Source: Candidatus Poribacteria bacterium (GTDB taxonomy: Bacteria > Poribacteria > WGA-4E > PCPOR2b). From it: 64,000 bases of DNA. Numbering within the stretch: the first letter of the stretch is position 1; the number at the start of each line of letters is the position of its first letter. The notes below the pieces were generated by a model that was not told the origin of the DNA, made no database searches, and was given only the letters and a program-made list of their open reading frames with translations. A program made the position numbers and the translations under genes. The stretch is from assembly GCA_965208325.1 (NCBI GenBank), contig OZ242326.1, forward strand, positions 480,001 to 544,000, written 5' to 3'. Below, piece after piece: positions 1 through 64,000 of this stretch.

Positions 1-1491
1 TCAATGCTGGCAGGCGTTCATGATAACACGAGAAGCCGGGCGATTGCAGCGCTTGAGAAAGAGCTCGACCCTGACGGGTTGAACCCGCTCACCAACCGCC
101 GCTATGCGGTGCGCTTCGTGCTCGCGGGCGCAGCGCCGCAGGTGTTGAATGAAGCGGCGAAAACTGCGGACGACGCAATCGCGCAGCTTGAAGACTGGAG
201 GTGCCTTTCGCCATTTGCGGACCTAGAGGGGGCAATCGCATTCGCTGCGGAGCTTGGAGGACCGAAAACACTCATCCTTGTTCTGACGGACGTACCCCCT
301 TCGCGCACGCTTGAGGGGGAGCGCATCCAGTGGTGGAGTTTCGGAACCCCGCAACCGAACGCTGCGATTGTCAATGCCGCCCGAACTTCCGCGGAATCGG
401 GCGAACGGTGCCTGTTTGAAGTTACGAATCTCTCGCCGAATGTGATGGTAAGGGAGTTTATCGTAAGGGCAGATGAGCCTGCCGTGCAACGACCTTCGTC
501 GCCGCTGCACCGTTCGACCCTCGAACTTGAACCGATGGCGACGCACCGGATTGTCCTAAACCTTCGGCCTGAGACGCCGCGGTTGCGAGCGCAAATTGGC
601 GATGATGCGCTTGCCATTGATAACGAAGTTTTACTCTTGCCGCAACGCCGAAAGCCGGTACGCGTTGATGTCCGTATTCGAAACCGGCAGATGCGTTCGT
701 TGGTTGAAAATGCACTGGTGTCGACGGATAGAAGTATACCGGTAAAAGCCCGGCCAGAGTTGGTGTTTCTTGATGATTCAACGGAATCCGATATCTCGCC
801 AGGGGCGTGGTATATGTATATCATCAGCGAATCGGACGCGTCTGCTTATCTCGGTCCTTTTGTCGTCGATCAGCGGCACCCATTGACTGAAGGGCTGTCG
901 TTCAGCGGTGTCGTATGGGGCGCCGGTAGGACTGAAGCATTTATGGGGTACCCGATCATCACCGCCGGAAACGTCCCGCTATTGACCGACACTCAACGAT
1001 TCACGGGCAGCCACGAACTCCGATTACGCCTCCGCCCGGACCTGTCTACGCTTCAGCGTTCACCGAACTGGCCGGCATTGATATGGAATCTCCTCCAATG
1101 GCGCGCTTCCAAGACGCCCGGACTAAACCGCGCCAACCTTCGGCTAGGTGAAACAGCAGCGCTGGCCACGGCGTTAGGAACGGAATCTGTGCAGGTTGTT
1201 TCCCCAGACGGTGCCATAAGAGAGCAAGCCGTAGTAGACCGGACGATAAACGTCAAGACAGAGTCCGTCGGTATCTATGAGATGCATACTGATGCAGGCA
1301 GATATACGTTCGCGTCTAACGCGCTTTACCAAGAAGAGTCAGATCTTACAAATAAAGCGGGCGGGCGGTGGAGCGATTGGGGCGACGAAACCTTGCACTG
1401 GTGGGGTTACCACAGTTTTGCATTGTTCTTCCTATTGCTCGCGATGGGCATTTTAACGCTCCACCTGATTCTCGCCAAACGCGAAGCCTAA
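1..1491 (+). CDS. BatA/vWA-type membrane-anchored protein, 5'-truncated by the window edge
   Basis: The frame is open from base 1 (SMLAG, resembling the end of a MIDAS DxSxSM). It also shows 'ILVLTD', 'NAAIV', 'DDALAIDN', 'SPNWPALIWNLLQW', 'FASN..EESDL' and a C-terminal TM helix, as in BatA/vWA proteins of MoxR operons. Confidence 0.6.
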   Translation, partial: SMLAGVHDNTRSRAIAALEKELDPDGLNPLTNRRYAVRFVLAGAAPQVLNEAAKTADDAIAQLEDWRCLSPFADLEGAIAFAAELGGPKTLILVLTDVPPSRTLEGERIQWWSFGTPQPNAAIVNAARTSAESGERCLFEVTNLSPNVMVREFIVRADEPAVQRPSSPLHRSTLELEPMATHRIVLNLRPETPRLRAQIGDDALAIDNEVLLLPQRRKPVRVDVRIRNRQMRSLVENALVSTDRSIPVKARPELVFLDDSTESDISPGAWYMYIISESDASAYLGPFVVDQRHPLTEGLSFSGVVWGAGRTEAFMGYPIITAGNVPLLTDTQRFTGSHELRLRLRPDLSTLQRSPNWPALIWNLLQWRASKTPGLNRANLRLGETAALATALGTESVQVVSPDGAIREQAVVDRTINVKTESVGIYEMHTDAGRYTFASNALYQEESDLTNKAGGRWSDWGDETLHWWGYHSFALFFLLLAMGILTLHLILAKREA

Positions 1492-1956
1492 TACACCGCT
1501 TCCGTTGTAACCTCAATCACGCCAAGCCTCTAGTCCATCCAATTGATGTTTACACATGTTTCGGCTGCTGCAGTGTCCAACGGAATCTGCGGTCTGAATC
1601 AACACCGGTTCAGTTAGGAAATCGCACCCGCCGCGGTGTACAAATAGTTTACGGTCTTGCCATAAAACCGTGTACATTGACATTCTGATTCATACAGCTC
1701 CTACTCACTCCCATTTCCCAACTTTCAGACTGAAGGCTAAATCGACACTCGTCTGAACATACTGCGTTGGACTACACCCTCCTGTTGAAGAATTTCCCGG
1801 CGATGCACCCCGCACAGCAGGTTAATATCCCGTCATTTTCCACCGGTTTTTGAAACCGCATACCTACCACTGCGTAGACGATTACCACAGGACACAAGCA
1901 GGGCTAAGGTTAGGTTTAACCGTAAAAAACCCAAGGATAAACTGTGCGAGGGGTGT

Positions 1957-2910
1957 ATGGAAATTCATCGCCATTTCAGTGTTCGCTGTTGCAAAGGCAA
2001 ACTCTGGATAAGATCGCTTATTTTGTTAGGCTTAATCACCTTAGGTCTAAGTTGTTCAGAAACTGAAGATGTTAATCGGCCGTTTACGGAAGATGCCCTT
2101 GAGCCTATTGATGCTGAAAATGAAAATGGCGGCATTGCGGCTACATTCCGCTTAGCGACTTGGAATATCCGAATCTTCAGTGACAACAGTCGAAGCGACG
2201 AAGAGTTGCAACTTATCGCCAATGTGTTGGTAGATTACGATTTTATTGCTATCGTTGAGTTGCGTGATGAAAACGTGTTAAAACGCACAGTGAGTATGCT
2301 GGAACTTATGGGTAAGGATTACGATTACGTAATGAGCCGTAAGGTTGGCGGAAAAGTAAAGGAACGCTATGCCTTCTTGTTCGATCAACAGATTGTAGAC
2401 GTTGTTGAGGACGGCATGGTATTTCCCGATCCGAATGACGCTTTTTTCCGCGAGCCGTATTTCGCTTCTTTTAAGGCGGGTGAATTTGACTTTACCGCAA
2501 TTGCCGTACATGTAATCTGGGGTAATTCCGTTGCCAAACGCAGGAGTGAAGTTCAAGAATTAGCCGACGTGTATCAGACGGTGCAGGACATAAATGGCGC
2601 AGAGCAGGATGTGATTCTGCTGGGCGATTTCAACCGTAACCCAGATGACCGAATAGCTTATCAGCCGTTGTTGCAAATTACTGGGATGTTACATCTGTTC
2701 ACCCTGCCTCAAAAATCCCACATCAAAGACTCAAGCTTATATGACAACATCTTTTTCCAATCGATACATGTTACCGAATACAACAACGAGAGCGGCGTTG
2801 ACCGTTTTGATGAAACGGACTTTGGAAATAACGACCGAGCGGCATCTCTTGCAGTAAGCGACCATCGACCGTTATGGTGCGAGTTTCGGATTGACAGAGA
2901 TGACGATTAA
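1957..2910 (+). CDS. DNase I-like endonuclease/exonuclease/phosphatase (EEP) family lipoprotein
   Basis: EEP/DNase I motifs LATWNIRIF, IAIVELRD, ERYAFLF, FFREPY, VILLGDFN, YDNIF, VSDHRPL; lipobox LGLSC after a hydrophobic stretch. Confidence 0.85.
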   Translation: MEIHRHFSVRCCKGKLWIRSLILLGLITLGLSCSETEDVNRPFTEDALEPIDAENENGGIAATFRLATWNIRIFSDNSRSDEELQLIANVLVDYDFIAIVELRDENVLKRTVSMLELMGKDYDYVMSRKVGGKVKERYAFLFDQQIVDVVEDGMVFPDPNDAFFREPYFASFKAGEFDFTAIAVHVIWGNSVAKRRSEVQELADVYQTVQDINGAEQDVILLGDFNRNPDDRIAYQPLLQITGMLHLFTLPQKSHIKDSSLYDNIFFQSIHVTEYNNESGVDRFDETDFGNNDRAASLAVSDHRPLWCEFRIDRDDD

Positions 2911-2979
2911 TTCATCCAAAAACAGCTATGCGAAGACGGGAAACCAGCTTCCCAAATGGAGATAAAATATAAGCCTTGA

Positions 2980-3004
2980 GAACCTTTTGCCATTGTTAAT
3001 CGCC
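2980..3004 (+). promoter_or_regulatory. Candidate ECF-type (autoregulatory) promoter
   Basis: GAACC-N16-CGCC just upstream of the ECF gene RBS; resembles generic ECF AAC/CGT promoters. Confidence 0.3.
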
Positions 3005-3033
3005 TTTTACTATTGATAAAGGAGGTGGGCGCA

Positions 3034-4401
3034 GTGGAAAATTTTGATAATGCGACGCTGGCTCGCTTAAGTGCACTGGGCAGTGAATGCGCGTTCGGTG
3101 AGCTAATCCGACGGCATGAACGGCAGTTGGCGGCTCTAATCCAATATCAACTTGGAAATCGAGACGACGCTGAAGATGTGCTGCAGGAGACATTAATGCA
3201 GGCGTGGGTTGGGATTCGCCATCTACGCGAACCGAAAACCGTCGGGAGGTGGTTGCTTCGGATTGCTCGGAATCGTTGTTACGACTTTCTTAAATCCGCC
3301 CAGCGGCGAGACCAGCCGATGGAAGACGGGGAGTTAACCCAGTTTATAGACCGTTTCGGTCATAGGCAGTTTCGGCGGACGCATCTTTTCAATGACGCGG
3401 TCGCAGCTTTAGAGGAAATCCCAAAAACCGAGCGAAAAGCCGCGCAACTCTTTTACTTGGAGGGATTTACCATTGCCGAAATCGCCGCACGCAGCCGCTG
3501 CGCCGAGGGGACGGTTAAGCGGCGCCTGTTTCAGGCACGGGCTCGCCTCCGTCAATCCTTTGGCGTTTCTAATAAAAGGAGGAAAATTCAGATGCAGACA
3601 CGTAAACCGAGAACCAAAAAGCAACCATTTCCGGTTCGCCGACCGGAAGTTGTCATCACCCAGATTAACACCGAGCCGTTCTCGGTGGATTGTCCCGAAC
3701 TCCGATGTTGGTTCATCGTGCCCAAAATCGGCGAGCGTTCCTTGTATGCGAACTATGATCCGATGGATTGGAAACTCACGGAAGTGTATGAGTTACAAGT
3801 GGTCAGGCAGAGCCGTGTGCATGATATGGATGGGGTTGAGATTGACGTCCACCTATGGATCTCTCAAACCGGCTGGATGCCGTCAACGTGGCAAATGTAC
3901 GGTAGGCTGGCCGAAGAAAGAGTTGAGTATTTGGCGGTGTCGCAACTTTCCGATGGCACTAGGATTTTGTACACCTTTCTTGACAAAGATTTCGACTTCG
4001 ACTGGGGCGGGATGCCTCGCCGGCTGGAAGACAAAGGCCGTTTCGAATCACAAGCGGACGGTTCGTTAAAACAGGTACATGGCGTAGACAACGTAGAAGC
4101 CAGCGGCGCTGGTTTATTTTCCGTCGCAGTCGGCGAACGACGCTTTTCCTGTCTCCGAATTATTGAACTGGACGTACCTGTCGAAAAGATAGGACGTGAC
4201 TTTTCAATAACCGAAAGCTACATTACGGAGGTAGGGCGCACCGTATTGGTCCGGCATTTCTGTCACCCTGAGAGGACAATGTATAATGACCAAGGGATTT
4301 GTGAAAGGGTTATCCTTGATAAAGATGTGCAAATTGTAGTTGATGGCGTCACTTTTGTTCACTGGTATGACAGCATTTCAAATTTGGCGTTTGGATTTTA
4401 A
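3034..4401 (+). CDS. ECF sigma-70 factor with ~270-aa C-terminal extension
   Basis: Region 2 DAEDVLQETLMQAW and WLLRIARNRCYD; region 4 LFYLEGFTIAEIA..GTVKRRLFQAR. Start moved to GTG 3034, which follows AAGGAGG at 3019-3025. Confidence 0.9.
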   Translation: MENFDNATLARLSALGSECAFGELIRRHERQLAALIQYQLGNRDDAEDVLQETLMQAWVGIRHLREPKTVGRWLLRIARNRCYDFLKSAQRRDQPMEDGELTQFIDRFGHRQFRRTHLFNDAVAALEEIPKTERKAAQLFYLEGFTIAEIAARSRCAEGTVKRRLFQARARLRQSFGVSNKRRKIQMQTRKPRTKKQPFPVRRPEVVITQINTEPFSVDCPELRCWFIVPKIGERSLYANYDPMDWKLTEVYELQVVRQSRVHDMDGVEIDVHLWISQTGWMPSTWQMYGRLAEERVEYLAVSQLSDGTRILYTFLDKDFDFDWGGMPRRLEDKGRFESQADGSLKQVHGVDNVEASGAGLFSVAVGERRFSCLRIIELDVPVEKIGRDFSITESYITEVGRTVLVRHFCHPERTMYNDQGICERVILDKDVQIVVDGVTFVHWYDSISNLAFGF

Positions 4402-5226
4402 AATATTCCGATCGCCAGACGATGCCGCTGATATACAATTTTCATAAAGGTTAGGCCTTAGGCAGTTCAGTTAGTAGCAGCGCAATTTATTGCGCGTCCG
4501 GCAGGGCGTTCACTTCCTTGACCTGACATATTTTTTAGTGAAAACGGGAAGTAAAGAGCAATCTCTATCGCCTTCGCTATTCGCTCAGTTGCTCCCTACT
4601 ACGTACCTTTGGACGTTTAACCGCGTAAGTCCTAATTGTTCTAATGGAATGCACACGCCTCGAAAAAATGTCTCTTTTTCACGGAAATCCCGTGAAAAGT
4701 GCATCCAAAACTGTGTATTAGTAATAGCTAACGAAATGTCTTTCCGACGCCTCGCCGAGTCGGTAACTGCCACAATCAACGTTCAGTTGCGATTCAGCGA
4801 TTGTGAGCAACTCGGTGCAAACGGTTAATTTTAAACCACGTTGAAGAGCAGAAAGGAGGCGCCCGGTATGAAAAAAGTTGTGTTTCCAATTCGCCAATTT
4901 GATTCAATCGACACGGTATTCAGCGGGGGAGCCTCTGATTTCCGTCCCTCTCTCCACGCGGACGTTGGATGGGTTGCGGCATAGTTCACCGCACGTTGTA
5001 TGGAGCAGAAGCCTATCCGCCCAGCACTTCTTCTCGGGATTTTTTGCCATTCCGTATTCATCAATATACGTTTGGCAGTTCAGCAACCAGGACCGTATCG
5101 GTGCAATCCCTCCCTTTGAAGTTCCCGGTTTACGCGGCGAATTCCTGCATGAAAAGGATAAAGTTTACCTTGTTGCTAATGCGATAAATGGCTAGCCGCG
5201 TCAGCATTTTGGTGTTGTTACTTGAC

Positions 5227-5255
5227 TTGAGGGCGTTTTGTGCGTGTGGTATAAT
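5227..5255 (+). promoter_or_regulatory. Sigma70 promoter for the giant propeller locus
   Basis: TTGAGG (5227-5232), 17 nt, TATAAT (5250-5255), with extended -10 TG at 5247-5248. Confidence 0.65.
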
Positions 5256-5352
5256 GTCGGATTTAGGAAACGTAAATGATTAGTAGCGGGGACCAGTTTT
5301 GGGCGTCGCTGCGTGATTCCAGTATGAATCAGAAGTCGGGAGGGGAAGCCCC

Positions 5353-8300
5353 GTGAGTATTTCAGGAGCAAAGCTGACATTAGACTGCCGTTGGTTCTTC
5401 GTTATCTTATCGCTATTCGGATGCGCCGGTACCTCGACTGACTATATACCGGAGGTAACGAAAAAGGATCTGCCTTGGAATGCAACCGCGCTTTTGAGCG
5501 ATCGGGTTAACGCGGTCGCAGCAGATGCCGAACATGTATGGGTCGCCACTGACAAAGGGGTCAATCGTTTCAATAAGCGTGAGAACACGTGGATAGGCTA
5601 TACTGTGGAAGATGGGCTGGCGAACAACAAAGTGTCCAGCGCAGCGATTGACGGAGATGTCGTTTGGTTTGGAACAGAGTCCGGCATTTCAAAATATCAG
5701 CCAAATAACGATAAATGGACAACCTACAACCGTGACGACGGTCTGCCGAGTAACCGCGTGTTGGCAATAGGTGTGGATGGAGTTTATATTTGGTTTGGCA
5801 CGGCTAAGGGTTTGTGCCGGTATAACAAAGCCATTGACGTGTGGGCGCTTCGCACCGTTGACGATGGCGGGTTGACCAGCAACCAAATTTCCGATATTGC
5901 AGTGGAGGACGAATATGTATGGTTTGCGACGGACGAGGGAGTTTCACGGTACGATAAAAAAATTGATTCGTGGACGCAATTGACCAAAAGTGAAGGTTTG
6001 GCGGACGAGAAAGTCACTACCATCGCAATTGAGGATGAATTTACTTGGTTCGGCACGAAAAATGCCGGTGTCAGCTTATACAGCAACGCTGAGCAGGCGT
6101 TTGTAAAGACATATACGCGAAACGACTTGCTTGAAACCGACAAGATTAATTACATCTTGGTCGACGGATTGTATGTCTGGATCGGAACAGCAAATGAAGG
6201 TGTTCAAAGATTCATCAAACCCGCCAATACGTGGATTCACTACAGCACAGAAGATGGGCTGCCGTCGTCAAACATAACGGCGATGGCTGTCGATGGCAAG
6301 TATATCTGGTTCGGTACGTATGAGGACGGACTGGCGCGATTCGACAAGATTAGTGGGCTTTGGAGCGCTGTCAAGAGAGAAGAAGGCTTAGTGAGCGATG
6401 ACGTGAAATCAATTGTTGAGCAGAATGGCAAGCTTTGGATTGGCACTGCGATGGGGCTAAGTCAATTTGACTTGCAATCTAGGCAGTGGAAAACCTTCAC
6501 CAAGGGGCAAGGACTTACAACGAATTACATCACACGCGTTGTCGCCGACGATGACGTAATCTGGGTGGGCACATCCAAGGGGGTGGGGCGGCATCAGAAC
6601 GGACGGTGGAAATTCTGGCAGCGGCAACACGGACTCCCCAGTGATTTTGTCGTGGATGTAGCGGTAGATAATCAATTGGTTTGGGTCGGTACACGCAATG
6701 GTCTATGTCGATTTGACGCTAAGAACGACAGGTGGCATACCTTCCATAGTCTAAAGAATACCTGGATAAATTCCGTCGTTGTTGATGGCGGTATGTTGTG
6801 GCTTGCGACGAACCGAGGATTAGCTCAATTATCAGACGCGAATAACAGCGATCCAACGGAGGTACAAATCGATTTTTATTCATCGCATTGTGCGGATTAC
6901 GCCAACATAGTCTTGGTGGTGGACGGTGCCGTCTGGATCGGCACACGGAATGGACTTACGAGATATGGGAAACACAAGAATAGTTGGCGCCATTTTACTG
7001 TTGAAGATGGACTTCCGAATAATAACGTCAGGACGCTGGCTGTAACGGAAAACGCGCTTTGGATCGGTACGCCGAGTGGGCTAGCCACATTACCTCGAAA
7101 TGGGTGGAACGCTTATTCGGAGTTGGGCTCGAGTGGATGGCAGCATTTCAACCTGACGCAGCCCGGGGCGGAGATGGGGCACGAAAATGTCCGGGACATC
7201 TGTGTCGTGGATGGTCAGGTCTGGCTGGCTACAATCGGCGGCTTGGGTGTGTACTCTCTCCAAAACAGCACGTGGAAAGCAATTCGTGCAACGGAACGAA
7301 CGACTGTTCTGCGTCATGGCGATGTCCACCACACTGCGCTTGATGGCTATTGGGTATGGTTTCTGTCATGGCCCAACACTTCCAACGGAGGAATAGTGCG
7401 GTATGACAAACGCACAAGAACTTGGGGTCATTTCATGAAAGAAGATGTGACGCCAATCGGACGAAACGGAGAGACGCGGTATATCAGCCAAATCAATTGG
7501 ATGGAGGTAACCGCTGATAGTGTATGGTTTGCGACCGATGGCGGTGTACTGGCTTATCACAAAATTTCGGACACGTGGCGGCACTACACGACTGAAGACG
7601 GGTTAGCGGCGGATAAAACGACAACGCTGACGGTTGATGGAAATGACGTATGGGTCGTTTTGAGGGATAACCGCATCTGCCGCTATCATCGAAATACGAA
7701 CGTATGGGATACGCATCAGGTGGTTCTTAAGGAAATTGCGCCGGGAATGGAATCGTTCCGTACGCGGATTTCGGCGGACAACCGGTATGTGTGGGCGCCG
7801 GCTCAGCGGGAAGGTGTGGCGCGTTTCGACAAGGTAAACCAATCGTGGCGCAGATACACATCGGCAGACGGCTTGTCGAGTGGAACAATCGCATTCACAG
7901 CAGTGGACAATAATGATGTTTGGGCTTACGGTGGAGCTAGCGGTTTAAGCAAGTACGACGAAAACACTGATAGCTGGCGTGTCATTGACGACAAAAAGGG
8001 TTTAGCTTCTAACCGGGTTCGTGAAGTCATTTCCGGCGAGGATTTTATGTGGGTGTTGTATGACCGCAGGTCGTGGGAAGAAGACGACTATGCGCCGGCA
8101 AGTGGACTGCACCGTGCCAATCAGACGTGGCAGCGATTTCGAGGGCACACGGACAACGTCGGCAACAATTTTACAGATGTGCAGGAAATGCGTGAAGTGG
8201 TGTGGTTTGGCAGTAATAATCACGGTGTCAGCCGATACGACAAGGCATCATCCTCATGGACTGTGTTCACGGAAGAAGACGGGTTGCTTAACAACCGCGT

Positions 8301-9357
8301 GATCTATCCATCCCTGAAGATTGATGGCAATTTTCTCTGGATGGGCGGTGGCAGCGGTATCAGCCGCTACGAGCTGCGCGATGATAGCTGGACCGTCTTT
8401 ACAGGGCGTGCATCCTTGCCGTCAGATGTTGTTCGCGCCGTGGCTGTCGATTCTCGTTACGTTTATTGCGGGACCGATCGGGGCGCAACCCGGTACGATA
8501 AGCGGTATGACCGATGGCTAGAAGGACAGATTATAGGAGACCCAGTAAACGCGCTCGCTGTCGATGAAAAATTCGTATGGATCGCGAGCGCAAAAGGGGT
8601 GATTCGGTTCGACAAGTCGGCGCATTTGACGGACTATCACGCTGAAGAAAACGGTCTAGCTGATACATTTGCTAAAGTGGCTGACGCCGCGGGCCGTACA
8701 TTGTGGATCGGCACTGAGAAGGGGGTGAGCAAATACAACACGCTTTCGGATGACCCGAACGCCTGGGAGACTTTTTCTCAGGCCGATGATGTAGACATTT
8801 TGCAATTAACTCAGAAATACGCCAACAGCCTTGTATACAACCGTGTTACCAGTATAGCTGTTGGCAATCGTTACGTCTGGGTAGGTACAGAAAGAGGCGC
8901 CAGCAGCTATGACATGAAGAAAGGTACATGGGAAACGTATACGAAGCATGATGGATTGCATCATAACGAAGTGAGCAGTATTTGTATTGACGGCGATAAG
9001 GTGTGGTTTGGAGTATCCGGGGGAGTCAGCAAGTTGGATATTCGGACAGAAGAATGGAGCGCATTCTTACCATCTGACGGATTAGCAAGTGGTCACGTTA
9101 CCTGTATCGCAGCGAGCGATGATTTCGTATGGTTCGGAACGTTTGAATCGGGCGTGTCTAGACACCACAAGGCAACTGCGACGTGGAGAAACTACACGCA
9201 GAGGGATGGGCTTAGCCACGATCGCGTTTTCGACATCGCTGCGGAAGAGGATTTCATCTGGGTGGGTACTGAGCGCGGATTAAGCCGGTATGACACGATG
9301 ACGGACACCTGGACAATCTTTACGAAGCACTTTGACAGAGAAGATGATAGGAGATGA
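5353..9357 (+). CDS. Giant multi-beta-propeller lipoprotein (Reg_prop-like repeats), paralogue 1
   Basis: Lipobox SLFGC; 29 xW(V/F/I)(G/A)T..G blade motifs, many separated by 'DGLxxNxV' linkers; no TM, kinase or Y_Y_Y domain. Confidence 0.85.
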   Translation: MSISGAKLTLDCRWFFVILSLFGCAGTSTDYIPEVTKKDLPWNATALLSDRVNAVAADAEHVWVATDKGVNRFNKRENTWIGYTVEDGLANNKVSSAAIDGDVVWFGTESGISKYQPNNDKWTTYNRDDGLPSNRVLAIGVDGVYIWFGTAKGLCRYNKAIDVWALRTVDDGGLTSNQISDIAVEDEYVWFATDEGVSRYDKKIDSWTQLTKSEGLADEKVTTIAIEDEFTWFGTKNAGVSLYSNAEQAFVKTYTRNDLLETDKINYILVDGLYVWIGTANEGVQRFIKPANTWIHYSTEDGLPSSNITAMAVDGKYIWFGTYEDGLARFDKISGLWSAVKREEGLVSDDVKSIVEQNGKLWIGTAMGLSQFDLQSRQWKTFTKGQGLTTNYITRVVADDDVIWVGTSKGVGRHQNGRWKFWQRQHGLPSDFVVDVAVDNQLVWVGTRNGLCRFDAKNDRWHTFHSLKNTWINSVVVDGGMLWLATNRGLAQLSDANNSDPTEVQIDFYSSHCADYANIVLVVDGAVWIGTRNGLTRYGKHKNSWRHFTVEDGLPNNNVRTLAVTENALWIGTPSGLATLPRNGWNAYSELGSSGWQHFNLTQPGAEMGHENVRDICVVDGQVWLATIGGLGVYSLQNSTWKAIRATERTTVLRHGDVHHTALDGYWVWFLSWPNTSNGGIVRYDKRTRTWGHFMKEDVTPIGRNGETRYISQINWMEVTADSVWFATDGGVLAYHKISDTWRHYTTEDGLAADKTTTLTVDGNDVWVVLRDNRICRYHRNTNVWDTHQVVLKEIAPGMESFRTRISADNRYVWAPAQREGVARFDKVNQSWRRYTSADGLSSGTIAFTAVDNNDVWAYGGASGLSKYDENTDSWRVIDDKKGLASNRVREVISGEDFMWVLYDRRSWEEDDYAPASGLHRANQTWQRFRGHTDNVGNNFTDVQEMREVVWFGSNNHGVSRYDKASSSWTVFTEEDGLLNNRVIYPSLKIDGNFLWMGGGSGISRYELRDDSWTVFTGRASLPSDVVRAVAVDSRYVYCGTDRGATRYDKRYDRWLEGQIIGDPVNALAVDEKFVWIASAKGVIRFDKSAHLTDYHAEENGLADTFAKVADAAGRTLWIGTEKGVSKYNTLSDDPNAWETFSQADDVDILQLTQKYANSLVYNRVTSIAVGNRYVWVGTERGASSYDMKKGTWETYTKHDGLHHNEVSSICIDGDKVWFGVSGGVSKLDIRTEEWSAFLPSDGLASGHVTCIAASDDFVWFGTFESGVSRHHKATATWRNYTQRDGLSHDRVFDIAAEEDFIWVGTERGLSRYDTMTDTWTIFTKHFDREDDRR

Positions 9358-9444
9358 ATCGAACAGAGGGTGTGCAATCCAGTTGCTATGCTTTTTTCCT
9401 CAATTATTCGGACGAATGGTTAAGAAGGCGAAGGGAATTTAGTT

Positions 9445-10380
9445 ATGACCGAAACAAGTAAGGGCGGTCTCGCAATCGCTAAACACATTGCATCGTCCTA
9501 CGGTGATGACTCCGGTGTCAAGGTAATTTTCGTCGGCGGTTCAGTCTCACGCGGCTGCGCAGACGAATACTCCGATCTTGAAATCGGTATCTTCTGGGTG
9601 GAGAGGCCATCCGTTCGCATGCGGAAGGCTGCTATCAAACGTGCCGGCGGAGAACTATGGTCGTTGAACGAGTCGCAGGGGAGTGAGAAGTGGGGACTCA
9701 ACGAAATTACTGTCAATGGAAAATCCTACGCGGGTATGTTAATGGTTTCTACGATACATCTCAGTGTCACAGAAACGGAAACCCGCCTATCAGATGTTAT
9801 TGATTGTTACGATACTGACATTGAGAAGCAGGGATTGCTTTCCGCCATCCAACACGGATTTCCGTTGCACGGCACGGCGATTCTTGGGCGATGGCGGGCT
9901 AGGGCATCCGCATACCCTGATGAGCTTGCACGGCGAATGGTTCGAGAGAACCTCTGGATGGCACCGTGGTTCTGCCCTGAACAGTATATTGGCAGAGACG
10001 ACCTTATCGTCCTGTACGATCACTATATTCAGATTGCGCAGGGCATTCTCAAGGTGCTGTCGGGGCTGAACCGTGTCTATTATGCAACTCCTTATACCAA
10101 GTGGATGGATTGGCTAATTCAGCAGATGCCGATTGCCCCGCCGGACCTGTCAGTTCGGTTGAAGTCAATTTTCCATGCGGGTGCCGCATCCGCGTGGATT
10201 GAACTTAAAGCGTTGGTTTTCGAAACCTTATGCCTTGTTGAGGATCACATGGCTGATGTAGGTACGCCAGTTTCGGGCGAAAAGAATCCACCCCACGTCA
10301 ACATTGCATGGGCGAAAAGGCGGTGGATGCCTCACTCACCGTACAGCCTCATGCGGAATATCGCCGCCGCCGAATATTAG
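9445..10380 (+). CDS. Pol-beta-type nucleotidyltransferase with C-terminal helical domain (DUF4037/KNTase-like)
   Basis: VIFVGGSVSRGCADEYSDLEI motif; C-terminal YPDELARRM..LSGLNRVYY..KW segment. Confidence 0.75.
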   Translation: MTETSKGGLAIAKHIASSYGDDSGVKVIFVGGSVSRGCADEYSDLEIGIFWVERPSVRMRKAAIKRAGGELWSLNESQGSEKWGLNEITVNGKSYAGMLMVSTIHLSVTETETRLSDVIDCYDTDIEKQGLLSAIQHGFPLHGTAILGRWRARASAYPDELARRMVRENLWMAPWFCPEQYIGRDDLIVLYDHYIQIAQGILKVLSGLNRVYYATPYTKWMDWLIQQMPIAPPDLSVRLKSIFHAGAASAWIELKALVFETLCLVEDHMADVGTPVSGEKNPPHVNIAWAKRRWMPHSPYSLMRNIAAAEY

Positions 10381-10390
10381 GATTACTTAT

Positions 10391-11170
10391 ATGGCAAGCA
10401 TTTACGACTTTCCCGACGTCTACGATGCCGTGCTTCGATCGCCGCCTGATCAGATTGAAACAGAGGTTAACTCCATCCGGCAGTTACTGGGGGGGAGGCG
10501 AAGTGTAACCAAAGGCAGGATACTCGAACTTGCTTGTGGGACGTGTGCGCATGGAATACTTCTCGCTAAAAGCGGTTTTTCTGTAACAAGCATGGACATC
10601 AATCCGAACATGCTTGCCAGTGCACAGAATCGAATGGAAACTGCAGGAGTAAATATCCGACTCATTCAAGGTGATGTGGTTGATTTTAACCTAAGCGATA
10701 CAGGGTTTGACAGTGCGATTTTTATGGCAGAGACCTTCCCTCTCATTACCGCGTATGAAGATGTCAAGAGCCATTTTCAATCTGTGAGACGTCACCTCAA
10801 ACCGGGCGGACTCTACGTTATTGATATGGATAAACATTACTTCGCACCTCCAAAACGGGAAATAGGAGTGTGGAGTGAAAAAACAGTTCGCCTTGGCAAC
10901 GGACAAGTGGAGGTCTGGCTTGAGGATTATCCAGGTGATTGGGTTGAAGGAGTAAATCGCATGGCGATGCACTGCCGTATTCACCAAAATAATTCAGTCT
11001 ATGAGACAACCGACAATTGGAATATCCGGTATTATAACCCTTGGATGCTATCCCTACTGGCGCAAACATTGGAAGGATGGCGGTTAAAGGGATTCTTCTC
11101 GCGTCACAATCTGAACCAGGATATTGCCGAAGAATCACACTATTTCACAGTTTTGGAAAAAGCGTTTTAA
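10391..11170 (+). CDS. Class I SAM-dependent methyltransferase
   Basis: ILELACGT, MDINPNML, QGDVVDF, HLKPGGLYVID. Start moved to ATG 10391 to avoid overlap with the upstream gene. Confidence 0.9.
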   Translation: MASIYDFPDVYDAVLRSPPDQIETEVNSIRQLLGGRRSVTKGRILELACGTCAHGILLAKSGFSVTSMDINPNMLASAQNRMETAGVNIRLIQGDVVDFNLSDTGFDSAIFMAETFPLITAYEDVKSHFQSVRRHLKPGGLYVIDMDKHYFAPPKREIGVWSEKTVRLGNGQVEVWLEDYPGDWVEGVNRMAMHCRIHQNNSVYETTDNWNIRYYNPWMLSLLAQTLEGWRLKGFFSRHNLNQDIAEESHYFTVLEKAF

Positions 11171-11192
11171 ACCATACACCGAGAGGCGCGTG

Positions 11193-14100
11193 ATGTTTCG
11201 CCAAGTCCACAAGATTTTGGGGTTTATGATACTCCTGTCCGTGGGGAATGGTCTAGCACAAGGCTCCGAGAACGTGCAACGCAAGTTTCATGTAGCGGAA
11301 AGGCCGGCAGCAGACAACCAACTTCTTAGCGACCGCGTTCTATCACTAGCCGTCGATTCACGCTATGTGTGGGTTGGAACAGATCGGGGTTTGAGTCGGT
11401 ACGATAAACTGCGCGGCGAGTGGGACAATTTTACCGTTAAAGACGGCTTGGCGCATAACACTGTGGTTTCCATCGCTCTAGACAGCGATTTGGCGTGGAT
11501 TGGTACACGTGATGGTGTGAGTCGTTTTGACGTGCATACAAATACCTGGACACGCTACATGCCGCGTGATGGCTTGGCAGGGCGAATCATCTCCTGCGTC
11601 GCTGTGGATTCGAGATTCATCTGGTTTGGCACACCAAACGGACTGTCGCGCTACGACAAAGAGACGAATAGTTGGGCGCAGAAACGTGAAAAGGACGGAC
11701 TTGCCGGGGACGCTGTGACGCGCATTACCATTGATGAAGACTACATCTGGATTGGTACACGGAATGGGATCTCCAGATACGACAAACTCACCGATTCATG
11801 GAACAACTACGACAAAAACAGCGGTCTCGTTGACAACAGAGTGACGGCTATAGCCGCAGACGGAAATTTGGTTTGGTTCGGTACGGAAGAAAAAGGCCTC
11901 AGCCTCTATGACCGGCGGAATTCGGATTTCGTCAGGACGTATACCAAAAAAGATCAGCTGGCGAGCGATCACATTAGGGCATTAGCAGCCGATGGGACAT
12001 CACTGTGGTTAGGAACCGCCGATCGCGGTGTACAGCGATATATCTTATCTGTGAACACATGGCAGCAATACACGGTTTTAAATCCTGAAAAAACGGAAAA
12101 TACGGCGCCAACTGGGTTAATTTCCAATCACATAACGGCGATTGCACCTGACGGTAACATGGTGTGGTTCGGCACACACGAACATGGACTGGCGCGGCAT
12201 GACTTGCTCAGTGGAACGTGGAAATTTTACGGCGAAGTAAAAGCGCTGAGCGACAACGATGTTAAAGATGTGGCTGTAACGGACGAATCGGTTTGGGTAG
12301 CGACGCGATTTGGATTGAATCAAGCATCGTATCCGGAAGTTGCGGAGTTTTCGACTGGATGTGATTGGCGAACATTTCGTAAAGCGGACGGTTTGGCGGA
12401 TAACTATATCACTTGTGTTTTGCAAGTGGAAGAAGACGTTTGGGTCGGTACGCCGAGTGGTTTGGGGTTGCGGCATGGAGACGAGGGTGAGTGGGTGTTT
12501 TTTTCGACGAAAGATGGACTTCCGCATGACTTCGTGACCTGCCTGGCGTGGCAACCGGCGGCCAGAGACACCGAGAAGCAGAATTCATGGGAAAGTCCGG
12601 GGAATGTGAAGGGGAAGACTGACGGCAGCACGCAATCAGGTTTTGATTCGCGTCTATGGATTGGGACAAAAGCCGGACTTTCGACATACGAACCGCAAAG
12701 CCGCCAATGGAATACGCATCCGTCGCCATTGCAAATTTCAGGTCGTGTTAGCGACATTGTATTCGGCGGTGATTTCGTCTGGATCGCCACGGAGTATGGA
12801 CTTGTTTATTATGATGGGACCTCAGGTGAATCAGGAAAACTGACCGTCAAGGACGGTTTACCTGCAGACATGATTAACACGGCTGCTATAGGCAATCGGT
12901 CTATATGGGTTGGCACACTGTCGGGCTTATCACAGTTGAGCAAATCATCATTCAAAACTCGTTCGCACGCGTCCGCCACGCACTTACCGCGTTCAAACGT
13001 CAGGGCGGTTGCCGTTGATGGCAAAGACGTCTGGGTTGGAACTCCGTCTGGTTTGTATTGCGTTGCTGGCGATGCATTTACACATTACACACGCGAGAGC
13101 ACCGATGGCGGGCTTGTTAGCGATAATGTTAAAGCTATTGAGATCAACGGCGGCAAAGTTTGGGTCGGTACCACTGCGGGCTTTAGTGTCTTGGATAAGC
13201 ATGGAAAGAAATGGTCGAAACATGCAGCTGCGGCAACCACAGAAGTGCTGCGATCCAATTGGGTAAGCAAGCTCACCGAGGATGGAACTGACATTTGGTT
13301 CGGCAATTGGAATGACTCTGCAGATGGCGCCATTGTAAAGTACGATAGACGAACAGATACCTTTCAATTCTTCGACAAAGATGACCTACCATTGAAACCC
13401 GCCGGCCGACCGATTACGCACATCCACGTACTAACCGTGGGGGAAAATGGGGTTTGGGCCGGCACTAACGGAGGGCTGTTACGCTACGACAAAACGAAGG
13501 ATTCATGGCGTCATTACACCGTGTACGACGGTCTTCCGAACAATGAAGTCTGGAGTATCATCTTCGATTCGCCCTACGTATGGACAGCACATATTGGCGG
13601 CGTGGTTAGTCGATATTCGATGGCAATGGATGAATGGACATCTTTCGAAATTTCGCCAAGCGAAACATGGAGCGGAGTCGGGTCCATGGCAGTTGACCCG
13701 CAATATGTTTGGGTCACGACGATGTGGGATGGGCTCAAGCGATACGAAAAATCAACGGGTACATGGACAAATGTCACGGAAGTACACGGTTTGGGTGATA
13801 ACGAAGCGAACGATCTACTTGTTGACGGTGAGCATGTCTGGGTCACGGGTTGGGGGGATGCCAGCCGATACAATCGGCGAACCGGGGAATGGAATGTCTT
13901 CAGCCGGTGGCGCGTGCTCTCCGGTCCGAATATTTACCTCAGTAGAGGTCTGAACGGAGTTTGGCTTGCATACCCATGGTTAAGTTGGGGCGATGCAATC
14001 GCCTCAAAATTTCACAATAAATCCGGTTCATGGACAACATTGAAAGTGCCGGAAATTGAAGGGGGCTATTTTGGACGTACCATGCAGGTTGTGGAATCCA

Positions 14101-15332
14101 TTGACAGTGTTTGGTTCGCGGTGGAATGGCTGGGATTGGCTCGATATAATAAAGCCTCAAACGACTGGACATTCTTCGATGAAAAAAATGGTCTTGCAAG
14201 CGGCGAGCTGCATGAGCACTCGATAGTCGTCGATGAAAACTATGTCTGGGTGGGAACGGCTGGTGGATTGGGTCGGTATGACATTGAGAGTGAGGTCTGG
14301 ACGACTTTCACGCAGTCGCCATTAACGCCGATTGGACGTGCTCCAAAAGTGTACGCCATTGCGGCTGAAGCGCGTTTTGTGTGGTTGGGAACCGCAAACG
14401 GCCTGCATCGGTATGACAAAGATACAGGCCGATGGTACTCCCCGCGACCAATGGGAAGACACGGTGAAATGGTGAATAATCCAAGCATCGCAAGTATTGC
14501 AATTGACGAAAAATATGTTTGGCTAGGTACTAACGAAGGTGTCTTGCGGTATGATAAGGCCGGAGACTACTGGGAAGTGTACACAGATGAAAACGGTCTT
14601 CCATCCAACGCTATCCGAGATGTGGCAGTCAAAAGCTACGAAGTGTGGATTGCGACGAATCATGGTGCCGCGGTATTCAACCGACTCTCAGACGATCCAA
14701 ACACTTGGGAGCCGCACACACAGGAGCTGGAAATCAAAGGGATGCAAGATGTCAAAAAGTACGCACAGACGCTGTTGAGCAATGATGTCCGGTGCATCGG
14801 CGTCGGCGCTAGGTCTATATGGTTCGGTACGGACAAAGGCGCCTGCCGCTACGATAGAGAGAAAAAAACATGGAAACCCTTAATTGCAAATATTGCATCT
14901 TCATCACAAATTGCCGGATTCTCAGAGTCTCACGCCCATCACACACCGAATATTGCCGACATCAGCGCAATCGCCGTTGATGAAGATTTTGTCTGGTTCG
15001 GCACCGAGCACGGCGCGATGAAGTATCACCTAGAATCCGGGAAATTCGACACGTTCACTCAATCGGACGGTTTAGCGGGAAATATCGTTACGTGTATCGC
15101 TCTCAACGACGAGGAAATCTGGTTCGGATCGGCGAACGCGGGGGTCGCACGTATGGATAAAGCCACAGGTAAATGGCGCGTCTTTGACACAAGCCATGGT
15201 CTGCTCCACAATCGAGTGGAAGCCATCGCGTTTGACGGGGACCAGCGGTGGTTCGGCACAGAGCTTGGACTGTGTCGGTATGATCCAAAAACCGAAACAT
15301 GGACAAGTTATGCGGAGGGTTTCAATCCTTGA
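11193..15332 (+). CDS. Giant secreted multi-beta-propeller protein, paralogue 2
   Basis: Sec signal MFRQVHKILGFMILLSVGNGLA|Q after GAGAGG RBS; 29 blade motifs collinear with paralogue 1. Confidence 0.85.
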   Translation: MFRQVHKILGFMILLSVGNGLAQGSENVQRKFHVAERPAADNQLLSDRVLSLAVDSRYVWVGTDRGLSRYDKLRGEWDNFTVKDGLAHNTVVSIALDSDLAWIGTRDGVSRFDVHTNTWTRYMPRDGLAGRIISCVAVDSRFIWFGTPNGLSRYDKETNSWAQKREKDGLAGDAVTRITIDEDYIWIGTRNGISRYDKLTDSWNNYDKNSGLVDNRVTAIAADGNLVWFGTEEKGLSLYDRRNSDFVRTYTKKDQLASDHIRALAADGTSLWLGTADRGVQRYILSVNTWQQYTVLNPEKTENTAPTGLISNHITAIAPDGNMVWFGTHEHGLARHDLLSGTWKFYGEVKALSDNDVKDVAVTDESVWVATRFGLNQASYPEVAEFSTGCDWRTFRKADGLADNYITCVLQVEEDVWVGTPSGLGLRHGDEGEWVFFSTKDGLPHDFVTCLAWQPAARDTEKQNSWESPGNVKGKTDGSTQSGFDSRLWIGTKAGLSTYEPQSRQWNTHPSPLQISGRVSDIVFGGDFVWIATEYGLVYYDGTSGESGKLTVKDGLPADMINTAAIGNRSIWVGTLSGLSQLSKSSFKTRSHASATHLPRSNVRAVAVDGKDVWVGTPSGLYCVAGDAFTHYTRESTDGGLVSDNVKAIEINGGKVWVGTTAGFSVLDKHGKKWSKHAAAATTEVLRSNWVSKLTEDGTDIWFGNWNDSADGAIVKYDRRTDTFQFFDKDDLPLKPAGRPITHIHVLTVGENGVWAGTNGGLLRYDKTKDSWRHYTVYDGLPNNEVWSIIFDSPYVWTAHIGGVVSRYSMAMDEWTSFEISPSETWSGVGSMAVDPQYVWVTTMWDGLKRYEKSTGTWTNVTEVHGLGDNEANDLLVDGEHVWVTGWGDASRYNRRTGEWNVFSRWRVLSGPNIYLSRGLNGVWLAYPWLSWGDAIASKFHNKSGSWTTLKVPEIEGGYFGRTMQVVESIDSVWFAVEWLGLARYNKASNDWTFFDEKNGLASGELHEHSIVVDENYVWVGTAGGLGRYDIESEVWTTFTQSPLTPIGRAPKVYAIAAEARFVWLGTANGLHRYDKDTGRWYSPRPMGRHGEMVNNPSIASIAIDEKYVWLGTNEGVLRYDKAGDYWEVYTDENGLPSNAIRDVAVKSYEVWIATNHGAAVFNRLSDDPNTWEPHTQELEIKGMQDVKKYAQTLLSNDVRCIGVGARSIWFGTDKGACRYDREKKTWKPLIANIASSSQIAGFSESHAHHTPNIADISAIAVDEDFVWFGTEHGAMKYHLESGKFDTFTQSDGLAGNIVTCIALNDEEIWFGSANAGVARMDKATGKWRVFDTSHGLLHNRVEAIAFDGDQRWFGTELGLCRYDPKTETWTSYAEGFNP

Positions 15333-15365
15333 CGGTCCAAGGATTTCCAGCAGAGAAATGACAAT

Positions 15366-18300
15366 ATGAAGAAACAGGTGAAATGCACCATACAGATTTT
15401 GCATTACTTATTGCTAATCTCCCTGATCGGGAGCGGTTTGGCTCAGCTTAACTCACAGGACGAAAAATCGGCTGTTCTTGAGGAATCGGCCCTTGCCCAA
15501 CTGGCATCAGAAAATACGTTGGTGAGCGATAACATCCGCTGCGTTTCAACTTCAGCCGACTACGTTTGGGTAGCAACAGACCGAGGCGTCAGCATCTACC
15601 ATAAGGCGGATAGCCGCTGGACGAAGTTAGATTGGGAAGACGGTTTAGTCTCGGACGATGTCACAGCGTTGTCCGCCGATCGAGAGTTTCTCTGGGTAGG
15701 TACAACTCTGGGAATCAGCCTATACAACATAGAGAATGGCAGTTTGACGAAGTTTCAACGGCGCGACGGTTTAGCAAGCAACAAAGTCACCGCAATCGCT
15801 GTGGACGGAAATTACACCTGGGTCGGTACGGAGTCCGGTATTTCGCGTTATGATAAGACAACGGGTACATGGGCATTACAACGTGAGAAAGACAAAGATC
15901 GGTTTAACTCCATTACCGCAATTGCTGTGGAATCGGAGTATGTTTGGTTTGGTACAGAAAATGGACTACGGCGATACGATAAGTTAAAAGACGCATGGAA
16001 CGCATACACGAAAGAGGACGGGCTGGTGGAAAACCATGTCCGCTGTATTGCATTAAGCCCTGATTCTGTTTGGGTGGGAACAGAGAAATCGGGTGTGAGC
16101 AAATACAGTGTAGCCAACCAATCCTTCACCGAAAGCTATACGCGGACAGATCTATTGGAAAGCGATTTCATCAGGGCGATTGCCGTTGACGGCGACAATG
16201 TCTGGTTTGGTTCCGCGGACCGCGGTATTCGTCGGTTTATTTCAACGGTGAATACTTGGTTTAAGTACACGACTGGCAAGGGTTTAGTTAGCGACCACAT
16301 TTCTTGGCTGCATGTTGATGGCGGTCACATTTGGATCGGCACCTACGAGTTCGGTTTGGGTCAATTCGATAAAACGAACGATGGCTGGACATGGTATTCA
16401 AAGCGAGATTCGCTGGTGTCCAATCAAATCAAATCCGTCGTATCAACTGAGAAGGCACTCTGGATTGGTACGAATAAAGGCTTAAGTCGCTATGCACCTC
16501 AAAAAAAGTCGTGGAAAACGTTCACGAAGGCAGATGGTTTAGTAACAAATTATATTACGCATCTGACGAAGGGTGTGGATAATAGCACGATATGGGTCGG
16601 GACGCCACTGGGGTTAGGGGCACTAGTCGGAAAACAGTGGAGATTCTATACGGAAAGGCATGGACTGGCAAATGATTACGTTACCGGTATCAGTGCGGTT
16701 CCCGGTAAGATTTGGGTTGCGACCAAGGGGGGAGTGAGTTCTTTTTCCGTAACCGCAAACCGGGAAACTGGGATTGAACAGACTAGCGCATCAACAATTG
16801 GGCAAGACTCACCGCACGTTTCATCCGGCGTCACCCTTTATGATTCACAAACGTATCTTACAAGCAAGTGGGTAACCGCCGTGCTGGTGATTGGGCAAAA
16901 TGTGTGGGCGGGCACAACAGATGGGCTGTACCGGATAAACGATGAAACAGGTGAATTTGAGCCCGTTCTGGAAGTTAGGAATTATGTTAACGCACTTTCC
17001 TCTAGTGTTGATAGGCAATTGCTGGTTGGCACGCGAAACGGCTTGTGGATCATAGGTGGCGAAAAGTCATCACATATCACGGAGGGATTGCCGAACTTGA
17101 ATGTCAGGAGCGTCGCGGAAGACAACGGTACCATCTGGGTAGGAACTCCGGGCGGTGTTGCGCGTCTGAATGACGGAAACGTTAATCAGGTTATTACGAT
17201 GCAGGCTGCCGGTTTGCTTCACGATAATGTACGGAGCATTGTGGTCTCGGATCAGCAGGTTTATTTCGGTACTGCCGCCGGTCTCGCTATCTATAACGTA
17301 GAGAAAAATCAGTGGGAACAATATAAACCGTATTACGACACAGAAATCCTTAAAGAGGAGCAAATTCGTTGGATAGAGTTGGATGAGCACAATCTATGGG
17401 CTCTTAATTGGTCGTCTTCTCCGAATGGCGCAATATTAAAATTCGATCGGCGTACTGAGACTTGGATCGAATACACGAAATACGCTCTGCCTCTCTCTTC
17501 AAATGTCCCGTTTATCACCGAAATTCACCGCCTTGCGGTAGGTGAAGAGGATGTCTGGTTTGCCGCTGGAGACGGCGGCGTACTTCGGTACAATAAAGCA
17601 TCGGATACATGGACCCACATCACTATGCCCACTGGGATACCGGGGCACCAAGCTATGCTAATCGAGCTTGACGGACCGAATGGCGTTTGGGTTTCATTCC
17701 AAGGCGGCATAGCAGGGAAGTACGATACGCGAACGCAGCAATGGGAGACCGTGAAGGTGACAGATTCTGGTGCAGGAACGCGCATTGAGGACATTGCTTG
17801 CACAAACGACTACGTCTGGTTCGCTACAAATAGCGCAGGGGTCAGAAGATATGAACAAGCCACGCAAACCTGGAAATCGTACACAGAAGCGCAAGGTATG
17901 GCGTCGCGGTTTACTCCGTGGATTGACGCGGACGGCGAAGGCGTGTGGACTAGCGGCGGTACTTCTTGGTCATGGGTCAGTGACCGCGGGGTGCAAGGAG
18001 TGAGTTTCTATCGCCCAAAAGAAAACAGTTGGACATTTTTTGACCGGAGAAACGGTTTGCGTGCAGAGGCGACCGGATACGGACAGGTTGGCAAAGATTA
18101 TGTTTGGTGCTTTGGAGGGGAAGGAATCAACAGATACCATAAAACAAGGAAATCTTGGACTTCCTTCAATTCGAGCGATGGTTTGATAGTCCATAATGTC
18201 CGTGCAGTCGCAAGAGACAGTGACGGTTTCTGGGTAGGTTCGGATGAAAGCGGTATCTGGAAGTATGCGCAAGCCTCTGGTGCATGGACAGTGTTCACTG

Positions 18301-19448
18301 TTGAGGACGGTTTGATTGATGGCAGCGTCCAACCTTACGCGCTCAAAGTTGGTCCGGAACATGTGTGGGTTGGAACGTCACAAGGATTAAGCCGATACGA
18401 TAAGAGGAGGAGGACATGGATTTCGTTAATGAAGCCGGCCACATTGGCGGACCGCCGAGCCGTCTCTGTTGCTGCTGATAGCCAATTTGTATGGGTCGGA
18501 ACACACCGCGGCTTGAGTCGATACGACAAAAGGTACGACAGATGGAGACATTTTAGGACTGAAGAGCAAGAAAACGAGGATAATGGAGACGATGAGGACG
18601 ATAAAACTAAGCAAGAAAAAAGGAACCAACTGGTGGACAACAGTGTCGTAGATCTATCTGTCGGTGTACGGTACGTTTGGATCGCGACTGAAGGCGGGGT
18701 GGGCCGGTACGACAAAATCGCTAATCGTTTTGAATCGTATACCCACGAGAACCAACTGCCGAGCGTCGATATCCGAGCGGTTGCAGAGAATGAAAGCGAT
18801 GTGTGGATTGGGACGAAAAACGGTATTGGCAAGCACAGTATTCTTTCGGAAGATCGAAATGCCTGGGAAACATTTAACACTGCGATTGAAATCCTGCCAA
18901 CAGTGAAAGGTAAGTACGCTAAGAGCTTGGAAAATGATGACGTGCGATGCCTTGCAGTCGATGATTTTCGAGTTTGGGTCGGAACCAAAACGGGCGTGTC
19001 ACTCTATGAAATTGAAAAAGGGACGTGGAGTACCTTTACTCAAAAGGACGGGTTGGCAAGTGACGAGGTAAGTTGTATTACTTTTGACGAGGGGCGCGTA
19101 TGGTTTGGAAGCGGGCGCGGTGTGACAGTTTATGATACGGAAAATGATACTTGGAAGGTTCTTACGGAAGCGGATGGGTTGGGTTCAAATCTAATCACGT
19201 CAATTGCAAATCACCGGAGCCAAATCTGGTTTGGCACATTCGATAGTGGAGCCACTGTGTATGACAAAATCACCGGAAAATTCACGACCTTCACCAAAGC
19301 TGATGGCCTTCCTCATAATGGCATCCTGTCGATCGCGGCTGACGGTAACTGTCTCTGGTTCGGCACACACGGCGGGTTGACCCGATACGATTCTTTAGCT
19401 GGGACGTGGACAGTCTATACTGAGCGATTTGACTATGATGGGCTGTAG
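15366..19448 (+). CDS. Giant secreted multi-beta-propeller protein, paralogue 3
   Basis: Sec signal ending LIGSGLA|Q; 29 blade motifs collinear with paralogues 1 and 2; acidic insertion EEQENEDNGDDEDD. Confidence 0.85.
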   Translation: MKKQVKCTIQILHYLLLISLIGSGLAQLNSQDEKSAVLEESALAQLASENTLVSDNIRCVSTSADYVWVATDRGVSIYHKADSRWTKLDWEDGLVSDDVTALSADREFLWVGTTLGISLYNIENGSLTKFQRRDGLASNKVTAIAVDGNYTWVGTESGISRYDKTTGTWALQREKDKDRFNSITAIAVESEYVWFGTENGLRRYDKLKDAWNAYTKEDGLVENHVRCIALSPDSVWVGTEKSGVSKYSVANQSFTESYTRTDLLESDFIRAIAVDGDNVWFGSADRGIRRFISTVNTWFKYTTGKGLVSDHISWLHVDGGHIWIGTYEFGLGQFDKTNDGWTWYSKRDSLVSNQIKSVVSTEKALWIGTNKGLSRYAPQKKSWKTFTKADGLVTNYITHLTKGVDNSTIWVGTPLGLGALVGKQWRFYTERHGLANDYVTGISAVPGKIWVATKGGVSSFSVTANRETGIEQTSASTIGQDSPHVSSGVTLYDSQTYLTSKWVTAVLVIGQNVWAGTTDGLYRINDETGEFEPVLEVRNYVNALSSSVDRQLLVGTRNGLWIIGGEKSSHITEGLPNLNVRSVAEDNGTIWVGTPGGVARLNDGNVNQVITMQAAGLLHDNVRSIVVSDQQVYFGTAAGLAIYNVEKNQWEQYKPYYDTEILKEEQIRWIELDEHNLWALNWSSSPNGAILKFDRRTETWIEYTKYALPLSSNVPFITEIHRLAVGEEDVWFAAGDGGVLRYNKASDTWTHITMPTGIPGHQAMLIELDGPNGVWVSFQGGIAGKYDTRTQQWETVKVTDSGAGTRIEDIACTNDYVWFATNSAGVRRYEQATQTWKSYTEAQGMASRFTPWIDADGEGVWTSGGTSWSWVSDRGVQGVSFYRPKENSWTFFDRRNGLRAEATGYGQVGKDYVWCFGGEGINRYHKTRKSWTSFNSSDGLIVHNVRAVARDSDGFWVGSDESGIWKYAQASGAWTVFTVEDGLIDGSVQPYALKVGPEHVWVGTSQGLSRYDKRRRTWISLMKPATLADRRAVSVAADSQFVWVGTHRGLSRYDKRYDRWRHFRTEEQENEDNGDDEDDKTKQEKRNQLVDNSVVDLSVGVRYVWIATEGGVGRYDKIANRFESYTHENQLPSVDIRAVAENESDVWIGTKNGIGKHSILSEDRNAWETFNTAIEILPTVKGKYAKSLENDDVRCLAVDDFRVWVGTKTGVSLYEIEKGTWSTFTQKDGLASDEVSCITFDEGRVWFGSGRGVTVYDTENDTWKVLTEADGLGSNLITSIANHRSQIWFGTFDSGATVYDKITGKFTTFTKADGLPHNGILSIAADGNCLWFGTHGGLTRYDSLAGTWTVYTERFDYDGL

Positions 19449-19485
19449 AGCTTAATACACAATACACATTGAGGAAGTTAATCAG

Positions 19486-21453
19486 ATGAGAATATGGAAT
19501 TCAAATGCGAAGATTTCAAAGTTTATCTTCTACAGCATGATGTTGTTTCTACTGTTCGGGACTACTGTCAACCGGGCGGCGGCGGAAGATGTGTACAGTC
19601 TATTCGGGAAACTATTCCTTTCAGGACGCGTAGAATATGATTTCACGAATAAACGAGACTTTCTCGCGGACACAGAAGAGGATGCCGTCCGGCAAAACGA
19701 GTTTGATTTTGACCGAGTGTTTCGGCGCGGCTTCCACAGTGTCATGATTATTGAGGAAACTGCTGGCAACGTCAAGAACATCTTGAGTTTGGGAGAAGTG
19801 CCAACCACCTTTACGAAATTCACCTTTGATCAGATTGACCTCTCGGGTGTACGATGGGATGTCCGATCAGAGCGCACCGATTGGACGATATTGATGGTAC
19901 CCGGTTTACTCAACCCAGTAATTGGCCAAGAAAATGTGCATGGATCGGGAATTGGTATACGGGAAGTAACGAAGTTTGGGAAGTCTAAGTTTGGAGCTTC
20001 GTGGTACTTCCGCGATACGCCTGTATGGGCATTGGATTTGGAGACTAACTTTGCAAACTATGGTTTGAAGGCGGAAATTGCGGCGACTCCGAAAAGTGCA
20101 TTGAGGAAAAACTTCAGTTCTCGATTTGACGCGACGACGACGGTGTTTAAGGCGTTCCGAACTGTTGGTGACACGATTTTCCAGGGTGAGGCCTTTCGCG
20201 TCGGTCCGCGATTCGATGCCTCTCGCTCTGTTGGGGATAACGACGATCAGGACCGATATAGCGATAACACAACGTTAGATCCGCCCTCATTGATTATTCC
20301 GGGCGATTTGGACAAGAATAACAACGGAACGTTCGATTACGAGGATGATATTCTACTGTTTGACGTTGATGAAGATTTTCTTGACGAAAGGGATCGGAAT
20401 AACAACGGAATACGAGATGCGGAAGAGAACGATAGAGACCCAAATTACGAATTTGACGCTGGCCTGCGGGGGATGCGTCTTTTTATGAAACGCAAAACAA
20501 TGCGCGGAAACACGTCCACTGACCTTGAAATCGGAATGCAATTCGAAAAAGATCTAATGGAAAGGGAATTTCAGCGCCCTTCAACAGCAACAAAGGCGTT
20601 CACCAATCTCGTCTACAAAGACAATCTCTCTCAGAATTCTGCTCTGGTGCTTGAGAACGAACTGAAGTTGGTGAGAGACCACATCCCAGATGAGACCTGG
20701 TACTTTGCGGGATTCTTAAGCGAGACAGAGTGGCAACTCTACCGGGCTAATCCCAACGTGCAGAAATCTGAGGCGGAAGGCGGGTTGGCGTTTTTTAATG
20801 TAGATGGCGGCGTTGAGGTAGAGAAGCGGCGAATAGATCCGCTCTTGATGCAGGACGACGCAATCAATACAGCCAAAGTCACTTGGGAATATTCGGGTAT
20901 AAAGCACATGGTCACGACTGGACGCGTCAAACTGCGATATAATTTGGATTTCAACCTTGACAACGAGCATTACGAGGTCGGCATCATCAAAACAAACTAC
21001 CGAATGCGGCCATCCAAATCGCTTGAGATTACACCGATGTTCAAATACACGGTTCGCAACGGCTTTCAGATGGCAGAAGACCGTTTGGAACTTCTCCCAT
21101 TGGCCGGGACAATCGAGGGTGAAGAGATTACACGCAATTTGCGGCTGAATGTAATTGAAGCTGCAGATGTTCGTGACATGGCGGCAGCCTTTATTTTGAA
21201 AACCGTTTATCAGTTCACGAAGACTATCAAGATCACGGGAGGCGGGCAGGTGTTACTCTTTAACGATATGCTTGAAGATGGAAACGATTTTGTTCGCCAA
21301 GCCATTCTAGCTGAAATGGAAAAGAGCTTTGTAGCTTACGAAAAGGAAATGTTTTTGCACATAGGTGCCAAATACATCGACCAACGCGCAAACGCGGACT
21401 TGAACGACGATAATTACATGGAAACATTCGTGCGTGTATTCGGGAAGTTCTAG
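19486..21453 (+). CDS. Probable outer-membrane beta-barrel protein with Asp-rich Ca-binding-like loop
   Basis: Signal peptide (..AAA|ED); many alternating amphipathic strands; C-terminal ETFVRVFGKF ending in Phe; DKNNNGTFD and DRNNNGIRD motifs. Confidence 0.65.
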   Translation: MRIWNSNAKISKFIFYSMMLFLLFGTTVNRAAAEDVYSLFGKLFLSGRVEYDFTNKRDFLADTEEDAVRQNEFDFDRVFRRGFHSVMIIEETAGNVKNILSLGEVPTTFTKFTFDQIDLSGVRWDVRSERTDWTILMVPGLLNPVIGQENVHGSGIGIREVTKFGKSKFGASWYFRDTPVWALDLETNFANYGLKAEIAATPKSALRKNFSSRFDATTTVFKAFRTVGDTIFQGEAFRVGPRFDASRSVGDNDDQDRYSDNTTLDPPSLIIPGDLDKNNNGTFDYEDDILLFDVDEDFLDERDRNNNGIRDAEENDRDPNYEFDAGLRGMRLFMKRKTMRGNTSTDLEIGMQFEKDLMEREFQRPSTATKAFTNLVYKDNLSQNSALVLENELKLVRDHIPDETWYFAGFLSETEWQLYRANPNVQKSEAEGGLAFFNVDGGVEVEKRRIDPLLMQDDAINTAKVTWEYSGIKHMVTTGRVKLRYNLDFNLDNEHYEVGIIKTNYRMRPSKSLEITPMFKYTVRNGFQMAEDRLELLPLAGTIEGEEITRNLRLNVIEAADVRDMAAAFILKTVYQFTKTIKITGGGQVLLFNDMLEDGNDFVRQAILAEMEKSFVAYEKEMFLHIGAKYIDQRANADLNDDNYMETFVRVFGKF

Positions 21454-21573
21454 TTTGTGTTGGCGTTTCAGTTTCTATAGTCGACTCATTTTGCAATTAC
21501 CCATTCTAGTTGCAATTTGGATTCGTCTGTGCCGCTGCAAAGGCATTGAATGTTTTTATATTTTAAATCTCAC

Positions 21574-21614
21574 AAAAAAAACGCAATGCAGAAGATGAAC
21601 TTCCCCATTGCGTT
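21574..21614 (-). terminator. Rho-independent terminator downstream of groEL
   Basis: Stem AACGCAATG/CATTGCGTT with an A run on its left side (U-tract on the minus strand), between convergent genes. Confidence 0.6.
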
Positions 21615-21680
21615 AGCATTTTGCTTTAAAATTTAGTGTCCTCATCGTGGGTAATGGAAGCGTTTCATTCCACGCACCTA

Positions 21681-23318
21681 TCAATGGAGATGTCCATGAT
21701 GTTGATGTGCCCCACCGGGTTCCGGTTTAGGTTCTTCCTCTACCTCCGTGACTAATGATTCTGTTGTCAACAGGAGTCCCGCTACGCTCGCCGCATTTTG
21801 AAGTGCCGACCTGACTACTTTGGTGGGGTCGACGATGCCTGCCTGGAGCAAATCTTCGAATTCGCCGGTTTGTGCGTTGAATCCATGCCCCGCTTCACCA
21901 TCTTTGACTTTGGCAACGACAACGGAACTCTCCTCACCCGCGTTTTCAGTAATCCTCCGGATTGGTGCCTCCAAGGCTTTACGGACGATGTTTACGCCGA
22001 CCGCCTGATCGCCCTCAAGTTGGCTATTCGACAGCACGGAGCTTGCTCGCAACAGCGCAAGACCTCCTCCCGGAACAATTCCTTCCTCGACAGCCGCGCG
22101 CGATGCAGATAAAGCATCTTCAAATCGAGTTTTTTTCTCTTTCATCTCCGTTTCAGTCGCCGCACCGACCCGAATCACAGCAACACCTCCCGCGAGTTTC
22201 GCTAGACGTTCTTCCAGTTTTTCACGATCGTAGTCGGAAGTAGTTTCCTCAATTTGCCGACGAATTTGGCCAATTCGATTCTCAATTTCCGATTTCATTC
22301 CTGCGCCTTCGACGACCGTGGTATCGTCTTTGGTAACGATTACCCGCTTTGCGCTGCCAAGCATACCGATCACCAGATTTTCCAATTTAATGCCTATGTC
22401 TTCCGAGATAACCTGTCCGTTGGTAAGAACACCTAAGTCCCCGAGCATCGCTTTACGCCTGTCACCGAAACCCGGTGCTTTTACAGCGACACATTGACAA
22501 ATGCCGCGCAGTTTATTCACGACCAACGCGGCTAAAGCCTCCCCTTCAACGTCTTCTGCGATGATGAGGAGAGAACGTCCAAGTTGGACAACTTTCTCCA
22601 AGATTGGGACAAGACTAGCCATCGAGCTAATCTTTCCATCATTAATCAAAATCAGTGGATCTTCTAATTCCGTAACGAGTTGTTCGTCATTGGTCACAAA
22701 GTGGGGGGAGAGATACCCGCGGTCAAATTGCATCCCATCAACATAATCAACGTTTGTGTCAGAACTCTTTCCTTCTTCAACCGTGATAACGCCGTCCTCG
22801 CCCACTTTTTCCATTGCATCTGCGATAAGTCTTCCTATTCCGGAAGCATTCGCCCGGTCATTGGCTGCAATGGACGCGACTTGTGCAATTTCACCGTGTG
22901 TGCTTATGGCTGTACTCTGTTTTTTTAGCGCTTCGACAACAGCGGCCACAGTTTTCTCAATGCCAATCTTCAATTGCATCGAATCCATGCCAGCGGCAAC
23001 GCTCTTTAGCCCCTCATGGATGATTTCTTGAGCCAACACCGTAGCGGTTGTTGTGCCGTCGCCTGCCACGTCGTTTGTTTTAGTGGCGACCGATTTTAAC
23101 AATTGTGCGCCCATGTTTTCGTATTGATCGGGAAGTTCAATTTCCTTAGCAACAGTAACGCCGTCACTCGTAATTACCGGTGATCCAAAGGACTTTTGAA
23201 GAATCACATTACGGCCGCGGGGACCAAGTGTTACTGTTACCGCCTGCGCGAGTGTGTCAGCACCCCGCTGGAGGGCTTCTCGGGCTTCTACATCAAAAAT
23301 CAGCTGCTTTGCTGCCAT
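21681..23318 (-). CDS. groEL: Chaperonin GroEL with His-rich C-terminus
   Basis: [65 protein letters not shown]; ends HQHHGHLH. Confidence 0.99.
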
Positions 23319-23363
23319 ATTTTCTCTCCTGTAGCATCGGTATTTACCTGAAAGGTGGGGTTG

Positions 23364-23390
23364 TTAGCACTCTTACTTAGTGAGTGCTAG
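23364..23390 (-). promoter_or_regulatory. CIRCE element (HrcA operator)
   Basis: TTAGCACTC-N9-GAGTGCTAG, one mismatch from TTAGCACTC-N9-GAGTGCTAA, lying between the promoter and the groEL start. Confidence 0.95.
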
Positions 23391-23401
23391 CCGAACACCG
23401 A

Positions 23402-23431
23402 ATTATACATCACGCCACCGCAAAAAGTCAA
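23402..23431 (-). promoter_or_regulatory. Sigma70 promoter of groEL
   Basis: Minus strand TTGACT, 18 nt, TATAAT, immediately upstream of the CIRCE. Confidence 0.75.
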
Positions 23432-23481
23432 CCTGAATCCTCATTTTGGGTTCGGCGAATGCAGATTTGCGACGTGCCGTA

Positions 23482-24219
23482 TTAGTTGATGCCGTCCCAG
23501 TATTTCCACATGTCTCGGGGCGTTTCGTACTTAATCTGCTCCAAATCTTTCCGGCTGACCCGGCCAATCAGTGCAATCCTAACATCGCGGCTGATGTTTG
23601 TGGAGGCTGTGTGTGATAGTTGATTATGCCAGAAACAGACATCTCCCGGCCCGCCTGTGACCTCCATCCCTGCTCCGAGATCGAAGGGAGCCACACCACC
23701 CTCCAAGCTGTCAATATCGTGGTGTCTGAAATACTCGGCAAAAATTTTATGGCTCTCCGGCCAAACCATAAATCCGCCGCCTTTAGATTCCACTCTGCCG
23801 AGATAGATTGTGACGCCCAGTGTAAACACGCTAACACCACCTTTAGGGACTCCGTTCGACGGGGTATAATAGCCGTCAAGATGGCCAGTTGGCGGATGCC
23901 ACTCACTGTTTGGGGATGGAAAATTTATGTGGGGTGTTACCCCGCCATCGGTATGTAACGTCCCTTTGCCCACCATCTCCTCTGCCATTGCGAACACGGG
24001 TTCGGCATAGATGGTGCGCTTGAGGGCGTCTGTTCCCCCGATGTCGAAGGCTTGATATCCTTTGTCTATCCAAGAAGCTGGATTGTTTCGGTCCGCTTCA
24101 ACGTTGTTCCAAATCACCTCCAACGCCGCGTCTATTACTTGCGGATTGAGTGCATCTCGTATTATGACGTATCCATGTTCTTTAAAGTAATCTTTATCTA
24201 CCTTCGTTAGATGAGCCAT
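23482..24219 (-). CDS. Phytanoyl-CoA dioxygenase (PhyH) family Fe(II)/2OG dioxygenase
   Basis: FKEHGYVII, HLD metal motif, GGFMVWPESHK, GPGDVCFWHNQLSH. Confidence 0.85.
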   Translation of the reverse strand: MAHLTKVDKDYFKEHGYVIIRDALNPQVIDAALEVIWNNVEADRNNPASWIDKGYQAFDIGGTDALKRTIYAEPVFAMAEEMVGKGTLHTDGGVTPHINFPSPNSEWHPPTGHLDGYYTPSNGVPKGGVSVFTLGVTIYLGRVESKGGGFMVWPESHKIFAEYFRHHDIDSLEGGVAPFDLGAGMEVTGGPGDVCFWHNQLSHTASTNISRDVRIALIGRVSRKDLEQIKYETPRDMWKYWDGIN

Positions 24220-24230
24220 TGTGTGCGTTT

Positions 24231-25445
24231 TTATGCCCAGCCTTGGCTAACGCCTCCAACCCGCTGCTCGCTAATTTTTTCAAAGTAACCACTCTTACGA
24301 TACGCTGTCAACGGGTCAGGGTCTCTATCCATTTCCAAACGCACTTGCTCAAGCAGCGGTGATAGGTCCGTTTCGTATGCCCGTTGCAGAATTCTCTCGG
24401 CGTCGATAATTTCGCCCGTATCCTGCGCTTCGCCCAGCGCTATGCGGTCGACGATTAATGCTTTTGCGTACGCTGACTGTAGGTTGCAGACGGATTGAAT
24501 GCTCGCTTCAACTTTGGGCTTTAGGTTGTGGCTTTGGTCAATCATGTATGCGATATTCGTCTGAGTGCCAGGATCCAACTCTGCCGCGGCGAGTTCCGTG
24601 TAAATGAGGAAAAGCTCCTGGGGGTTGATTGTTCCAACGGTCAAATCATCATCGGCAAACTTTCGGCAGTTGAAGTGGAAACCGCCCAGTTTCCCTTCGT
24701 CGATGAGAAAGGCAACGATATATTCGATGTTTGTACCTTGCGCATGGTGCCCGAGGTCAATCAGGACCTGTGCCTTATTTCCCAACTTGGCCGCCATCAC
24801 GTAAGCGTTTCCCCAATCAGCGAGGTCGGTATGATAGAAAGCAGGTTCGAAGAATTTGTACTCAATAAGCATGCGCACACCATCATCGAGTGCGTCATAA
24901 ACCTCGCGCAGGCATTCGTACATCCACCGCTTGCGCTTCCTGAAATTTCCTTGGCCGGGAAAATTTGTCCCATCGGCGAACCAGAGGCTGAGCAGCGTGG
25001 ACCCAGTAATCTGCATAATCCCCACACATTCTAGCATGTGATCGACAGCAAGGCGCCGGACAGATGGGTCATGGTTGCAGATGCTTCCAAATTTGTACTC
25101 CTGCCCTTGAAAGACGTTCGGATTAATTGCCCCGATACCGATCCCGATTTCTGCCGCATACTGCTTTAGCCCTAGCCAATCATCTGTCTTGTCCCAAGGG
25201 ATATGTAGAGCGACGGTTGGGGCGGCGCCGGTGAATCTGTGGACGGCGGCCGCATCTTCAAGGCGTTCGCGAGCATTTCGTGCTGCCCCCAGTTGTGCAA
25301 ATACGCCGAATCGCGTTCCTGAATTTCCGTAACCCCATGACGGGGTTTCAATGCGTTGGCTTTTGAGTCTAGATTTGACCGCCTCAATCTCAATCCCTTG
25401 TTTTTCCAAGTCTTCCGCTAGTAGATCGTATTTGGGATTGCTCAT
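24231..25445 (-). CDS. rhaI: L-rhamnose isomerase (RhaI type)
   Basis: [71 protein letters not shown]. Confidence 0.92.
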
Positions 25446-25592
25446 TCCGTATCGTCCTAGTATTTGCCTTGATTTCTCGACCTACGCGTCCGGTTTAAAA
25501 TTCATGTCTGCCGCAATAAAAACCGACTGGATTGATCGAATCGCCATGAAGGCTTAAGAGTTTTTCGGTATCCACACCGAAAGCATGCTCAG

Positions 25593-25621
25593 ATGGTAGC
25601 ACGACTGCCTTTTCTCGTCAA
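25593..25621 (-). promoter_or_regulatory. Sigma70 promoter for rhaI-phyH
   Basis: Minus strand TTGACG, 17 nt, TACCAT. Confidence 0.55.
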
Positions 25622-25645
25622 CCAAAATAATCCTTGAGAATTGCC

Positions 25646-25674
25646 TTGATAGAGGTATATGTGTAGGTTATAAT
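25646..25674 (+). promoter_or_regulatory. Sigma70 promoter for glyQS
   Basis: TTGATA, 17 nt, TATAAT, followed by GGAGG RBS before ATG 25726. Confidence 0.75.
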
Positions 25675-25725
25675 GATTAAAGAACCGGGGAAGTCGATTT
25701 AAGGAAATGGCGTGGAGGAAACGCA

Positions 25726-27024
25726 ATGGTATCAATGGAAACCATCACCTCGCTATGCAAAAGGCGAGGATTTATCTTTCAAAGCAGTGAAATTTACGAA
25801 GGACTCGCCGGATGTTGGGATTTCGGTCCACTCGGGGTTGAATTAGTGCGTAACGTGAAGGAAGCCTGGTGGAAAAACGTAGTGCATCAGCGAGATGATA
25901 TGGTAGGCCTAGATGCGTCAATACTCATGCATCCACAAGCTTGGGTTGCATCGGGGCACGTTGAGAACTTCACCGATCCGATGGTTGATTGTATGCGTTG
26001 TAAACGGCGTTTTCGCGCGGACCACATTGATGGGGAAAACTGTCCTAATTGCGGTGGTGAATTGACCGAAGCGCGGCAATTCAACCTAATGTTCAAAACA
26101 TTCATAGGTCCCTTAGAGGACGAGGCTTCTCAAGTGTATCTTCGTCCGGAAACCGCCCAAGGAATCTTTGTTAATTTCAAGAATATTATAGATTCGATGC
26201 GCCTAAAAATCCCCTTTGGCATTGCTCAAATCGGAAAGGCGTTTCGGAACGAAATCACGGTTGGAAATTTTATTTTCCGTGTTCGTGAATTTGAGCAGAT
26301 GGAAATTGAGTATTTTGTGAAACCGGGTACCGATGAAGAATGGCACGAAAAGTGGATTTCAAATCGTTCGGACTGGTATTTGCAACTGGGAATTCGGAAA
26401 GAGAATCTGAGGTGCCGTCCGCACGAGGAAGATGAACTAGCGCACTATAGCAAATCGTGTGTTGACATTGAATATCTTTTCCCAATGGGTTGGTCAGAAT
26501 TGGAAGGGGTTGCCAGCCGCAGCGATCACGATTTATCTGTTCATGCAGAACATAGCAAGAAGGATTTGAACTATTATGACCCAGTTGCAGAAACACATTA
26601 CGTTCCCTATGTCATCGAACCTTCAGTCGGCGTTGGGCGCGCAGCGTTGGCTTTCCTGATTGATGCTTATAGCGAGGAAGAAGTCGCCGGCAGAAAGCGG
26701 ACAATACTTCGAATTCATAAAGACCTCGCACCAATCAAGGCAGCAGTATTGCCGCTGTTGAGAAATCGGCCTGATATCGTTCAACTTGCTAGAGAGATTA
26801 CACATGCGTTGCAGAAAGAATTTGTCGCGGTTTATGACGATACCGCAGGAATTGGACGTCTGTACCGGCGGCAAGATGAGATTGGCACACCTTATTGCAT
26901 TACGGTTGATGTCGAGTCTTTGGACGACCGCGCCGTCACTATCCGCGACCGTGATAGTATGCAACAGATTCGTGTTTCCGTTGACAGACTTGTAGAGACA
27001 GTTACTGAAAAGTTAAAGTCTTAA
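25726..27024 (+). CDS. glyQS: Glycine--tRNA ligase, alpha2 homodimeric type
   Basis: LCKRRGFIF, WVASGH, YLRPETAQGIF, GKAFRNEI, FRVREFEQMEIE, VIEPSVG, GRLYRRQDEIGTP. Confidence 0.98.
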   Translation: MVSMETITSLCKRRGFIFQSSEIYEGLAGCWDFGPLGVELVRNVKEAWWKNVVHQRDDMVGLDASILMHPQAWVASGHVENFTDPMVDCMRCKRRFRADHIDGENCPNCGGELTEARQFNLMFKTFIGPLEDEASQVYLRPETAQGIFVNFKNIIDSMRLKIPFGIAQIGKAFRNEITVGNFIFRVREFEQMEIEYFVKPGTDEEWHEKWISNRSDWYLQLGIRKENLRCRPHEEDELAHYSKSCVDIEYLFPMGWSELEGVASRSDHDLSVHAEHSKKDLNYYDPVAETHYVPYVIEPSVGVGRAALAFLIDAYSEEEVAGRKRTILRIHKDLAPIKAAVLPLLRNRPDIVQLAREITHALQKEFVAVYDDTAGIGRLYRRQDEIGTPYCITVDVESLDDRAVTIRDRDSMQQIRVSVDRLVETVTEKLKS

Positions 27025-27098
27025 GCCGAAACGCATACGTCAATATCCAGAAGCGGCGCTTAGGCGTTTCACAGCGGAGGTTCGCGGGGAGTATTTTC

Positions 27099-27575
27099 AT
27101 GAAAGGGACAATTCGTAAAGCTCAATTGGCTGACGCTGCGCACATGGTCGAACTCTCGGAGCAAAAACGCACCGAGTATGAAAAACATAAGCCCAATTTT
27201 TGGCGTAAAGCTCATGATTCCGCCCAAAAGCAGACGCCGTATTTTGAGCAGCAAATTAGGAGCGACCAGGTAATCGCCCGCATACATGAACAAAATGGAA
27301 TAATGGATGGCTTTGTTATCGGTATGCTTGTGTCAGCACCGGCGGTCTATGATCCGGGCGGGCTTAGTTGTTTCATTGACGACTTCGTGGTAAAAAACCC
27401 AAGTCTTTGGCAAAGTGTAGGCGTGTTGTTGCTTAACGAAGTCATCCATGAATCTAAGATCCGGGGTGCTGTGCAGAGCATAGTTGTGTGTGGCCATCAC
27501 GATGCACCTAAACAGTTAATGCTTGCTTCCACGGGTTCTTCGATTGCCTCTGAATGGTGGGTAAAGACGTTATAG
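27099..27575 (+). CDS. GNAT family N-acetyltransferase
   Basis: N-terminal IRKAQLAD, FIDDFVV..WQSVGVLLL motif-A-like segment; 158 aa. Confidence 0.7.
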   Translation: MKGTIRKAQLADAAHMVELSEQKRTEYEKHKPNFWRKAHDSAQKQTPYFEQQIRSDQVIARIHEQNGIMDGFVIGMLVSAPAVYDPGGLSCFIDDFVVKNPSLWQSVGVLLLNEVIHESKIRGAVQSIVVCGHHDAPKQLMLASTGSSIASEWWVKTL

Positions 27576-27638
27576 AGATTCGCAAAAATACTACAATGAG
27601 ACTTGAATCACTCATGAAACTAGGAAGGAAAACTCAAA

Positions 27639-28664
27639 GTGATACGCGATGCAATTCAGAAACTTGTTGATGGACGGGACCTTACCGAGAATGAAACAGT
27701 TGACACGATGAATGAAATCATGAATGGTGAGGCGACCGATGCCCAAATAGCAGGTTTCATCACTGCTCTACGATTGAAAAAGGAAACCATTGAAGAGATT
27801 ATCGGTGCGGCGCGCGTGATGCGTGAAAAAGCTACACCCGTACATACCAGACATTCGTTAGTTGTGGATACATGTAGTACGGGTGGCACCCGTTTGGATT
27901 CCTTCAACATATCAACGACTTCCGCCTTCGTAGTTGCGGGCGCAGGGGTGCCGGTGGCAAAACATGGTAATCGAGGGGTGACCCGCGTAAGCGGCAGTGC
28001 GAATGTATTGATGGCGCTCGGTGTCAACATTGAAATTACGCCGGAACATGTCAGTCGGTGTATTGATAAGGTTGGCATCGGTTTCCTCTTTGCGCCAATG
28101 CTGCATGGGGCGATGAAATATGCAATTGGACCTCGTCGGGAAATTGGAATCCGCACAATTTTCAACACCGTTGCGCCCTTGACTAACCCGGCGCGTGTTA
28201 AGGCACAAGTGATCGGAGTTTACGCGCCTGAACTCACGGAGCAACACGCAAACGCGCTCAAAAATTTTGGGAGTCATCACGCTTTCGTCGTGCACGGCAA
28301 CGACGGATTAGATGAAATCACAACAACGACAACCACGCGGATTTCAGAGTTGGTCAATGGCGGCGTTACAACCTATACCCTTGATCCAACAGCGATGGGG
28401 ATTCCTAAAGCGCATCCTAATGATATCCTAAGTGGTACCCCAGAACAAAATGCCGAAAGAATTCTGCGCATTCTCAACGGAGAGAAGGGGCCGAAGCGAA
28501 ATATTGTTGCACTCAATGCGGCGGCGGCAATTGTCGCTGGCGGTAAAGCTGAGAATCTTAAGCAAGGATATATGCTTGCAGAAGCATCGATTGATTCGGG
28601 CAAGGCTTTGGAGAAATTAGAAGGGTTGAGGTCAATGTCGAATGAATTGGAAAATTCAAACTAG
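27639..28664 (+). CDS. trpD: Anthranilate phosphoribosyltransferase
   Basis: VDTCSTGG, FNIST, VAKHGNR, FLFAP, RTIFN, DGLDEIT. Confidence 0.96.
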   Translation: MIRDAIQKLVDGRDLTENETVDTMNEIMNGEATDAQIAGFITALRLKKETIEEIIGAARVMREKATPVHTRHSLVVDTCSTGGTRLDSFNISTTSAFVVAGAGVPVAKHGNRGVTRVSGSANVLMALGVNIEITPEHVSRCIDKVGIGFLFAPMLHGAMKYAIGPRREIGIRTIFNTVAPLTNPARVKAQVIGVYAPELTEQHANALKNFGSHHAFVVHGNDGLDEITTTTTTRISELVNGGVTTYTLDPTAMGIPKAHPNDILSGTPEQNAERILRILNGEKGPKRNIVALNAAAAIVAGGKAENLKQGYMLAEASIDSGKALEKLEGLRSMSNELENSN

Positions 28665-28672
28665 GTGAAACG

Positions 28673-29713
28673 ATGGATTTGGTCACGTTTGGCGAGGCGA
28701 TGGTTCGGCTCACTTCACCGGATTTCATGCGGCTCGAACAGTCGTCATCCTTAAACATGAGCGTAGGCGGCGCTGAACTCAATGTTGCTATTAATGGAGC
28801 TCAGTTAGGATTGCGCACGGCATGGGTTTCACGGCTCGTTGACAATTGGTCAGGCCGCTTTATCCGAAATACAGGGCGCAAATTAGGTGTTGATATGTCC
28901 CGAATCGTTTGGGCTCAATTTGATGGAATTGGGCTTGAACGCAACGGCTTTTATCACATTGAACTAGGAGCGGGGCCTCGTGCGAGCAACGTCACGTATG
29001 ACCGAGGATTTACTGCTATTTCAAAGATTAAACCCGGTGAAGTTGAATGGAAGTCCATTTTTGCAGACTGCCGGTGGTTTCATTTGAGCGGAATTACTCC
29101 TGCATTATCGGAATCTGCCGCGTTGGCAACGTGCGAGGCATTGCATACCGCACGTGCAATGGGGGTGACAACCAGCTACGATTTGAATTACCGCGCGAAA
29201 CTTTGGAGCCCAGAACGCGCGCAAGCCGTCAATCACGAAATAATGGAGTATATTTGTGTATTAATCGGGAACGAAGAAGATTTTGAGAAGGCGCTCGGCA
29301 TAAGGGCGGAAGGAACGCAACACGGCTATAGTAAAATCAATCCAGATAGTTACAAAACTGTAGCGAAGCACGTGGTTGATCGCTATGCCAATGTGGAAAT
29401 GATTGCCACAACTTTGCGCGAGGCAAAATCAGGTTGGTTAAACGACTGGCGCACGCTGCTTTTCAACGGGGAGGAATTTTTCCTGTCCAGCATTTACGAA
29501 AATCTCGAACTTGTTGATCGCGTGGGCGGCGGAGATAGCTTCGCGGCAGCGTTGATTTACAGTTTGCTCGCAGGCAAGCCGCCTCAAGAGACGGTCGATT
29601 TTGCAGGGGCATACTCCGCACTCGCACACACTTTTCCAGGTGATTTTAACTGGGCAACGTCCGAAGAAGCTGAAAAGGCGATTGTGGCAGACAGTGTGCG
29701 AATCGTTCGTTAA
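28673..29713 (+). CDS. kdgK: PfkB sugar kinase, 2-keto-3-deoxygluconate kinase-like
   Basis: FGEAMVRL, GGAELNVA, FHLSGITPA, SYDLNYRAKLW, GNEED, VDRVGGGDSF. Confidence 0.8.
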   Translation: MDLVTFGEAMVRLTSPDFMRLEQSSSLNMSVGGAELNVAINGAQLGLRTAWVSRLVDNWSGRFIRNTGRKLGVDMSRIVWAQFDGIGLERNGFYHIELGAGPRASNVTYDRGFTAISKIKPGEVEWKSIFADCRWFHLSGITPALSESAALATCEALHTARAMGVTTSYDLNYRAKLWSPERAQAVNHEIMEYICVLIGNEEDFEKALGIRAEGTQHGYSKINPDSYKTVAKHVVDRYANVEMIATTLREAKSGWLNDWRTLLFNGEEFFLSSIYENLELVDRVGGGDSFAAALIYSLLAGKPPQETVDFAGAYSALAHTFPGDFNWATSEEAEKAIVADSVRIVR

Positions 29714-29743
29714 ACTGCGCCTTCAGGTATGGTCTATTTTTAT

Positions 29744-30769
29744 TCACGTCGTTGACTGAATTTCCGTCAATTTGTGTCGGACAGTTGCCCACACTTCATC
29801 AACCGTAATGCGTTTCATACAGATGTTGTCTTTACACTTATCAGTAAACTGCTTGCACGGGCTGCACGGAACGTGATGGCGGATGGTTGAATGGATAAGG
29901 TCCAATGGTTGAAAACGCGTGTGATTTCCCGGTCCAAACAACGCGACCGTAGGAGTACGCATCGCCGCGGAAATATGCATGGGGCCCGTGTCGTTCGTGA
30001 TGAAAAGATCGCACAATTCGATTAGCGCCGAGAATTGGCGAATGGGCAAATGCACGGAAAATGTAGTTGCCCGCGCCTCCATGAGACTGGCGACGTGATT
30101 CACAAGTTCACCCTCATTTGGACCGCCAAAGATTAGCACTTGTGCGTCAAATTCATGGACTGTTCGATCGCCGACAGCGGCAAATCGGTCGGGCATCCAC
30201 TCACGCAATTTCCACCCCGCTCCAGGGAATAATCCCACCTTTATCCGATTTGGATGAGCGCCTTTGGTATCGAGCAGATTACGAGCGCTTTCTCGATCCG
30301 CGTCCGACAAAAACAGTTCCAACGTGCGATCGGATGTCTCAATTCCCAATGGACGGAGTAAATCGAAATTCCTATTGATAGCGTGTAGGTTCACGAGGTC
30401 TTGCGCACGCACCGCGCACATCAACCTGTTTCGCCGATGATCCCCGACACGGCATTTTGAACCGCTCAAGTACGCCAGCAAATTGGTGCGAAACTTGCTT
30501 TGAAAATCAATGGCAAGGTCGAAGTCTCGTCGTCTCAGAATACGGACGATTCGCATCATTTCACTGGTATCCCTGTTTTTTGCCCTTCGATCAAATCCGA
30601 TAACCTCGTCGAGGTGAGGGTTCTCGGAGATTAAATCGACAAACTGTTTTGCAACCAGCATTGAAATCCGCGCCTTTGGGTAGTGGCATCGTACCGCACG
30701 GATAGCCGGCGAAGTGAGTATAATGTCGCCAAGCGAGCTGAGGCGGATGAGAAGGATGTTCTGATGCAT
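29744..30769 (-). CDS. waaF: Lipopolysaccharide heptosyltransferase (GT9, WaaF-like)
   Basis: ILLIRLSSLGDIIL, FPGA..REW, FITNDTGPMHISAA, ALFGP, CSPC..C...C tail. Confidence 0.8.
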   Translation of the reverse strand: MHQNILLIRLSSLGDIILTSPAIRAVRCHYPKARISMLVAKQFVDLISENPHLDEVIGFDRRAKNRDTSEMMRIVRILRRRDFDLAIDFQSKFRTNLLAYLSGSKCRVGDHRRNRLMCAVRAQDLVNLHAINRNFDLLRPLGIETSDRTLELFLSDADRESARNLLDTKGAHPNRIKVGLFPGAGWKLREWMPDRFAAVGDRTVHEFDAQVLIFGGPNEGELVNHVASLMEARATTFSVHLPIRQFSALIELCDLFITNDTGPMHISAAMRTPTVALFGPGNHTRFQPLDLIHSTIRHHVPCSPCKQFTDKCKDNICMKRITVDEVWATVRHKLTEIQSTT

Positions 30770-30796
30770 TTTCTTGAATTCAATTCTGCATTTTTC

Positions 30797-32420
30797 TTAT
30801 CGGACAACCGCAAATTCTCCGCTGCGGTTGACTAATTGCTCCCCGCTTGCCGCTTCCAAAATGTAGATACAAACACTGCTAGTCACACCTTCACCCGCCT
30901 GGTTTTCAAAATTCCAAATGAACTTTTCGTTACTGGAGCCGAACGGTTTACCGGTGACATTTTGTGATTCAACAGTGTGAACAATTTGACCTGCGGCGTC
31001 ATTCATTTTCAGCGTCACATCCGCTGATTTTGATAGGCCGAACCTGATGTTGACTTCGAACTTAGCGGGATTAGGATCGAGGAGCACCTCGGTGGCGAAA
31101 TCAAATATATCGCTCGTGAAAAAGGTTTGGCGATGGTACACCGAATGTTTCGCTCGATCGGTAGCCGTAAGCTCCAGGGTATGCTAACCTGCATTTAGGT
31201 CGCTTGGCATGTTACATAAACTGTCAGTGTTTCGCTCATAATGAAATTGGACGGGCCGGCTATCGCCCCGCATTTCGATGTTATCAACACAGAGCTTAGT
31301 CTGTAATCACGCCCTCGACCAAAAACCGACTCTAGGGCACGTCATCGCAATCTCCAGTCTGGAAGGAATAGATAATGGGCGGGTCTTTTTCCGTTAAAAG
31401 CACGTAACTGCCAAACTGATGTCCGACCGCCTCAAGTGAACCGAATTCATTGGTAGTAGTACCACGCGGAATCCAAGATTCGTCCCGCGGATCCCACCAA
31501 AAAGGCACCATACGGCCGAAATTCTCTGCCACCTCAAAGTCGTTGGTTTGTAAATCTTTCGTCATCGGACGAGTTTGAAAAACCTAAAACAGGACTAGGT
31601 CGTGGAAATGGCAAATAAATCCAGAGTAGCGTATGCCCTTCTTCATATTTGGCTTCGATCGTGTAAACAGGAGGCAGAACTAATAGGCATCGTTGCATCG
31701 CATATTGATTCTGTGCTGCGGCAAGATTCTGTTCTGATCCACTTTGGCTGCGCAATGTCATCTTAAAATCCGGTTCAACGGTATGTCGAAACAAGACAAC
31801 ATGGGGACCGTCTTCAAAGTAAAGGCGATAGAGCGACGGCAAGGGCATTTGTTCACGGATGTATTGTGAAAGTCGTGTAAGCGATAATCCCGAGGGTCTA
31901 TTCTGGTCGGTGGAATACCCAAAGAGGGGTATTTCGAAATTGTTTGCTTGAAAATCCGCACCGAATTGCGAGGGCTGCACAACCGCCGCAAGCGAGAACC
32001 CGCTTTGCGGAGGCACAATGCGGAATTCACTGTGATATCGAAACAGGCGATAGTCATTTATTGCGACCGATGCGGTGCCATTTTCGATTCTGTTCGACGG
32101 ATTGAGGTTGAGTGAGTATCCTAACGACGAACCTAATGGTAAGATTTCGGCGGAAGGAACTACAGCAAAGCGTTTATTTGAATCTACGAAAACTTTCAGC
32201 ACATCTTCCGTGAGATTCGCGGAAATAGCGGCATGAGGTGGTTGCGTATTGATAAAAAACTCAAAATCAACACTTTCCACCGAATTGCTTTAATTTCAAT
32301 TCGGTTTTCACCTTCTCGCAACAAAAACGGCGATTCAAACCTCCCTTTCTCATCAATGCTTTGTTGAAAGAATATTTCCCATCCACCAAGTCGGTTGTCG
32401 CTCAACGCATCAACGATTTA
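30797..32420 (-). pseudogene. Degraded gene for a large secreted Ig-repeat protein with C-terminal FlgD/CTD-like domain
   Basis: Consecutive fragments in shifting frames (32196-32405, 31534-32280, 31332-31565, 30797-31141); in-frame stop in DLNAG*HTLELTATDRA near 31184; eroded CTD motifs (DPNP, WNFENQAGEGVTSSVCIY). Confidence 0.75.
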
Positions 32421-32631
32421 CTTCCATTGGAACAAATCGCCGGCTGTCTTGATAATCCGGAACCAAGCGATAGCCGCACACCGAAGCCCAGAATTTCGGG
32501 GTTGCGTAAGATGGATGAACACAATTTAATCCGGTGAGCCAACAAAATGAAACGTGTATTAAGAACCGTCCTGTCCCACTAATTGCGACGAGTGGGTCCT
32601 TCCGGTATTCTTGATTTCTGGCTTTCACTTT

Positions 32632-33240
32632 TCACATCTGGCGGAAAAGCCCAATTACCTTGCCCAAGACTTGAACCTCAGACACCACAATCGCATCCAT
32701 ATCGGGATTCTCAGGTTTCAAGCTAATTTTGTCGCCCTCATAGAAAAATCGTTTTACCGTCGCTTCATCATCAAGCAGAGCCACAACAATGTCCCCTGGG
32801 TCCGCAACACTTTGTGATTTCACAACGACCAAATCTCCTTCCAAGATTCCTGCATCAATCATACTTGAGCCATTCACCCGGAGGGCGAAGCATGAGTCAT
32901 CCTTAATCATTTCTTTGGGGACCGGCAGGCTTCCTTCTAGGTTTTCAGATGCCAAAAGGGGGACTCCAGCAGCTACACGTCCAACAATAGGGACTTCAGC
33001 CGCTTGCCGAAGTCCCTTTTTGGACACACCTTCTAAGATTTCGATTGCCCGCGGTTTTCCGCTGGCGCGCTTAATGTACCCTTTCTTCTCGATAGCATTC
33101 AGGTAATCGTGAGCAGCCTTTTCAGAAATTCCGAATGCTCTCCCGGTCTCGCGAACAGTCGGTGGATACCCGAAATTCTGTAGGTGATACGAAATATATT
33201 CTAGGACTGTTTCCTGTTTTTTTGTCAACGGTTTACGCAT
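32632..33240 (-). CDS. lexA: LexA SOS repressor
   Basis: wHTH GYPPTVRE, cleavage site VAAG, catalytic Ser (GSSM) and Lys (ATVKRF). Confidence 0.97.
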   Translation of the reverse strand: MRKPLTKKQETVLEYISYHLQNFGYPPTVRETGRAFGISEKAAHDYLNAIEKKGYIKRASGKPRAIEILEGVSKKGLRQAAEVPIVGRVAAGVPLLASENLEGSLPVPKEMIKDDSCFALRVNGSSMIDAGILEGDLVVVKSQSVADPGDIVVALLDDEATVKRFFYEGDKISLKPENPDMDAIVVSEVQVLGKVIGLFRQM

Positions 33241-33271
33241 GGTGCTTCCTCCTAAAGTTTAGAAAATAAGA

Positions 33272-33290
33272 AGTGTATGGAGCATACACT
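33272..33290. promoter_or_regulatory. Perfect palindrome upstream of lexA; candidate LexA operator
   Basis: AGTGTATG-GAG-CATACACT, about 30-50 nt upstream of the lexA start. Confidence 0.55.
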
Positions 33291-33388
33291 CAACATGTTT
33301 GAAACGATATCTAGGCACCCTTTAATTCAACTATACACAGGTTAAGATGTCAAGGAAAAACCGCATAAATGGCAGTGCGTTATTTTTT

Positions 33389-33443
33389 AAACCCCTACAA
33401 TGCGGGTAAATTAGCCATTGGATACGTTTCGCAATAGGGGTTT
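33389..33443. repeat. Imperfect inverted repeat (REP-like)
   Basis: AAACCCCTAcaaTGCG ... CGCAaTAGGGGTTT; similar termini at 57703-57753. Confidence 0.35.
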
Positions 33444-33624
33444 CACTGACGCCACAGACATCTTCAGCTAAACATTAACCGGCCAAGAAATCTCAAAACT
33501 GAGTCTCTTCATAGGTTATGAAACAATCGCATTCTTATAAGACGACTGAATTTATCGGTGAGGAGACCGAATGTCAGCGTGCACAGTTTCGCCGTTAGTT
33601 TAATCCACCCAATTCAGTTTTCAC

Positions 33625-36363
33625 TTACGGGTGTCGGTGCTGCACAAAACTCACGGGAATGAGTATCAGAAGAGCGGGGATTATCACCCATTTCCATTCT
33701 GTAAAGAGCGGTTCTATCCCCAGGATTGGATGTGCGTAAGGGAGATAGACAATAAACACGTGTAAACCCATGCACGCCAGAATAGTAATTAAAAGGGGCA
33801 CATTCGCAATGACTCTTTTGAGAAGGGATTGCCAAGGATGTCGATGGCATTGAAAGGTTGCGGCCAATTGTGTGAAGATTAAAATGGAACATGCGACTGT
33901 TTGCGCTTGAATCTGACCCGAAGATTGCAGCGTCGCCACAAACCCGACAATTGTCATGAGTGCAATCCAAAGGCCGCGAACTAGGATATCAAAGCGATAG
34001 TCTTTTGAAAGGAAGGGTGAAACATTATGGCTTCGGTTGTGCTTCAGCTGACCTTGTATTCGATCTTGGCCGAGCGCAATTAGCGGAAATAAATTGACGA
34101 GTAAGTGGATCCAGATGATGTGATGCAGAGTAAGCGGCATTGGGAATTCGCGCCACAACTGCAGGCCGGATCCGAGCTGAAGGATGAGTCCAATGAAAAG
34201 CGTGGTCATCTGCGCTAGCGTACACGTCAACAACCAACGCATAGAATTCTTAAGATTACTGTGAGCTTCACGCGCGTGAAGCAGCAGATCGGCAATGAAA
34301 CGAAACCCATCCTTAAGTATTAAACAACCCGCGTTATGTTGGATTACGGGCGACGTACATGACGCAGATGCAATACTGACATCAGCCGCTTCCATTGCCC
34401 TTGTATCGGTAGGTGCTTGTCCGCAAAAACCGACCGAATGATTGTTGTGTTTGAGTTTTTCTACCAGCTTAAGTTTTTGTTCCGCAGATGGGCTGCAATA
34501 TACAAGTAGCCGATTGGCAATCGAATCGTAATGCTCTTCGCTAAATTCGTCTAGATTTGAGCGGGATACAACAGCATTTCCATCCTGGATAATTCCAAAT
34601 TCTCGCGCAACATCTGTCGAATTTTCCTTGTCTTTTTCGGTAATCAGCACTACTTTAACACCTGCACCTAAGCAGAACTCAACACTCTCTTTAGAACCTT
34701 CATATTCCTGCTGTGAAAAGGCGACTAATCCCAAAAAAGTTAAGTTTCGACCTATTTCGTCTTGCGGCGGAAGGGAATTGCGACTTCGATAGGCGACGCC
34801 AAATACTTGGGCTCTGTTATCCGACAAATATTGAGCAGCTAGTCGAATCATCTGTTTTTGGTCAAAACTTATGCGATCCATGGATTCGCCAATTTGCATT
34901 CGTTGAGCGCCCTGTATTATAGCGTCGGGGTGACCAAACATAATATTCAAAAACCTGTTTTCTTGCGTTTCCAAAACAACTGCGTCAAAGGGCGGGCCTG
35001 CTGTTTCCGTTATTTCAGCGACTTTCGTTAAAGCTGCATCATAATGCTCTAAATCCAATCCGATTTGGTCCGCCAGCTTAATCAGTGCTTCAGCGACAAC
35101 ATCTTCCGACGGGTTTTGATTGATTAAGTCGCGGCGTTTGCCATGAGTCTTGCAAAGTGTCGCTAACAATATCAACAGTTGAAAACCAGGCGAGATTGCG
35201 CCATTCGGTGGCAGAGACGCATCTAATGTCTCGTCCGTCTCTTGTGGCACAGTCTCAGCATTCTTTAACCTATCTTCCCACGATTCTCTGTCGATGAGTT
35301 CTTCATCAATAAAAACACGAGACGTGGACATTTGCTCTTTTGTGAAATTACCAATCTCATTGACGCATACGGCTGTTATGCTGCTTAGCCGCTCAAGATT
35401 TACCACATCGCGAATACCAATGCCCTTTTTGAACAGTTTGTGAGCATTTCCTGCCAGAGTTGCCCGACACGTTGAAACTACCCCGTCGGGAATGGAAGCG
35501 AGTACAAACCCTAATCCAAGAAAAAGCAATGATTGCCAATTTTCCTCAAAACTTTTGCGTTGAAAGTACCAAGTCGCCAAGACCGCAACCCCTCCTAATA
35601 TCAGGCCGGTAATCTTAAATCGATTATAAACCGAGTCCATCTGAATCTCTGCTTCCGACTCCAAATTAAGCTCGGTAGGGGCACTGCGGTACGGTTGGTT
35701 GATTTCTAATTCTTCGCCTGTTCCGACGACTATGGCGCGTCCCTCGCCTTGTAACACATACGAGCCCGCAAAAACCATGTTAGCCTGTTTTTCAGGCGGT
35801 ACGGTCCTATCGGGCATGTCATCTGTTGTTTTTTGCGTTGACATCGACATGCCGAATAGCGGAGTTTCATCAACAACCAGATCGTCCGCGTCAACTATTC
35901 GCGCGTCCGCGGAGATGAAACTCCCTTCAGCCAAGACAAGCAAATCTCCCGGCACAACCGATTCGGGTGTGACATTTTCAAGTCGTGCATCTCGAATGAC
36001 CGAGACCGTAATTTTTAGACTGCGCTTAATTGATCGGCGATGCGAGCGGGATTTGCTATCTTGGAAAAACTGCCACAGCAAGTGCAAGAAGAGAACACCA
36101 AAAACTGCGATCGCCTTAAGAAGAGAGTGGTTGGGATAGGTATGGATGATTCCAACGATGACTAAAATAACAACTGTAACGCTAGTCAGTTGCCTTGCGA
36201 AGAAGGAAAGGATAGGCCTTTCATGGGATGGTAGAATTTCGTTGTCGCCGTATTCACCTCGCCGTGCACTTGCTTCATCAGCGCTCAACCCACGCTCAAG
36301 ATCGGTATTAAACTCGTGTAGAATATATGGAATTTTCTGGGTGTACCAATTTGATGTGTTCAT
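33625..36363 (-). CDS. P2-type (SERCA-like) cation ATPase homologue with degenerate catalytic motifs
   Basis: Cation_ATPase_N (GLSADEA..RRGEYGDNEI), VPGDLLVL, ISADARI, NMVFAGS, LTFLGLV and the expected TM layout; DKTGT is replaced by NEIGN. Confidence 0.9.
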   Translation of the reverse strand: MNTSNWYTQKIPYILHEFNTDLERGLSADEASARRGEYGDNEILPSHERPILSFFARQLTSVTVVILVIVGIIHTYPNHSLLKAIAVFGVLFLHLLWQFFQDSKSRSHRRSIKRSLKITVSVIRDARLENVTPESVVPGDLLVLAEGSFISADARIVDADDLVVDETPLFGMSMSTQKTTDDMPDRTVPPEKQANMVFAGSYVLQGEGRAIVVGTGEELEINQPYRSAPTELNLESEAEIQMDSVYNRFKITGLILGGVAVLATWYFQRKSFEENWQSLLFLGLGFVLASIPDGVVSTCRATLAGNAHKLFKKGIGIRDVVNLERLSSITAVCVNEIGNFTKEQMSTSRVFIDEELIDRESWEDRLKNAETVPQETDETLDASLPPNGAISPGFQLLILLATLCKTHGKRRDLINQNPSEDVVAEALIKLADQIGLDLEHYDAALTKVAEITETAGPPFDAVVLETQENRFLNIMFGHPDAIIQGAQRMQIGESMDRISFDQKQMIRLAAQYLSDNRAQVFGVAYRSRNSLPPQDEIGRNLTFLGLVAFSQQEYEGSKESVEFCLGAGVKVVLITEKDKENSTDVAREFGIIQDGNAVVSRSNLDEFSEEHYDSIANRLLVYCSPSAEQKLKLVEKLKHNNHSVGFCGQAPTDTRAMEAADVSIASASCTSPVIQHNAGCLILKDGFRFIADLLLHAREAHSNLKNSMRWLLTCTLAQMTTLFIGLILQLGSGLQLWREFPMPLTLHHIIWIHLLVNLFPLIALGQDRIQGQLKHNRSHNVSPFLSKDYRFDILVRGLWIALMTIVGFVATLQSSGQIQAQTVACSILIFTQLAATFQCHRHPWQSLLKRVIANVPLLITILACMGLHVFIVYLPYAHPILGIEPLFTEWKWVIIPALLILIPVSFVQHRHP

Positions 36364-36507
36364 TTTTTTTGAAGAGGTTCGCGCAGAGCGGCATAAAGAA
36401 AAGTACGCGAATCCGCTGTTCGATGTCGGTAAGTCCTATTTCGACGTGATACGTGGAATAAATGCAAGTAAACGAATTACATCGTTAAGACACATTGGCT
36501 TTTAGCT

Positions 36508-37452
36508 TCATCTCATTCCACTATTCACGCACGAATTTGTTTGTTCTCCTATATCCACGGTTGCGCCGGTAGAATCAATTGATAGAATCTTAACGTTGCA
36601 GGACACACCGTGCATTGCAAAAGCTTGATTCATTTGATTAGCGATATTTTGCTCTTCCTTAATGCAATATGCGGCAACACTTGGCCCCGCGCCGCTGAGC
36701 GCAATCCCTAATGCACCTGCTCTCATAGCGGCTTCAGCAACGTCGTCAAATCCTGGTATGAGCGATTTCCGATAAGGTTGATGCAACCGGTCACGCATCG
36801 CGAACGGCAACAATTCTAGGTTGCCAGTTGCGAATGCAGCGACGAGTAACGAGCTGCTACTTACGTTGTGGACGGCGTCGCAAAATTTTACAGTGTCTGG
36901 CAAGACGCCGCGTGCCCGTTCTGTCGGCATCTGGAAATCTGGTATGGCTATGGCAACGGAAAGATTGGGATGACAATCCAATTTGATGGTGTGTACTCGC
37001 CCGTCAAGTGTGAGTGATACTACCAACCCTCCTAGAAGAGAAGCGGCAACATTATCTGGATGCCCTTCAAGTGCTGTTGCGAAATTGAGTAGTTGGTCTC
37101 GCGAAAATGGATCGCCGCAAAGCGCGTTAGCTGTCAATAAACCGCCGAGAATAGCCGTGCCGCTCCCACCTAACCCTCGAATCGCTGGGATGCCATTCTC
37201 TATACGCAATCTGAGTCCTCTGGGTTGGTAGCAGGTTTTTTCGAAAACCACATTTGCGGCGCGATAGGCTACATTATCAACATCTTTGGAAATAATTTGC
37301 GAATCAATCCCGCTAACGAGAATTTCAATGCCAGAATTAATCTCCTCGAGTTCAACCGTACTATAAAGTCGGAGGGCCAACCCGAGCACATCAAAACCAG
37401 GCCCCAAATTGGTTGTGCTTGCAGGGATCCGGGCGATTGATTTGCGCGGCAT
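36508..37452 (-). CDS. thrB: Homoserine kinase
   Basis: PASTTNLGPGFDVLGLAL, IPAIRGLGGSG, EGHPDNVA, DRLHQPYR, LSGAGPS. Confidence 0.96.
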   Translation of the reverse strand: MPRKSIARIPASTTNLGPGFDVLGLALRLYSTVELEEINSGIEILVSGIDSQIISKDVDNVAYRAANVVFEKTCYQPRGLRLRIENGIPAIRGLGGSGTAILGGLLTANALCGDPFSRDQLLNFATALEGHPDNVAASLLGGLVVSLTLDGRVHTIKLDCHPNLSVAIAIPDFQMPTERARGVLPDTVKFCDAVHNVSSSSLLVAAFATGNLELLPFAMRDRLHQPYRKSLIPGFDDVAEAAMRAGALGIALSGAGPSVAAYCIKEEQNIANQMNQAFAMHGVSCNVKILSIDSTGATVDIGEQTNSCVNSGMR

Positions 37453-37460
37453 AAATTTTC

Positions 37461-38630
37461 CTAGTTATTGATGCGTGAAATTGCCGCGTCCATGCGGACT
37501 AATGCTTCACTGATATTTTCTAAGGAATTTGCATACGAAAGTCTGATGTATCCGTCGCCGAATTTGCCAAACCCGGTACCAGACAATACGCCAACGCCCG
37601 CTTCTTCAAGCAGATAATCCTCTAACGCTTCGCACGACATTGGAACTTGCGAGACATTCGCAAAGACGTAAAAGGCGCCAAGCGGTGTGATACAACTGAT
37701 ACCATCAATGGAATTTAAACCTTCGACAATCAGATTACGCCGCTGCCGGAACTCGGTTACCATTTGAATAACGAAATCTTGCGGCCCTTTTAAGGCTTCA
37801 ATACCAGCTATCTGTGTGAACGAACAGGTACAAGAATTGGAGTTAATCATCAATTGCGTAATTTTATCCGCCATCGGTTTGGGTGAAATTCCGTATCCCA
37901 ACCGCCATCCTGTCATCGCATAGGTTTTAGAATGACCTTCAATAAGAATTGTCCGCTCCTTCATCTCAGGAAGGCTGATTATACTTTCATGGACACCTTC
38001 ATAAAGAATGCGCGAATAAACCTCATCTGTTAATACATAAAAATCGTACTTAATCGCTAATTCCGCGATGGCTTCGAGATCAGATTTTTCCAAAATACCG
38101 CCCGTTGGATTTTGGGGCGAATTGATGATGAGAAGCCGTGTCCGATCCGAGATTGCTGAGGCAAGATCTTCAATTCGGAAGCGGAAGCCAACGTCTTCAC
38201 GCAGCGGCAGTGGAACCGGCGTGCCTCCGACAAAGTTTATGACCGATTCGTAAATTGGAAAGCCGGGGTTGGGATAGATGACTTCACTTCCTGGTTCGGC
38301 GAGTGCGAAAATAGTAAAAAAGATAATGGGTTTGGCGCCGGGAGTAACTGCGACTTCTTCAGGATGGACTATGACCCCTCTGGTTTCTGAGATATGTTCC
38401 GCGGCGACTTCGCGAAACTCAATTAATCCCGCGGAGGGACCGTATCCGGTATATCCATCCTTCATCGCCTTATACCCCGCTTCGCAGATGTTCATCGGGG
38501 TATTGAAATCCGGTTGCCCAATTTCGAGATGTATGATATTCCGGCCTTTTGCCTCTAAGCCTTTTGCTTTTGCCAGCACTTCGAAGGCGGATTCAGTTCC
38601 TAGCCGACTCATTCGCTGCGCAAATCTCAT
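37461..38630 (-). CDS. PLP-dependent class I/II aminotransferase (aspartate aminotransferase-like)
   Basis: GQPDF, NSPQNPTG, TDEVY, SKTYAMTGWRLG, GAFYVF. Confidence 0.93.
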   Translation of the reverse strand: MRFAQRMSRLGTESAFEVLAKAKGLEAKGRNIIHLEIGQPDFNTPMNICEAGYKAMKDGYTGYGPSAGLIEFREVAAEHISETRGVIVHPEEVAVTPGAKPIIFFTIFALAEPGSEVIYPNPGFPIYESVINFVGGTPVPLPLREDVGFRFRIEDLASAISDRTRLLIINSPQNPTGGILEKSDLEAIAELAIKYDFYVLTDEVYSRILYEGVHESIISLPEMKERTILIEGHSKTYAMTGWRLGYGISPKPMADKITQLMINSNSCTCSFTQIAGIEALKGPQDFVIQMVTEFRQRRNLIVEGLNSIDGISCITPLGAFYVFANVSQVPMSCEALEDYLLEEAGVGVLSGTGFGKFGDGYIRLSYANSLENISEALVRMDAAISRINN

Positions 38631-38673
38631 TCAGATTACCTTTCACCTAATCGATCCAATAAAACTACGGCGA

Positions 38674-39711
38674 TTATTCAGAATATTTCATTACGAAACC
38701 GTTGTTACCGGTAATCCAAATGTGGTTCGCGTCCAGAATAAACAGGTCGTTGACTGGAATTTTACTAATCATCGTCCCTTCAATGCTCTGGTTTTCCCAC
38801 GTTTTGCCGCCATCGATTGTATGAATTACGATGTTGATTCCCATATCGCCCCCAACTGCCCAACCCATCCTTTTGTCGACAAACTGCACGCTAGAGAGCG
38901 TTTCCTGCGTATTACTCGATTGTATTTTCCATCTATCGCCGCCATTTGTAGTGTGCAGCACAACGCCGCCTTCACCTACCGCCCAGCCGGTTGAGGCATC
39001 TATAAAAAATATATCTTTAAGGGTATCTTCGACATTTGTAAGTTGATCTGCCCAGGTTTTTCCACCATCCGTGGTTTTTTTAACGATCCCGTTTTGAACG
39101 CCGGCTTGCGGATTCACAAAAACACCCGCTATCCACCCGGTAGATTCGTCAATAAATTGTACGCAGTTGAACAATCCCTCTGGCTCCTCTCCAATTCGTG
39201 TGGGAAGTACGCCCCCTTGTAGGATATTCCATATTTTGCCTCCGTTAGTTGTTTGTAAGATGGTTTCTCCCATGCCCACCGCGTAACCGAATTCTTCGCT
39301 TACAAAGTGAATATCATACAACCAGTTGTCGACTTTACTAGTTTGGATATCCCATTGTTTGCCGCCGTTTGATGTCCCGACAATCATCCCATTCGCCCCT
39401 ACAGCCCAACCGTGCTTCTTGTCATAGAAAAAAACATTCGAGAGAATCTGATTGACGGCAATCTCCGCTTTTTCCCATGTCTTCCCGCCGTTCGTCGTAC
39501 GACCGATATAACCCGGATTCTCCATTTCCAAAGCTGAAACCCCGGCGACCCATCCTTCCCTCGCACTCACAAATATAATCGCATTATAATCTCGAATATC
39601 CTCATTATCCTGTTCCTGTAGAGCAAACCATTGTCCGTCGCCGTAAAGCGTGGTTGTCATGACCATTGATGCAAGCAAAAACGTTGTCAGAAACGCTGTC
39701 TTGATGTACAT
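38674..39711 (-). CDS. Secreted YCF48/BNR-repeat beta-propeller protein
   Basis: Signal peptide; repeated F.D...GWAVG..G.I..TTNGGKTW motifs. Confidence 0.88.
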   Translation of the reverse strand: MYIKTAFLTTFLLASMVMTTTLYGDGQWFALQEQDNEDIRDYNAIIFVSAREGWVAGVSALEMENPGYIGRTTNGGKTWEKAEIAVNQILSNVFFYDKKHGWAVGANGMIVGTSNGGKQWDIQTSKVDNWLYDIHFVSEEFGYAVGMGETILQTTNGGKIWNILQGGVLPTRIGEEPEGLFNCVQFIDESTGWIAGVFVNPQAGVQNGIVKKTTDGGKTWADQLTNVEDTLKDIFFIDASTGWAVGEGGVVLHTTNGGDRWKIQSSNTQETLSSVQFVDKRMGWAVGGDMGINIVIHTIDGGKTWENQSIEGTMISKIPVNDLFILDANHIWITGNNGFVMKYSE

Positions 39712-39742
39712 TTTTTAGTTGACTCCTTTCAAAATTTAGCGT

Positions 39743-39771
39743 AGTATAGCACCCATCGCGGTTGCTGTCAA
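39743..39771 (-). promoter_or_regulatory. Sigma70 promoter for the YCF48-aminotransferase-thrB run
   Basis: Minus strand TTGACA, 17 nt, TATACT, with extended -10 TG. Confidence 0.8.
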
Positions 39772-40036
39772 GCACAAACAAACCTTGATCTATGCGAAGC
39801 ATATTTCCCAAGGGAGCGTTGCGTCATTTTAGGCAAATTCCAATTATTGTCAAGAAAATTATTCAAAGTTCCGTTTTTGTTTGCACCGGTGTATACAGCC
39901 CATGATTTCAGCTTCGGTTTGATGGCAGTCCAAGGCTATTCGCTGTATAGGTTATTGAGGTTTAATATCGGGAAACCAGCGGTGTGCACGCATTGTAATA
40001 GTGGGATTCGATGACATTCGTAAGGAGGTAGGATAC

Positions 40037-40921
40037 ATGTTGAATCAAGTAGAGATTGACTTCTACCACGCGAACGGCTACATTGCAGTTGAAAATGTCC
40101 TTTCGGTAGAAGAAGTTTCTGACCTCCAACGTGTTACAGATGAATTTGTTGAAAAGTCGCGCGAACTTGCTGAACATAACGATGTGTTTGATTTGGAACC
40201 GGGGCATAGTTTCGATGCGCCGCGTGTTCGCCGAATCAAGAATGCAGCAATCCATCATTTGGTGTATGACCGGGCGTTGCGCAACGATAGGATTCTCGAC
40301 ATTGTCGAACAACTCATTGGTCCTGGTGTAAGTCACAACGGTCACAAACTCAACATGAAATACCCAAGGTTTGGGAGTCCTGTAGAGTGGCATCAGGATT
40401 GGGCGTTCTATCCACACACGAATGACCGCCTGCTTGCGGTCGGTGTTGCAATTGACGATATGTTGATTGAAAACGGCTGCCTGATGGTTCTCCCGAAGTC
40501 ACATAAGGGCCGAATTTACAACCATCATCAAAATGGTGCTTTCGTTGGCGCGGTCACAGATTCTAATTTCGAGCCGAATAACGCCGTTCCCATTGAGGTT
40601 AAATCCGGCGGCATATCAATTCACCATGTCCGTACACTACACGGCTCGGCGCAAAACGTCTCAAATAAACCTCGCCGCCTATTGCTCTTGCAGTATTGTG
40701 CGGTTGACGCTTGGCCGCTTATTAAACCGCCAGATTGGAACGATTTTGCAGCGCTTGTTTTGCGAGGCAAAACCACAAATCAGCCGCATTTGACTGCTGT
40801 ACCCGTTCGGATGCCGTTCCCGCAGGGCGCACGAACCGGTACAATCTACGAAGTTCAGAGCCTGCTAGAACAGCCAATATTCCGTATGAATAAGGCTAGC
40901 GAGCGAGAAGCGGCTGGTTGA
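40037..40921 (+). CDS. Phytanoyl-CoA dioxygenase (PhyH) family protein
   Basis: FYHANGYI, WHQDWAF, NGCLMVLPKSHK, HHVRTLHGS; ATG 40037 after TAAGGAGG. Confidence 0.92.
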   Translation: MLNQVEIDFYHANGYIAVENVLSVEEVSDLQRVTDEFVEKSRELAEHNDVFDLEPGHSFDAPRVRRIKNAAIHHLVYDRALRNDRILDIVEQLIGPGVSHNGHKLNMKYPRFGSPVEWHQDWAFYPHTNDRLLAVGVAIDDMLIENGCLMVLPKSHKGRIYNHHQNGAFVGAVTDSNFEPNNAVPIEVKSGGISIHHVRTLHGSAQNVSNKPRRLLLLQYCAVDAWPLIKPPDWNDFAALVLRGKTTNQPHLTAVPVRMPFPQGARTGTIYEVQSLLEQPIFRMNKASEREAAG

Positions 40922-41110
40922 CCAGTACACAGCACAATTAGCATCTGCAACGCATTATGCTTTAGGATTGCGCCGCTCCATAACGGCAGCGAGCGTAATT
41001 TATCGCCGGTAAATGTCCTGGCTCTTGATTGCGTGGAAGGGTCGAGATCTCAGAAATCCGACGAGTGTCGTTGGAGTGTGGAATAATACTATACTTTCTC
41101 AAATGGATTT

Positions 41111-41182
41111 TGTCATAATGGCATACACTGAGTGAGAAGCGTTGGCCGATTGTCAACTTGGCAGCCCAATGTCGTGGCGGCA
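41111..41182. promoter_or_regulatory. Three repeated candidate enhancer (bEBP) sites
   Basis: TGTCA-taa-TGGCA (41111), TGTCA-act-TGGCA (41151), TGTCG-tgg-CGGCA (41170). Confidence 0.5.
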
Positions 41183-41296
41183 ACGGCGGAGGTATATTTC
41201 CGACATGTTGAATCCAAAGGAACACGAGGCGTCGGAGCGTGTGCCTGCTCCCATTCGAATAGAATTTCCTCCATTTATTTGATGGATTTTAAGTTT

Positions 41297-41312
41297 TGGC
41301 ATGCAACTTGCA
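41297..41312 (+). promoter_or_regulatory. Sigma54 (-24/-12) promoter of hsp20
   Basis: TGGCAT-GCAAC-TTGCA with exact GG-N10-GC spacing. Confidence 0.75.
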
Positions 41313-41391
41313 CAACCTCGGATTGTCTGATGGAAAGGGCATCAGAAATCAAAAAAAGCAACGCTAAATTACAAATTTGGAGGAAAATAAA

Positions 41392-41835
41392 ATGTCTAAC
41401 GTTTCGCGCAGAAACATTTCAAGCATGTACAATCGGATGGACAGAATCTTTGATGACTTCTTTGGTGGACGCCCCGCATTCCTGCGTTCGGAATCTGGCG
41501 ATTGGGATTGGAGTCCACCGGTGGATATTACTGAGTCAGGTGATTCCCTAGAAATCCGAGCTGAGGTTCCGGGTCTAACAAAGAACGATGTCAGTGTTGA
41601 AGTAAATGAAAACGTCCTGACAATTAAAGGTGAGAGGAAGCAGGAAAACGGTGACAAGAATGAAGCTGTACATCGTGTTGAACGTGCCTATGGCCGATTC
41701 CAACGAACTTTCACTTTGCCAAGGAGCGTTCGTTCTGAAGACGCGAAGGCATCGTTCAAGGGCGGAGTGTTGACGCTTTCCATTCCAAAGATAGAACAAC
41801 TCAAACCGAAAGCGATTCCAATCAGTGTTGAATAA
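41392..41835 (+). CDS. Hsp20/alpha-crystallin small heat-shock protein
   Basis: WSPPVDI, AEVPG, LTIKGER, ERAYGRFQRTFTLP, GVLTLSIPK; ATG 41392 after GGAGG. Confidence 0.96.
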   Translation: MSNVSRRNISSMYNRMDRIFDDFFGGRPAFLRSESGDWDWSPPVDITESGDSLEIRAEVPGLTKNDVSVEVNENVLTIKGERKQENGDKNEAVHRVERAYGRFQRTFTLPRSVRSEDAKASFKGGVLTLSIPKIEQLKPKAIPISVE

Positions 41836-41858
41836 TGACACTGGGTTGGGTTATCATG

Positions 41859-41900
41859 AAGGCGTCCTGTACGAAAACACGGGGCGCTTTTTTCATTTTT
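41859..41900 (+). terminator. Rho-independent terminator after hsp20
   Basis: AAGGCGTCCTGT/ACGGGGCGCTTT stem (with GU pairs) followed by T runs. Confidence 0.75.
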
Positions 41901-42016
41901 TTATTGGTACCCATGTTTATGATAATTGAAACTTTCGCTTAAGCGTTGGTGTGACTTGAAGAGACAAATCACAATCTAAAAAACATTTATCGAAATTAGG
42001 TTAGGAGGACAAAAAA

Positions 42017-43567
42017 ATGCTTAGAATCTTTTCAAGCAAATGGGGAGTTGCACTGGCTTTGTTCTTGATTTTTGCAATTGCAATCTCAACCAAAGTAGAA
42101 TTTTTCGCTACTAATACGGCAGTCGGTCAGGCTACAGATGACGATTTCGCCTACCTAGAACGGGCAAACCGTGCTTTTATTGAAGTGATTAACGCTGCTA
42201 AACCCGCGGTCGTGCAGATTACGACAAGAAGACTAGTTTCAGGGAGGAGTTCACAGCGTCAATTTGATTTTTTTGACGAAGATTTATTCCGATACTGGTT
42301 CGGTGAACCCCGCAATCGCCGAAATCAGATAGATCCCGAAGCAGAGCGGGAAATTCAAGAAGGACTCGGATCCGGAGTCATAGTGTCTGAAGGCGGTTAT
42401 GTCCTTACGAATAATCACGTCATTGATGGAGCTGAAGAAATTACGGTCATGTTACAAAATGGGCGTGAATATGAGGCTGAGGTGGTCGGAAAAGATCCAG
42501 GGAATCAGGGAACAGACATCGCGGTACTGAAGATAGCTGGTAAGGATTTACCTGCCTTGGAGTTTGGCAACTCGGACAGCCTAAAGGTTGGAGAATGGGT
42601 AGTTGCAATTGGGTCCCCTTTTGGTTACGCTCAATCGGTGACACGTGGAATTGTCAGCGCAAAAGGACGTTCGTGGCGTACACCTAACCGAGCCAGTAAA
42701 ATTGCGTATGCTGACTTCATCCAGACCGATGCCGCCATAAATCGGGGCAATAGCGGGGGCGCACTGATAAACATCCACGGTCAGTTGGTAGGTATTAACA
42801 CCGCAATAGTTACTACTAGCGGTTTATCTCCGGGCAATGTCGGCGTAGGGTTGGCAATTCCAATCAACCTCGCAAATCATGTTATGCGGTCGCTCATTGA
42901 GAAGGGAGAAGTTGAACGTGGATGGTTAGGTGTGGGGCTCCAGGAGATTAACCACGACATTGCAGAAGAACTCGGGATTGGAGAACCGCGAGGAGCACTC
43001 GTTGCCAATGTAGGTGTAGGAATGCCGGGAGACGACGCGGGGCTCCGGAAAGGCGATGTGATTGTGGAGTTTGACAATGTGCAAATCCGCAATGGTAAAC
43101 ATCTTCGCGATACGGTCGCCACAACGGAAGTTGGGAAAACAGTCGAAGTACAAGTTATCAGGCAGGGTAAAGAGAGGACATTGAGAGTCCAACTTGGGAA
43201 GCGAACTGAAGATGCTATCGCAGCTATGGACGGTTCTTCACGTTATGTTCCAGGCGGACTAGACGAGGAAGCGTTTGCAGGGTTAAGGGTAAGCGAACTC
43301 ACCGATGAACTCGCCGCGGCATACCGCCATAAAGGTGAAAAAGGGGTCATTGTCGTTAACGTTGAACGTAGGAGTCCTGCCGCGAAAGCCGGTATCCGAA
43401 AGGGAGATCTTATTCAGGAGATCGATTGGGAGGAGGTTGTTACAGTCGCGGACTATCGCACACATGTCAAGGCTGTTACAGATAAACCCAAAATCGTAAT
43501 GCATGTCAGACACAGCAATGGAACACACGAGTTTATTGTACTAAAGAACATTGCGTCACGGCAATAA
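42017..43567 (+). CDS. degQ: HtrA/DegP-DegQ serine protease with two PDZ domains
   Basis: GLGSGVI, LTNNHV, TDIAVLKI, QTDAAINRGNSGGAL, RGWLGV, two GD.I PDZ motifs; N-terminal signal/anchor. Confidence 0.95.
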   Translation: MLRIFSSKWGVALALFLIFAIAISTKVEFFATNTAVGQATDDDFAYLERANRAFIEVINAAKPAVVQITTRRLVSGRSSQRQFDFFDEDLFRYWFGEPRNRRNQIDPEAEREIQEGLGSGVIVSEGGYVLTNNHVIDGAEEITVMLQNGREYEAEVVGKDPGNQGTDIAVLKIAGKDLPALEFGNSDSLKVGEWVVAIGSPFGYAQSVTRGIVSAKGRSWRTPNRASKIAYADFIQTDAAINRGNSGGALINIHGQLVGINTAIVTTSGLSPGNVGVGLAIPINLANHVMRSLIEKGEVERGWLGVGLQEINHDIAEELGIGEPRGALVANVGVGMPGDDAGLRKGDVIVEFDNVQIRNGKHLRDTVATTEVGKTVEVQVIRQGKERTLRVQLGKRTEDAIAAMDGSSRYVPGGLDEEAFAGLRVSELTDELAAAYRHKGEKGVIVVNVERRSPAAKAGIRKGDLIQEIDWEEVVTVADYRTHVKAVTDKPKIVMHVRHSNGTHEFIVLKNIASRQ

Positions 43568-43574
43568 GCGGCAC

Positions 43575-43639
43575 TTGAAGGGCTTCGGGCATATAACCAC
43601 GCAGGTCCTCCCTAATTTATACTTGCCGACGCCTTTCAA
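43575..43639. repeat. Long imperfect inverted repeat between convergent genes
   Basis: TTGAAGGGCTTCGGGCA ... TGCCGACGCCTTTCAA. Confidence 0.35.
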
Positions 43640-43698
43640 TGAAAAACTAAAACCTCGTTGATGTGCGGAATTAAGTACTCACTATCACGCTAATGGCG

Positions 43699-46600
43699 TC
43701 ACTTTAATAGCACCAAATTTTGCACGAATGTATTCAGCTCACCGTTGCGGCTTGCAACGCGCAAGACATAGAAGTAGACTCCGCTGCCAACCAAATTTCC
43801 AGCCTGGTTACGGCCGTTCCAATGTGCTGCGTTGTCCCGCCGGTGGTACCTCCCTGCTGGTTGAAGCCCGAGATTTGAACGGCTAACTAGTTGTCCCAAC
43901 GCCGTATAAATCTCAATCTCTACACTAGCTGGCGCCGCAAGTTCATAGGGTATCCACACCTCCGGATTAAATGGGTTTGGATATACCGGCAGTACGCCCG
44001 TTTTCGCAACTATGGGAAACGCACAATTCGGGTTGGACAGCTGTTTCGCCGATTCCACCCAATATATTAACGCTTCTATCGCCTTCCGAGCATTGGATGC
44101 TAGCTGTGGTTGGCGGCGTAACACCGCTAGCGTTTTACCCATTTGGTTAAAATCCATCTCGGTGTAAGTAGGACCATTAGCGCTGGATTTCGCGGGCGGA
44201 CCCGCGTCGAAATTACTGCGCGAAGCATTGTGCATCATGCGCGTCAACGTTGGGGCTGCATTGGCGTCCACTTGAAAATGATTTGCCACTAGCACCAAGT
44301 CTTCAACGTCAACAACCTCATCTCCATTGACATCCACGTACGGGTCAGTAATCTGGTCGCTGGCTTTCCCGAAGTGCTTTGCAACTAAGACTAAATCGAA
44401 AATGTCTATCGTGGCATCTCGGTTTACATCCCAAACGGAAGCGTTATTCAACATAACGCCAGGTGTGATACTACTCCAGTTGCGGCTTGGCAAATTTGCC
44501 TGGTTCTCCGCCTTGACTCTCGCGTAGTATGTTGTGTCAAACTCTCCCGTAAAGGTGTGGCGGGTTATCGCGCCATTTACCGTCTCATCGTATAGCATAC
44601 CCGATTGAAAATCTCTAGAATCTACATCAATCTGGACGTGATAGGCGCTAATACCGCTTGTGTCGTTGACGGCATCCCATTCAAGCGTGATTTCGCGTGC
44701 GTTTCCCGTCTCATTCAACAACAAGTTGAGATTCGACACCGTAGGCGGTGGCGTGCTATCAATTTTGAACCCATAATGACTAGCGTCGGTCCAATAACCT
44801 AACGAATCGCGCGCGCGAACATGCACCCACCAGACACCGTCGCTCAGCCCAGTGAATGCTAACGCATTACTTTTGGAAAGTGCCTCCGGATGTGTGTCGG
44901 GAGCAGTTGCGCGTTCTCGATTCAAGATGAAGCTGTATTGTTGCCTGGCGTCCACCATAGGTGAAGTCAGCAACTCCAATTTTGGCGAGTTGCTTGCATA
45001 CCAGCGATTGAAGTCTGGATGGGTGTTCGAGGTAACGATTGGAGGCAACAGTGGCGTATGGTCAACAATTACGACACCGTCGCTGTATACGTCGGTAGGT
45101 GGATTCTGCGAATCCGAAACAATCGCACGAAGGTAGTAACTGCCCTCCAACAGAGCATCCGTATTCCAAGTGAACACCGAGCGGTCTTGAGTCAAACCGG
45201 ATTTAATCAATGTCGAACCACCCGGGAGGTTGTTACGGTCATAAAACAGCGCGACTGTGAAATCGTCGTTGTCGGAGTCCGATGCTTCCCAAGTAATTTG
45301 AAAGGTCTCATCAGAGACAGCACCGTCAGCATTTGGAGACGTGAACTGAAATGACGGGGCGGTGTTAAGGCGAAAAATAGCGTGGTGAGCAATGTAAATC
45401 TCCTCAAGCGGCTCCAACATAGGGAATCCACGCTTTCGCCACGCGATAGCGATGTCCGTGATGCCTTGGGGTAAGTCGTTGACTAGAATCTCCCAGAGCA
45501 AATCGGTACCGTCGGAGATTCCGTCGTCATCAACCCTTGGCTGGTGGTCGATAGAATCAGGTGTATCAAAGATATCCCATAAAATACTTGCTACTGTTCC
45601 TTCGACATTTTCGCCCTTCGTGTTTGATCCCAATCCTGCGGCGTGACCAGTCCACCACTGGTTGGATTCGATATTCGGTACGGATTGATTGAGGTAGCCG
45701 GTTACGTTCAAAGCGCGGTTATCGACGGCTGCCTCCATAAACGCCGCCCAACCTTCATTAAAGGCGAAACCGGCATCCGATACTGTTTCAAGGCGGTGAG
45801 AACCCCGATACCTGCCCTTCGGCACGGCGTTGTAGTTGTAACCGTACGCCGCGGTCATAACAGCGTGTGCATATTCATGGAACATAATTGTACGCGTCCA
45901 CTGATCGCCGTGGGCGAGATTAATTGTTTCATTTGATACTTGTCCTTCAATTGCATCAGGAGCGTAGTAGGAGATGTTCTCAACGCTAGGCCAAATGACA
46001 CGCACAGGACGGTCACGTTCCCAACCTAGGCGGTTGAGTAGAAAGCCGTGTGCAAGTTGAACGGTGTTAAAAATATACCCAACCGCGCGATTCGAGTTTT
46101 GAGAATTTAGGGATAGGTGAATCGTAGTGACACCATCGGGAACATTGCGAACCGTTTCTGATGTGAACGCATATACCTTTGCCTGAGGGGCTCCAATTGA
46201 CAAGACGCTGTTGTCAAATTTTACGACGACATAAAGATTGCGGGACGAACTCCTATTAATATCCGAGTGCGAAAGATTTTCAAAAATGAATTCTCCTCGA
46301 TCGTCAGCGACAGTTTCGTCAATTTTGATATCGTCATGGTCAGGCAAATCGAGGTAGAGCGCAACATGGGGGCGATGCACCGGAAGTTCCGCCTCCTCAT
46401 TGTCGTTGAAATATACTACCGAACCCCGAATGGTTACATCACCCGCGGAGTTTGGGGCGGTTCGCACCTGCGCATGGGTTTCTAGAATTGGGTTGTCGAG
46501 CGGTTGGTTAAACGGAACAGCGCTAACTTGAGCGTATCCTGACGCCACTCGGAGGTATACGTAGAAATGCTCAATTATGGTTTGACCGTTTGCAAGCCCC

Positions 46601-47013
46601 GCGTAGATTGACGCTTGCAAGGGATACACTCCCGGTTCCTTCACGTTGAACGCCACGCTGAATTTCTGATCCGGGGCATATGGAGAAAAGTAGACTCGGT
46701 CAAATTGAACAGGCGAACGGGATGAAATCCCTTGAGGGAGGCGAAACTGAATGCGGGAGTGGATAGTCTCAAGCAGGTTAGATCTAATTGAAAAGATGAG
46801 AGTGGCATCTTTACCAACTCGCGGTGCACGCGTAAGCTCAAGGGCGCCATTGAACGCCTGTGGACGGCGGGGTTGATGGGCTGATGCGGAGGAGAGTGTT
46901 TTAGCACAGAATATGGCAATCGAAAGCCATGAAAACAACAATACGAGCCGCACAAAACTGACAACGCGAGTTGCCAAATGTAGCATGTAAAACGAATACT
47001 TGCTTGCATTCAT
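43699..47013 (-). CDS. Large secreted zinc-metallopeptidase-like protein with Ig/Fn3, dockerin and FlgD-like C-terminal domains
   Basis: MFHEYAH plus AFNEGWA; DHTP and DSTPPP Ig/Fn3 boundaries; DVNRDATIDIFDLV and DVNGDEVVDVEDLV; YPNPFNPEVWIPY..WNGRNQAG..GSGVYFY. True start may be slightly downstream. Confidence 0.85.
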   Translation of the reverse strand: MNASKYSFYMLHLATRVVSFVRLVLLFSWLSIAIFCAKTLSSASAHQPRRPQAFNGALELTRAPRVGKDATLIFSIRSNLLETIHSRIQFRLPQGISSRSPVQFDRVYFSPYAPDQKFSVAFNVKEPGVYPLQASIYAGLANGQTIIEHFYVYLRVASGYAQVSAVPFNQPLDNPILETHAQVRTAPNSAGDVTIRGSVVYFNDNEEAELPVHRPHVALYLDLPDHDDIKIDETVADDRGEFIFENLSHSDINRSSSRNLYVVVKFDNSVLSIGAPQAKVYAFTSETVRNVPDGVTTIHLSLNSQNSNRAVGYIFNTVQLAHGFLLNRLGWERDRPVRVIWPSVENISYYAPDAIEGQVSNETINLAHGDQWTRTIMFHEYAHAVMTAAYGYNYNAVPKGRYRGSHRLETVSDAGFAFNEGWAAFMEAAVDNRALNVTGYLNQSVPNIESNQWWTGHAAGLGSNTKGENVEGTVASILWDIFDTPDSIDHQPRVDDDGISDGTDLLWEILVNDLPQGITDIAIAWRKRGFPMLEPLEEIYIAHHAIFRLNTAPSFQFTSPNADGAVSDETFQITWEASDSDNDDFTVALFYDRNNLPGGSTLIKSGLTQDRSVFTWNTDALLEGSYYLRAIVSDSQNPPTDVYSDGVVIVDHTPLLPPIVTSNTHPDFNRWYASNSPKLELLTSPMVDARQQYSFILNRERATAPDTHPEALSKSNALAFTGLSDGVWWVHVRARDSLGYWTDASHYGFKIDSTPPPTVSNLNLLLNETGNAREITLEWDAVNDTSGISAYHVQIDVDSRDFQSGMLYDETVNGAITRHTFTGEFDTTYYARVKAENQANLPSRNWSSITPGVMLNNASVWDVNRDATIDIFDLVLVAKHFGKASDQITDPYVDVNGDEVVDVEDLVLVANHFQVDANAAPTLTRMMHNASRSNFDAGPPAKSSANGPTYTEMDFNQMGKTLAVLRRQPQLASNARKAIEALIYWVESAKQLSNPNCAFPIVAKTGVLPVYPNPFNPEVWIPYELAAPASVEIEIYTALGQLVSRSNLGLQPAGRYHRRDNAAHWNGRNQAGNLVGSGVYFYVLRVASRNGELNTFVQNLVLLK

Positions 47014-47124
47014 AGAACATGTACTGCTGAAATTCGCTTGCCCGCCTTCGTCAATCCGATGGTCTGAAGCCCATCCATGTGCGAAAAAATGAAGGTCGCA
47101 GTCTTCCTGTTTTCGCGGCTCGCA

Positions 47125-47775
47125 TCATTGATTTGCAAACCATACACCTAACATCATTCCTATTGTAATTAATACGATTATTGTCCCGATAACGCCCAGC
47201 ACTAGCTTCCATGTCATCATTGCCGATTTACCTTCTTCCTTCAATTCGACCCTGGAATTTGGCTCTGCCTTTTCAACCTTTCGCTGCCGCTTTTGAGGGT
47301 GGGCGCGAATTGAGTCCTGTTCTTCCCGCATTTCACGCCGCTGAATTCGAATCTTTTCCACCAATCGCACTGTTTCGGGCGCTAGTTCGTGGTCTCCAGT
47401 TGCATTCTGTTCAACCGTATTTGACTCGATTGAGCCTGCCTCACCGGTCTTCGACTTTTGGGAGATTGGTCGACTTTCAGATTCGTAGGGACGCATTGTG
47501 TCATCGGCAATTTCCACGTCCGCACTTGATTGTGCAGTTGAACTCGAGTCGCGTTGAGGTTCAGAAGGAATCGTAGGTTTCACAGTCGGGGCTTTATTAT
47601 CTTGAAGTCCAATTGCATTACCATTTGGATTGTCGGATTTAACATCGGACTGCTTTTCTTCGTCCACTGCCGATTTATCCGATGTGTCCGAAGGACGTTT
47701 CCCCGCCCACATAGCGCGCCGCTGTTGTTTATATTTCTCTTTCAGTACTTGCTTTTCTTCTTCACTCAACTGCAT
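47125..47775 (-). CDS. Hypothetical disordered protein with single C-terminal TM helix
   Basis: CAGGAG RBS; low-complexity charged middle; C-terminal LVLGVIGTIIVLITIGMMLGVWF. Confidence 0.7.
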   Translation of the reverse strand: MQLSEEEKQVLKEKYKQQRRAMWAGKRPSDTSDKSAVDEEKQSDVKSDNPNGNAIGLQDNKAPTVKPTIPSEPQRDSSSTAQSSADVEIADDTMRPYESESRPISQKSKTGEAGSIESNTVEQNATGDHELAPETVRLVEKIRIQRREMREEQDSIRAHPQKRQRKVEKAEPNSRVELKEEGKSAMMTWKLVLGVIGTIIVLITIGMMLGVWFANQ

Positions 47776-47860
47776 GGGTTTTATCTCCTGACGCTTAAAT
47801 TGAACGGTGAACGAGGTTTATTGCGTGAAACTTCTACATTTTATTTAATTATGATGTTCT

Positions 47861-48241
47861 CTATTCAAAATATTTCTCGATTCTGACCGTGGTTCCACTC
47901 TTGACCTGTTTAAACGCTTTCGCGTCTCCTGAGAGTCTACCGATTACATTGACCGCACTCGCTGGACGAATCTCATCTGCAATGCTCATCGGTGTTGGGC
48001 CAAAAAAGATGCAAAACGCGGCACCGGGCGGCCAATAGCCAAGATCGCCTAGTTCGACAACTTCTTGAGGGTTTTCAACGTCCGCATTTAATGGAATTGA
48101 AAAGTAGATTTCATCACCCCATATATTCGCTTGTGCCTCAACAGGAAGCACGTCCCGGAGCATCTGCGCCGTTCTGGAGTCATTTAGTTCAGCGTCCATA
48201 ACGACAGGATTAGCATAAATTTTTATCTTATTTGAGCACAT
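47861..48241 (-). CDS. Cyclophilin-like fold protein (DUF369/TM1367-like)
   Basis: WGDEIYF, GDLGYWPPG.AFCIFFGPTP, PASAVNVIG. Confidence 0.8.
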   Translation of the reverse strand: MCSNKIKIYANPVVMDAELNDSRTAQMLRDVLPVEAQANIWGDEIYFSIPLNADVENPQEVVELGDLGYWPPGAAFCIFFGPTPMSIADEIRPASAVNVIGRLSGDAKAFKQVKSGTTVRIEKYFE

Positions 48242-48483
48242 GACAATTCTTCATTGAATTTCGTGAAATTGTGATTTGGAGTTGACCTGAAGCGTACTTT
48301 TTACGATAATGGTAGCGGAATATTTGTTATTCTAACATAACCCACTCAATATCCTCAACACAAAAGCGTGTCAATCCAGAATCGGTGGTGAAGGCGCAAG
48401 TGCAAATTGACGTATACGTTTCACGGTGAAAACACGCCTGCCTTCATCAATGACCAAAATTACGTCAGAGTAGGGAGGTTAAC

Positions 48484-49215
48484 ATGCGGCTAAAGAATCG
48501 CACAGTAATTGTGACGGGCGGCGGACAAGGGATTGGGCGGGCGATTTGCCTCAAGTTTGCCAGTGAGGGTGCAAATATTGTAATCGCCGAACAAAATCTG
48601 GATACAGCTGAAGCTGTTGCAAAGCAGGCTCGCGTACTTGGCATACGTGCGCTCCCAATCTGCACCGATGTTACCGACAGCGATGCTGTACGTGCAATGG
48701 TTTCCGAAACGCTCCATTCCCTTCAACGAATTGATATTCTCGTCAATAACGCCGGGATTTTTAGCCACACGCCAATCGAGGAATGCACTGAAGAAGAATG
48801 GGATCGTATCATGGACGTAAATCTCAAGGGACCTTTTCTCTGTTCGCAGGCGGTCATTGAGGTTATGAAAAAGCAGGGGAACGGCAGGATTATTAATCTG
48901 GGTTCTGTTGCGGGTAGAGTAGGAGGTTTGTTTGCCTCCGCGCCTTACGCATCGTCTAAAGCCGGAGTGATGTGCTTGACGAAATCATTTGCGCGCCGGC
49001 TGGGCAAACACGGAATCACTGTCAACGCTATTGCTCCAGGCGTGGCTGAAACCGAGATGACGAAGGATCACCCTGAAATGACACCGCAAATTCCGCTGGG
49101 GCGTGTCGCTGATCCGATTGAGGTAGCGAACGCGGCACTATTTCTTGCGTCAGATGAAGGGTCATACCTGACAGGCGTCATTTTAGACGTAAACGGCGGG
49201 TTACTGATGCCATGA
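48484..49215 (+). CDS. SDR family oxidoreductase (FabG-like)
   Basis: TGGGQGIG, NNAG, YASSK, NAIAPG, FLASD. Confidence 0.95.
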   Translation: MRLKNRTVIVTGGGQGIGRAICLKFASEGANIVIAEQNLDTAEAVAKQARVLGIRALPICTDVTDSDAVRAMVSETLHSLQRIDILVNNAGIFSHTPIEECTEEEWDRIMDVNLKGPFLCSQAVIEVMKKQGNGRIINLGSVAGRVGGLFASAPYASSKAGVMCLTKSFARRLGKHGITVNAIAPGVAETEMTKDHPEMTPQIPLGRVADPIEVANAALFLASDEGSYLTGVILDVNGGLLMP

Positions 49216-49244
49216 CCGAAAAAACGGACGAATCGACTCGGCGG

Positions 49245-50192
49245 TTAACCGAGAATCTCCAATTCACTCTCTGCTCCATGTTCGCGCAGTTCCGCTTCAA
49301 GCAGATTCGATGCATTGCGAAAGGCTTCGGATTGTGACGATTCCGGGTGCGATGCGACAATGGGCACACCAAGGTCACCACCAGTACAGATTTCCGGGTC
49401 GATCGGAATCGCACCCAAAAATGGAACGCCCAACTTTTCGCTAATCCTCTTCCCGCCATCAGATTTGAAGATGTCTGTACGTTTGTCACAATGGTCGCAA
49501 ATGAAATAGCTCATGTTTTCAACGACACCCAAGATTGGTACGTTGAGCTTCTCAAACATGGCAACACCTCGCCGAACGTCGGCAAGTGCAACATCTTGCG
49601 GCGTAGTTACAATCACTGCGCCGGTCAGGGGTATGGCTTGAGTTAAGGAGAGAGCGGCGTCTCCGGTGCCTGGCGGCAAATCGATAATCAGATAATCGAG
49701 TGAACCCCAGTTTACATCACTTAAGAACTGGCGAATCGCGCTATGCAGCATTGGTCCACGCCAAATCATTGCTTGTTCCTCAGATACCATAAAACCAATC
49801 GACATAAGTTTAATATTGTGACTAGCGAGCGGAATCAGTTTCCTATCCTGCCCGACCTCTGGCTGTTTGTTTATCCCCATCATGGTCGGGATGCTTGGTC
49901 CATAGGCGTCTGCATCCATTAACCCAACTTTCGCCGCTCCTTGCGCCAAAGCGAGTGCTAGATTGGTTGCAATTGTCGATTTCCCAACACCGCCTTTGCC
50001 GCTCGCTATGGCTATCTTATATTGAACATCCTGGAGCATCACGTTTTGCTGAGGTATATTTGCCTGTGGCGCAGATGGTTTGGATGCTGCCGAGTTGCCA
50101 ACCATCTGGAGGTCCGGATGGTGCTTTCCTCCTTGCGGCGGCGTCACCTGTTCTTTTGTTACACCACCTTTGTCTTTCTTAAAAAGGTTCAT
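49245..50192 (-). CDS. mrp: Mrp/NBP35 (ApbC) Fe-S cluster carrier ATPase
   Basis: ASGKGGVGKST, DADAYGPS, IWRGPM, DLPPGTGD, ENMS..CDHC; start ATG 50192 after GAGGA. Confidence 0.95.
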   Translation of the reverse strand: MNLFKKDKGGVTKEQVTPPQGGKHHPDLQMVGNSAASKPSAPQANIPQQNVMLQDVQYKIAIASGKGGVGKSTIATNLALALAQGAAKVGLMDADAYGPSIPTMMGINKQPEVGQDRKLIPLASHNIKLMSIGFMVSEEQAMIWRGPMLHSAIRQFLSDVNWGSLDYLIIDLPPGTGDAALSLTQAIPLTGAVIVTTPQDVALADVRRGVAMFEKLNVPILGVVENMSYFICDHCDKRTDIFKSDGGKRISEKLGVPFLGAIPIDPEICTGGDLGVPIVASHPESSQSEAFRNASNLLEAELREHGAESELEILG

Positions 50193-50345
50193 CTCTATTA
50201 TCCTCGTGCGGTCAAATTGCCCCGATGCGCTGTTTTGGAATAAGGTAATAGGCATAACCCCACGCCGTAACCTCTTAGGGCGCACTGGGAGTGCCTGCTA
50301 ATTTGCGTTGAGCGTCCAGCTGCGTTAGTCCTAGAATCTTTGATA

Positions 50346-50374
50346 ATTTTACCGAAATCCCCTGTGAAAGTCAA
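50346..50374 (-). promoter_or_regulatory. Sigma70 promoter for mrp
   Basis: Minus strand TTGACT, 17 nt, TAAAAT. Confidence 0.65.
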
Positions 50375-50454
50375 GTCATACTAACACTACCCAGACACCT
50401 AATTCATTTCATGTGCAGCAATGGAAAGGGCTTGCGCGTAATTTGGTAATGATG

Positions 50455-52938
50455 TTACAAAACACTTATTGGGTCAATATCAACGATTACATCTACATCT
50501 TTCGTCGTGGCCGCAGGCTCAATTGCGCCAACGGCGCGTCTGGCGGTTTCGCGGAGGGTTTCAGCTTGTTCACACCGCAGCAGGAAATGCCAGCGGAACT
50601 TACCCATAATTTTTGAAAGCGGCGCGGCGACCGGACCACGAATTATAACGTCCGAGAATTCCTCTGTTTGTAACTTCTCTAAGCAGCTAAGTAGGCACGA
50701 TGCTACACGAATCACTTCCTTTTCAACTGGCCCGCGGATTAAAATGGTTGCCGCATGACTATAAGGTGGGTAAAGGAATTTCTCTCGATATCCGATTTCC
50801 TCTCGGTAAAAGCCGTGGTAGTCGTGTTCGCGTGATGCCTGAATACTGTAATGCTCGGGCATGTATGTTTGAATAATGACCTCGCCGCCTGCATGGCTGC
50901 GCCCGGATCGACCGGCGACCTGTGCTAGCAGATTGAACGCTCGCTCGCCAGCACGAAAGTCAGGCAGGTTGAGGGCGGTATCCGCGGAGATGACGCCAAC
51001 GAGTGTTACGTCGGGAAAATCTAAACCCTTGGCAATCATCTGTGTTCCGACTAGAATATCGATTTCGCCGGTTCTGAAGGCGCCTAAGATTTTACGGTGC
51101 GCATCTTTGTGCTTTGTCGAATCAGTGTCCATACGATTGACACTCGCCTTTGGAAACGCCTTAATCGCCTGCTCCTCGACCTGTTGCGTGCCAAGTCCAA
51201 AATACCGAAAGTAAATACTGCCGCATTGCGGGCAAACTTCTGGCGTCGGTCTTTCGTAACCACAGTGATGGCATACCAACCGTTTGGTATGATAATGGAA
51301 CGTCAGCGCGATTGAACAGTGCTTACAACGTTCGACATGCCCGCAAGTTCTGCAAAAAACATGTGTCGAGTAACCGCGGCGGTTCAGGAACAATATCACC
51401 TGTTCCTGTTGCGTCAACCGTTTTTCAATTCCCCTCCGCAGTGCAACTGAAAATATTGAGCGGTTACCCTTTTCTAATTCTTCGCGCATGTCGACAATCT
51501 GGACGGTTGGCATTTTAATATTGGAGACACGCGAGGGAAGATTGAGCAAATGGTAATTATCCGCCTTTGCGCGATAGAAACTTTCCATTGAAGGAGTAGC
51601 AGTCCCCAATATTACAGGGCAATTTGCCAATTCCGATCTTTTAATGGCAACATCGCGAGCATGATACCGGGGCGAGGCGTCTGTCTGTTTGTACGACGTT
51701 TCGTGCTCTTCATCAACCACAATCAGACCGAGATTTGGCATTGGAGCAAAAACTGCCGACCGCGGGCCCACGACTATGTCCGCCTCCCCGGCTTTAATTC
51801 GCTGCCACTGATCATATCGTTCTCCGTCTGATAGGTCGCTGTGTAGCACCGCTACCCGTTGCCCAAATCGCCCGACAAACCTAGAAATTGTTTGTGGCGT
51901 CAAGGCGATTTCTGGAACTAGGACAATCGTGCCTTTTTTCCGATTCAGGGCGATTGCAATCGAGCGCATGTAAATTTCTGTTTTACCACTGCCAGTGACG
52001 CCATGCAGCAGAAAAGGCGTTCTACGATTTTGATTGATTGCAGTCTGGATTGCACCCAACGCTATCGCTTGATCGGTGTTGAGCGTAATGACTTGCGTTG
52101 AGGGCAGCGCTTGCAGGCTGAGCGGATTTCGTACAGCCTTAACCCTTGTAATTCCAATTAGTGCTTTTCGTTCAAGCGCTCGCAAGGTCGACAGGCTAGT
52201 ATTAGTATGTTTGATGAGCTCGGTTGCAGGCCAGCTCAAATCCTGCCAGTTGTGCCTTTGGGCAAGTATTAACTCCAATAGCTGAGCTTGTTTCGGCGCA
52301 CGCTTTATTAATGCAGGCATCTGAGTCTCGACCTCAGCGATCGGCTTGGTTAATTTAACGACAAGTGTCGTCCGCGGTTTAGATTTAGATTGGAAATCCG
52401 ATTTGAGTTCAATTAACCCTTTTTCCCGCAACTTGGAAATAACCGGGCTCAATTTTGCATATTCACGTCCAAGTCTGCGAGAAAGTTGGTTCGGAGACAA
52501 TCCCCCGTGCTGTCGTAAAATCGACAGGATTCGGCTCTGCAGCGGCATCCGCTTCTTCATCATTTCAATTTGTTCATCAGTCGCTAGCAGATGAATCACG
52601 CGGCGTTGCTGTGTCCTCACGGCAGCCGGAATTGCAATCTTCAATGCCTCTCCCCATGACGACATGTAGTATTTGGCTATCCATTTTGTCAACGCCAGCA
52701 GTTCTTCCGAAAACGTCGGTGAGTCATCAAGGCAGTCAACGAGGGGCTTGATTTCGATGGATGGATCGGGGAGAACCAGTTGGTCAATCAACTCGATTAC
52801 GACGCCTTCGCGAACGCTGCGCCCTAACGCGGCAAGCACGCGAGTTCCAGGCTGTACGACTCGAGAGAGATGATTTGGGATTGCGTAGGAGAAGCGGAGA
52901 TCTTCAGGCAACGGGAAAGCCACGTTAGCATATTTCAT
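50455..52938 (-). CDS. priA: Primosomal protein N' helicase
   Basis: GVTGSGKT, LVPEIALT, DEEH, ATPS, LNRRGY, four CxxC pairs, GTQMIAKG, QVAGRSGR. Confidence 0.98.
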   Translation of the reverse strand: MKYANVAFPLPEDLRFSYAIPNHLSRVVQPGTRVLAALGRSVREGVVIELIDQLVLPDPSIEIKPLVDCLDDSPTFSEELLALTKWIAKYYMSSWGEALKIAIPAAVRTQQRRVIHLLATDEQIEMMKKRMPLQSRILSILRQHGGLSPNQLSRRLGREYAKLSPVISKLREKGLIELKSDFQSKSKPRTTLVVKLTKPIAEVETQMPALIKRAPKQAQLLELILAQRHNWQDLSWPATELIKHTNTSLSTLRALERKALIGITRVKAVRNPLSLQALPSTQVITLNTDQAIALGAIQTAINQNRRTPFLLHGVTGSGKTEIYMRSIAIALNRKKGTIVLVPEIALTPQTISRFVGRFGQRVAVLHSDLSDGERYDQWQRIKAGEADIVVGPRSAVFAPMPNLGLIVVDEEHETSYKQTDASPRYHARDVAIKRSELANCPVILGTATPSMESFYRAKADNYHLLNLPSRVSNIKMPTVQIVDMREELEKGNRSIFSVALRRGIEKRLTQQEQVILFLNRRGYSTHVFCRTCGHVERCKHCSIALTFHYHTKRLVCHHCGYERPTPEVCPQCGSIYFRYFGLGTQQVEEQAIKAFPKASVNRMDTDSTKHKDAHRKILGAFRTGEIDILVGTQMIAKGLDFPDVTLVGVISADTALNLPDFRAGERAFNLLAQVAGRSGRSHAGGEVIIQTYMPEHYSIQASREHDYHGFYREEIGYREKFLYPPYSHAATILIRGPVEKEVIRVASCLLSCLEKLQTEEFSDVIIRGPVAAPLSKIMGKFRWHFLLRCEQAETLRETARRAVGAIEPAATTKDVDVIVDIDPISVL

Positions 52939-53371
52939 AATCGTGGAATGTTAAATTTACGGTTAAACGCGCAGGGAGTAGAACGTCGGTAATTGCTTCC
53001 AAACACCATGACGAACATCGGATGGGGTGGACAATAATTTTCGCTGTAACGCTAAAAACATTGGGGCTTTCACCAAAACTTTTTCGTCCTGCCGTTACAG
53101 CATTACACATGCACTCTACCATATTTCGAGGTGCGGTGCAACATCAAATTAAACCCACTGTGCATGAACGAAGGTATCACTTTGGGTGCCCAATCTGCTT
53201 TAGAATGCATTGCCAACGGTTACCACACCTGCCACCCGGCATTCGATTGACGGTCTGGACGTTTCATGCTAGAATACGTCACAATTCGGTTGAAATAGAA
53301 CCGATCATCATTGGACTAATTCTTAAGGGTAACCGAAATTAATTTCCTCACAATTGCATCAAATACATTAG

Positions 53372-55816
53372 ATGCGCCGCCCCGCTCTTAACACAGTCAT
53401 TCCATACTCATTAGGCATCCTTGCCGGCAAAACCCTGCCAATCCCTAAATTTTGGACTTGGCTGATAATCCTGACATTTCTCACCGCGGGTTTCATCCTA
53501 CATCAGCGGCGCAAGTGTGCCATTCGTTTTGAAAATTTAGATGACACACGTTTCCCGCAAGCCCTTCTTCTGTTGGCAATCTTTGCCTGCGGCATACTTC
53601 GTGTGGGGATCGTCCTGAACTCTCCCTGCCCTTCGGAACTATACAATCAACCGGTGCGGTTTTCGGGACACTTGTCATATCAGCCTTTCCGCGGTGAATT
53701 GTGGGACGCGGGTTATGGAATCGGTACTATCGAATCCATTTCCGAGCCGGGTTTAATGGTGGAGATGAAAGTCTTGGTTCGTTTTCATGAACCGGTAGCA
53801 TTGTGGTACGGCGACCACATTGAAATTGAAGGTGTGTTGCGCCAACCAAAAGGAAGACGAAATCCGGGAGGATTCGATTACCGCGCTCATCTGGCACGTC
53901 AGAAAGTCTTCGGGATTTTTTATCCAAACCGCGATCAAGAAATTTCGCCAACCCATCAATCCGGAATTCCGCCATTGCGTTGGGCTGAACGCTTGCGTCG
54001 TCGCGTGGAAATTACAATTGATCGGCTATATCACGAGCAACCCGATCACATTCAAATTCTCAAGGGAATGCTATTAGGGAAGCGAAGCGAACTGCCCTCC
54101 TCTACATATGATGTTTTTCGCAATAGTGGAAGCCTTCATATTCTCGCAGTGTCGGGGTTGCACGTTGGATTGATTACAACCCTTTGTTTTCTAGGTTTTT
54201 CTCTCATCCAACTTCCCCGCAAGACAGTTTGCCTTCTCACCATTGCCTCAGTTATACTCTACGCCTGCTTGGTAGGATTTCGCCCATCAGTGTTGAGAGC
54301 GTCATTTATGGCAATCCTATTCCTAATCGCGCAGATGATTGATCGAGACGCCGATCTTGGCAATTTGCTCGCGTTTGCTGCATTATTTCTATTACTGATT
54401 AATCCTGCCCAATTGTGGAATATAGGTTTCCAACTTTCATTCGCTGCCGTGGCATGCATCATTTATCTTTTGCCCAAGTGGACGGCTTTCATTTCCCGTC
54501 ATTCTACTGATGGAAGTAACCACGCGGCGCATTCTATCTCACAGCTTGAAATAGCATGGGGAAGCGGTTGGAAGCGATCCGTCAAATGGTTGGTTCTTGC
54601 GTTTGGGGTAACGTTATCAGCGCAAGTAGGTACATTCCTTATCATCGCACGTAATTTTTGCCGTGTATATCCACTCGGGTTGATTGCAGGACCTTTCGTC
54701 GTTGGGTTAGCCGCCCCAATCGTCACCATAGCCTCAATCTCAATTATTCTTGGGATGATTTGGCTTCCGCTTGCAACGCCGTTCGTTTATGCGAACCACC
54801 TCATTCTCTTCATTTTTCTGAATATTGTCGAATTCTTCGGTCAACCCTGGGCGGGTGTAAAAATATCACCGCCCGGGTTAGGCTGGATTAGTGTTTACAT
54901 TGCAGTATGCGTAGCCATAACACACTTGCGCAGCGTGAAGGAGCATGCAGGTAAAGCGCTGATAATTGCCGCTTCAGTGCTTGCTATCTGGGTTTGGGAT
55001 GCCGCTTTGAAGGAAGACGGAAACCTTTTTGAGATTACGTTTCTTGATGTCGGACAGGGCGATGCAGCATTTGTCCGATTCCCTGACGGCAAAACTGTCC
55101 TGATCGATGGTGGTGCCAATCGGCGCGGCTTTGATAATGGTGAACGCGTCCTCGATCCATTTCTGTGCCGCAAGGGTGCATTCAGCCTGCATCTGCTCGT
55201 TCTGAGCCATCCGGACAACGATCACGGCGGCGGACTCGCTCACATACTGCGCGCGTTCGATGTCAAGCGCGTGCTCGGCGTGCCGCATCGAGTACTGCCG
55301 CCGCTGACTCACCGCTATTTGCATCAAATTGCCGATCAAAAAGGCGTGCCGCATGAGTTCGGTAATGCAGGGAATATTCAACTGACCTCGACTGGTCAGG
55401 TTGACCTATTACATCCTCGGGATGAAGCGTCGGTAAATCTCATGGATTCGGATATCAACAACGATTCGCTTGTGCTTAAGATTACTTATGGGAATGTACG
55501 GACGCTTTTTACGGGTGACATAAAGCAAGAAATTGAGCTCGATATAATCGCTGATGGTTACGATGTAAGTGCGGATATTCTCAAGGCTCCGCACCACGGC
55601 AGTGAATCATCCAGCGGTTCCGAATTTCTCGAAGCCGTGCGTCCGCAGGCAGCCATTTTTTCGGTCGGCACCCGAAATCGGTACGGCTTTCCAGCTGAAA
55701 AAGTTGTCAAGCGCTATGAAGAATTGGGCTGCCTCGTGTTGCGTACAGATCGGCTCGGTGCAATCAGTATAAGAACCGATGGACGCCGTTGCTGGATTAG
55801 GCAATACGCAGAATGA
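53372..55816 (+). CDS. comEC: DNA internalization competence protein ComEC/Rec2
   Basis: RNPGGFDY, HILAVSGLHVG, PSVLRA, GFQLSF, FLDVGQGDA, SHPDNDH, KAPHHGS. Confidence 0.96.
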   Translation: MRRPALNTVIPYSLGILAGKTLPIPKFWTWLIILTFLTAGFILHQRRKCAIRFENLDDTRFPQALLLLAIFACGILRVGIVLNSPCPSELYNQPVRFSGHLSYQPFRGELWDAGYGIGTIESISEPGLMVEMKVLVRFHEPVALWYGDHIEIEGVLRQPKGRRNPGGFDYRAHLARQKVFGIFYPNRDQEISPTHQSGIPPLRWAERLRRRVEITIDRLYHEQPDHIQILKGMLLGKRSELPSSTYDVFRNSGSLHILAVSGLHVGLITTLCFLGFSLIQLPRKTVCLLTIASVILYACLVGFRPSVLRASFMAILFLIAQMIDRDADLGNLLAFAALFLLLINPAQLWNIGFQLSFAAVACIIYLLPKWTAFISRHSTDGSNHAAHSISQLEIAWGSGWKRSVKWLVLAFGVTLSAQVGTFLIIARNFCRVYPLGLIAGPFVVGLAAPIVTIASISIILGMIWLPLATPFVYANHLILFIFLNIVEFFGQPWAGVKISPPGLGWISVYIAVCVAITHLRSVKEHAGKALIIAASVLAIWVWDAALKEDGNLFEITFLDVGQGDAAFVRFPDGKTVLIDGGANRRGFDNGERVLDPFLCRKGAFSLHLLVLSHPDNDHGGGLAHILRAFDVKRVLGVPHRVLPPLTHRYLHQIADQKGVPHEFGNAGNIQLTSTGQVDLLHPRDEASVNLMDSDINNDSLVLKITYGNVRTLFTGDIKQEIELDIIADGYDVSADILKAPHHGSESSSGSEFLEAVRPQAAIFSVGTRNRYGFPAEKVVKRYEELGCLVLRTDRLGAISIRTDGRRCWIRQYAE

Positions 55817-56080
55817 TAGCCGTTTACAGCCATATGGATTTGCCTAGATTGCTCAACCATCCGATGGGATTCAACCGCCCAAAGTTTGATGGTAGTGTGC
55901 ACGATTGGTATTCCGCTTTTTCCTTTTGACATAAAAGCCCAGCAATGATAGACTCTATCGTGAGAATAGCTGAGAGAAAAAGCGTAGATTCCACTGATTA
56001 TCCACCAAACCCGATGACAATCTCTGGACAACGCTTTATACAACAACGGCCGTGGTTGACGATATCGGTAGAGAGTGAAC

Positions 56081-57646
56081 ATGAAAGTCGTTACCGCAAA
56101 CGAGATGCGTCAGATTGACCAACAGACGATTCACGGTATCGGGATTCCCGGTACCGTGCTCATGGAATATGCCGGCGGAGCGGTCGTCGCAGCAATTCAA
56201 AAGCACTTCTCAGAATGTCGGCGTGTCGCCGTTGTGGTAGGCAAGGGGAATAATGGCGGAGATGGATTGGTCGTTGCCAGAAAACTTTCGCTTGCGGGTC
56301 TGTCCGTTAAGGTTATTCTCGTTTCTCCACCCCATGAATTCACGGGCGATGCCTTAATCAATTTGCAGATTGCCCAGAATCTCAATCTCCCCATTGCGCA
56401 AGCGCTTTCTCCACCCGATCTCGAGCAGTTGCAACCCCAGATATCGGAACACGATTTAATTGTCGATGCAATTTTTGGTACGGGCCTGCGGGGAGCAGTT
56501 CGCGGTTTTGTTGCTAGCGTCATTGCGTGTATTAACGATAGCAGTGCTCCGATTGTCGCCATCGATCTTCCCTCTGGCTTACAAGCGGATACAGGTGCAA
56601 TAGAGGGCGCGTGCGTCAATGCTACCTATACCGTCACAATAGGGCTGCCCAAGCGTGGATTGCTAATTCATCCGGGCGCGGACACGACCGGAACACTGGA
56701 AATCGCCGATATCGGGTTCCCTCCTAAAGTCGTCGAGTCATTAATGGTTCGAGTGAATTGGACTAGGTTGGGCGATGCCTTTAAATTAATTCCGCCGCGC
56801 TGCCGCAATTCACACAAAGGGACGTATGGGCGTGTTTTTGTGGCGGCGGCGTCTGCCGGTATGACCGGTGCCGCAACGCTAACCAGCCAAGCGGCATACC
56901 GTGTCGGTGCTGGTTTGGTGACCGTCGGCATACCCAAAAGCCTCAACCCAATTTTAGAAGCTAAACTGACCGAGGTGATGACTCTGCCGTTGTGCGAGAC
57001 GAATGTGAAAACCTTGGCGCTAGATGCAGGTTCGCAAATTCTCGAATTTGTCGAAAAGACGGAATCTATTCTAGCAATTGGGCCTGGACTCTCACGACAT
57101 CCCGAAACGGTTTCACTCGTTCACAACCTAATTCGCAAAAGCGAACGTCCAATCGTCATTGACGCCGATGGGTTGAATGCTCTCGCAAAATCGACGAAGT
57201 TGCTCTCAAATTTGCCGCCCCAGACCGTGCTGACCCCGCATCCCGGTGAAATGGCACGGCTCATTGGCGGGACAGTCTCCGAAGTTGAAGGCGATCGAAT
57301 TGGCATTGCACAGCAGTTTGCGCAGGGACATGACATCACTCTTGTTCTCAAAGGAGCTCCGACGGTCATTGCAAGTGGAAGCGGCACTGTGTGGATTAAC
57401 TCCACCGGCAATTCTGGTATGGCGACCGGGGGTATGGGTGACGTACTGACTGGAGTAATTGCTGGATTAATGGCTCAGCAATCATCAAGTCTCAATGCTG
57501 CGATACTAGGTGTATACCTCCACGGACTAGCAGCGGACATCGCTGCCGAATCAATCGGAGTTCACGGATTGATGGCAGGAGATGTGTTGGACGCACTCCC
57601 TAATGCGATTCAAGAGTGCCTCGGTAGTAGATTGGGATTAACGTGA
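56081..57646 (+). CDS. nnr: Bifunctional NAD(P)H-hydrate epimerase/dehydratase
   Basis: LMEYAG, GKGNNGGDG, DAIFGTG, SHKGTYG, IDADGLN, LTPHPGE, ATGGMGDVL. Confidence 0.96.
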   Translation: MKVVTANEMRQIDQQTIHGIGIPGTVLMEYAGGAVVAAIQKHFSECRRVAVVVGKGNNGGDGLVVARKLSLAGLSVKVILVSPPHEFTGDALINLQIAQNLNLPIAQALSPPDLEQLQPQISEHDLIVDAIFGTGLRGAVRGFVASVIACINDSSAPIVAIDLPSGLQADTGAIEGACVNATYTVTIGLPKRGLLIHPGADTTGTLEIADIGFPPKVVESLMVRVNWTRLGDAFKLIPPRCRNSHKGTYGRVFVAAASAGMTGAATLTSQAAYRVGAGLVTVGIPKSLNPILEAKLTEVMTLPLCETNVKTLALDAGSQILEFVEKTESILAIGPGLSRHPETVSLVHNLIRKSERPIVIDADGLNALAKSTKLLSNLPPQTVLTPHPGEMARLIGGTVSEVEGDRIGIAQQFAQGHDITLVLKGAPTVIASGSGTVWINSTGNSGMATGGMGDVLTGVIAGLMAQQSSSLNAAILGVYLHGLAADIAAESIGVHGLMAGDVLDALPNAIQECLGSRLGLT

Positions 57647-57702
57647 AAGCACTCGTCCAACTTGCAGGCATTTCAATTACATCGGTTTATTGTTGGATAA
57701 AA

Positions 57703-57753
57703 TGAAACCCAAACACTCAGTTTGACGTGCTGTGTATAGAATATGGGGTTTCA
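57703..57753. repeat. Inverted repeat TGAAACCC...GGGTTTCA (REP-like)
   Basis: 8-bp perfect terminal inverted repeat in intergenic DNA. Confidence 0.35.
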
Positions 57754-57878
57754 GTCATATGTCGAATTTTCTTAGTAGAAAAATAACCTCTGAGTTTCCA
57801 TTGTAACGCTGGGCGTCTTTGGTTAGTTATGTCAACCCATCCTATGGAGTTTTTTAAACATAACATTAGGAGAATCAG

Positions 57879-58661
57879 ATGGATCTCAATTTAACAGGAA
57901 AAGTCGCTGTCATCACAGGCGGCAGTGAAGGTACGGGATACGCCGTGGCGATGCGGCTTTCTGAGTGCGGCGCAAAAGTTGCAATCTGTGCGCGGAGGGA
58001 AGCTGTCCTGAAGCAGGCAGCACAGGACATACAACATAAGACCGGGAACGATGCACTCGCCATTTCCGCCGATGTTACAATACCCGAAGCGTTGGAGGAA
58101 TTTGTTCGCCGAGTCATTGAACACTTCGGGCGAATCGATATTCTTATCAACAACGCCGGACGGGCGACGGGGGCACCCTTTGAGAAGGTTACCGATGAGG
58201 ATTGGTACGAAGATTTAAATCTTAAGTTGATGGCGGCTGTGCGTTGCTCGCGGCTGATTATCCCTCAAATGAGAGCCGCTGGCGGCGGCCGCATAATAAA
58301 CATTACACACCCCGGCGGAAAACAGCCCGGCGCCGGCACCTGTCCGACTTCGGTTAGCCGTGCGGCGGGAATCGCTTTGACTAAAGCCCTATCCAAGGAT
58401 TTACTGCCTGACAAAATTCTGGTCAATACGGTCTGTTTGACCTCCATCAAGACAGCGCAAGGTGTTCGCGGCTGGCGAGCACAAGGATCGCCGGGCACCC
58501 TTGAGGAATACTGGAGACAGCAGGGAAAAAACCATCCGCTTGGGCGTCTCGGAGAAGCCGCTGAAGTCGCGGATTTGGTTGCCTTCCTCGTATCGGATCG
58601 CGCGGAATTTATTACCGGAACGGCAATAAACATTGACGGCGGCCTATCAGCGGTAGTCTGA
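57879..58661 (+). CDS. SDR family oxidoreductase (atypical active-site motif)
   Basis: TGGSEGTG, NNAG, PLGRLG, IDGG; the canonical YxxxK appears as TSVSR. Confidence 0.9.
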   Translation: MDLNLTGKVAVITGGSEGTGYAVAMRLSECGAKVAICARREAVLKQAAQDIQHKTGNDALAISADVTIPEALEEFVRRVIEHFGRIDILINNAGRATGAPFEKVTDEDWYEDLNLKLMAAVRCSRLIIPQMRAAGGGRIINITHPGGKQPGAGTCPTSVSRAAGIALTKALSKDLLPDKILVNTVCLTSIKTAQGVRGWRAQGSPGTLEEYWRQQGKNHPLGRLGEAAEVADLVAFLVSDRAEFITGTAINIDGGLSAVV

Positions 58662-58871
58662 TAGCGGCTTGACCAACACCGCGCTGTTAAAAAGCATCAC
58701 AATGCTTTCAATGGAAGTGGATGCATTAATGTCGATACCGATGAATCGGCAATCCGAGTCAGGTCACTGTTACGCTGCAAACAGGATTTCCGATCGTTCG
58801 TCGAAAATTCCTGCAACGCGGGGACGTGAATAATACCATATGTAAACCTGTCTCTAGAAGGGGATGAGTAA

Positions 58872-59414
58872 ATGACTTTAGGGGAGGTTTTTGATTTATC
58901 TCAGGATATTGAATTAAGGCACGCGAAATTATATGCGTCACTCTCTCTTATGCTGGGCGATGTTGATGAACGGGTCGCACGATTTTGGCAAAATATGAGC
59001 GCCGAGGAGTGGCAACACTATATTCTCATCGATTTCGGGCGTTCATTGTGTGCCCGCGCGTTTGGACTAGATGCGCCGTCGACAGGATTGCCCGAAACAT
59101 CCATCCAACGAATCGTTCGGGCGTTAGATGAACACGAACGTCGAGTGAACGAAAAGCCAATTACCCTAAATGAAGCGTTTGAAATTGCCATCGCTATTGA
59201 AGGAAGCGAAGCGGACACAATTTATATGGATCTGCTGGACACGATAAAAAGAGCAATCTATAAGGGTAAGCAGACCTACCTCCTAAGCCGAGTCTCCCAA
59301 ATTGAAAAAGATGTGCAGGCTCACGTGGATCGTCTGATTGATGCAACCAAAAACTTCGCCAAAGATCCGGATCTCGTCCGGAGGGCACTCAGCTTGAAAG
59401 ATCACCATCATTGA
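58872..59414 (+). CDS. Ferritin-like/rubrerythrin-like four-helix protein
   Basis: DIELRHAKLY, AEEWQH, AIAIEG, QAHVDRL spaced as in the rubrerythrin diiron fold. Confidence 0.6.
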   Translation: MTLGEVFDLSQDIELRHAKLYASLSLMLGDVDERVARFWQNMSAEEWQHYILIDFGRSLCARAFGLDAPSTGLPETSIQRIVRALDEHERRVNEKPITLNEAFEIAIAIEGSEADTIYMDLLDTIKRAIYKGKQTYLLSRVSQIEKDVQAHVDRLIDATKNFAKDPDLVRRALSLKDHHH

Positions 59415-59476
59415 ATGCTTACGGAAGCAAGGTGACGACTTAGTATCGCCAATACGGCAGTCATGAGTGCAATGAC

Positions 59477-62002
59477 TTGATTACACCCGAAATTTATTCC
59501 ACGATAACGAGTGAGTCGGTCGAACAATTGGCGCTTGTGCTCGCTCGCCGCGATTTGACCGCAATCGCGCGGTTGAAACCCATCGCCGATTTTGAAGAAC
59601 TAATTTCATTCACAACGGAAAATCCAACGCCCGTTGCACACTCTAATCGAAATCCGGTCTGGCATCTGGAATCTGTTTCAGCAAGACTCATTGAGGCAGT
59701 TGCGATTTCAGTGCATGAACCGGCGATGCGGGATGCCGGCTGGAGGGTTCTTTCCCAAATTATCCTCAAGCACACAGAGTATCTATACACCTACCACCAT
59801 TCCCGCAACCCGCGCGTACGACTCCAAGCGGGTGCAGCACTAGCGCTAGTGAGTAGTCTTTGTCCGGTACTTTCGCAGAGCACGGCTTGGCGGCTCGTTG
59901 GGTTTGCGCGGATTGCGGAATCTATTCCCAAAATTGACGATGTCCCGTCTTACGTGATTGAACACATAGATGCGGCGTTTGAGTTGGGGCGTGAGCTCGA
60001 TCTCCCTATATTCGGCGAGGCGATTGATCGCTACGTCACAACCATCAATCGGGATTTTTCTTGGGATAAGCGAACACACTTTGAGCTCAGTGATGCCGAA
60101 TTTTTCAATCATCTGAATCTGTGTCATCCCGGCTTTGAGGATGTTAAATCCGAATGGGAACGCGGGAATCTTCAAGAGGCAAAACTGGCTCATACGTCAG
60201 TGAAACAATCATTCCTCAATTGCAAAAACTGGGCTGACCTTTGGACATTGCCGCTTAGCCGCAGGGATGCAGATTCACTGGAGTTTGGGTCTGACCAGTT
60301 TCCCTATTCCGGCGCTTTTCACCAAAAACGGCCGGCGGAGATGCGTCGGCCGTTTGCGAATAAATGCCCAAAGCTTTTTTTCGGCGGGCAGACCCACGCT
60401 GAAAGTCCCGCCGCCATGTCCTTCGATATGGCAAAATCCTACCTTGAGTGCGCCCGATTCTATTCAACCTATCAAGGACTTGACAATACAGATGTCCATT
60501 TGGAAACGAGCGCAATTGGAATTGCCGCACTAATCTTCCCGGAATGGAGAGACCAAGAACAGTTTCTCAAACTCGCACTGCGGCGTTATGAATGGTTGCA
60601 CGACGAGCACGTCCTCCCGGACGGTCGCCAATGTGACAGTATGAACACCGCACACCACTTCGCAATAATTAGCCTGCTCAATTTTATTCAACTTGCACGC
60701 CGCAGCGGCATTCCACTGCCTAAACAATTCAACCGGCGTTGTGAAATGATGATCGAGGCGCTCGTGTATCTCAGCCTACCGGATGCGAGTCTCAATCCTT
60801 TAATTCAATCCGGCTCAGTGGATATGAGTGCGATCAAACTCTATGACATCGCTCACGCGGCCTTCCATCGAGAAGATTTTCTGTACATAGGGTCCGGCGG
60901 AGCGGCGGGACAGCCGCCTAACGAGACCTCACACGCCTTCTCTGACACAGGCTATTATGTCATGCGAGACTATTGGAGAACGGACGCGCAGCACCTTGGT
61001 TTTTACAGCGGCGATGCAGAATCTAAAGGTCAGCGTGGGGAAAAACTCAACTTCATCCTGCACGCTTACGGGCGGCCGCTGATTGTCCATGGCGGAGGTG
61101 TGCTTGCGGAGGATTGTCATTCAACCCGACGATACAACACCGTGATAATTGACGGAAAAAGACAATATCGTCCTGCGTTACATCGTGCGGCACGGGTTCC
61201 AAACCCTGATAACAAGTGGTTATCGACGTCAAAATTCGACTTTGTTGAGGGTTGGCACAAAGACGGTTATGCTCAAGGAGACCCTATTGACTGCAATCCA
61301 CTTCTCCATCACAAGCGATCGATATTTTACGTTAAAGGACAGGCACAATCTCGGTGCACAATGCCGGCGGTTGGCGGATATTTTATCCTTCACGATCTAA
61401 TCCTCGGCGATGGTGTGCATAATTTAGAACAGATATTTCATTTAGCGTCAGCGAGATGCGATCACATAAAGATCTACGACAATCGCGTGGTGTGTACCGT
61501 CGAATGTAATGTAAGCAACTTGGTGGTCGCACCGGTTAGCGGCGGGCAACATCTGGACGTTCGACTGCGGTGTAAACAAACTGAATCTCTCATTATCCCA
61601 ACAGTAACTAAACTCACTCCTAGTGAGTTGACTTACATTGCAAAACGGTCACTCCCAACAGTCATGAACACCGTTTTGTTGCCGCTTCGTCCGGGCGTGG
61701 AGAGGGTCCCAGAACTCCATACGAATGAAGTTTTAACCGATCCGGATGTGCTTGCAACAGGCTTCACGGTGAAACACGGCAGAACTACCGATTTTATCCT
61801 CATTTCGGATGACGGATTTGCGGGCATGTCGACCGACGATGTGGAGTTTGTTGGCGAATATCTATACCTACGGCTTTGTGATGAAGGGAAACTTCAGCAG
61901 GTAATGATTATCAACGGACAGTTTCTGAAGTGGAGAGGGGATGTGGTAGTAGACCTTTCAGAACCGCGAACACATTATGAATCGAGCGTCTGCGGAGAAT
62001 GA
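59477..62002 (+). CDS. Heparinase II/III-like protein (degenerate catalytic motifs)
   Basis: LPDG.Q, SHAFSDTGYYVMRD.W, LHAYGRPL, NTVIIDG, FDFVEG.H, HKRSIFYV, YFILHD. Confidence 0.75.
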   Translation: MITPEIYSTITSESVEQLALVLARRDLTAIARLKPIADFEELISFTTENPTPVAHSNRNPVWHLESVSARLIEAVAISVHEPAMRDAGWRVLSQIILKHTEYLYTYHHSRNPRVRLQAGAALALVSSLCPVLSQSTAWRLVGFARIAESIPKIDDVPSYVIEHIDAAFELGRELDLPIFGEAIDRYVTTINRDFSWDKRTHFELSDAEFFNHLNLCHPGFEDVKSEWERGNLQEAKLAHTSVKQSFLNCKNWADLWTLPLSRRDADSLEFGSDQFPYSGAFHQKRPAEMRRPFANKCPKLFFGGQTHAESPAAMSFDMAKSYLECARFYSTYQGLDNTDVHLETSAIGIAALIFPEWRDQEQFLKLALRRYEWLHDEHVLPDGRQCDSMNTAHHFAIISLLNFIQLARRSGIPLPKQFNRRCEMMIEALVYLSLPDASLNPLIQSGSVDMSAIKLYDIAHAAFHREDFLYIGSGGAAGQPPNETSHAFSDTGYYVMRDYWRTDAQHLGFYSGDAESKGQRGEKLNFILHAYGRPLIVHGGGVLAEDCHSTRRYNTVIIDGKRQYRPALHRAARVPNPDNKWLSTSKFDFVEGWHKDGYAQGDPIDCNPLLHHKRSIFYVKGQAQSRCTMPAVGGYFILHDLILGDGVHNLEQIFHLASARCDHIKIYDNRVVCTVECNVSNLVVAPVSGGQHLDVRLRCKQTESLIIPTVTKLTPSELTYIAKRSLPTVMNTVLLPLRPGVERVPELHTNEVLTDPDVLATGFTVKHGRTTDFILISDDGFAGMSTDDVEFVGEYLYLRLCDEGKLQQVMIINGQFLKWRGDVVVDLSEPRTHYESSVCGE

Positions 62003-62015
62003 CATGGAACGGTCA

Positions 62016-63950
62016 TCAACTCAACACGGGGTGCCAGCCCATGTTGTACACTGTTATTTTAAACACCGCGTTGATAATGCTCCAGATGCATCCGAGTGAA
62101 TAGTCCCCTAACATCAAGCCTGCGAAGAACGGCAGCGCACGGCGATACGCCCGCAGTCCGCCATACCTGAGAATAGCGAATTTCAGACACCAGCTTATCA
62201 ACACAGGCACCCAAATATAAACCATTTCTGCCGGACTAACTCCCAGCACGTATCCGACCGGGTGGAATGGCCACCAGAGAAACCGCATTTTCATCGCCAA
62301 CAAGAATCCCGTGATTGCGACCCCGATACCCATGAACCCCGTGGTAGCATAATCAGGTCCTGTTGGGAATGTCAACCACTGTTGCAGGCGCCGGGAAAAA
62401 CTTTCGCTTCCGATATAAACGAGCCATGGTGCCATGTTATCCGCGCCGTGTTTGTAAAGGATGGTAAGAAATATCAAAAACGTCGCCGGTATCGCGAGAA
62501 TCAGTGTGATTAACATTGCCCATACCAGTTTTCTTGTATTGATGTTGGATTGCTCACCGATTCGAAAGACTTCAAATTGATTCGGCATTGGATGGGCGGC
62601 TTGGTCTCGATTCAAGAAATAAAGGAAACTGAGAATCGTCAAGTTTCGCGGACCGTAGGCACGTGATCCCACCGATGTTACCATCGTGCGTGCCGGGTCT
62701 ACCCACAACAGTTCGTGTACAGGCAATCCAAGTCCACTCCGCATCTTGGTCACGCCAATGGCGCTGCAACAGAACAAACCCAAAAAGATTAGAAGTACCC
62801 AGGCAGAGAATCCGGCTTTGTAAGCGAACCACAGAAGGAAAAGTACTCCCGCGGCGATGCCCAAAATCGCTGTGCGGTACGACATCGGTTCCTTCGACTC
62901 ATCAATGCTGCCCCTTCCCTTGAACGCCTGCACAAATACGCGCTTGAAGTGTCTGCGTCCAACCCATAGCGCCAAAGCCCCCAAAGCAATCCACGCCCCT
63001 TGCGCCTGCTCGTCAAAATAGAGGTTTCGCCATCCCATGGTGACCCCCAATGACAGTTGCGTCAACTTCTTCAGAAAGTAGAAGAACCACGCAGAAAAGG
63101 CGAGGTCTAGCGGCATGAAATAAGCGAGCCCAATGACGAACGGTTGAAACGAGATACGCGTGTAGACCATGTAACTCCACGGCTTCTCGTCGAAGGTGAA
63201 CCGTGTCCAGCCGACAGGGATGTTTGGAAAGAATGGGAATTGAAAACTCAAGCCGTTCAGCAAATTAATTGCCGCAGCAATGCCGAATCCTATCCACATC
63301 AATCGATTTCGCAAAAAACCGACTGGGTCACGTCCCAATTCAAGCGGCATCCAAGTAATTGGATAAGTGAGACGTTCGTGCTCCGTTAACTGTTTGCGAA
63401 TGATTGCATTGATGCAGATAAGCACAAAGAAAAGTACGATAAGAAAGGCGGACCAATAGAGCACAGGACCCAGCCAAGCTATGAGATTGACACGCGTGAA
63501 GAAGGATGTTTCTCCGAGGAAAAATCCGCTCAGAGCAGTTTCGTCCCTGACAGTGAACCATTCCGGTATATATCGCCAGAACAAATTTCGCCAATCGTTC
63601 TCAGGTGTAGCGAACCAAAACGGCTGCACTAGCATAGAAAGTACACGGTTCATCCGGTGCCCCGCAACCGTAGATGCCGTGACGACCATAATATAGATGA
63701 CCAGAATATCAGGGTTCCTCAATGCGAATCTTGGGACACACCGTCTAAAAAGCAGATTCAGCAAAATCAGCACGAACAGCGTAAATACGGCATTGCTGAA
63801 CAATGACATATAAGTGTGTGTCACTGCTTTTTGGAGGTCATTGACGGATATCCAGTAAGCGTTAGCAAGCGCCAAGATGAGCCCGATGCCGAACACTCTC
63901 AAACGAATCCCATCGGGCTGATTGCTTTGTAATGTAGAAAATCTTTCCAC
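62016..63950 (-). CDS. Multi-pass membrane protein, DUF6785/DUF6784-like (possible OPT-like transporter)
   Basis: Many TM helices; ATPENDW, ERLTYP, IGLAYFMPLDLAFSAWFF, RFLWWPFHPVGY, K..ILRYGG, PFFAGL.LGD. Family assignment is from memory. Confidence 0.65.
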   Translation of the reverse strand: MERFSTLQSNQPDGIRLRVFGIGLILALANAYWISVNDLQKAVTHTYMSLFSNAVFTLFVLILLNLLFRRCVPRFALRNPDILVIYIMVVTASTVAGHRMNRVLSMLVQPFWFATPENDWRNLFWRYIPEWFTVRDETALSGFFLGETSFFTRVNLIAWLGPVLYWSAFLIVLFFVLICINAIIRKQLTEHERLTYPITWMPLELGRDPVGFLRNRLMWIGFGIAAAINLLNGLSFQFPFFPNIPVGWTRFTFDEKPWSYMVYTRISFQPFVIGLAYFMPLDLAFSAWFFYFLKKLTQLSLGVTMGWRNLYFDEQAQGAWIALGALALWVGRRHFKRVFVQAFKGRGSIDESKEPMSYRTAILGIAAGVLFLLWFAYKAGFSAWVLLIFLGLFCCSAIGVTKMRSGLGLPVHELLWVDPARTMVTSVGSRAYGPRNLTILSFLYFLNRDQAAHPMPNQFEVFRIGEQSNINTRKLVWAMLITLILAIPATFLIFLTILYKHGADNMAPWLVYIGSESFSRRLQQWLTFPTGPDYATTGFMGIGVAITGFLLAMKMRFLWWPFHPVGYVLGVSPAEMVYIWVPVLISWCLKFAILRYGGLRAYRRALPFFAGLMLGDYSLGCIWSIINAVFKITVYNMGWHPVLS

Positions 63951-64000
63951 TCTTTACCTCATCTTGCGGGGAAATGACTGTTAACGGGGCGTGCACTGCA

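Follow-up and report, generated by a model that had tools for sequence, protein, structure and literature searches.

A candidate accessory outer-membrane module of Poribacteria pairing four-propeller, glycan-sensor-like lipoproteins with a large beta-barrel

Poribacteria are uncultured and have been studied for carbohydrate breakdown in sponges. In a 64,000-nucleotide stretch of Poribacteria DNA (hereafter the window), three genes for large exported propeller proteins and one for a predicted beta-barrel stand together, and the question raised by this locus is whether they are parts of one envelope machine and, if so, of what kind. An earlier note, made from the sequence, had proposed a heteromeric periplasmic or surface receptor or lid complex on a dedicated porin, which might serve capture or uptake of macromolecules, adhesion or host interaction. 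We read the locus as a Poribacteria-specific accessory outer-membrane module in which glycan-sensor-like lipoproteins would dock under a large channel, a reading that we weigh about evenly for and against.

All four genes lie on the forward strand. P1 (5353-9357) encodes a 1334-residue four-propeller Reg_prop protein with the lipoprotein signal LSLFGC; P2 (11190-15332, start approximate) and P3 (15366-19448) encode proteins of the same kind, of 1380 and 1360 residues, whose signal peptides end GLAQG and GLAQL without a lipobox cysteine. The fourth gene (19486-21453) encodes a 655-residue protein that is predicted to form an outer-membrane beta-barrel and belongs to no family described so far. 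The gaps are as first described, 33 nt from P2 to P3 and 37 nt from P3 to the barrel gene. The gene cluster is co-oriented as claimed, but two further forward-strand genes between P1 and P2 had been overlooked, a DUF4037 gene (9445-10380; Pfam) and a class I SAM methyltransferase gene (10388-11170, both ends approximate; Pfam Methyltransf_25, 67 bits). Both occur in all 4 genomes examined from this genus (g1), and the clusters of genera g7 and g9 lack them; they are one insertion specific to this genus, outside the conserved module. The single extended -10 promoter of the earlier note does have a match upstream of P1 (5227-5255, +; TTGAGG, 17 nt, TATAAT, with TG before the -10), but this is a match to consensus only, and promoter-like sites are as frequent in shuffled sequence (25 found versus 21.7 ± 4.7), so the match does not count as promoter evidence. 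Upstream of P1 in the window lies an ECF-type sigma factor gene (3013-4401); none was found upstream of the trio in three g9 genomes (G022, G023 and G027), the sequence covered at other trio loci being less than about 2.3 kb before P1. No Rfam family matched anywhere in the 64-kb window.

Whether the propeller and barrel genes belong together can be judged across the phylum. Among 176 Poribacteria species genomes 139 hold both, 36 hold neither, one holds the barrel only and none the propeller only, with the reservation that related genomes are counted and are not independent samples. These figures rest on a strong barrel match (E<=1e-100) in 140 genomes and a four-propeller orthologue (E<=1e-60) in 139, thresholds that were partly chosen after the bimodal barrel E-values had been seen. 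The sole barrel-only genome (G145) is 81% complete and in 1030 contigs. Double absences are spread over 16 genera, five of them mixed (absent from 2/10 genomes in g9, 1/3 in g12, 2/3 in g13, 13/40 in g17 and 4/65 in g18), and include the single-contig genomes G031, G090, G101 and G163. With 36 species genomes lacking both genes the module is dispensable, and since throughout the phylum the two genes are retained or lost as a pair, they probably make up one undescribed envelope machine.

Gene order tells a similar story. The pair is adjacent in 90 of the 97 single-copy genomes with both positions listed: 22/25 in g17, 56/60 in g18, 9/9 in other single-copy genera, and 3/3 in g24, a genus of another family in which the order is reversed and the barrel comes first. 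The order P1-P2-P3-barrel was seen in 4/4 g1, 3/4 g7 and 3/3 g9 genomes examined (10 of 11, three genera), a recurrence of propellers and barrel for which the earlier note had suggested a synteny check. No other barrel neighbour recurs among the 17 flanking ORFs scanned, and no glycoside hydrolase, ABC transporter or synthase is conserved beside the pair at the loci examined, so the surroundings give no hint of a substrate. The wider barrel family was followed at 79 loci in Latescibacterota, Gemmatimonadota and other phyla; none has a Reg_prop neighbour, which confines the partnership to Poribacteria. Five non-Poribacteria genomes with a wider-family barrel hold partial Reg_prop matches to P1 (~120-360 of 1334 residues), none collinear over four propellers. 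The earlier note did not recognise a described system here, and a full-text literature search, within the part of the literature that it reaches, returned no published description of the barrel-propeller pair.

The barrel protein starts with a signal peptide, its hydrophobic leader ending AAA/ED, and finishes with a C-terminal Phe (GKF). Its model contains ~24-26 predicted strands at a pLDDT of only 61.7, with residues 24-122 and 247-322 unmodelled. Signal peptide, modelled all-beta barrel and C-terminal aromatic residue are the classical marks of an outer-membrane beta-barrel, in line with the fold first proposed, and all 50 VIA-align matches listed (Z 10.3-14.1) and every listed Foldseek match are membrane beta-barrels. 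The barrel is matched by nothing in Pfam, NCBIfam or a PDB profile search (E<=10), and Pfam Plug and TonB_dep_Rec gave no match even at E<=10 in 19 family members. Structure searches assigned the barrel to no known family, only generic barrels being matched and all large ones scoring alike (Z 10-14). VIA-align is headed by the PgaA barrel 4y25_A (Z 14.1) and also lists the SusC-like chain 5t3r_D (Z 13.6), PelBC (Z 13.0), BtuB 8blw_A (Z 10.9) and BcsC (Z 10.3); for TonB-dependent transporters, 22-strand barrels with a plug, the alignments reach Z 10.6-11.8 over 335-361 residues, on a par with other barrels and with the N-terminal 100 residues unmodelled. Foldseek places Deinococcus SlpA (7zgx, 8ae1) first at E ~1e-6 and TM-scores of ~0.2, and SlpA_C is faintly matched (E 0.068) in 2 of 19 family members. 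Identity across the phylum is 55-94%, and an Asp-rich insertion at residues ~247-322 is almost invariant and looks calcium-binding by eye.

Such strong conservation, the SlpA matches and the near-invariant Asp-rich segment would suit a non-transporting module of envelope architecture, an outer-membrane-cell-wall tether or an S-layer-like scaffold with the barrel as anchor and the propellers as lattice. We think this unlikely, given that 36 of the 176 genomes manage without the pair, that the SlpA matches are not distinct from those to other barrels, and that Pfam and NCBIfam found no SLH, OmpA or peptidoglycan-binding domain.

The channel module that we prefer leans on the propeller proteins as well. 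P1, P2 and P3 are collinear and 36-38% identical pairwise, match Reg_prop in Pfam at 127.8, 109.8 and 118.8 bits respectively (cut-off 20.4), and between them carry all 12 landmark peptides quoted in the earlier note, in register, at positions 250/247/254, 673/707/682, 1131/1166/1160 and 1155/1190/1183. They have no Y_Y_Y, kinase or receiver domain (Pfam, E<=0.01), no membrane helix or DNA-binding output, and beyond residue 45 no 19-residue hydrophobic stretch that exceeds that of the signal peptide. The description of three exported, co-oriented and output-less paralogues therefore holds, and kinase fusion is not a feature of the close relatives either: kinase, receiver and Y_Y_Y families occur in 0 of the best 120 listed.

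The count of 29 blades, arranged 7+7+8+7, is likewise supported, by a predicted structure for the C-terminal half and by sequence for the N-terminal half. A repeat profile built from P1-P3 recovers 28 repeats per protein at domain E<=0.01 (28/30/31 raw matches, fragments included), and it places 14 repeats in the N-terminal half. AlphaFold models P1 residues 648-1334 (pLDDT 84.8) with 60 strands, which we read as 15 four-stranded blades; superposition of the final ~300 residues on closed propellers of 7 blades (Z ~30, rmsd 2.2 Å, 261 aligned) leaves 8 blades for propeller 3. The best structural matches of this half are the sensor domains of BT4663 (heparin/heparan sulphate; 4a2l/4a2m), BT3049 (3v9f) and BT4673 (3ott/3va6), at Foldseek E ~1e-23 to 1e-20, with top alignments to these double propellers at Z 29.3 over 543 residues and Z 28.8 over 542 residues. 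Reg_prop repeats and a tandem double-propeller fold are thus common to P1-P3 and the sensors of hybrid two-component systems (HTCS). In contrast to the sensors, P1-P3 double the module to 29 blades, lack Y_Y_Y, membrane helix, kinase, receiver and AraC-type output, and come with an outer-membrane barrel partner and, in P1, a lipoprotein N-terminus. Each lipoprotein would then be two tandem double-propeller ligand-binding modules, as in Bacteroides hybrid two-component sensors, without the signalling output. Over 22 family members propellers 1 and 4 are the more conserved (0.70 and 0.66), propellers 2 and 3 the less (0.53 and 0.59).

A propeller protein with the same repeats that associates with an outer-membrane barrel is already found in the type IX secretion system (T9SS), where PorZ and PorQ make up the attachment arm, and the barrel-propeller pair could be an accessory arm of type IX-like secretion, with PorZ-like propellers that bind a surface glycan or LPS so that cargo can be attached and the barrel as a PorQ/PorV-like anchor. 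The NCBIfam PorZ model does match P1 at 104.5 and P2 at 109.4 bits, but these scores are far under its 260-bit equivalog cut-off and P3 has no match; PorZ itself (PDB 5m11) matches the P1 fold at Foldseek E 2e-18, yet it has two propellers to the four here and a C-terminal sorting domain. P1-P3 have no such T9SS domain (no Por_Secre_tail or CHU_C match), being lipoproteins or plain signal-peptide proteins. The genome carries ~50 Por_Secre_tail domains, all outside P1-P3, together with SprA-like, PorU-like and PorV/PorQ-like genes, and in Latescibacterota wider-family barrels adjoin proteins with T9SS-type C-terminal domains. However, the PorQ and PorV models (NF033711, NF033710) match other ORFs of 338-391 residues and nothing at the barrel (genome 499486-501450), and no T9SS gene adjoins the pair at the loci examined. 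All 176 genomes contain Por_Secre_tail domains, the 36 without the pair among them, so the pair is not required for that system. It is unlikely that type IX secretion depends on the pair, and the accessory-arm reading as a whole seems to us rather improbable.

For the channel module, a predicted contact between its two parts carries further weight. Complex prediction with barrel residues 27-655 and propeller 1 of P1 scored 0.68, 0.68 and 0.70, against 0.00 for the best of three controls, and passed. Among 157 solved complexes 116 reach the same mark, and among 215 mismatched pairs 2 do, a benchmark that is rough here as our own alignments were used. Partner pLDDT was 84, and runs share at least 70% of contacts. 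The predicted interface is not more conserved than the rest of the chain, either on the barrel (0.73 vs 0.71, p=0.39) or on the propeller (0.52 vs 0.52, p=0.46). Co-occurrence, adjacency and complex prediction support a functional link between barrel and propeller genes, as the earlier note had supposed. Its surface lid fared less well: the contacts sit at 2-7-residue hairpin turns of the barrel model, which suggests docking on the periplasmic face, the face being assigned by the short-turn rule and not by coordinates. SusC/SusD, BtuB/BtuG and BamA/BamB are outer-membrane barrels with a dedicated lipoprotein partner, and BtuG and BamB are propeller lipoproteins. The logic here is the same, a barrel gene adjoining the gene of its lipoprotein binder, whereas the lipoprotein is 5-10x larger, the barrel by sequence has no Plug/TonB-dependent-receptor domain, and the lipoprotein is predicted to dock not at the surface but on the short-turn side, probably the periplasmic one.

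A periplasmic dock would also suit a reading of the pair as a polysaccharide export terminus, the barrel serving as exit and the propellers, of glycan-sensor-type fold, as periplasmic guide in the manner of the TPR domains in PgaA, PelB, BcsC and AlgK/AlgE. PgaA, PelB/PelC and BcsC likewise join a barrel in the outer membrane to a large scaffold of repeats in the periplasm, and the PgaA barrel tops VIA-align with PelBC and BcsC also listed. In those exporters the scaffold is TPR and fused to the barrel, whereas here it consists of propellers with no linked synthase genes; no synthase or glycosyltransferase gene is conserved beside the pair, and no large barrel stands out from the others. We regard this reading as quite unlikely. 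That the genes are merely co-regulated neighbours, with propellers as free periplasmic sensors or binding proteins with unlinked partners and the barrel as an unrelated porin, would suit the classical use of Reg_prop double propellers as sensor domains and the sigma factor gene upstream, but it is highly improbable in view of the near-perfectly shared gain and loss, the passed complex prediction, the output-free relatives among the best 120 listed and the sigma factor gene not found at the three g9 loci.

The history of the propeller genes bears on how the proposed channel module may be built. A lipobox cysteine, called by eye, is present in 13/13 single-copy orthologues, 8/9 P1, 5/9 P2 and 5/9 P3 sequences, and on this basis the propeller proteins appear to be ancestrally lipoproteins. 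In a quick IQ-TREE result P1, P2 and P3 each form one clade holding g1, g7 and g9 (SH-aLRT 100), which shows that the paralogues have stayed distinct and that all three have been kept. Ancestrally, and also most commonly, a single propeller lipoprotein accompanies the barrel; the trio is a lineage-specific expansion, met with in three genera. In this lineage the one ancestral lipoprotein gene has given rise to three old paralogues, of which P1 retains the lipid anchor while P2 and P3, having lost it here, would probably ride on P1 or the barrel; that the three form a heteromer is something we infer. The lipoprotein would be anchored in the outer membrane with its first propeller docked on the short-turn rim of the barrel, probably on the periplasmic side, and the ligand of the more variable propellers 2 and 3 would be a polymer, most likely a glycan, which could pass through or be handed to the barrel. 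Glycan ligand, transport role and direction of transport are all inferred. A bolder version is an undescribed phylum-specific envelope machine, combining a new barrel family with 29-blade lipoproteins under the channel, derived from duplicated glycan-sensor modules and lost as a unit many times, in which the lipoproteins form a heterotrimer of three ancient paralogues in this lineage and capture or thread host- or environment-derived polymers. Taken whole it is tentative, and we doubt that every part of it will hold.

The module occurs in about four fifths of Poribacteria species and is entirely without annotation. Its propeller proteins are the largest known stand-alone form of the glycan-sensor fold, a signalling-sensor domain re-used as an output-less envelope lipoprotein, and its barrel family is without any database model. 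The pair adds a testable candidate to the few outer-membrane barrels that work with a propeller lipoprotein of their own, and the clean shared gain and loss, 139 carriers against 36 non-carriers, offers a direct handle on what the module does for these bacteria.

Three giant Reg_prop propeller paralogues (P1, P2 and P3) and a predicted outer-membrane beta-barrel are encoded among six forward-strand genes at 5353-21453 of the window, all within a single 4.7-Mb contig. P1 (5353-9357, 1334 aa) is followed by a nucleotidyltransferase-like DUF4037 gene (9445-10380), a class I SAM methyltransferase gene (about 10388-11170), P2 (about 11190-15332, 1380 aa), P3 (15366-19448, 1360 aa) and the barrel gene (19486-21453, 655 aa), with gaps of 33 nt from P2 to P3 and 37 nt from P3 to the barrel. 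The paralogues are mutually collinear at 36-38% identity, and all twelve landmark peptides listed in an earlier note were found, at matching positions across P1-P3. Its description of the locus was accurate, but left out the two unrelated genes that separate P1 from P2. This cassette (9445-11170) occurs at that position in the window's genus only (4/4 genomes), and its DUF4037 gene is apparently truncated in two of the four, with 221 and 122 of 311 residues matched. About 950 nt upstream of P1 lies an ECF-type sigma factor gene (3013-4401, forward strand) with regions 2 and 4 within residues 1-185 and a C-terminal extension of ~270 residues without a family match; no such gene was found upstream of the trio in the loci examined from genus g9. 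The reverse-strand GroEL (812 bits) and L-rhamnose isomerase (581 bits) genes downstream (21681-25445) are ordinary and unrelated to the module.

The pairing of barrel and four-propeller protein extends well beyond this locus. Presence was called in 176 species genomes of the phylum Poribacteria at E<=1e-100 for the barrel, a cut-off chosen after a bimodal distribution was seen (the other 36 genomes reach only E 1e-6 to 1e-27), and at E<=1e-60 for the four-propeller orthologue. The barrel was present in 140 genomes and the orthologue in 139; both were found in 139, neither in 36, the propeller alone in none and the barrel alone in one (G145, 81% complete in 1030 contigs). Species genomes are related rather than independent samples, and these counts are given without a p-value. 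The 36 genomes lacking both come from 16 genera, five of which are mixed, and include four single-contig genomes; both genes have therefore been lost together on many occasions, and the pair is dispensable. Adjacency, defined from match coordinates as lying on one contig, in the same orientation and less than 2 kb apart, held in 22 of 25 cases in genus g17, 56 of 60 in g18, all nine in the other single-copy genera of the order, and 3/3 in g24, a genus of another family where the barrel comes first. Among the loci fetched, the order P1-P2-P3-barrel was seen in 4/4 from the window's genus (g1), 3/4 from g7 and 3/3 from g9. In the more distant families f5, f6, f7, f9, f10 and f11 the two genes are on separate contigs or non-adjacent within short flanks. 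Apart from the propeller genes, the barrel has no recurrent neighbour.

The only Pfam matches of P1-P3 are Reg_prop (110-128 bits) and a related model, that of the PorZ N-terminal propeller; no Y_Y_Y, kinase, receiver or DNA-binding domain was found, and beyond the signal peptide the proteins have no hydrophobic segment. All of the best 120 listed relatives, which span 813-1448 aa at 34-99% identity, lack Pfam kinase and Y_Y_Y families. With a repeat profile derived from P1-P3, each of the three shows 28 units at domain E<=0.01 (28, 30 and 31 raw matches, fragments included). An AlphaFold model of P1 residues 648-1334, from an alignment of 22 family members, has a mean pLDDT of 84.8 and 60 strands, which we read as 15 four-stranded blades; since closed seven-bladed propellers match the final 300 residues in superposition (Z about 30, rmsd 2.2 A), the third propeller would have eight. 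The 29 blades previously counted as 7+7+8+7 are supported by these 15 modelled blades together with the 14 repeats that the profile places in the N-terminal half. The best structural matches of the modelled half are the periplasmic sensor domains of BT4663, BT3049 and BT4673, with Foldseek E-values of about 1e-23 to 1e-20 and superpositions at Z 29.3 and Z 28.8 that span ~540 residues; PorZ comes next at E 2e-18. Each propeller protein thus comprises two of the double-propeller modules found in Bacteroides hybrid two-component sensors, placed in tandem but without the output. Across the family, propellers 1 and 4 (0.70 and 0.66) are more conserved than propellers 2 and 3 (0.53 and 0.59).

The barrel protein has a signal peptide, no cysteines and a C-terminal Phe. 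No sequence match to it was found in Pfam, NCBIfam or PDB, nor did a 19-member profile at E<=10 give one. AlphaFold models it with only moderate confidence (pLDDT 61.7), giving ~24-26 strands and leaving residues 24-122 and an Asp-rich segment, 247-322, unmodelled. Structure searches returned membrane beta-barrels exclusively, no family standing out: SlpA, FadL and TonB-dependent receptors lead in Foldseek, and PgaA, MtrB and a SusC-like chain in VIA-align (Z 10-14). Among 1.84 billion cluster representatives only two relatives are near full length (62% and 34% identity); the remaining matches cover only residues about 175-410 and come from hypothetical proteins, 700-1100 aa long, in Latescibacterota, Gemmatimonadota and Spirochaetota. 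In two Latescibacterota loci (L039 and L057) wider-family barrels sit in operons with a large TPR protein, a second barrel that faintly matches SlpA_C, and F5/8 type C (discoidin) proteins that have FlgD_ig/CHU_C-type domains at their C-termini. The window's own genome, G000, encodes a 1095-aa paralogue of the wider family sharing the Asp-rich region (G000:C1:2830083-2833367, reverse strand, L002), followed by small ORFs that by eye resemble ExbD/TolR. In G035, the closest relative, one in-frame TAG splits the barrel gene (L016, 14971-16965) into ORFs of 414 and 250 aa at 94% identity, either a recent pseudogene or a sequencing error.

Complex prediction placed propeller 1 of P1 against the barrel (residues 27-655) with scores of 0.68, 0.68 and 0.70, the best of three controls scoring 0.00. 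The partner had a pLDDT of 84, and the runs agreed on at least 70% of contacts. The pass mark admits 116/157 solved complexes and 2/215 mismatched pairs, figures that are rough here as our own alignments were used, and close paralogues can also pass, so that the prediction does not tell which of P1-P3 binds. Predicted barrel contacts fall on hairpin turns of 2-7 residues (189-191, 228-229, 335-339, 380-386, 470-476 and 506-514). Conservation of the contact residues is no higher than background. Short turns of classical outer-membrane proteins face the periplasm, which would make the Asp-rich segment a surface loop, as judged from the strand list rather than coordinates.

As to function, a structural tether and a polysaccharide exporter are both possible readings of the pair, each suggested only by a weak structural resemblance. 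An accessory role in type IX secretion is also conceivable. The window's genome has a type IX-like repertoire. It includes ~50 Por_Secre_tail domains, one 2196-aa ORF resembling SprA, two of ~2100 aa resembling PorU, and several PorV/PorQ-like barrels; every one of these matches scores under curated cut-offs, and examples lie at G000:C1 3091331-3095149 (reverse), 4022499-4027856 (forward), 3715233-3719957 (reverse) and 164490-165335 (forward). Within the window, a 1141-aa ORF ends in a T9SS-type C-terminal sorting domain (43708-43986, reverse strand; genome coordinates 523708-523986). However, no type IX-like genes lie at the pair's locus, the barrel matches neither PorQ nor PorV and P1-P3 lack the sorting domain. 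Por_Secre_tail cargo domains occur in 176/176 genomes, including all 36 without the pair, which makes it unlikely that type IX secretion requires the pair. That barrel and propeller genes are independent and merely co-regulated is difficult to reconcile with the co-occurrence counts.

Neither the propeller domain nor the general principle of pairing a barrel with its own lipoprotein is new; in the portions of the literature open to full-text searching we found no description of the barrel family, of a 29-blade output-less lipoprotein or of their pairing. A quick maximum-likelihood tree of 23 family members resolves four clades: P1, P2 and P3, each containing g1, g7 and g9 (SH-aLRT 100), and a fourth of all single-copy genes (97). 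Genomes of g7 carry both the trio adjoining the barrel and an unlinked single-copy-type gene. In one of them, G043 (L117), the trio has been lost, a 118-aa propeller remnant adjoins the barrel, and the unlinked gene is the only one kept. G040 has a single strong propeller match only. The window's genome also encodes a fourth, very divergent four-propeller protein (G000:C1:1834879-1839243, reverse strand, L115, 1455-aa ORF) with 25 repeat matches, a long branch in the tree and no lipobox seen by eye.

In the window, P1 has the lipobox LSLFGC, and the signal peptides of P2 and P3 are of the ordinary kind, ending GLAQ. Read by eye, the lipobox cysteine is present in 13/13 single-copy orthologues, 8/9 P1, 5/9 P2 and 5/9 P3 proteins, and the propeller family was thus ancestrally lipid-anchored. 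Since the triplication, the anchor is kept nearly always by one paralogue and can be lost from the other two, which would be consistent with a partner retaining P2 and P3.

Follow-up and report, generated by a model that had tools for sequence, protein, structure and literature searches.

The gene described here very probably encodes a non-catalytic P-type ATPase homologue, a pseudo-pump, that has been retained; we base this on its sequence and on those of its relatives. We favour the view that its product is a pseudo-pump of ancient origin that has found a use without ATP, probably that of a locked scaffold or sensor, and we give even odds to a role as scaffold or sensor over one as a transport path. 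By the window we mean the whole stretch of 64,000 nucleotides that was analysed, in which the gene is located as follows:

33625..36363, reverse strand: pseudo-pump gene, 912 amino acids plus stop, P2-type layout (ORF listing, Pfam, AlphaFold2, Foldseek)

An uninterrupted gene with a P2-type layout

The gene is a single stop-free open reading frame that begins with ATG and encodes an N-terminal domain, M1-M2, the A domain, M3-M4, the P and N domains and M5-M10. In concordance with the initial annotation, which had described an uninterrupted frame of 912 residues with the full P2-type layout, the ORF listing, Pfam and AlphaFold2 all recovered this arrangement. The Pfam models E1-E2_ATPase (PF00122, 92.8 bits vs a cut-off of 28.1), Cation_ATPase_C (PF00689, 76 bits vs 27.3) and Cation_ATPase_N (PF00690, 57.8 bits vs 20.4) scored above their cut-offs, and the HAD 'Hydrolase' (PF00702, 25.6 vs 26.4) and N-domain Cation_ATPase (PF13246, 13.7 vs 21.7) models scored below theirs. 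The sole NCBIfam model to pass was the generic TIGR01494 (90.1 vs 62.3); the PMR1-type TIGR01522 (227.7 vs a cut-off of 798.3) and the SERCA-type TIGR01116 (187 vs 703.4) fell far short of equivalog level.

The AlphaFold2 model (pLDDT 84.3, pTM 0.77) shows a complete pump fold, whose best Foldseek matches were the Na,K-ATPase, SPCA1, SERCA and LMCA1, with P2 pumps at E values of 1e-44 to 1e-49. The model is nearer to open E1-type states (TMq 0.75-0.79) than to E2 states (0.57-0.61); this E1-like conformation gives no support to a glued compact headpiece and, as a predicted conformation, is weak evidence either way. By homology and fold (Pfam, TIGR01494, AlphaFold2 and Foldseek) the protein is a member of the P-type ATPase superfamily, and its family keeps the entire fold, with ten membrane helices and the A, P and N domains.

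None of the hallmarks of a functional P-type ATPase (the DKTGT Asp, TGES, TGD/GDGxND and the N-domain nucleotide site) was found in the protein, nor were the M4-M6 ligands and the equivalog score of a P2A Ca2+-ATPase. What we found is an enzyme homologue without catalytic residues and under purifying selection, that is, a pseudoenzyme, a term that we use as a working concept and not as the name of a sequence family. Database entries for members of the family are labelled 'Ca2+-transporting ATPase' or 'cation transporting ATPase C-terminal domain-containing protein', and one bears the source name Candidatus Poribacteria. A homologue search by length returned no longer or fused relatives at E <= 1e-60, which is weak evidence, and an ESM Atlas search with the pseudo-pump returned only generic P-type ATPase clusters and no entry with a structure.

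Replacement of the catalytic and ion-site motifs

Motif positions were taken from a phmmer alignment to the solved SPCA1 structure 8iww (E 2.9e-58) and from MAFFT alignments to canonical pumps; family columns were counted over 57 cluster representatives aligned with 60 canonical pumps. Both kinds of alignment placed the substitutions where the initial annotation had put them, and three of these (NEIGN, GQAPTDTR and FGMS) were re-read from the DNA. The motifs are the following:

35845..35856, reverse strand: A-domain loop FGMS (residues 170-173) for TGES (alignment, DNA re-read)
35479..35490, reverse strand: M4 PDGV (292-295) for PEGL (alignment)
35347..35361, reverse strand: dead phosphorylation site NEIGN (335-339) for DKTGT (alignment, DNA re-read)
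34924..34938, reverse strand: N-domain FGHPD (476-480) for KGAPE (alignment)
34633..34641, reverse strand: P-domain TEK (575-577) for TGD (alignment)
34474..34476, reverse strand: K630, HAD motif III Lys, in the column of the canonical SPxxK Lys (alignment)
34399..34422, reverse strand: GQAPTDTR (648-655) for GDGVNDAP (alignment, DNA re-read)
34207..34227, reverse strand: M5 TCTLAQM (713-719) (alignment)
34084..34107, reverse strand: M6 HLLVNLFP (753-760) (alignment)

DKTGT, TGES and GDGxND were absent from all 57 representatives. The column of the phosphorylated Asp holds N in 35 of them, D in 17, E in 3 and S in 2, which leaves 40 of 57 without the motif I nucleophile of the HAD core, and it varies within genera (N, N, N and S in g1; D bar one N in g7). 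The Lys of DKTGT is replaced by Glu (E336) in 54/57 and both of its Thr columns are lost. In the A-domain loop, F170 takes the place of the TGES Thr in 54/57 and the catalytic Glu is found in 0/57. The KGAPE Lys, which contacts ATP, has become Phe (F476) in 51/57, and the N-domain columns that contact the nucleotide in canonical pumps (DPTE, PF, R, K) show no conservation across the family. At TGD the Asp is lost, the Gly is E or D in 53/57 and the Thr, HAD motif II, is T or S in 56/57; the K630 column of motif III is likewise K or R in 56/57. The first Asp of GDGVNDAP, in motif IV, is lost (Q in 39, K in 8), the second is kept as D653 in 56/57, and the Pro column is Arg (R655) in 52/57. E336 and R655 occur together in 52 representatives, and the 3 sequences that lack E336 also lack R655.

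A counter-point is that Asp still occupies the phosphorylation column in 17/57 and that the family retains the Thr/Ser of motif II, the Lys/Arg of motif III and the second Asp of motif IV. With these residues the P domain may still bind phosphate, metal or a nucleotide.

Within the membrane, the M4 Pro is kept in 57/57 and the PEGL Glu column is Q in 23, E in 12, D in 7 (D293 in the query), Y in 6 and H in 3. The M5 Ca-site Asn column (query T715) is T in 41 and S in 10, and the Glu column (query Q718) is Q in 30 and L in 25. The canonical N..TD of M6 reads H753..V756 N757 in the query; across the family its Asn column is Q in 33 and H in 19, and its Asp column T in 28, N in 21 and S in 6. Four of the five former ion-site columns are still polar across the family, and such columns would suit a transport path too.

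As read from the alignments, the family has lost the phosphorylated Asp, its Lys and Thr partners, the TGES loop, the N-domain ATP contacts and the acidic ion ligands of M4-M6. We infer that the protein is incapable of an ATP-driven E1/E2 cycle and works without ATP.

Distribution and inheritance

The orthologues had been predicted to share the motif loss and they did so, not only in the 57 representatives but also in 41 genome-derived orthologues (42 rows were read, and L048 was left out as a wrong ORF). At E <= 1e-20, a match to the pseudo-pump was present in 175/176 genomes of the phylum and in 157/158 other genomes of the order (f1 28/28, f2 11/11, f3 7/7, f4 111/112), counts that cover related genomes and hence are not independent. 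Nearly all genomes have one such match, and there were no internal stops among the matches listed (149 genomes of the order). Family members share 23-91% identity and a conserved length. Relatives at class level (24-26% identity), which also lack the motifs, lie after aat-thrB (G011) or after a BNR gene (G005).

In a tree built by a quick search, with a very long P0131 branch and a single origin that long-branch attraction could aid, a branch with SH-aLRT 99 separated 33/33 canonical rows from 24/24 motif-less rows. At the level of sequence, our results establish that the gene has been inherited vertically and belongs, in single copy, to a family of catalytically dead P2-type ATPase homologues that spans the phylum.

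Gene neighbourhood and selection

The genes upstream of the pseudo-pump form a conserved array with it:

36508..37452, reverse strand: thrB (homoserine kinase), 144 bp upstream of the pseudo-pump (TIGR00191, 268.3 bits vs a cut-off of 168.25; synteny)
37461..38630, reverse strand: class I/II aminotransferase (aspartate-aminotransferase-like)
38674..39711, reverse strand: Ycf48-like BNR beta-propeller that opens the array; hydrophobic segment at its N terminus

The order BNR-aminotransferase-thrB-pump was found in 13/15 annotated loci, and the BNR gene lies <7 kb from the pump in 113 of the 138 genomes for which the positions of both genes were listed; in genus g7, 22-31 kb separate them. Neither promoter-like sites (9 vs a shuffle mean of 11.3) nor terminators (9 vs 8.2) at the locus exceeded the shuffles. 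Two promoter-like sites matching 11 of 12 positions precede the BNR gene and none that strong precedes the pump, which is a hint only that the array may be co-transcribed. A search for sequencing runs listed 4 entries, all from one study and none recorded as RNA.

Several functional links to these neighbours were considered. A threonine-gene connection was dropped, the neighbours being thrB, an ordinary equivalog, and an aminotransferase of the general aspartate type, and so was their reading as the threonine-kinase/threonine-phosphate-decarboxylase pair of the cobalamin pathway. A BNR/Ycf48-like partner, suggested by the conserved array and by the adjacency in G005, was set aside: gene neighbourhood by itself does not suffice to propose it, the two genes are 22-31 kb apart in g7, and the model leaves just a few residues between successive helices on the side that should be periplasmic.

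Pairwise NG86 dN/dS of the pseudo-pump within a genus was 0.10-0.24 at dS up to ~1.07, congruent with the value below 1 anticipated for orthologues. The same comparison gave 0.11-0.19 for thrB, the conserved neighbour that serves as yardstick, 0.07-0.11 for the aminotransferase and 0.07-0.15 for the BNR gene. By this measure every domain of the pseudo-pump is under purifying selection (0.04-0.43), and the dead phosphorylation region has the lowest values (0.04-0.09). The most conserved block of the family is M5-M6 (mean top-residue frequency 0.65). Relative to canonical pumps, in a comparison of one phylum with pumps of many phyla, constraint has moved from the P domain and M1-M4 to M7-M10; the model also places family-fixed residues in the stretches that connect M6 to M7 and M8 to M9.

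Preferred mechanism and alternatives

The shared motif loss together with dN/dS of 0.10-0.24 makes retention for a non-enzymatic role, as the initial annotation had suggested, the best reading of the gene. The mechanism that we prefer is a conformationally locked scaffold or sensor. Near-isosteric polar residues stand in for the ion ligands (E to Q, D to N/T, N to Q/H/T) and neutralise the sites, and these replacements would hold the helix bundle packed without bound cations. The former catalytic centre appears to have been rebuilt on new fixed residues, namely the E336-R655 pair, F170 in the A-domain loop and F476 in the N-domain loop, with T575, K/R630 and D653 retained; from this combination the centre may be either self-satisfied or able to receive a signal by binding Mg2+ or a small ligand. 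What now seems to count is the shape of the fold and its docking surfaces, as suggested by the shift of constraint to M7-M10 and the fixed M6-M7 and M8-M9 residues.

A more specific sensor version can be put forward tentatively. At or near the base of the phylum, the pump fold could have been turned into an ATP-independent membrane device whose rebuilt site senses a cytoplasmic ligand or Mg2+ and signals, through the coupling of the A, P and N domains to the membrane, to the polar cavity or to a partner. Besides the E336-R655 pair, this site would include the retained T575, K/R630 and D653 as well as the acidic residues newly acquired at 576 and 578.

A passive conduit or transceptor is rather unlikely, although it is the likeliest of the alternatives. 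Here a polar uncharged cavity would pass or bind a solute with little or no charge, water or the head group of a lipid without ATP, with the headpiece as gate or regulator. The former ion-site columns are indeed polar in most members (M4 Q/E/D/Y/H, M5 T/S, M6 Q/H and T/N/S), M5-M6 is the best conserved block and the kink-forming M4 Pro is invariant, but the M5 Glu column is a hydrophobic Leu in 25/57 and polar residues would be needed anyway to satisfy the unwound M4/M6 backbone. There is no sign of a mechanism that could open both gates in the absence of a phosphorylation cycle, and the neighbouring thrB and aminotransferase give no hint of a substrate. A cryo-EM precedent is offered by TMEM94, a motif-poor pump-like protein for which a lipid lodged between M3, M4, M5 and M7 has been reported (PMC12134183).

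It is much less probable that the protein is an accessory or regulatory subunit that forms a heteromer with an active paralogue, a role that the initial annotation had also entertained. Pseudoenzymes often regulate active paralogues, and the basal genome G001 does hold the motif-less form plus a fragment of a canonical pump with DKTGT and TGES. However, the complete 4.71-Mb genome contains only two P-type loci, the pseudo-pump and a CopA-type P1B pump with canonical motifs, and no active P2-type paralogue was found in it, which argues against regulation of a sister pump. Across the order, a second match to the query at E <= 1e-20 occurred in only 2/158 other genomes, G029 and G158, and that of G158 is a fragment of 512 aa with 46% identity that lies at the end of a contig.

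Equally improbable is a working enzyme with unorthodox chemistry, phosphorylated on another carboxylate such as E336 or acting as a HAD phosphatase. The conservation of T575, K/R630 and D653 (motifs II, III and part of IV), the acidic residues fixed at 336 and 576 and the minimum of dN/dS in this region speak for it. Against it, most representatives have N, S or E in the nucleophile column, which flips inside genera, the TGES Glu is missing throughout, the N-domain ATP contacts are gone and the Pfam HAD and N-domain models stay below cut-off. Nor are we aware of any HAD enzyme in which the +1 position acts as nucleophile.

Finally, we reject a gene heading for decay and open in this genome by chance: the frame is open in all orthologues listed, dN/dS is low at substantial dS and length is conserved down to 23% identity, even though ~1 kb downstream, at 30800-32628 of the window, two genes have been reduced to frame-shifted remnants, with ~3.7 kb deleted; the sister genome G035 has both intact. 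The decay that the initial annotation had noticed beside the pump is real and affects these two genes, but lexA intervenes, so they do not directly adjoin it.

Significance and comparison with known systems

The aspartyl-phosphate cycle is the defining trait of P-type ATPases. That a complete machine of 900 residues has been kept through the history of a phylum without this cycle would mean that the fold has a second, ATP-independent use. Because the family is universal and single-copy in the order, and most of the genomes have no active P2-type pump, it probably serves a core function of these mostly uncultured bacteria and not that of a regulatory add-on. Metabolic reconstructions that credit such genomes with a calcium pump from the database labels are probably wrong. 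F170, E336, F476 and R655 are direct targets for mutagenesis and structural work.

A search of open-access papers and bioRxiv returned no description of a catalytically dead P-type ATPase from bacteria, which agrees with the earlier statement that no characterised bacterial example was known. A text search of the Palmgren 2023 review returned no relevant passage on inactive or degenerate P-type ATPases.

The closest characterised proteins are the P2A Ca2+/Mn2+-ATPases human SPCA1 (8iww/8iwp/7yag) and Listeria LMCA1 (9euq/6zhf), which gave the best sequence matches (E 2.9e-58 to 1e-56). They share with the pseudo-pump the domain order, the length, the predicted fold (TMq up to 0.79) and many structural residues, among them VPGD, the ADxR column, the M4 Pro and hinge Gly residues. 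Yet identity is only ~20-25%, the scores are far under the TIGR01522 and TIGR01116 equivalog cut-offs, and their DKTGT, TGES, TGD, GDGxND, KGAPE Lys and acidic Ca2+ ligands are all replaced in the pseudo-pump.

A eukaryotic parallel is the degenerate P4-ATPase-like domain kept in the working apicomplexan guanylate cyclase GC-beta, for which a regulatory role is discussed (PMC6592433). That domain is of the P4 (flippase) type and fused to cyclase domains, whereas the pseudo-pump is bacterial and stands alone.

Human TMEM94 (ERMA) resembles the pseudo-pump by its P-type-ATPase-like layout within the shared superfamily: it has ten membrane helices, three cytoplasmic domains that are counterparts of A, P and N, and no TGES (PMC12134183). 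The same study reports six near-identical cryo-EM structures, a site without nucleotide or Mg2+ and no ATPase activity (PMC12134183), but the catalytic status of TMEM94 is disputed, since a later paper argues for a true Mg2+ ATPase (PMC13322241). Unlike the pseudo-pump, TMEM94 is eukaryotic, much larger and still has an Asp at its proposed site. If the sensor reading is true, the gene described here would represent the first bacterial 'pseudo-pump' that stands alone and has its own function, and it would offer a tractable model for motif-poor pump look-alikes such as TMEM94.

Results

The pseudo-pump gene proved to be intact, as the initial annotation had claimed:

33625..36363, minus strand: one 912-codon open frame that begins with ATG, encoding the pseudo-pump protein P0001

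We read its motif columns by residue alignment to SPCA1 and by alignments to canonical bacterial pumps, and every motif substitution previously listed was upheld, three of them also when re-read from the DNA. TGES of the A domain has become FGMS, PEGL of M4 reads PDGV, the phosphorylation motif DKTGT reads NEIGN, KGAPE of the N domain reads FGHPD, and TGD and GDGVNDAP of the P domain read TEK and GQAPTDTR; in the membrane, the Asn/Glu of M5 are T715/Q718 and the Asn..Thr-Asp of M6 are H753..V756-N757.

Against Pfam, P0001 matched the E1-E2_ATPase (92.8 bits), Cation_ATPase_N (57.8) and Cation_ATPase_C (76) models above cut-off, and reached 25.6 bits with the HAD 'Hydrolase' model (cut-off 26.4) and 13.7 with the N-domain model (cut-off 21.7). 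The top-ranked NCBIfam models, PMR1-type (227.7, cut-off 798.3) and SERCA-type Ca2+-ATPase (187, cut-off 703.4), were not passed; the only one that was passed is the generic P-type TIGR01494 (90.1 versus 62.3). Among solved structures, human SPCA1 (8iww, E 2.9e-58) and Listeria LMCA1 (9euq, 9.5e-57) come closest. AlphaFold2, given a 52-sequence family alignment, modeled the whole protein with a mean pLDDT of 84.3 and a pTM of 0.77, poor prediction being confined to two N-domain loops and the termini. Foldseek matched this model to Na,K-ATPase, SPCA1, SERCA and LMCA1 at E 1e-44 to 1e-49. The model superposes best on open E1-type states (TMq 0.75-0.79, versus 0.57-0.61 for E2 states), a shape from which, the model being predicted, we read no functional state.

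From 5.8 billion proteins, a word-indexed search returned 50 full-length relatives (P0002-P0051) with 32-91% identity and 490-1913 bits, below which there was a sharp fall to ordinary P-type ATPases (285 bits, ~25% identity). When 1.84 billion cluster representatives were searched exhaustively with HMMER, the same gap appeared: there were seven full-length family representatives (405-1635 bits) and two family fragments, with canonical pumps starting at 281 bits. One family member bears the source name 'Candidatus Poribacteria'. In one alignment of 57 family representatives and 60 canonical pumps, DKTGT, TGES, TGD or GDGxND was present in none of the former, and the key residues in all of the latter. 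The motifs were also absent from all 41 usable rows of the 42 genome-derived orthologues read (the row of locus L048 was dropped because a longer, different ORF had been picked). Motif loss is common to the orthologues, as the retention proposed initially would have it; judged from these comparisons, P0001 belongs to a family and its loss is no one-off accident.

The phosphorylation column of the 57 representatives holds N in 35, D in 17, E in three and S in two. Since even close relatives differ in it (three N and one S in the window's genus; D except for a single N in genus g7), a carboxylate there is not required. The DPTE, PF and Arg columns of the N domain, which canonical pumps conserve to 90% or more, are unconserved in the family. 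Other residues have become fixed instead: F170 in the A-domain loop (54/57), E336 where the Lys of DKTGT stood (54/57), F476 at the KGAPE Lys (51/57), R655 at the NDAP Pro (52/57) and an acidic residue in the TGD Gly column (53/57). E336 and R655 co-occur in 52 of the 57 and all three sequences lacking E336 also lack R655, which fits a direct pair, the three exceptions being basal branches and hence not independent. Of the HAD motifs, the Thr/Ser of motif II, the Lys/Arg of motif III and the second Asp of motif IV each survive in 56/57. Among the membrane columns, M4 holds Q/E/D/Y/H, M5 T/S and Q/L, and M6 Q/H and T/N/S; as aligned, the acidic ion ligands are replaced by neutral, mostly still polar residues. 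Set against canonical pumps, the family shows relatively weaker constraint in the P domain and M1-M4 and relatively stronger constraint in M7-M10, where 18 positions reach 90% conservation or more, versus five in the canonical set. Because that set spans a much broader range of taxa, only the change of profile carries meaning. Further family-fixed residues are found between helices M6-M7 and M8-M9 in the AlphaFold2 model.

The window's genome is complete (4.71 Mb, single contig). Of the phylum's 176 genomes, 175 contain a match to P0001 at E <= 1e-20. In the order, families f1 to f4 have matches in 28/28, 11/11, 7/7 and 111/112 genomes, respectively, the one genome without a match being 81% complete; nearly all had exactly one, and there were no internal stops among the matches listed. 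Families f6, f7 and f9 of the class matched at E ~1e-131 to 1e-139. The best matches in f5, f8 and f10 were just 24-26% identical, and in the four genomes read there (G005, G011, G014, G001) they are divergent copies without any motif, coinciding with or resembling the DKTGT-less proteins P0131, P0135/P0142 and P0166/P0182/P0261 of the representative search. G001 also carries a canonical pump fragment, and the sole match of G003 (f11) is a canonical pump.

In 13 of 15 Pfam-annotated loci (the exceptions being G044 and G022) the pump is preceded on the same strand by a Ycf48-like BNR beta-propeller gene, a class I/II aminotransferase gene and a GHMP kinase gene, the gap from thrB to the pump being 7-154 bp across loci. 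In the window the three genes are:

36508-39711, minus strand: BNR gene, aspartate-type aminotransferase gene (aat) and ordinary thrB equivalog

This array is kept over most of the order (loci L037-L050, L058, L060). Places are listed for both the BNR gene and the pump in 138 genomes, and in 113 of these the two are at most 7 kb apart (f1 7/28, f2 8/11, f3 5/5, f4 93/94); in genus g7 the distance is 22-31 kb. The pump copy of G011 comes after aat-thrB and that of G005 directly after the BNR gene, with no aat-thrB between. At the deepest array level identity is 24-26% for the pump, 44% for thrB, 55% for the aminotransferase and 39% for the BNR protein, and the array in deep branches serves mainly as evidence that these very divergent pump copies are orthologues. 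A quick IQ-TREE run (57 rows, LG+C20) separated 33/33 canonical rows from 24/24 motif-less rows by a branch with SH-aLRT 99, compatible with a single loss of the motifs, with the usual long-branch caveat.

Genes 3' of the pump vary, and lexA is next only in the window's genome and its sister G035. In f4 genomes a convergent DUF6785/DUF6784 gene (650-682 aa) lies immediately 3':

L044 6362-8311: DUF6785/DUF6784 gene
L045 6433-8478: DUF6785/DUF6784 gene
L046 6304-8274: DUF6785/DUF6784 gene
L047 11292-13262: DUF6785/DUF6784 gene

An 848-857-aa ORF adjoins the pump in G034 and G033 (L038 11149-13692, L039 5314-7884); only its C-terminal third matches FBPase_3, the archaeal-type fructose-1,6-bisphosphatase family, its N-terminal ~550 aa having no match at the threshold used. 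In L048 (G101), 14469-19112 on the minus strand, 3' of the pump, holds three tandem pairs of 190-aa and 113/114-aa ORFs with no match among the Pfam models scanned; the locus also holds a 2424-aa open frame. Two sigma-70-like sites (11/12 hexamer positions) lie just 5' of the window's BNR gene (39743-39853, minus strand) and none as strong 5' of the pump, total site counts being no higher than in shuffles.

Pairwise dN/dS (Nei-Gojobori) among four genomes of the window's genus
Pump: 0.10-0.24 (dS 0.32-1.07)
thrB (adjacent): 0.11-0.19
Aminotransferase: 0.07-0.11
BNR gene: 0.07-0.15

The pump is thus below 1, as foreseen, and near thrB. Each of the protein's nine segments is under constraint (0.04-0.43), with the lowest values (0.04-0.09) in a 34-residue stretch that surrounds the dead phosphorylation site. 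Real decay, which contrasts with this intact and constrained gene, was located ~1 kb away, beyond lexA, where a pseudogene had been noted:

30800-32628, minus strand: frame-shifted remnants of two genes intact in G035 (1165 aa and 672 aa), with ~3.7 kb deleted between them
32289-31573, 31562-31299 and 31288-30800, minus strand: last ~500 aa of the 1165-aa PD40/Ig/Por_Secre_tail protein, in three frames
32628-32352, minus strand: first ~90 aa of the 672-aa BNR/PD40 protein

The 114-aa and 248-aa ORFs of this stretch are pieces of the 1165-aa gene.

The genome has two P-type loci, the pseudo-pump and its only canonical P-type ATPase:

G000:C1:2401607-2403925, outside the window (L001 796-3114): 772-aa CopA-type P1B pump with an N-terminal metal-binding domain, CPC, DKTGT, TGES and GDGIND

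Discussion

The alignments show P0001 to be a retained homologue that lacks the residues needed to bind ATP, to phosphorylate and dephosphorylate itself and to coordinate cations, and we infer that it does not run the Post-Albers cycle. Its nearest active relatives are the P2A Ca2+/Mn2+ pumps, none of whose functional signatures it keeps intact. We consider a retained pseudo-pump very probable. The non-enzymatic role suggested initially stands in its main point, given the shared motif loss and low dN/dS, its version as regulator of an active pump being unsupported.

As to what a pseudo-pump would do, we give a scaffold or sensor about an even chance. What would count in a non-catalytic role is the fold's shape and coupling: neutral polar residues at the former cation positions would hold the helix bundle together, the former active site could be self-satisfied by the E336-R655 pair or bind a small ligand or Mg2+, and the conserved M7-M10 and cytoplasmic-loop surfaces would be open to partners. 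A passive conduit, or a lipid- or solute-binding device, would equally be a pseudo-pump, and seems to us rather unlikely, with some weight left for other options. Far less credible is cryptic catalysis, and just as improbable is a heteromeric regulator of a pump: the active P2 paralogue sought in the genome was not there, its only other P-type locus being the CopA-type P1B pump, and second P0001 matches in the order occur only in G029 and G158, which leaves that idea little support.

A retained pseudo-pump would represent a stand-alone, bacterial, phylum-wide pseudoenzyme branch of the P-type ATPases. As the initial annotation had it, no bacterial catalytically dead P-type ATPase was found in the open-access literature searched, including a 2023 review by Palmgren. 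A cryo-EM study of human TMEM94 describes a protein with no TGES and no bound nucleotide or Mg2+, in one conformation under six conditions (PMC12134183), an interpretation that a later paper disputes (PMC13322241); apicomplexan GC-beta is likewise described as carrying a degenerate P4-ATPase-like domain (PMC6592433). Both are eukaryotic conceptual precedents for the bacterial pseudo-pump.
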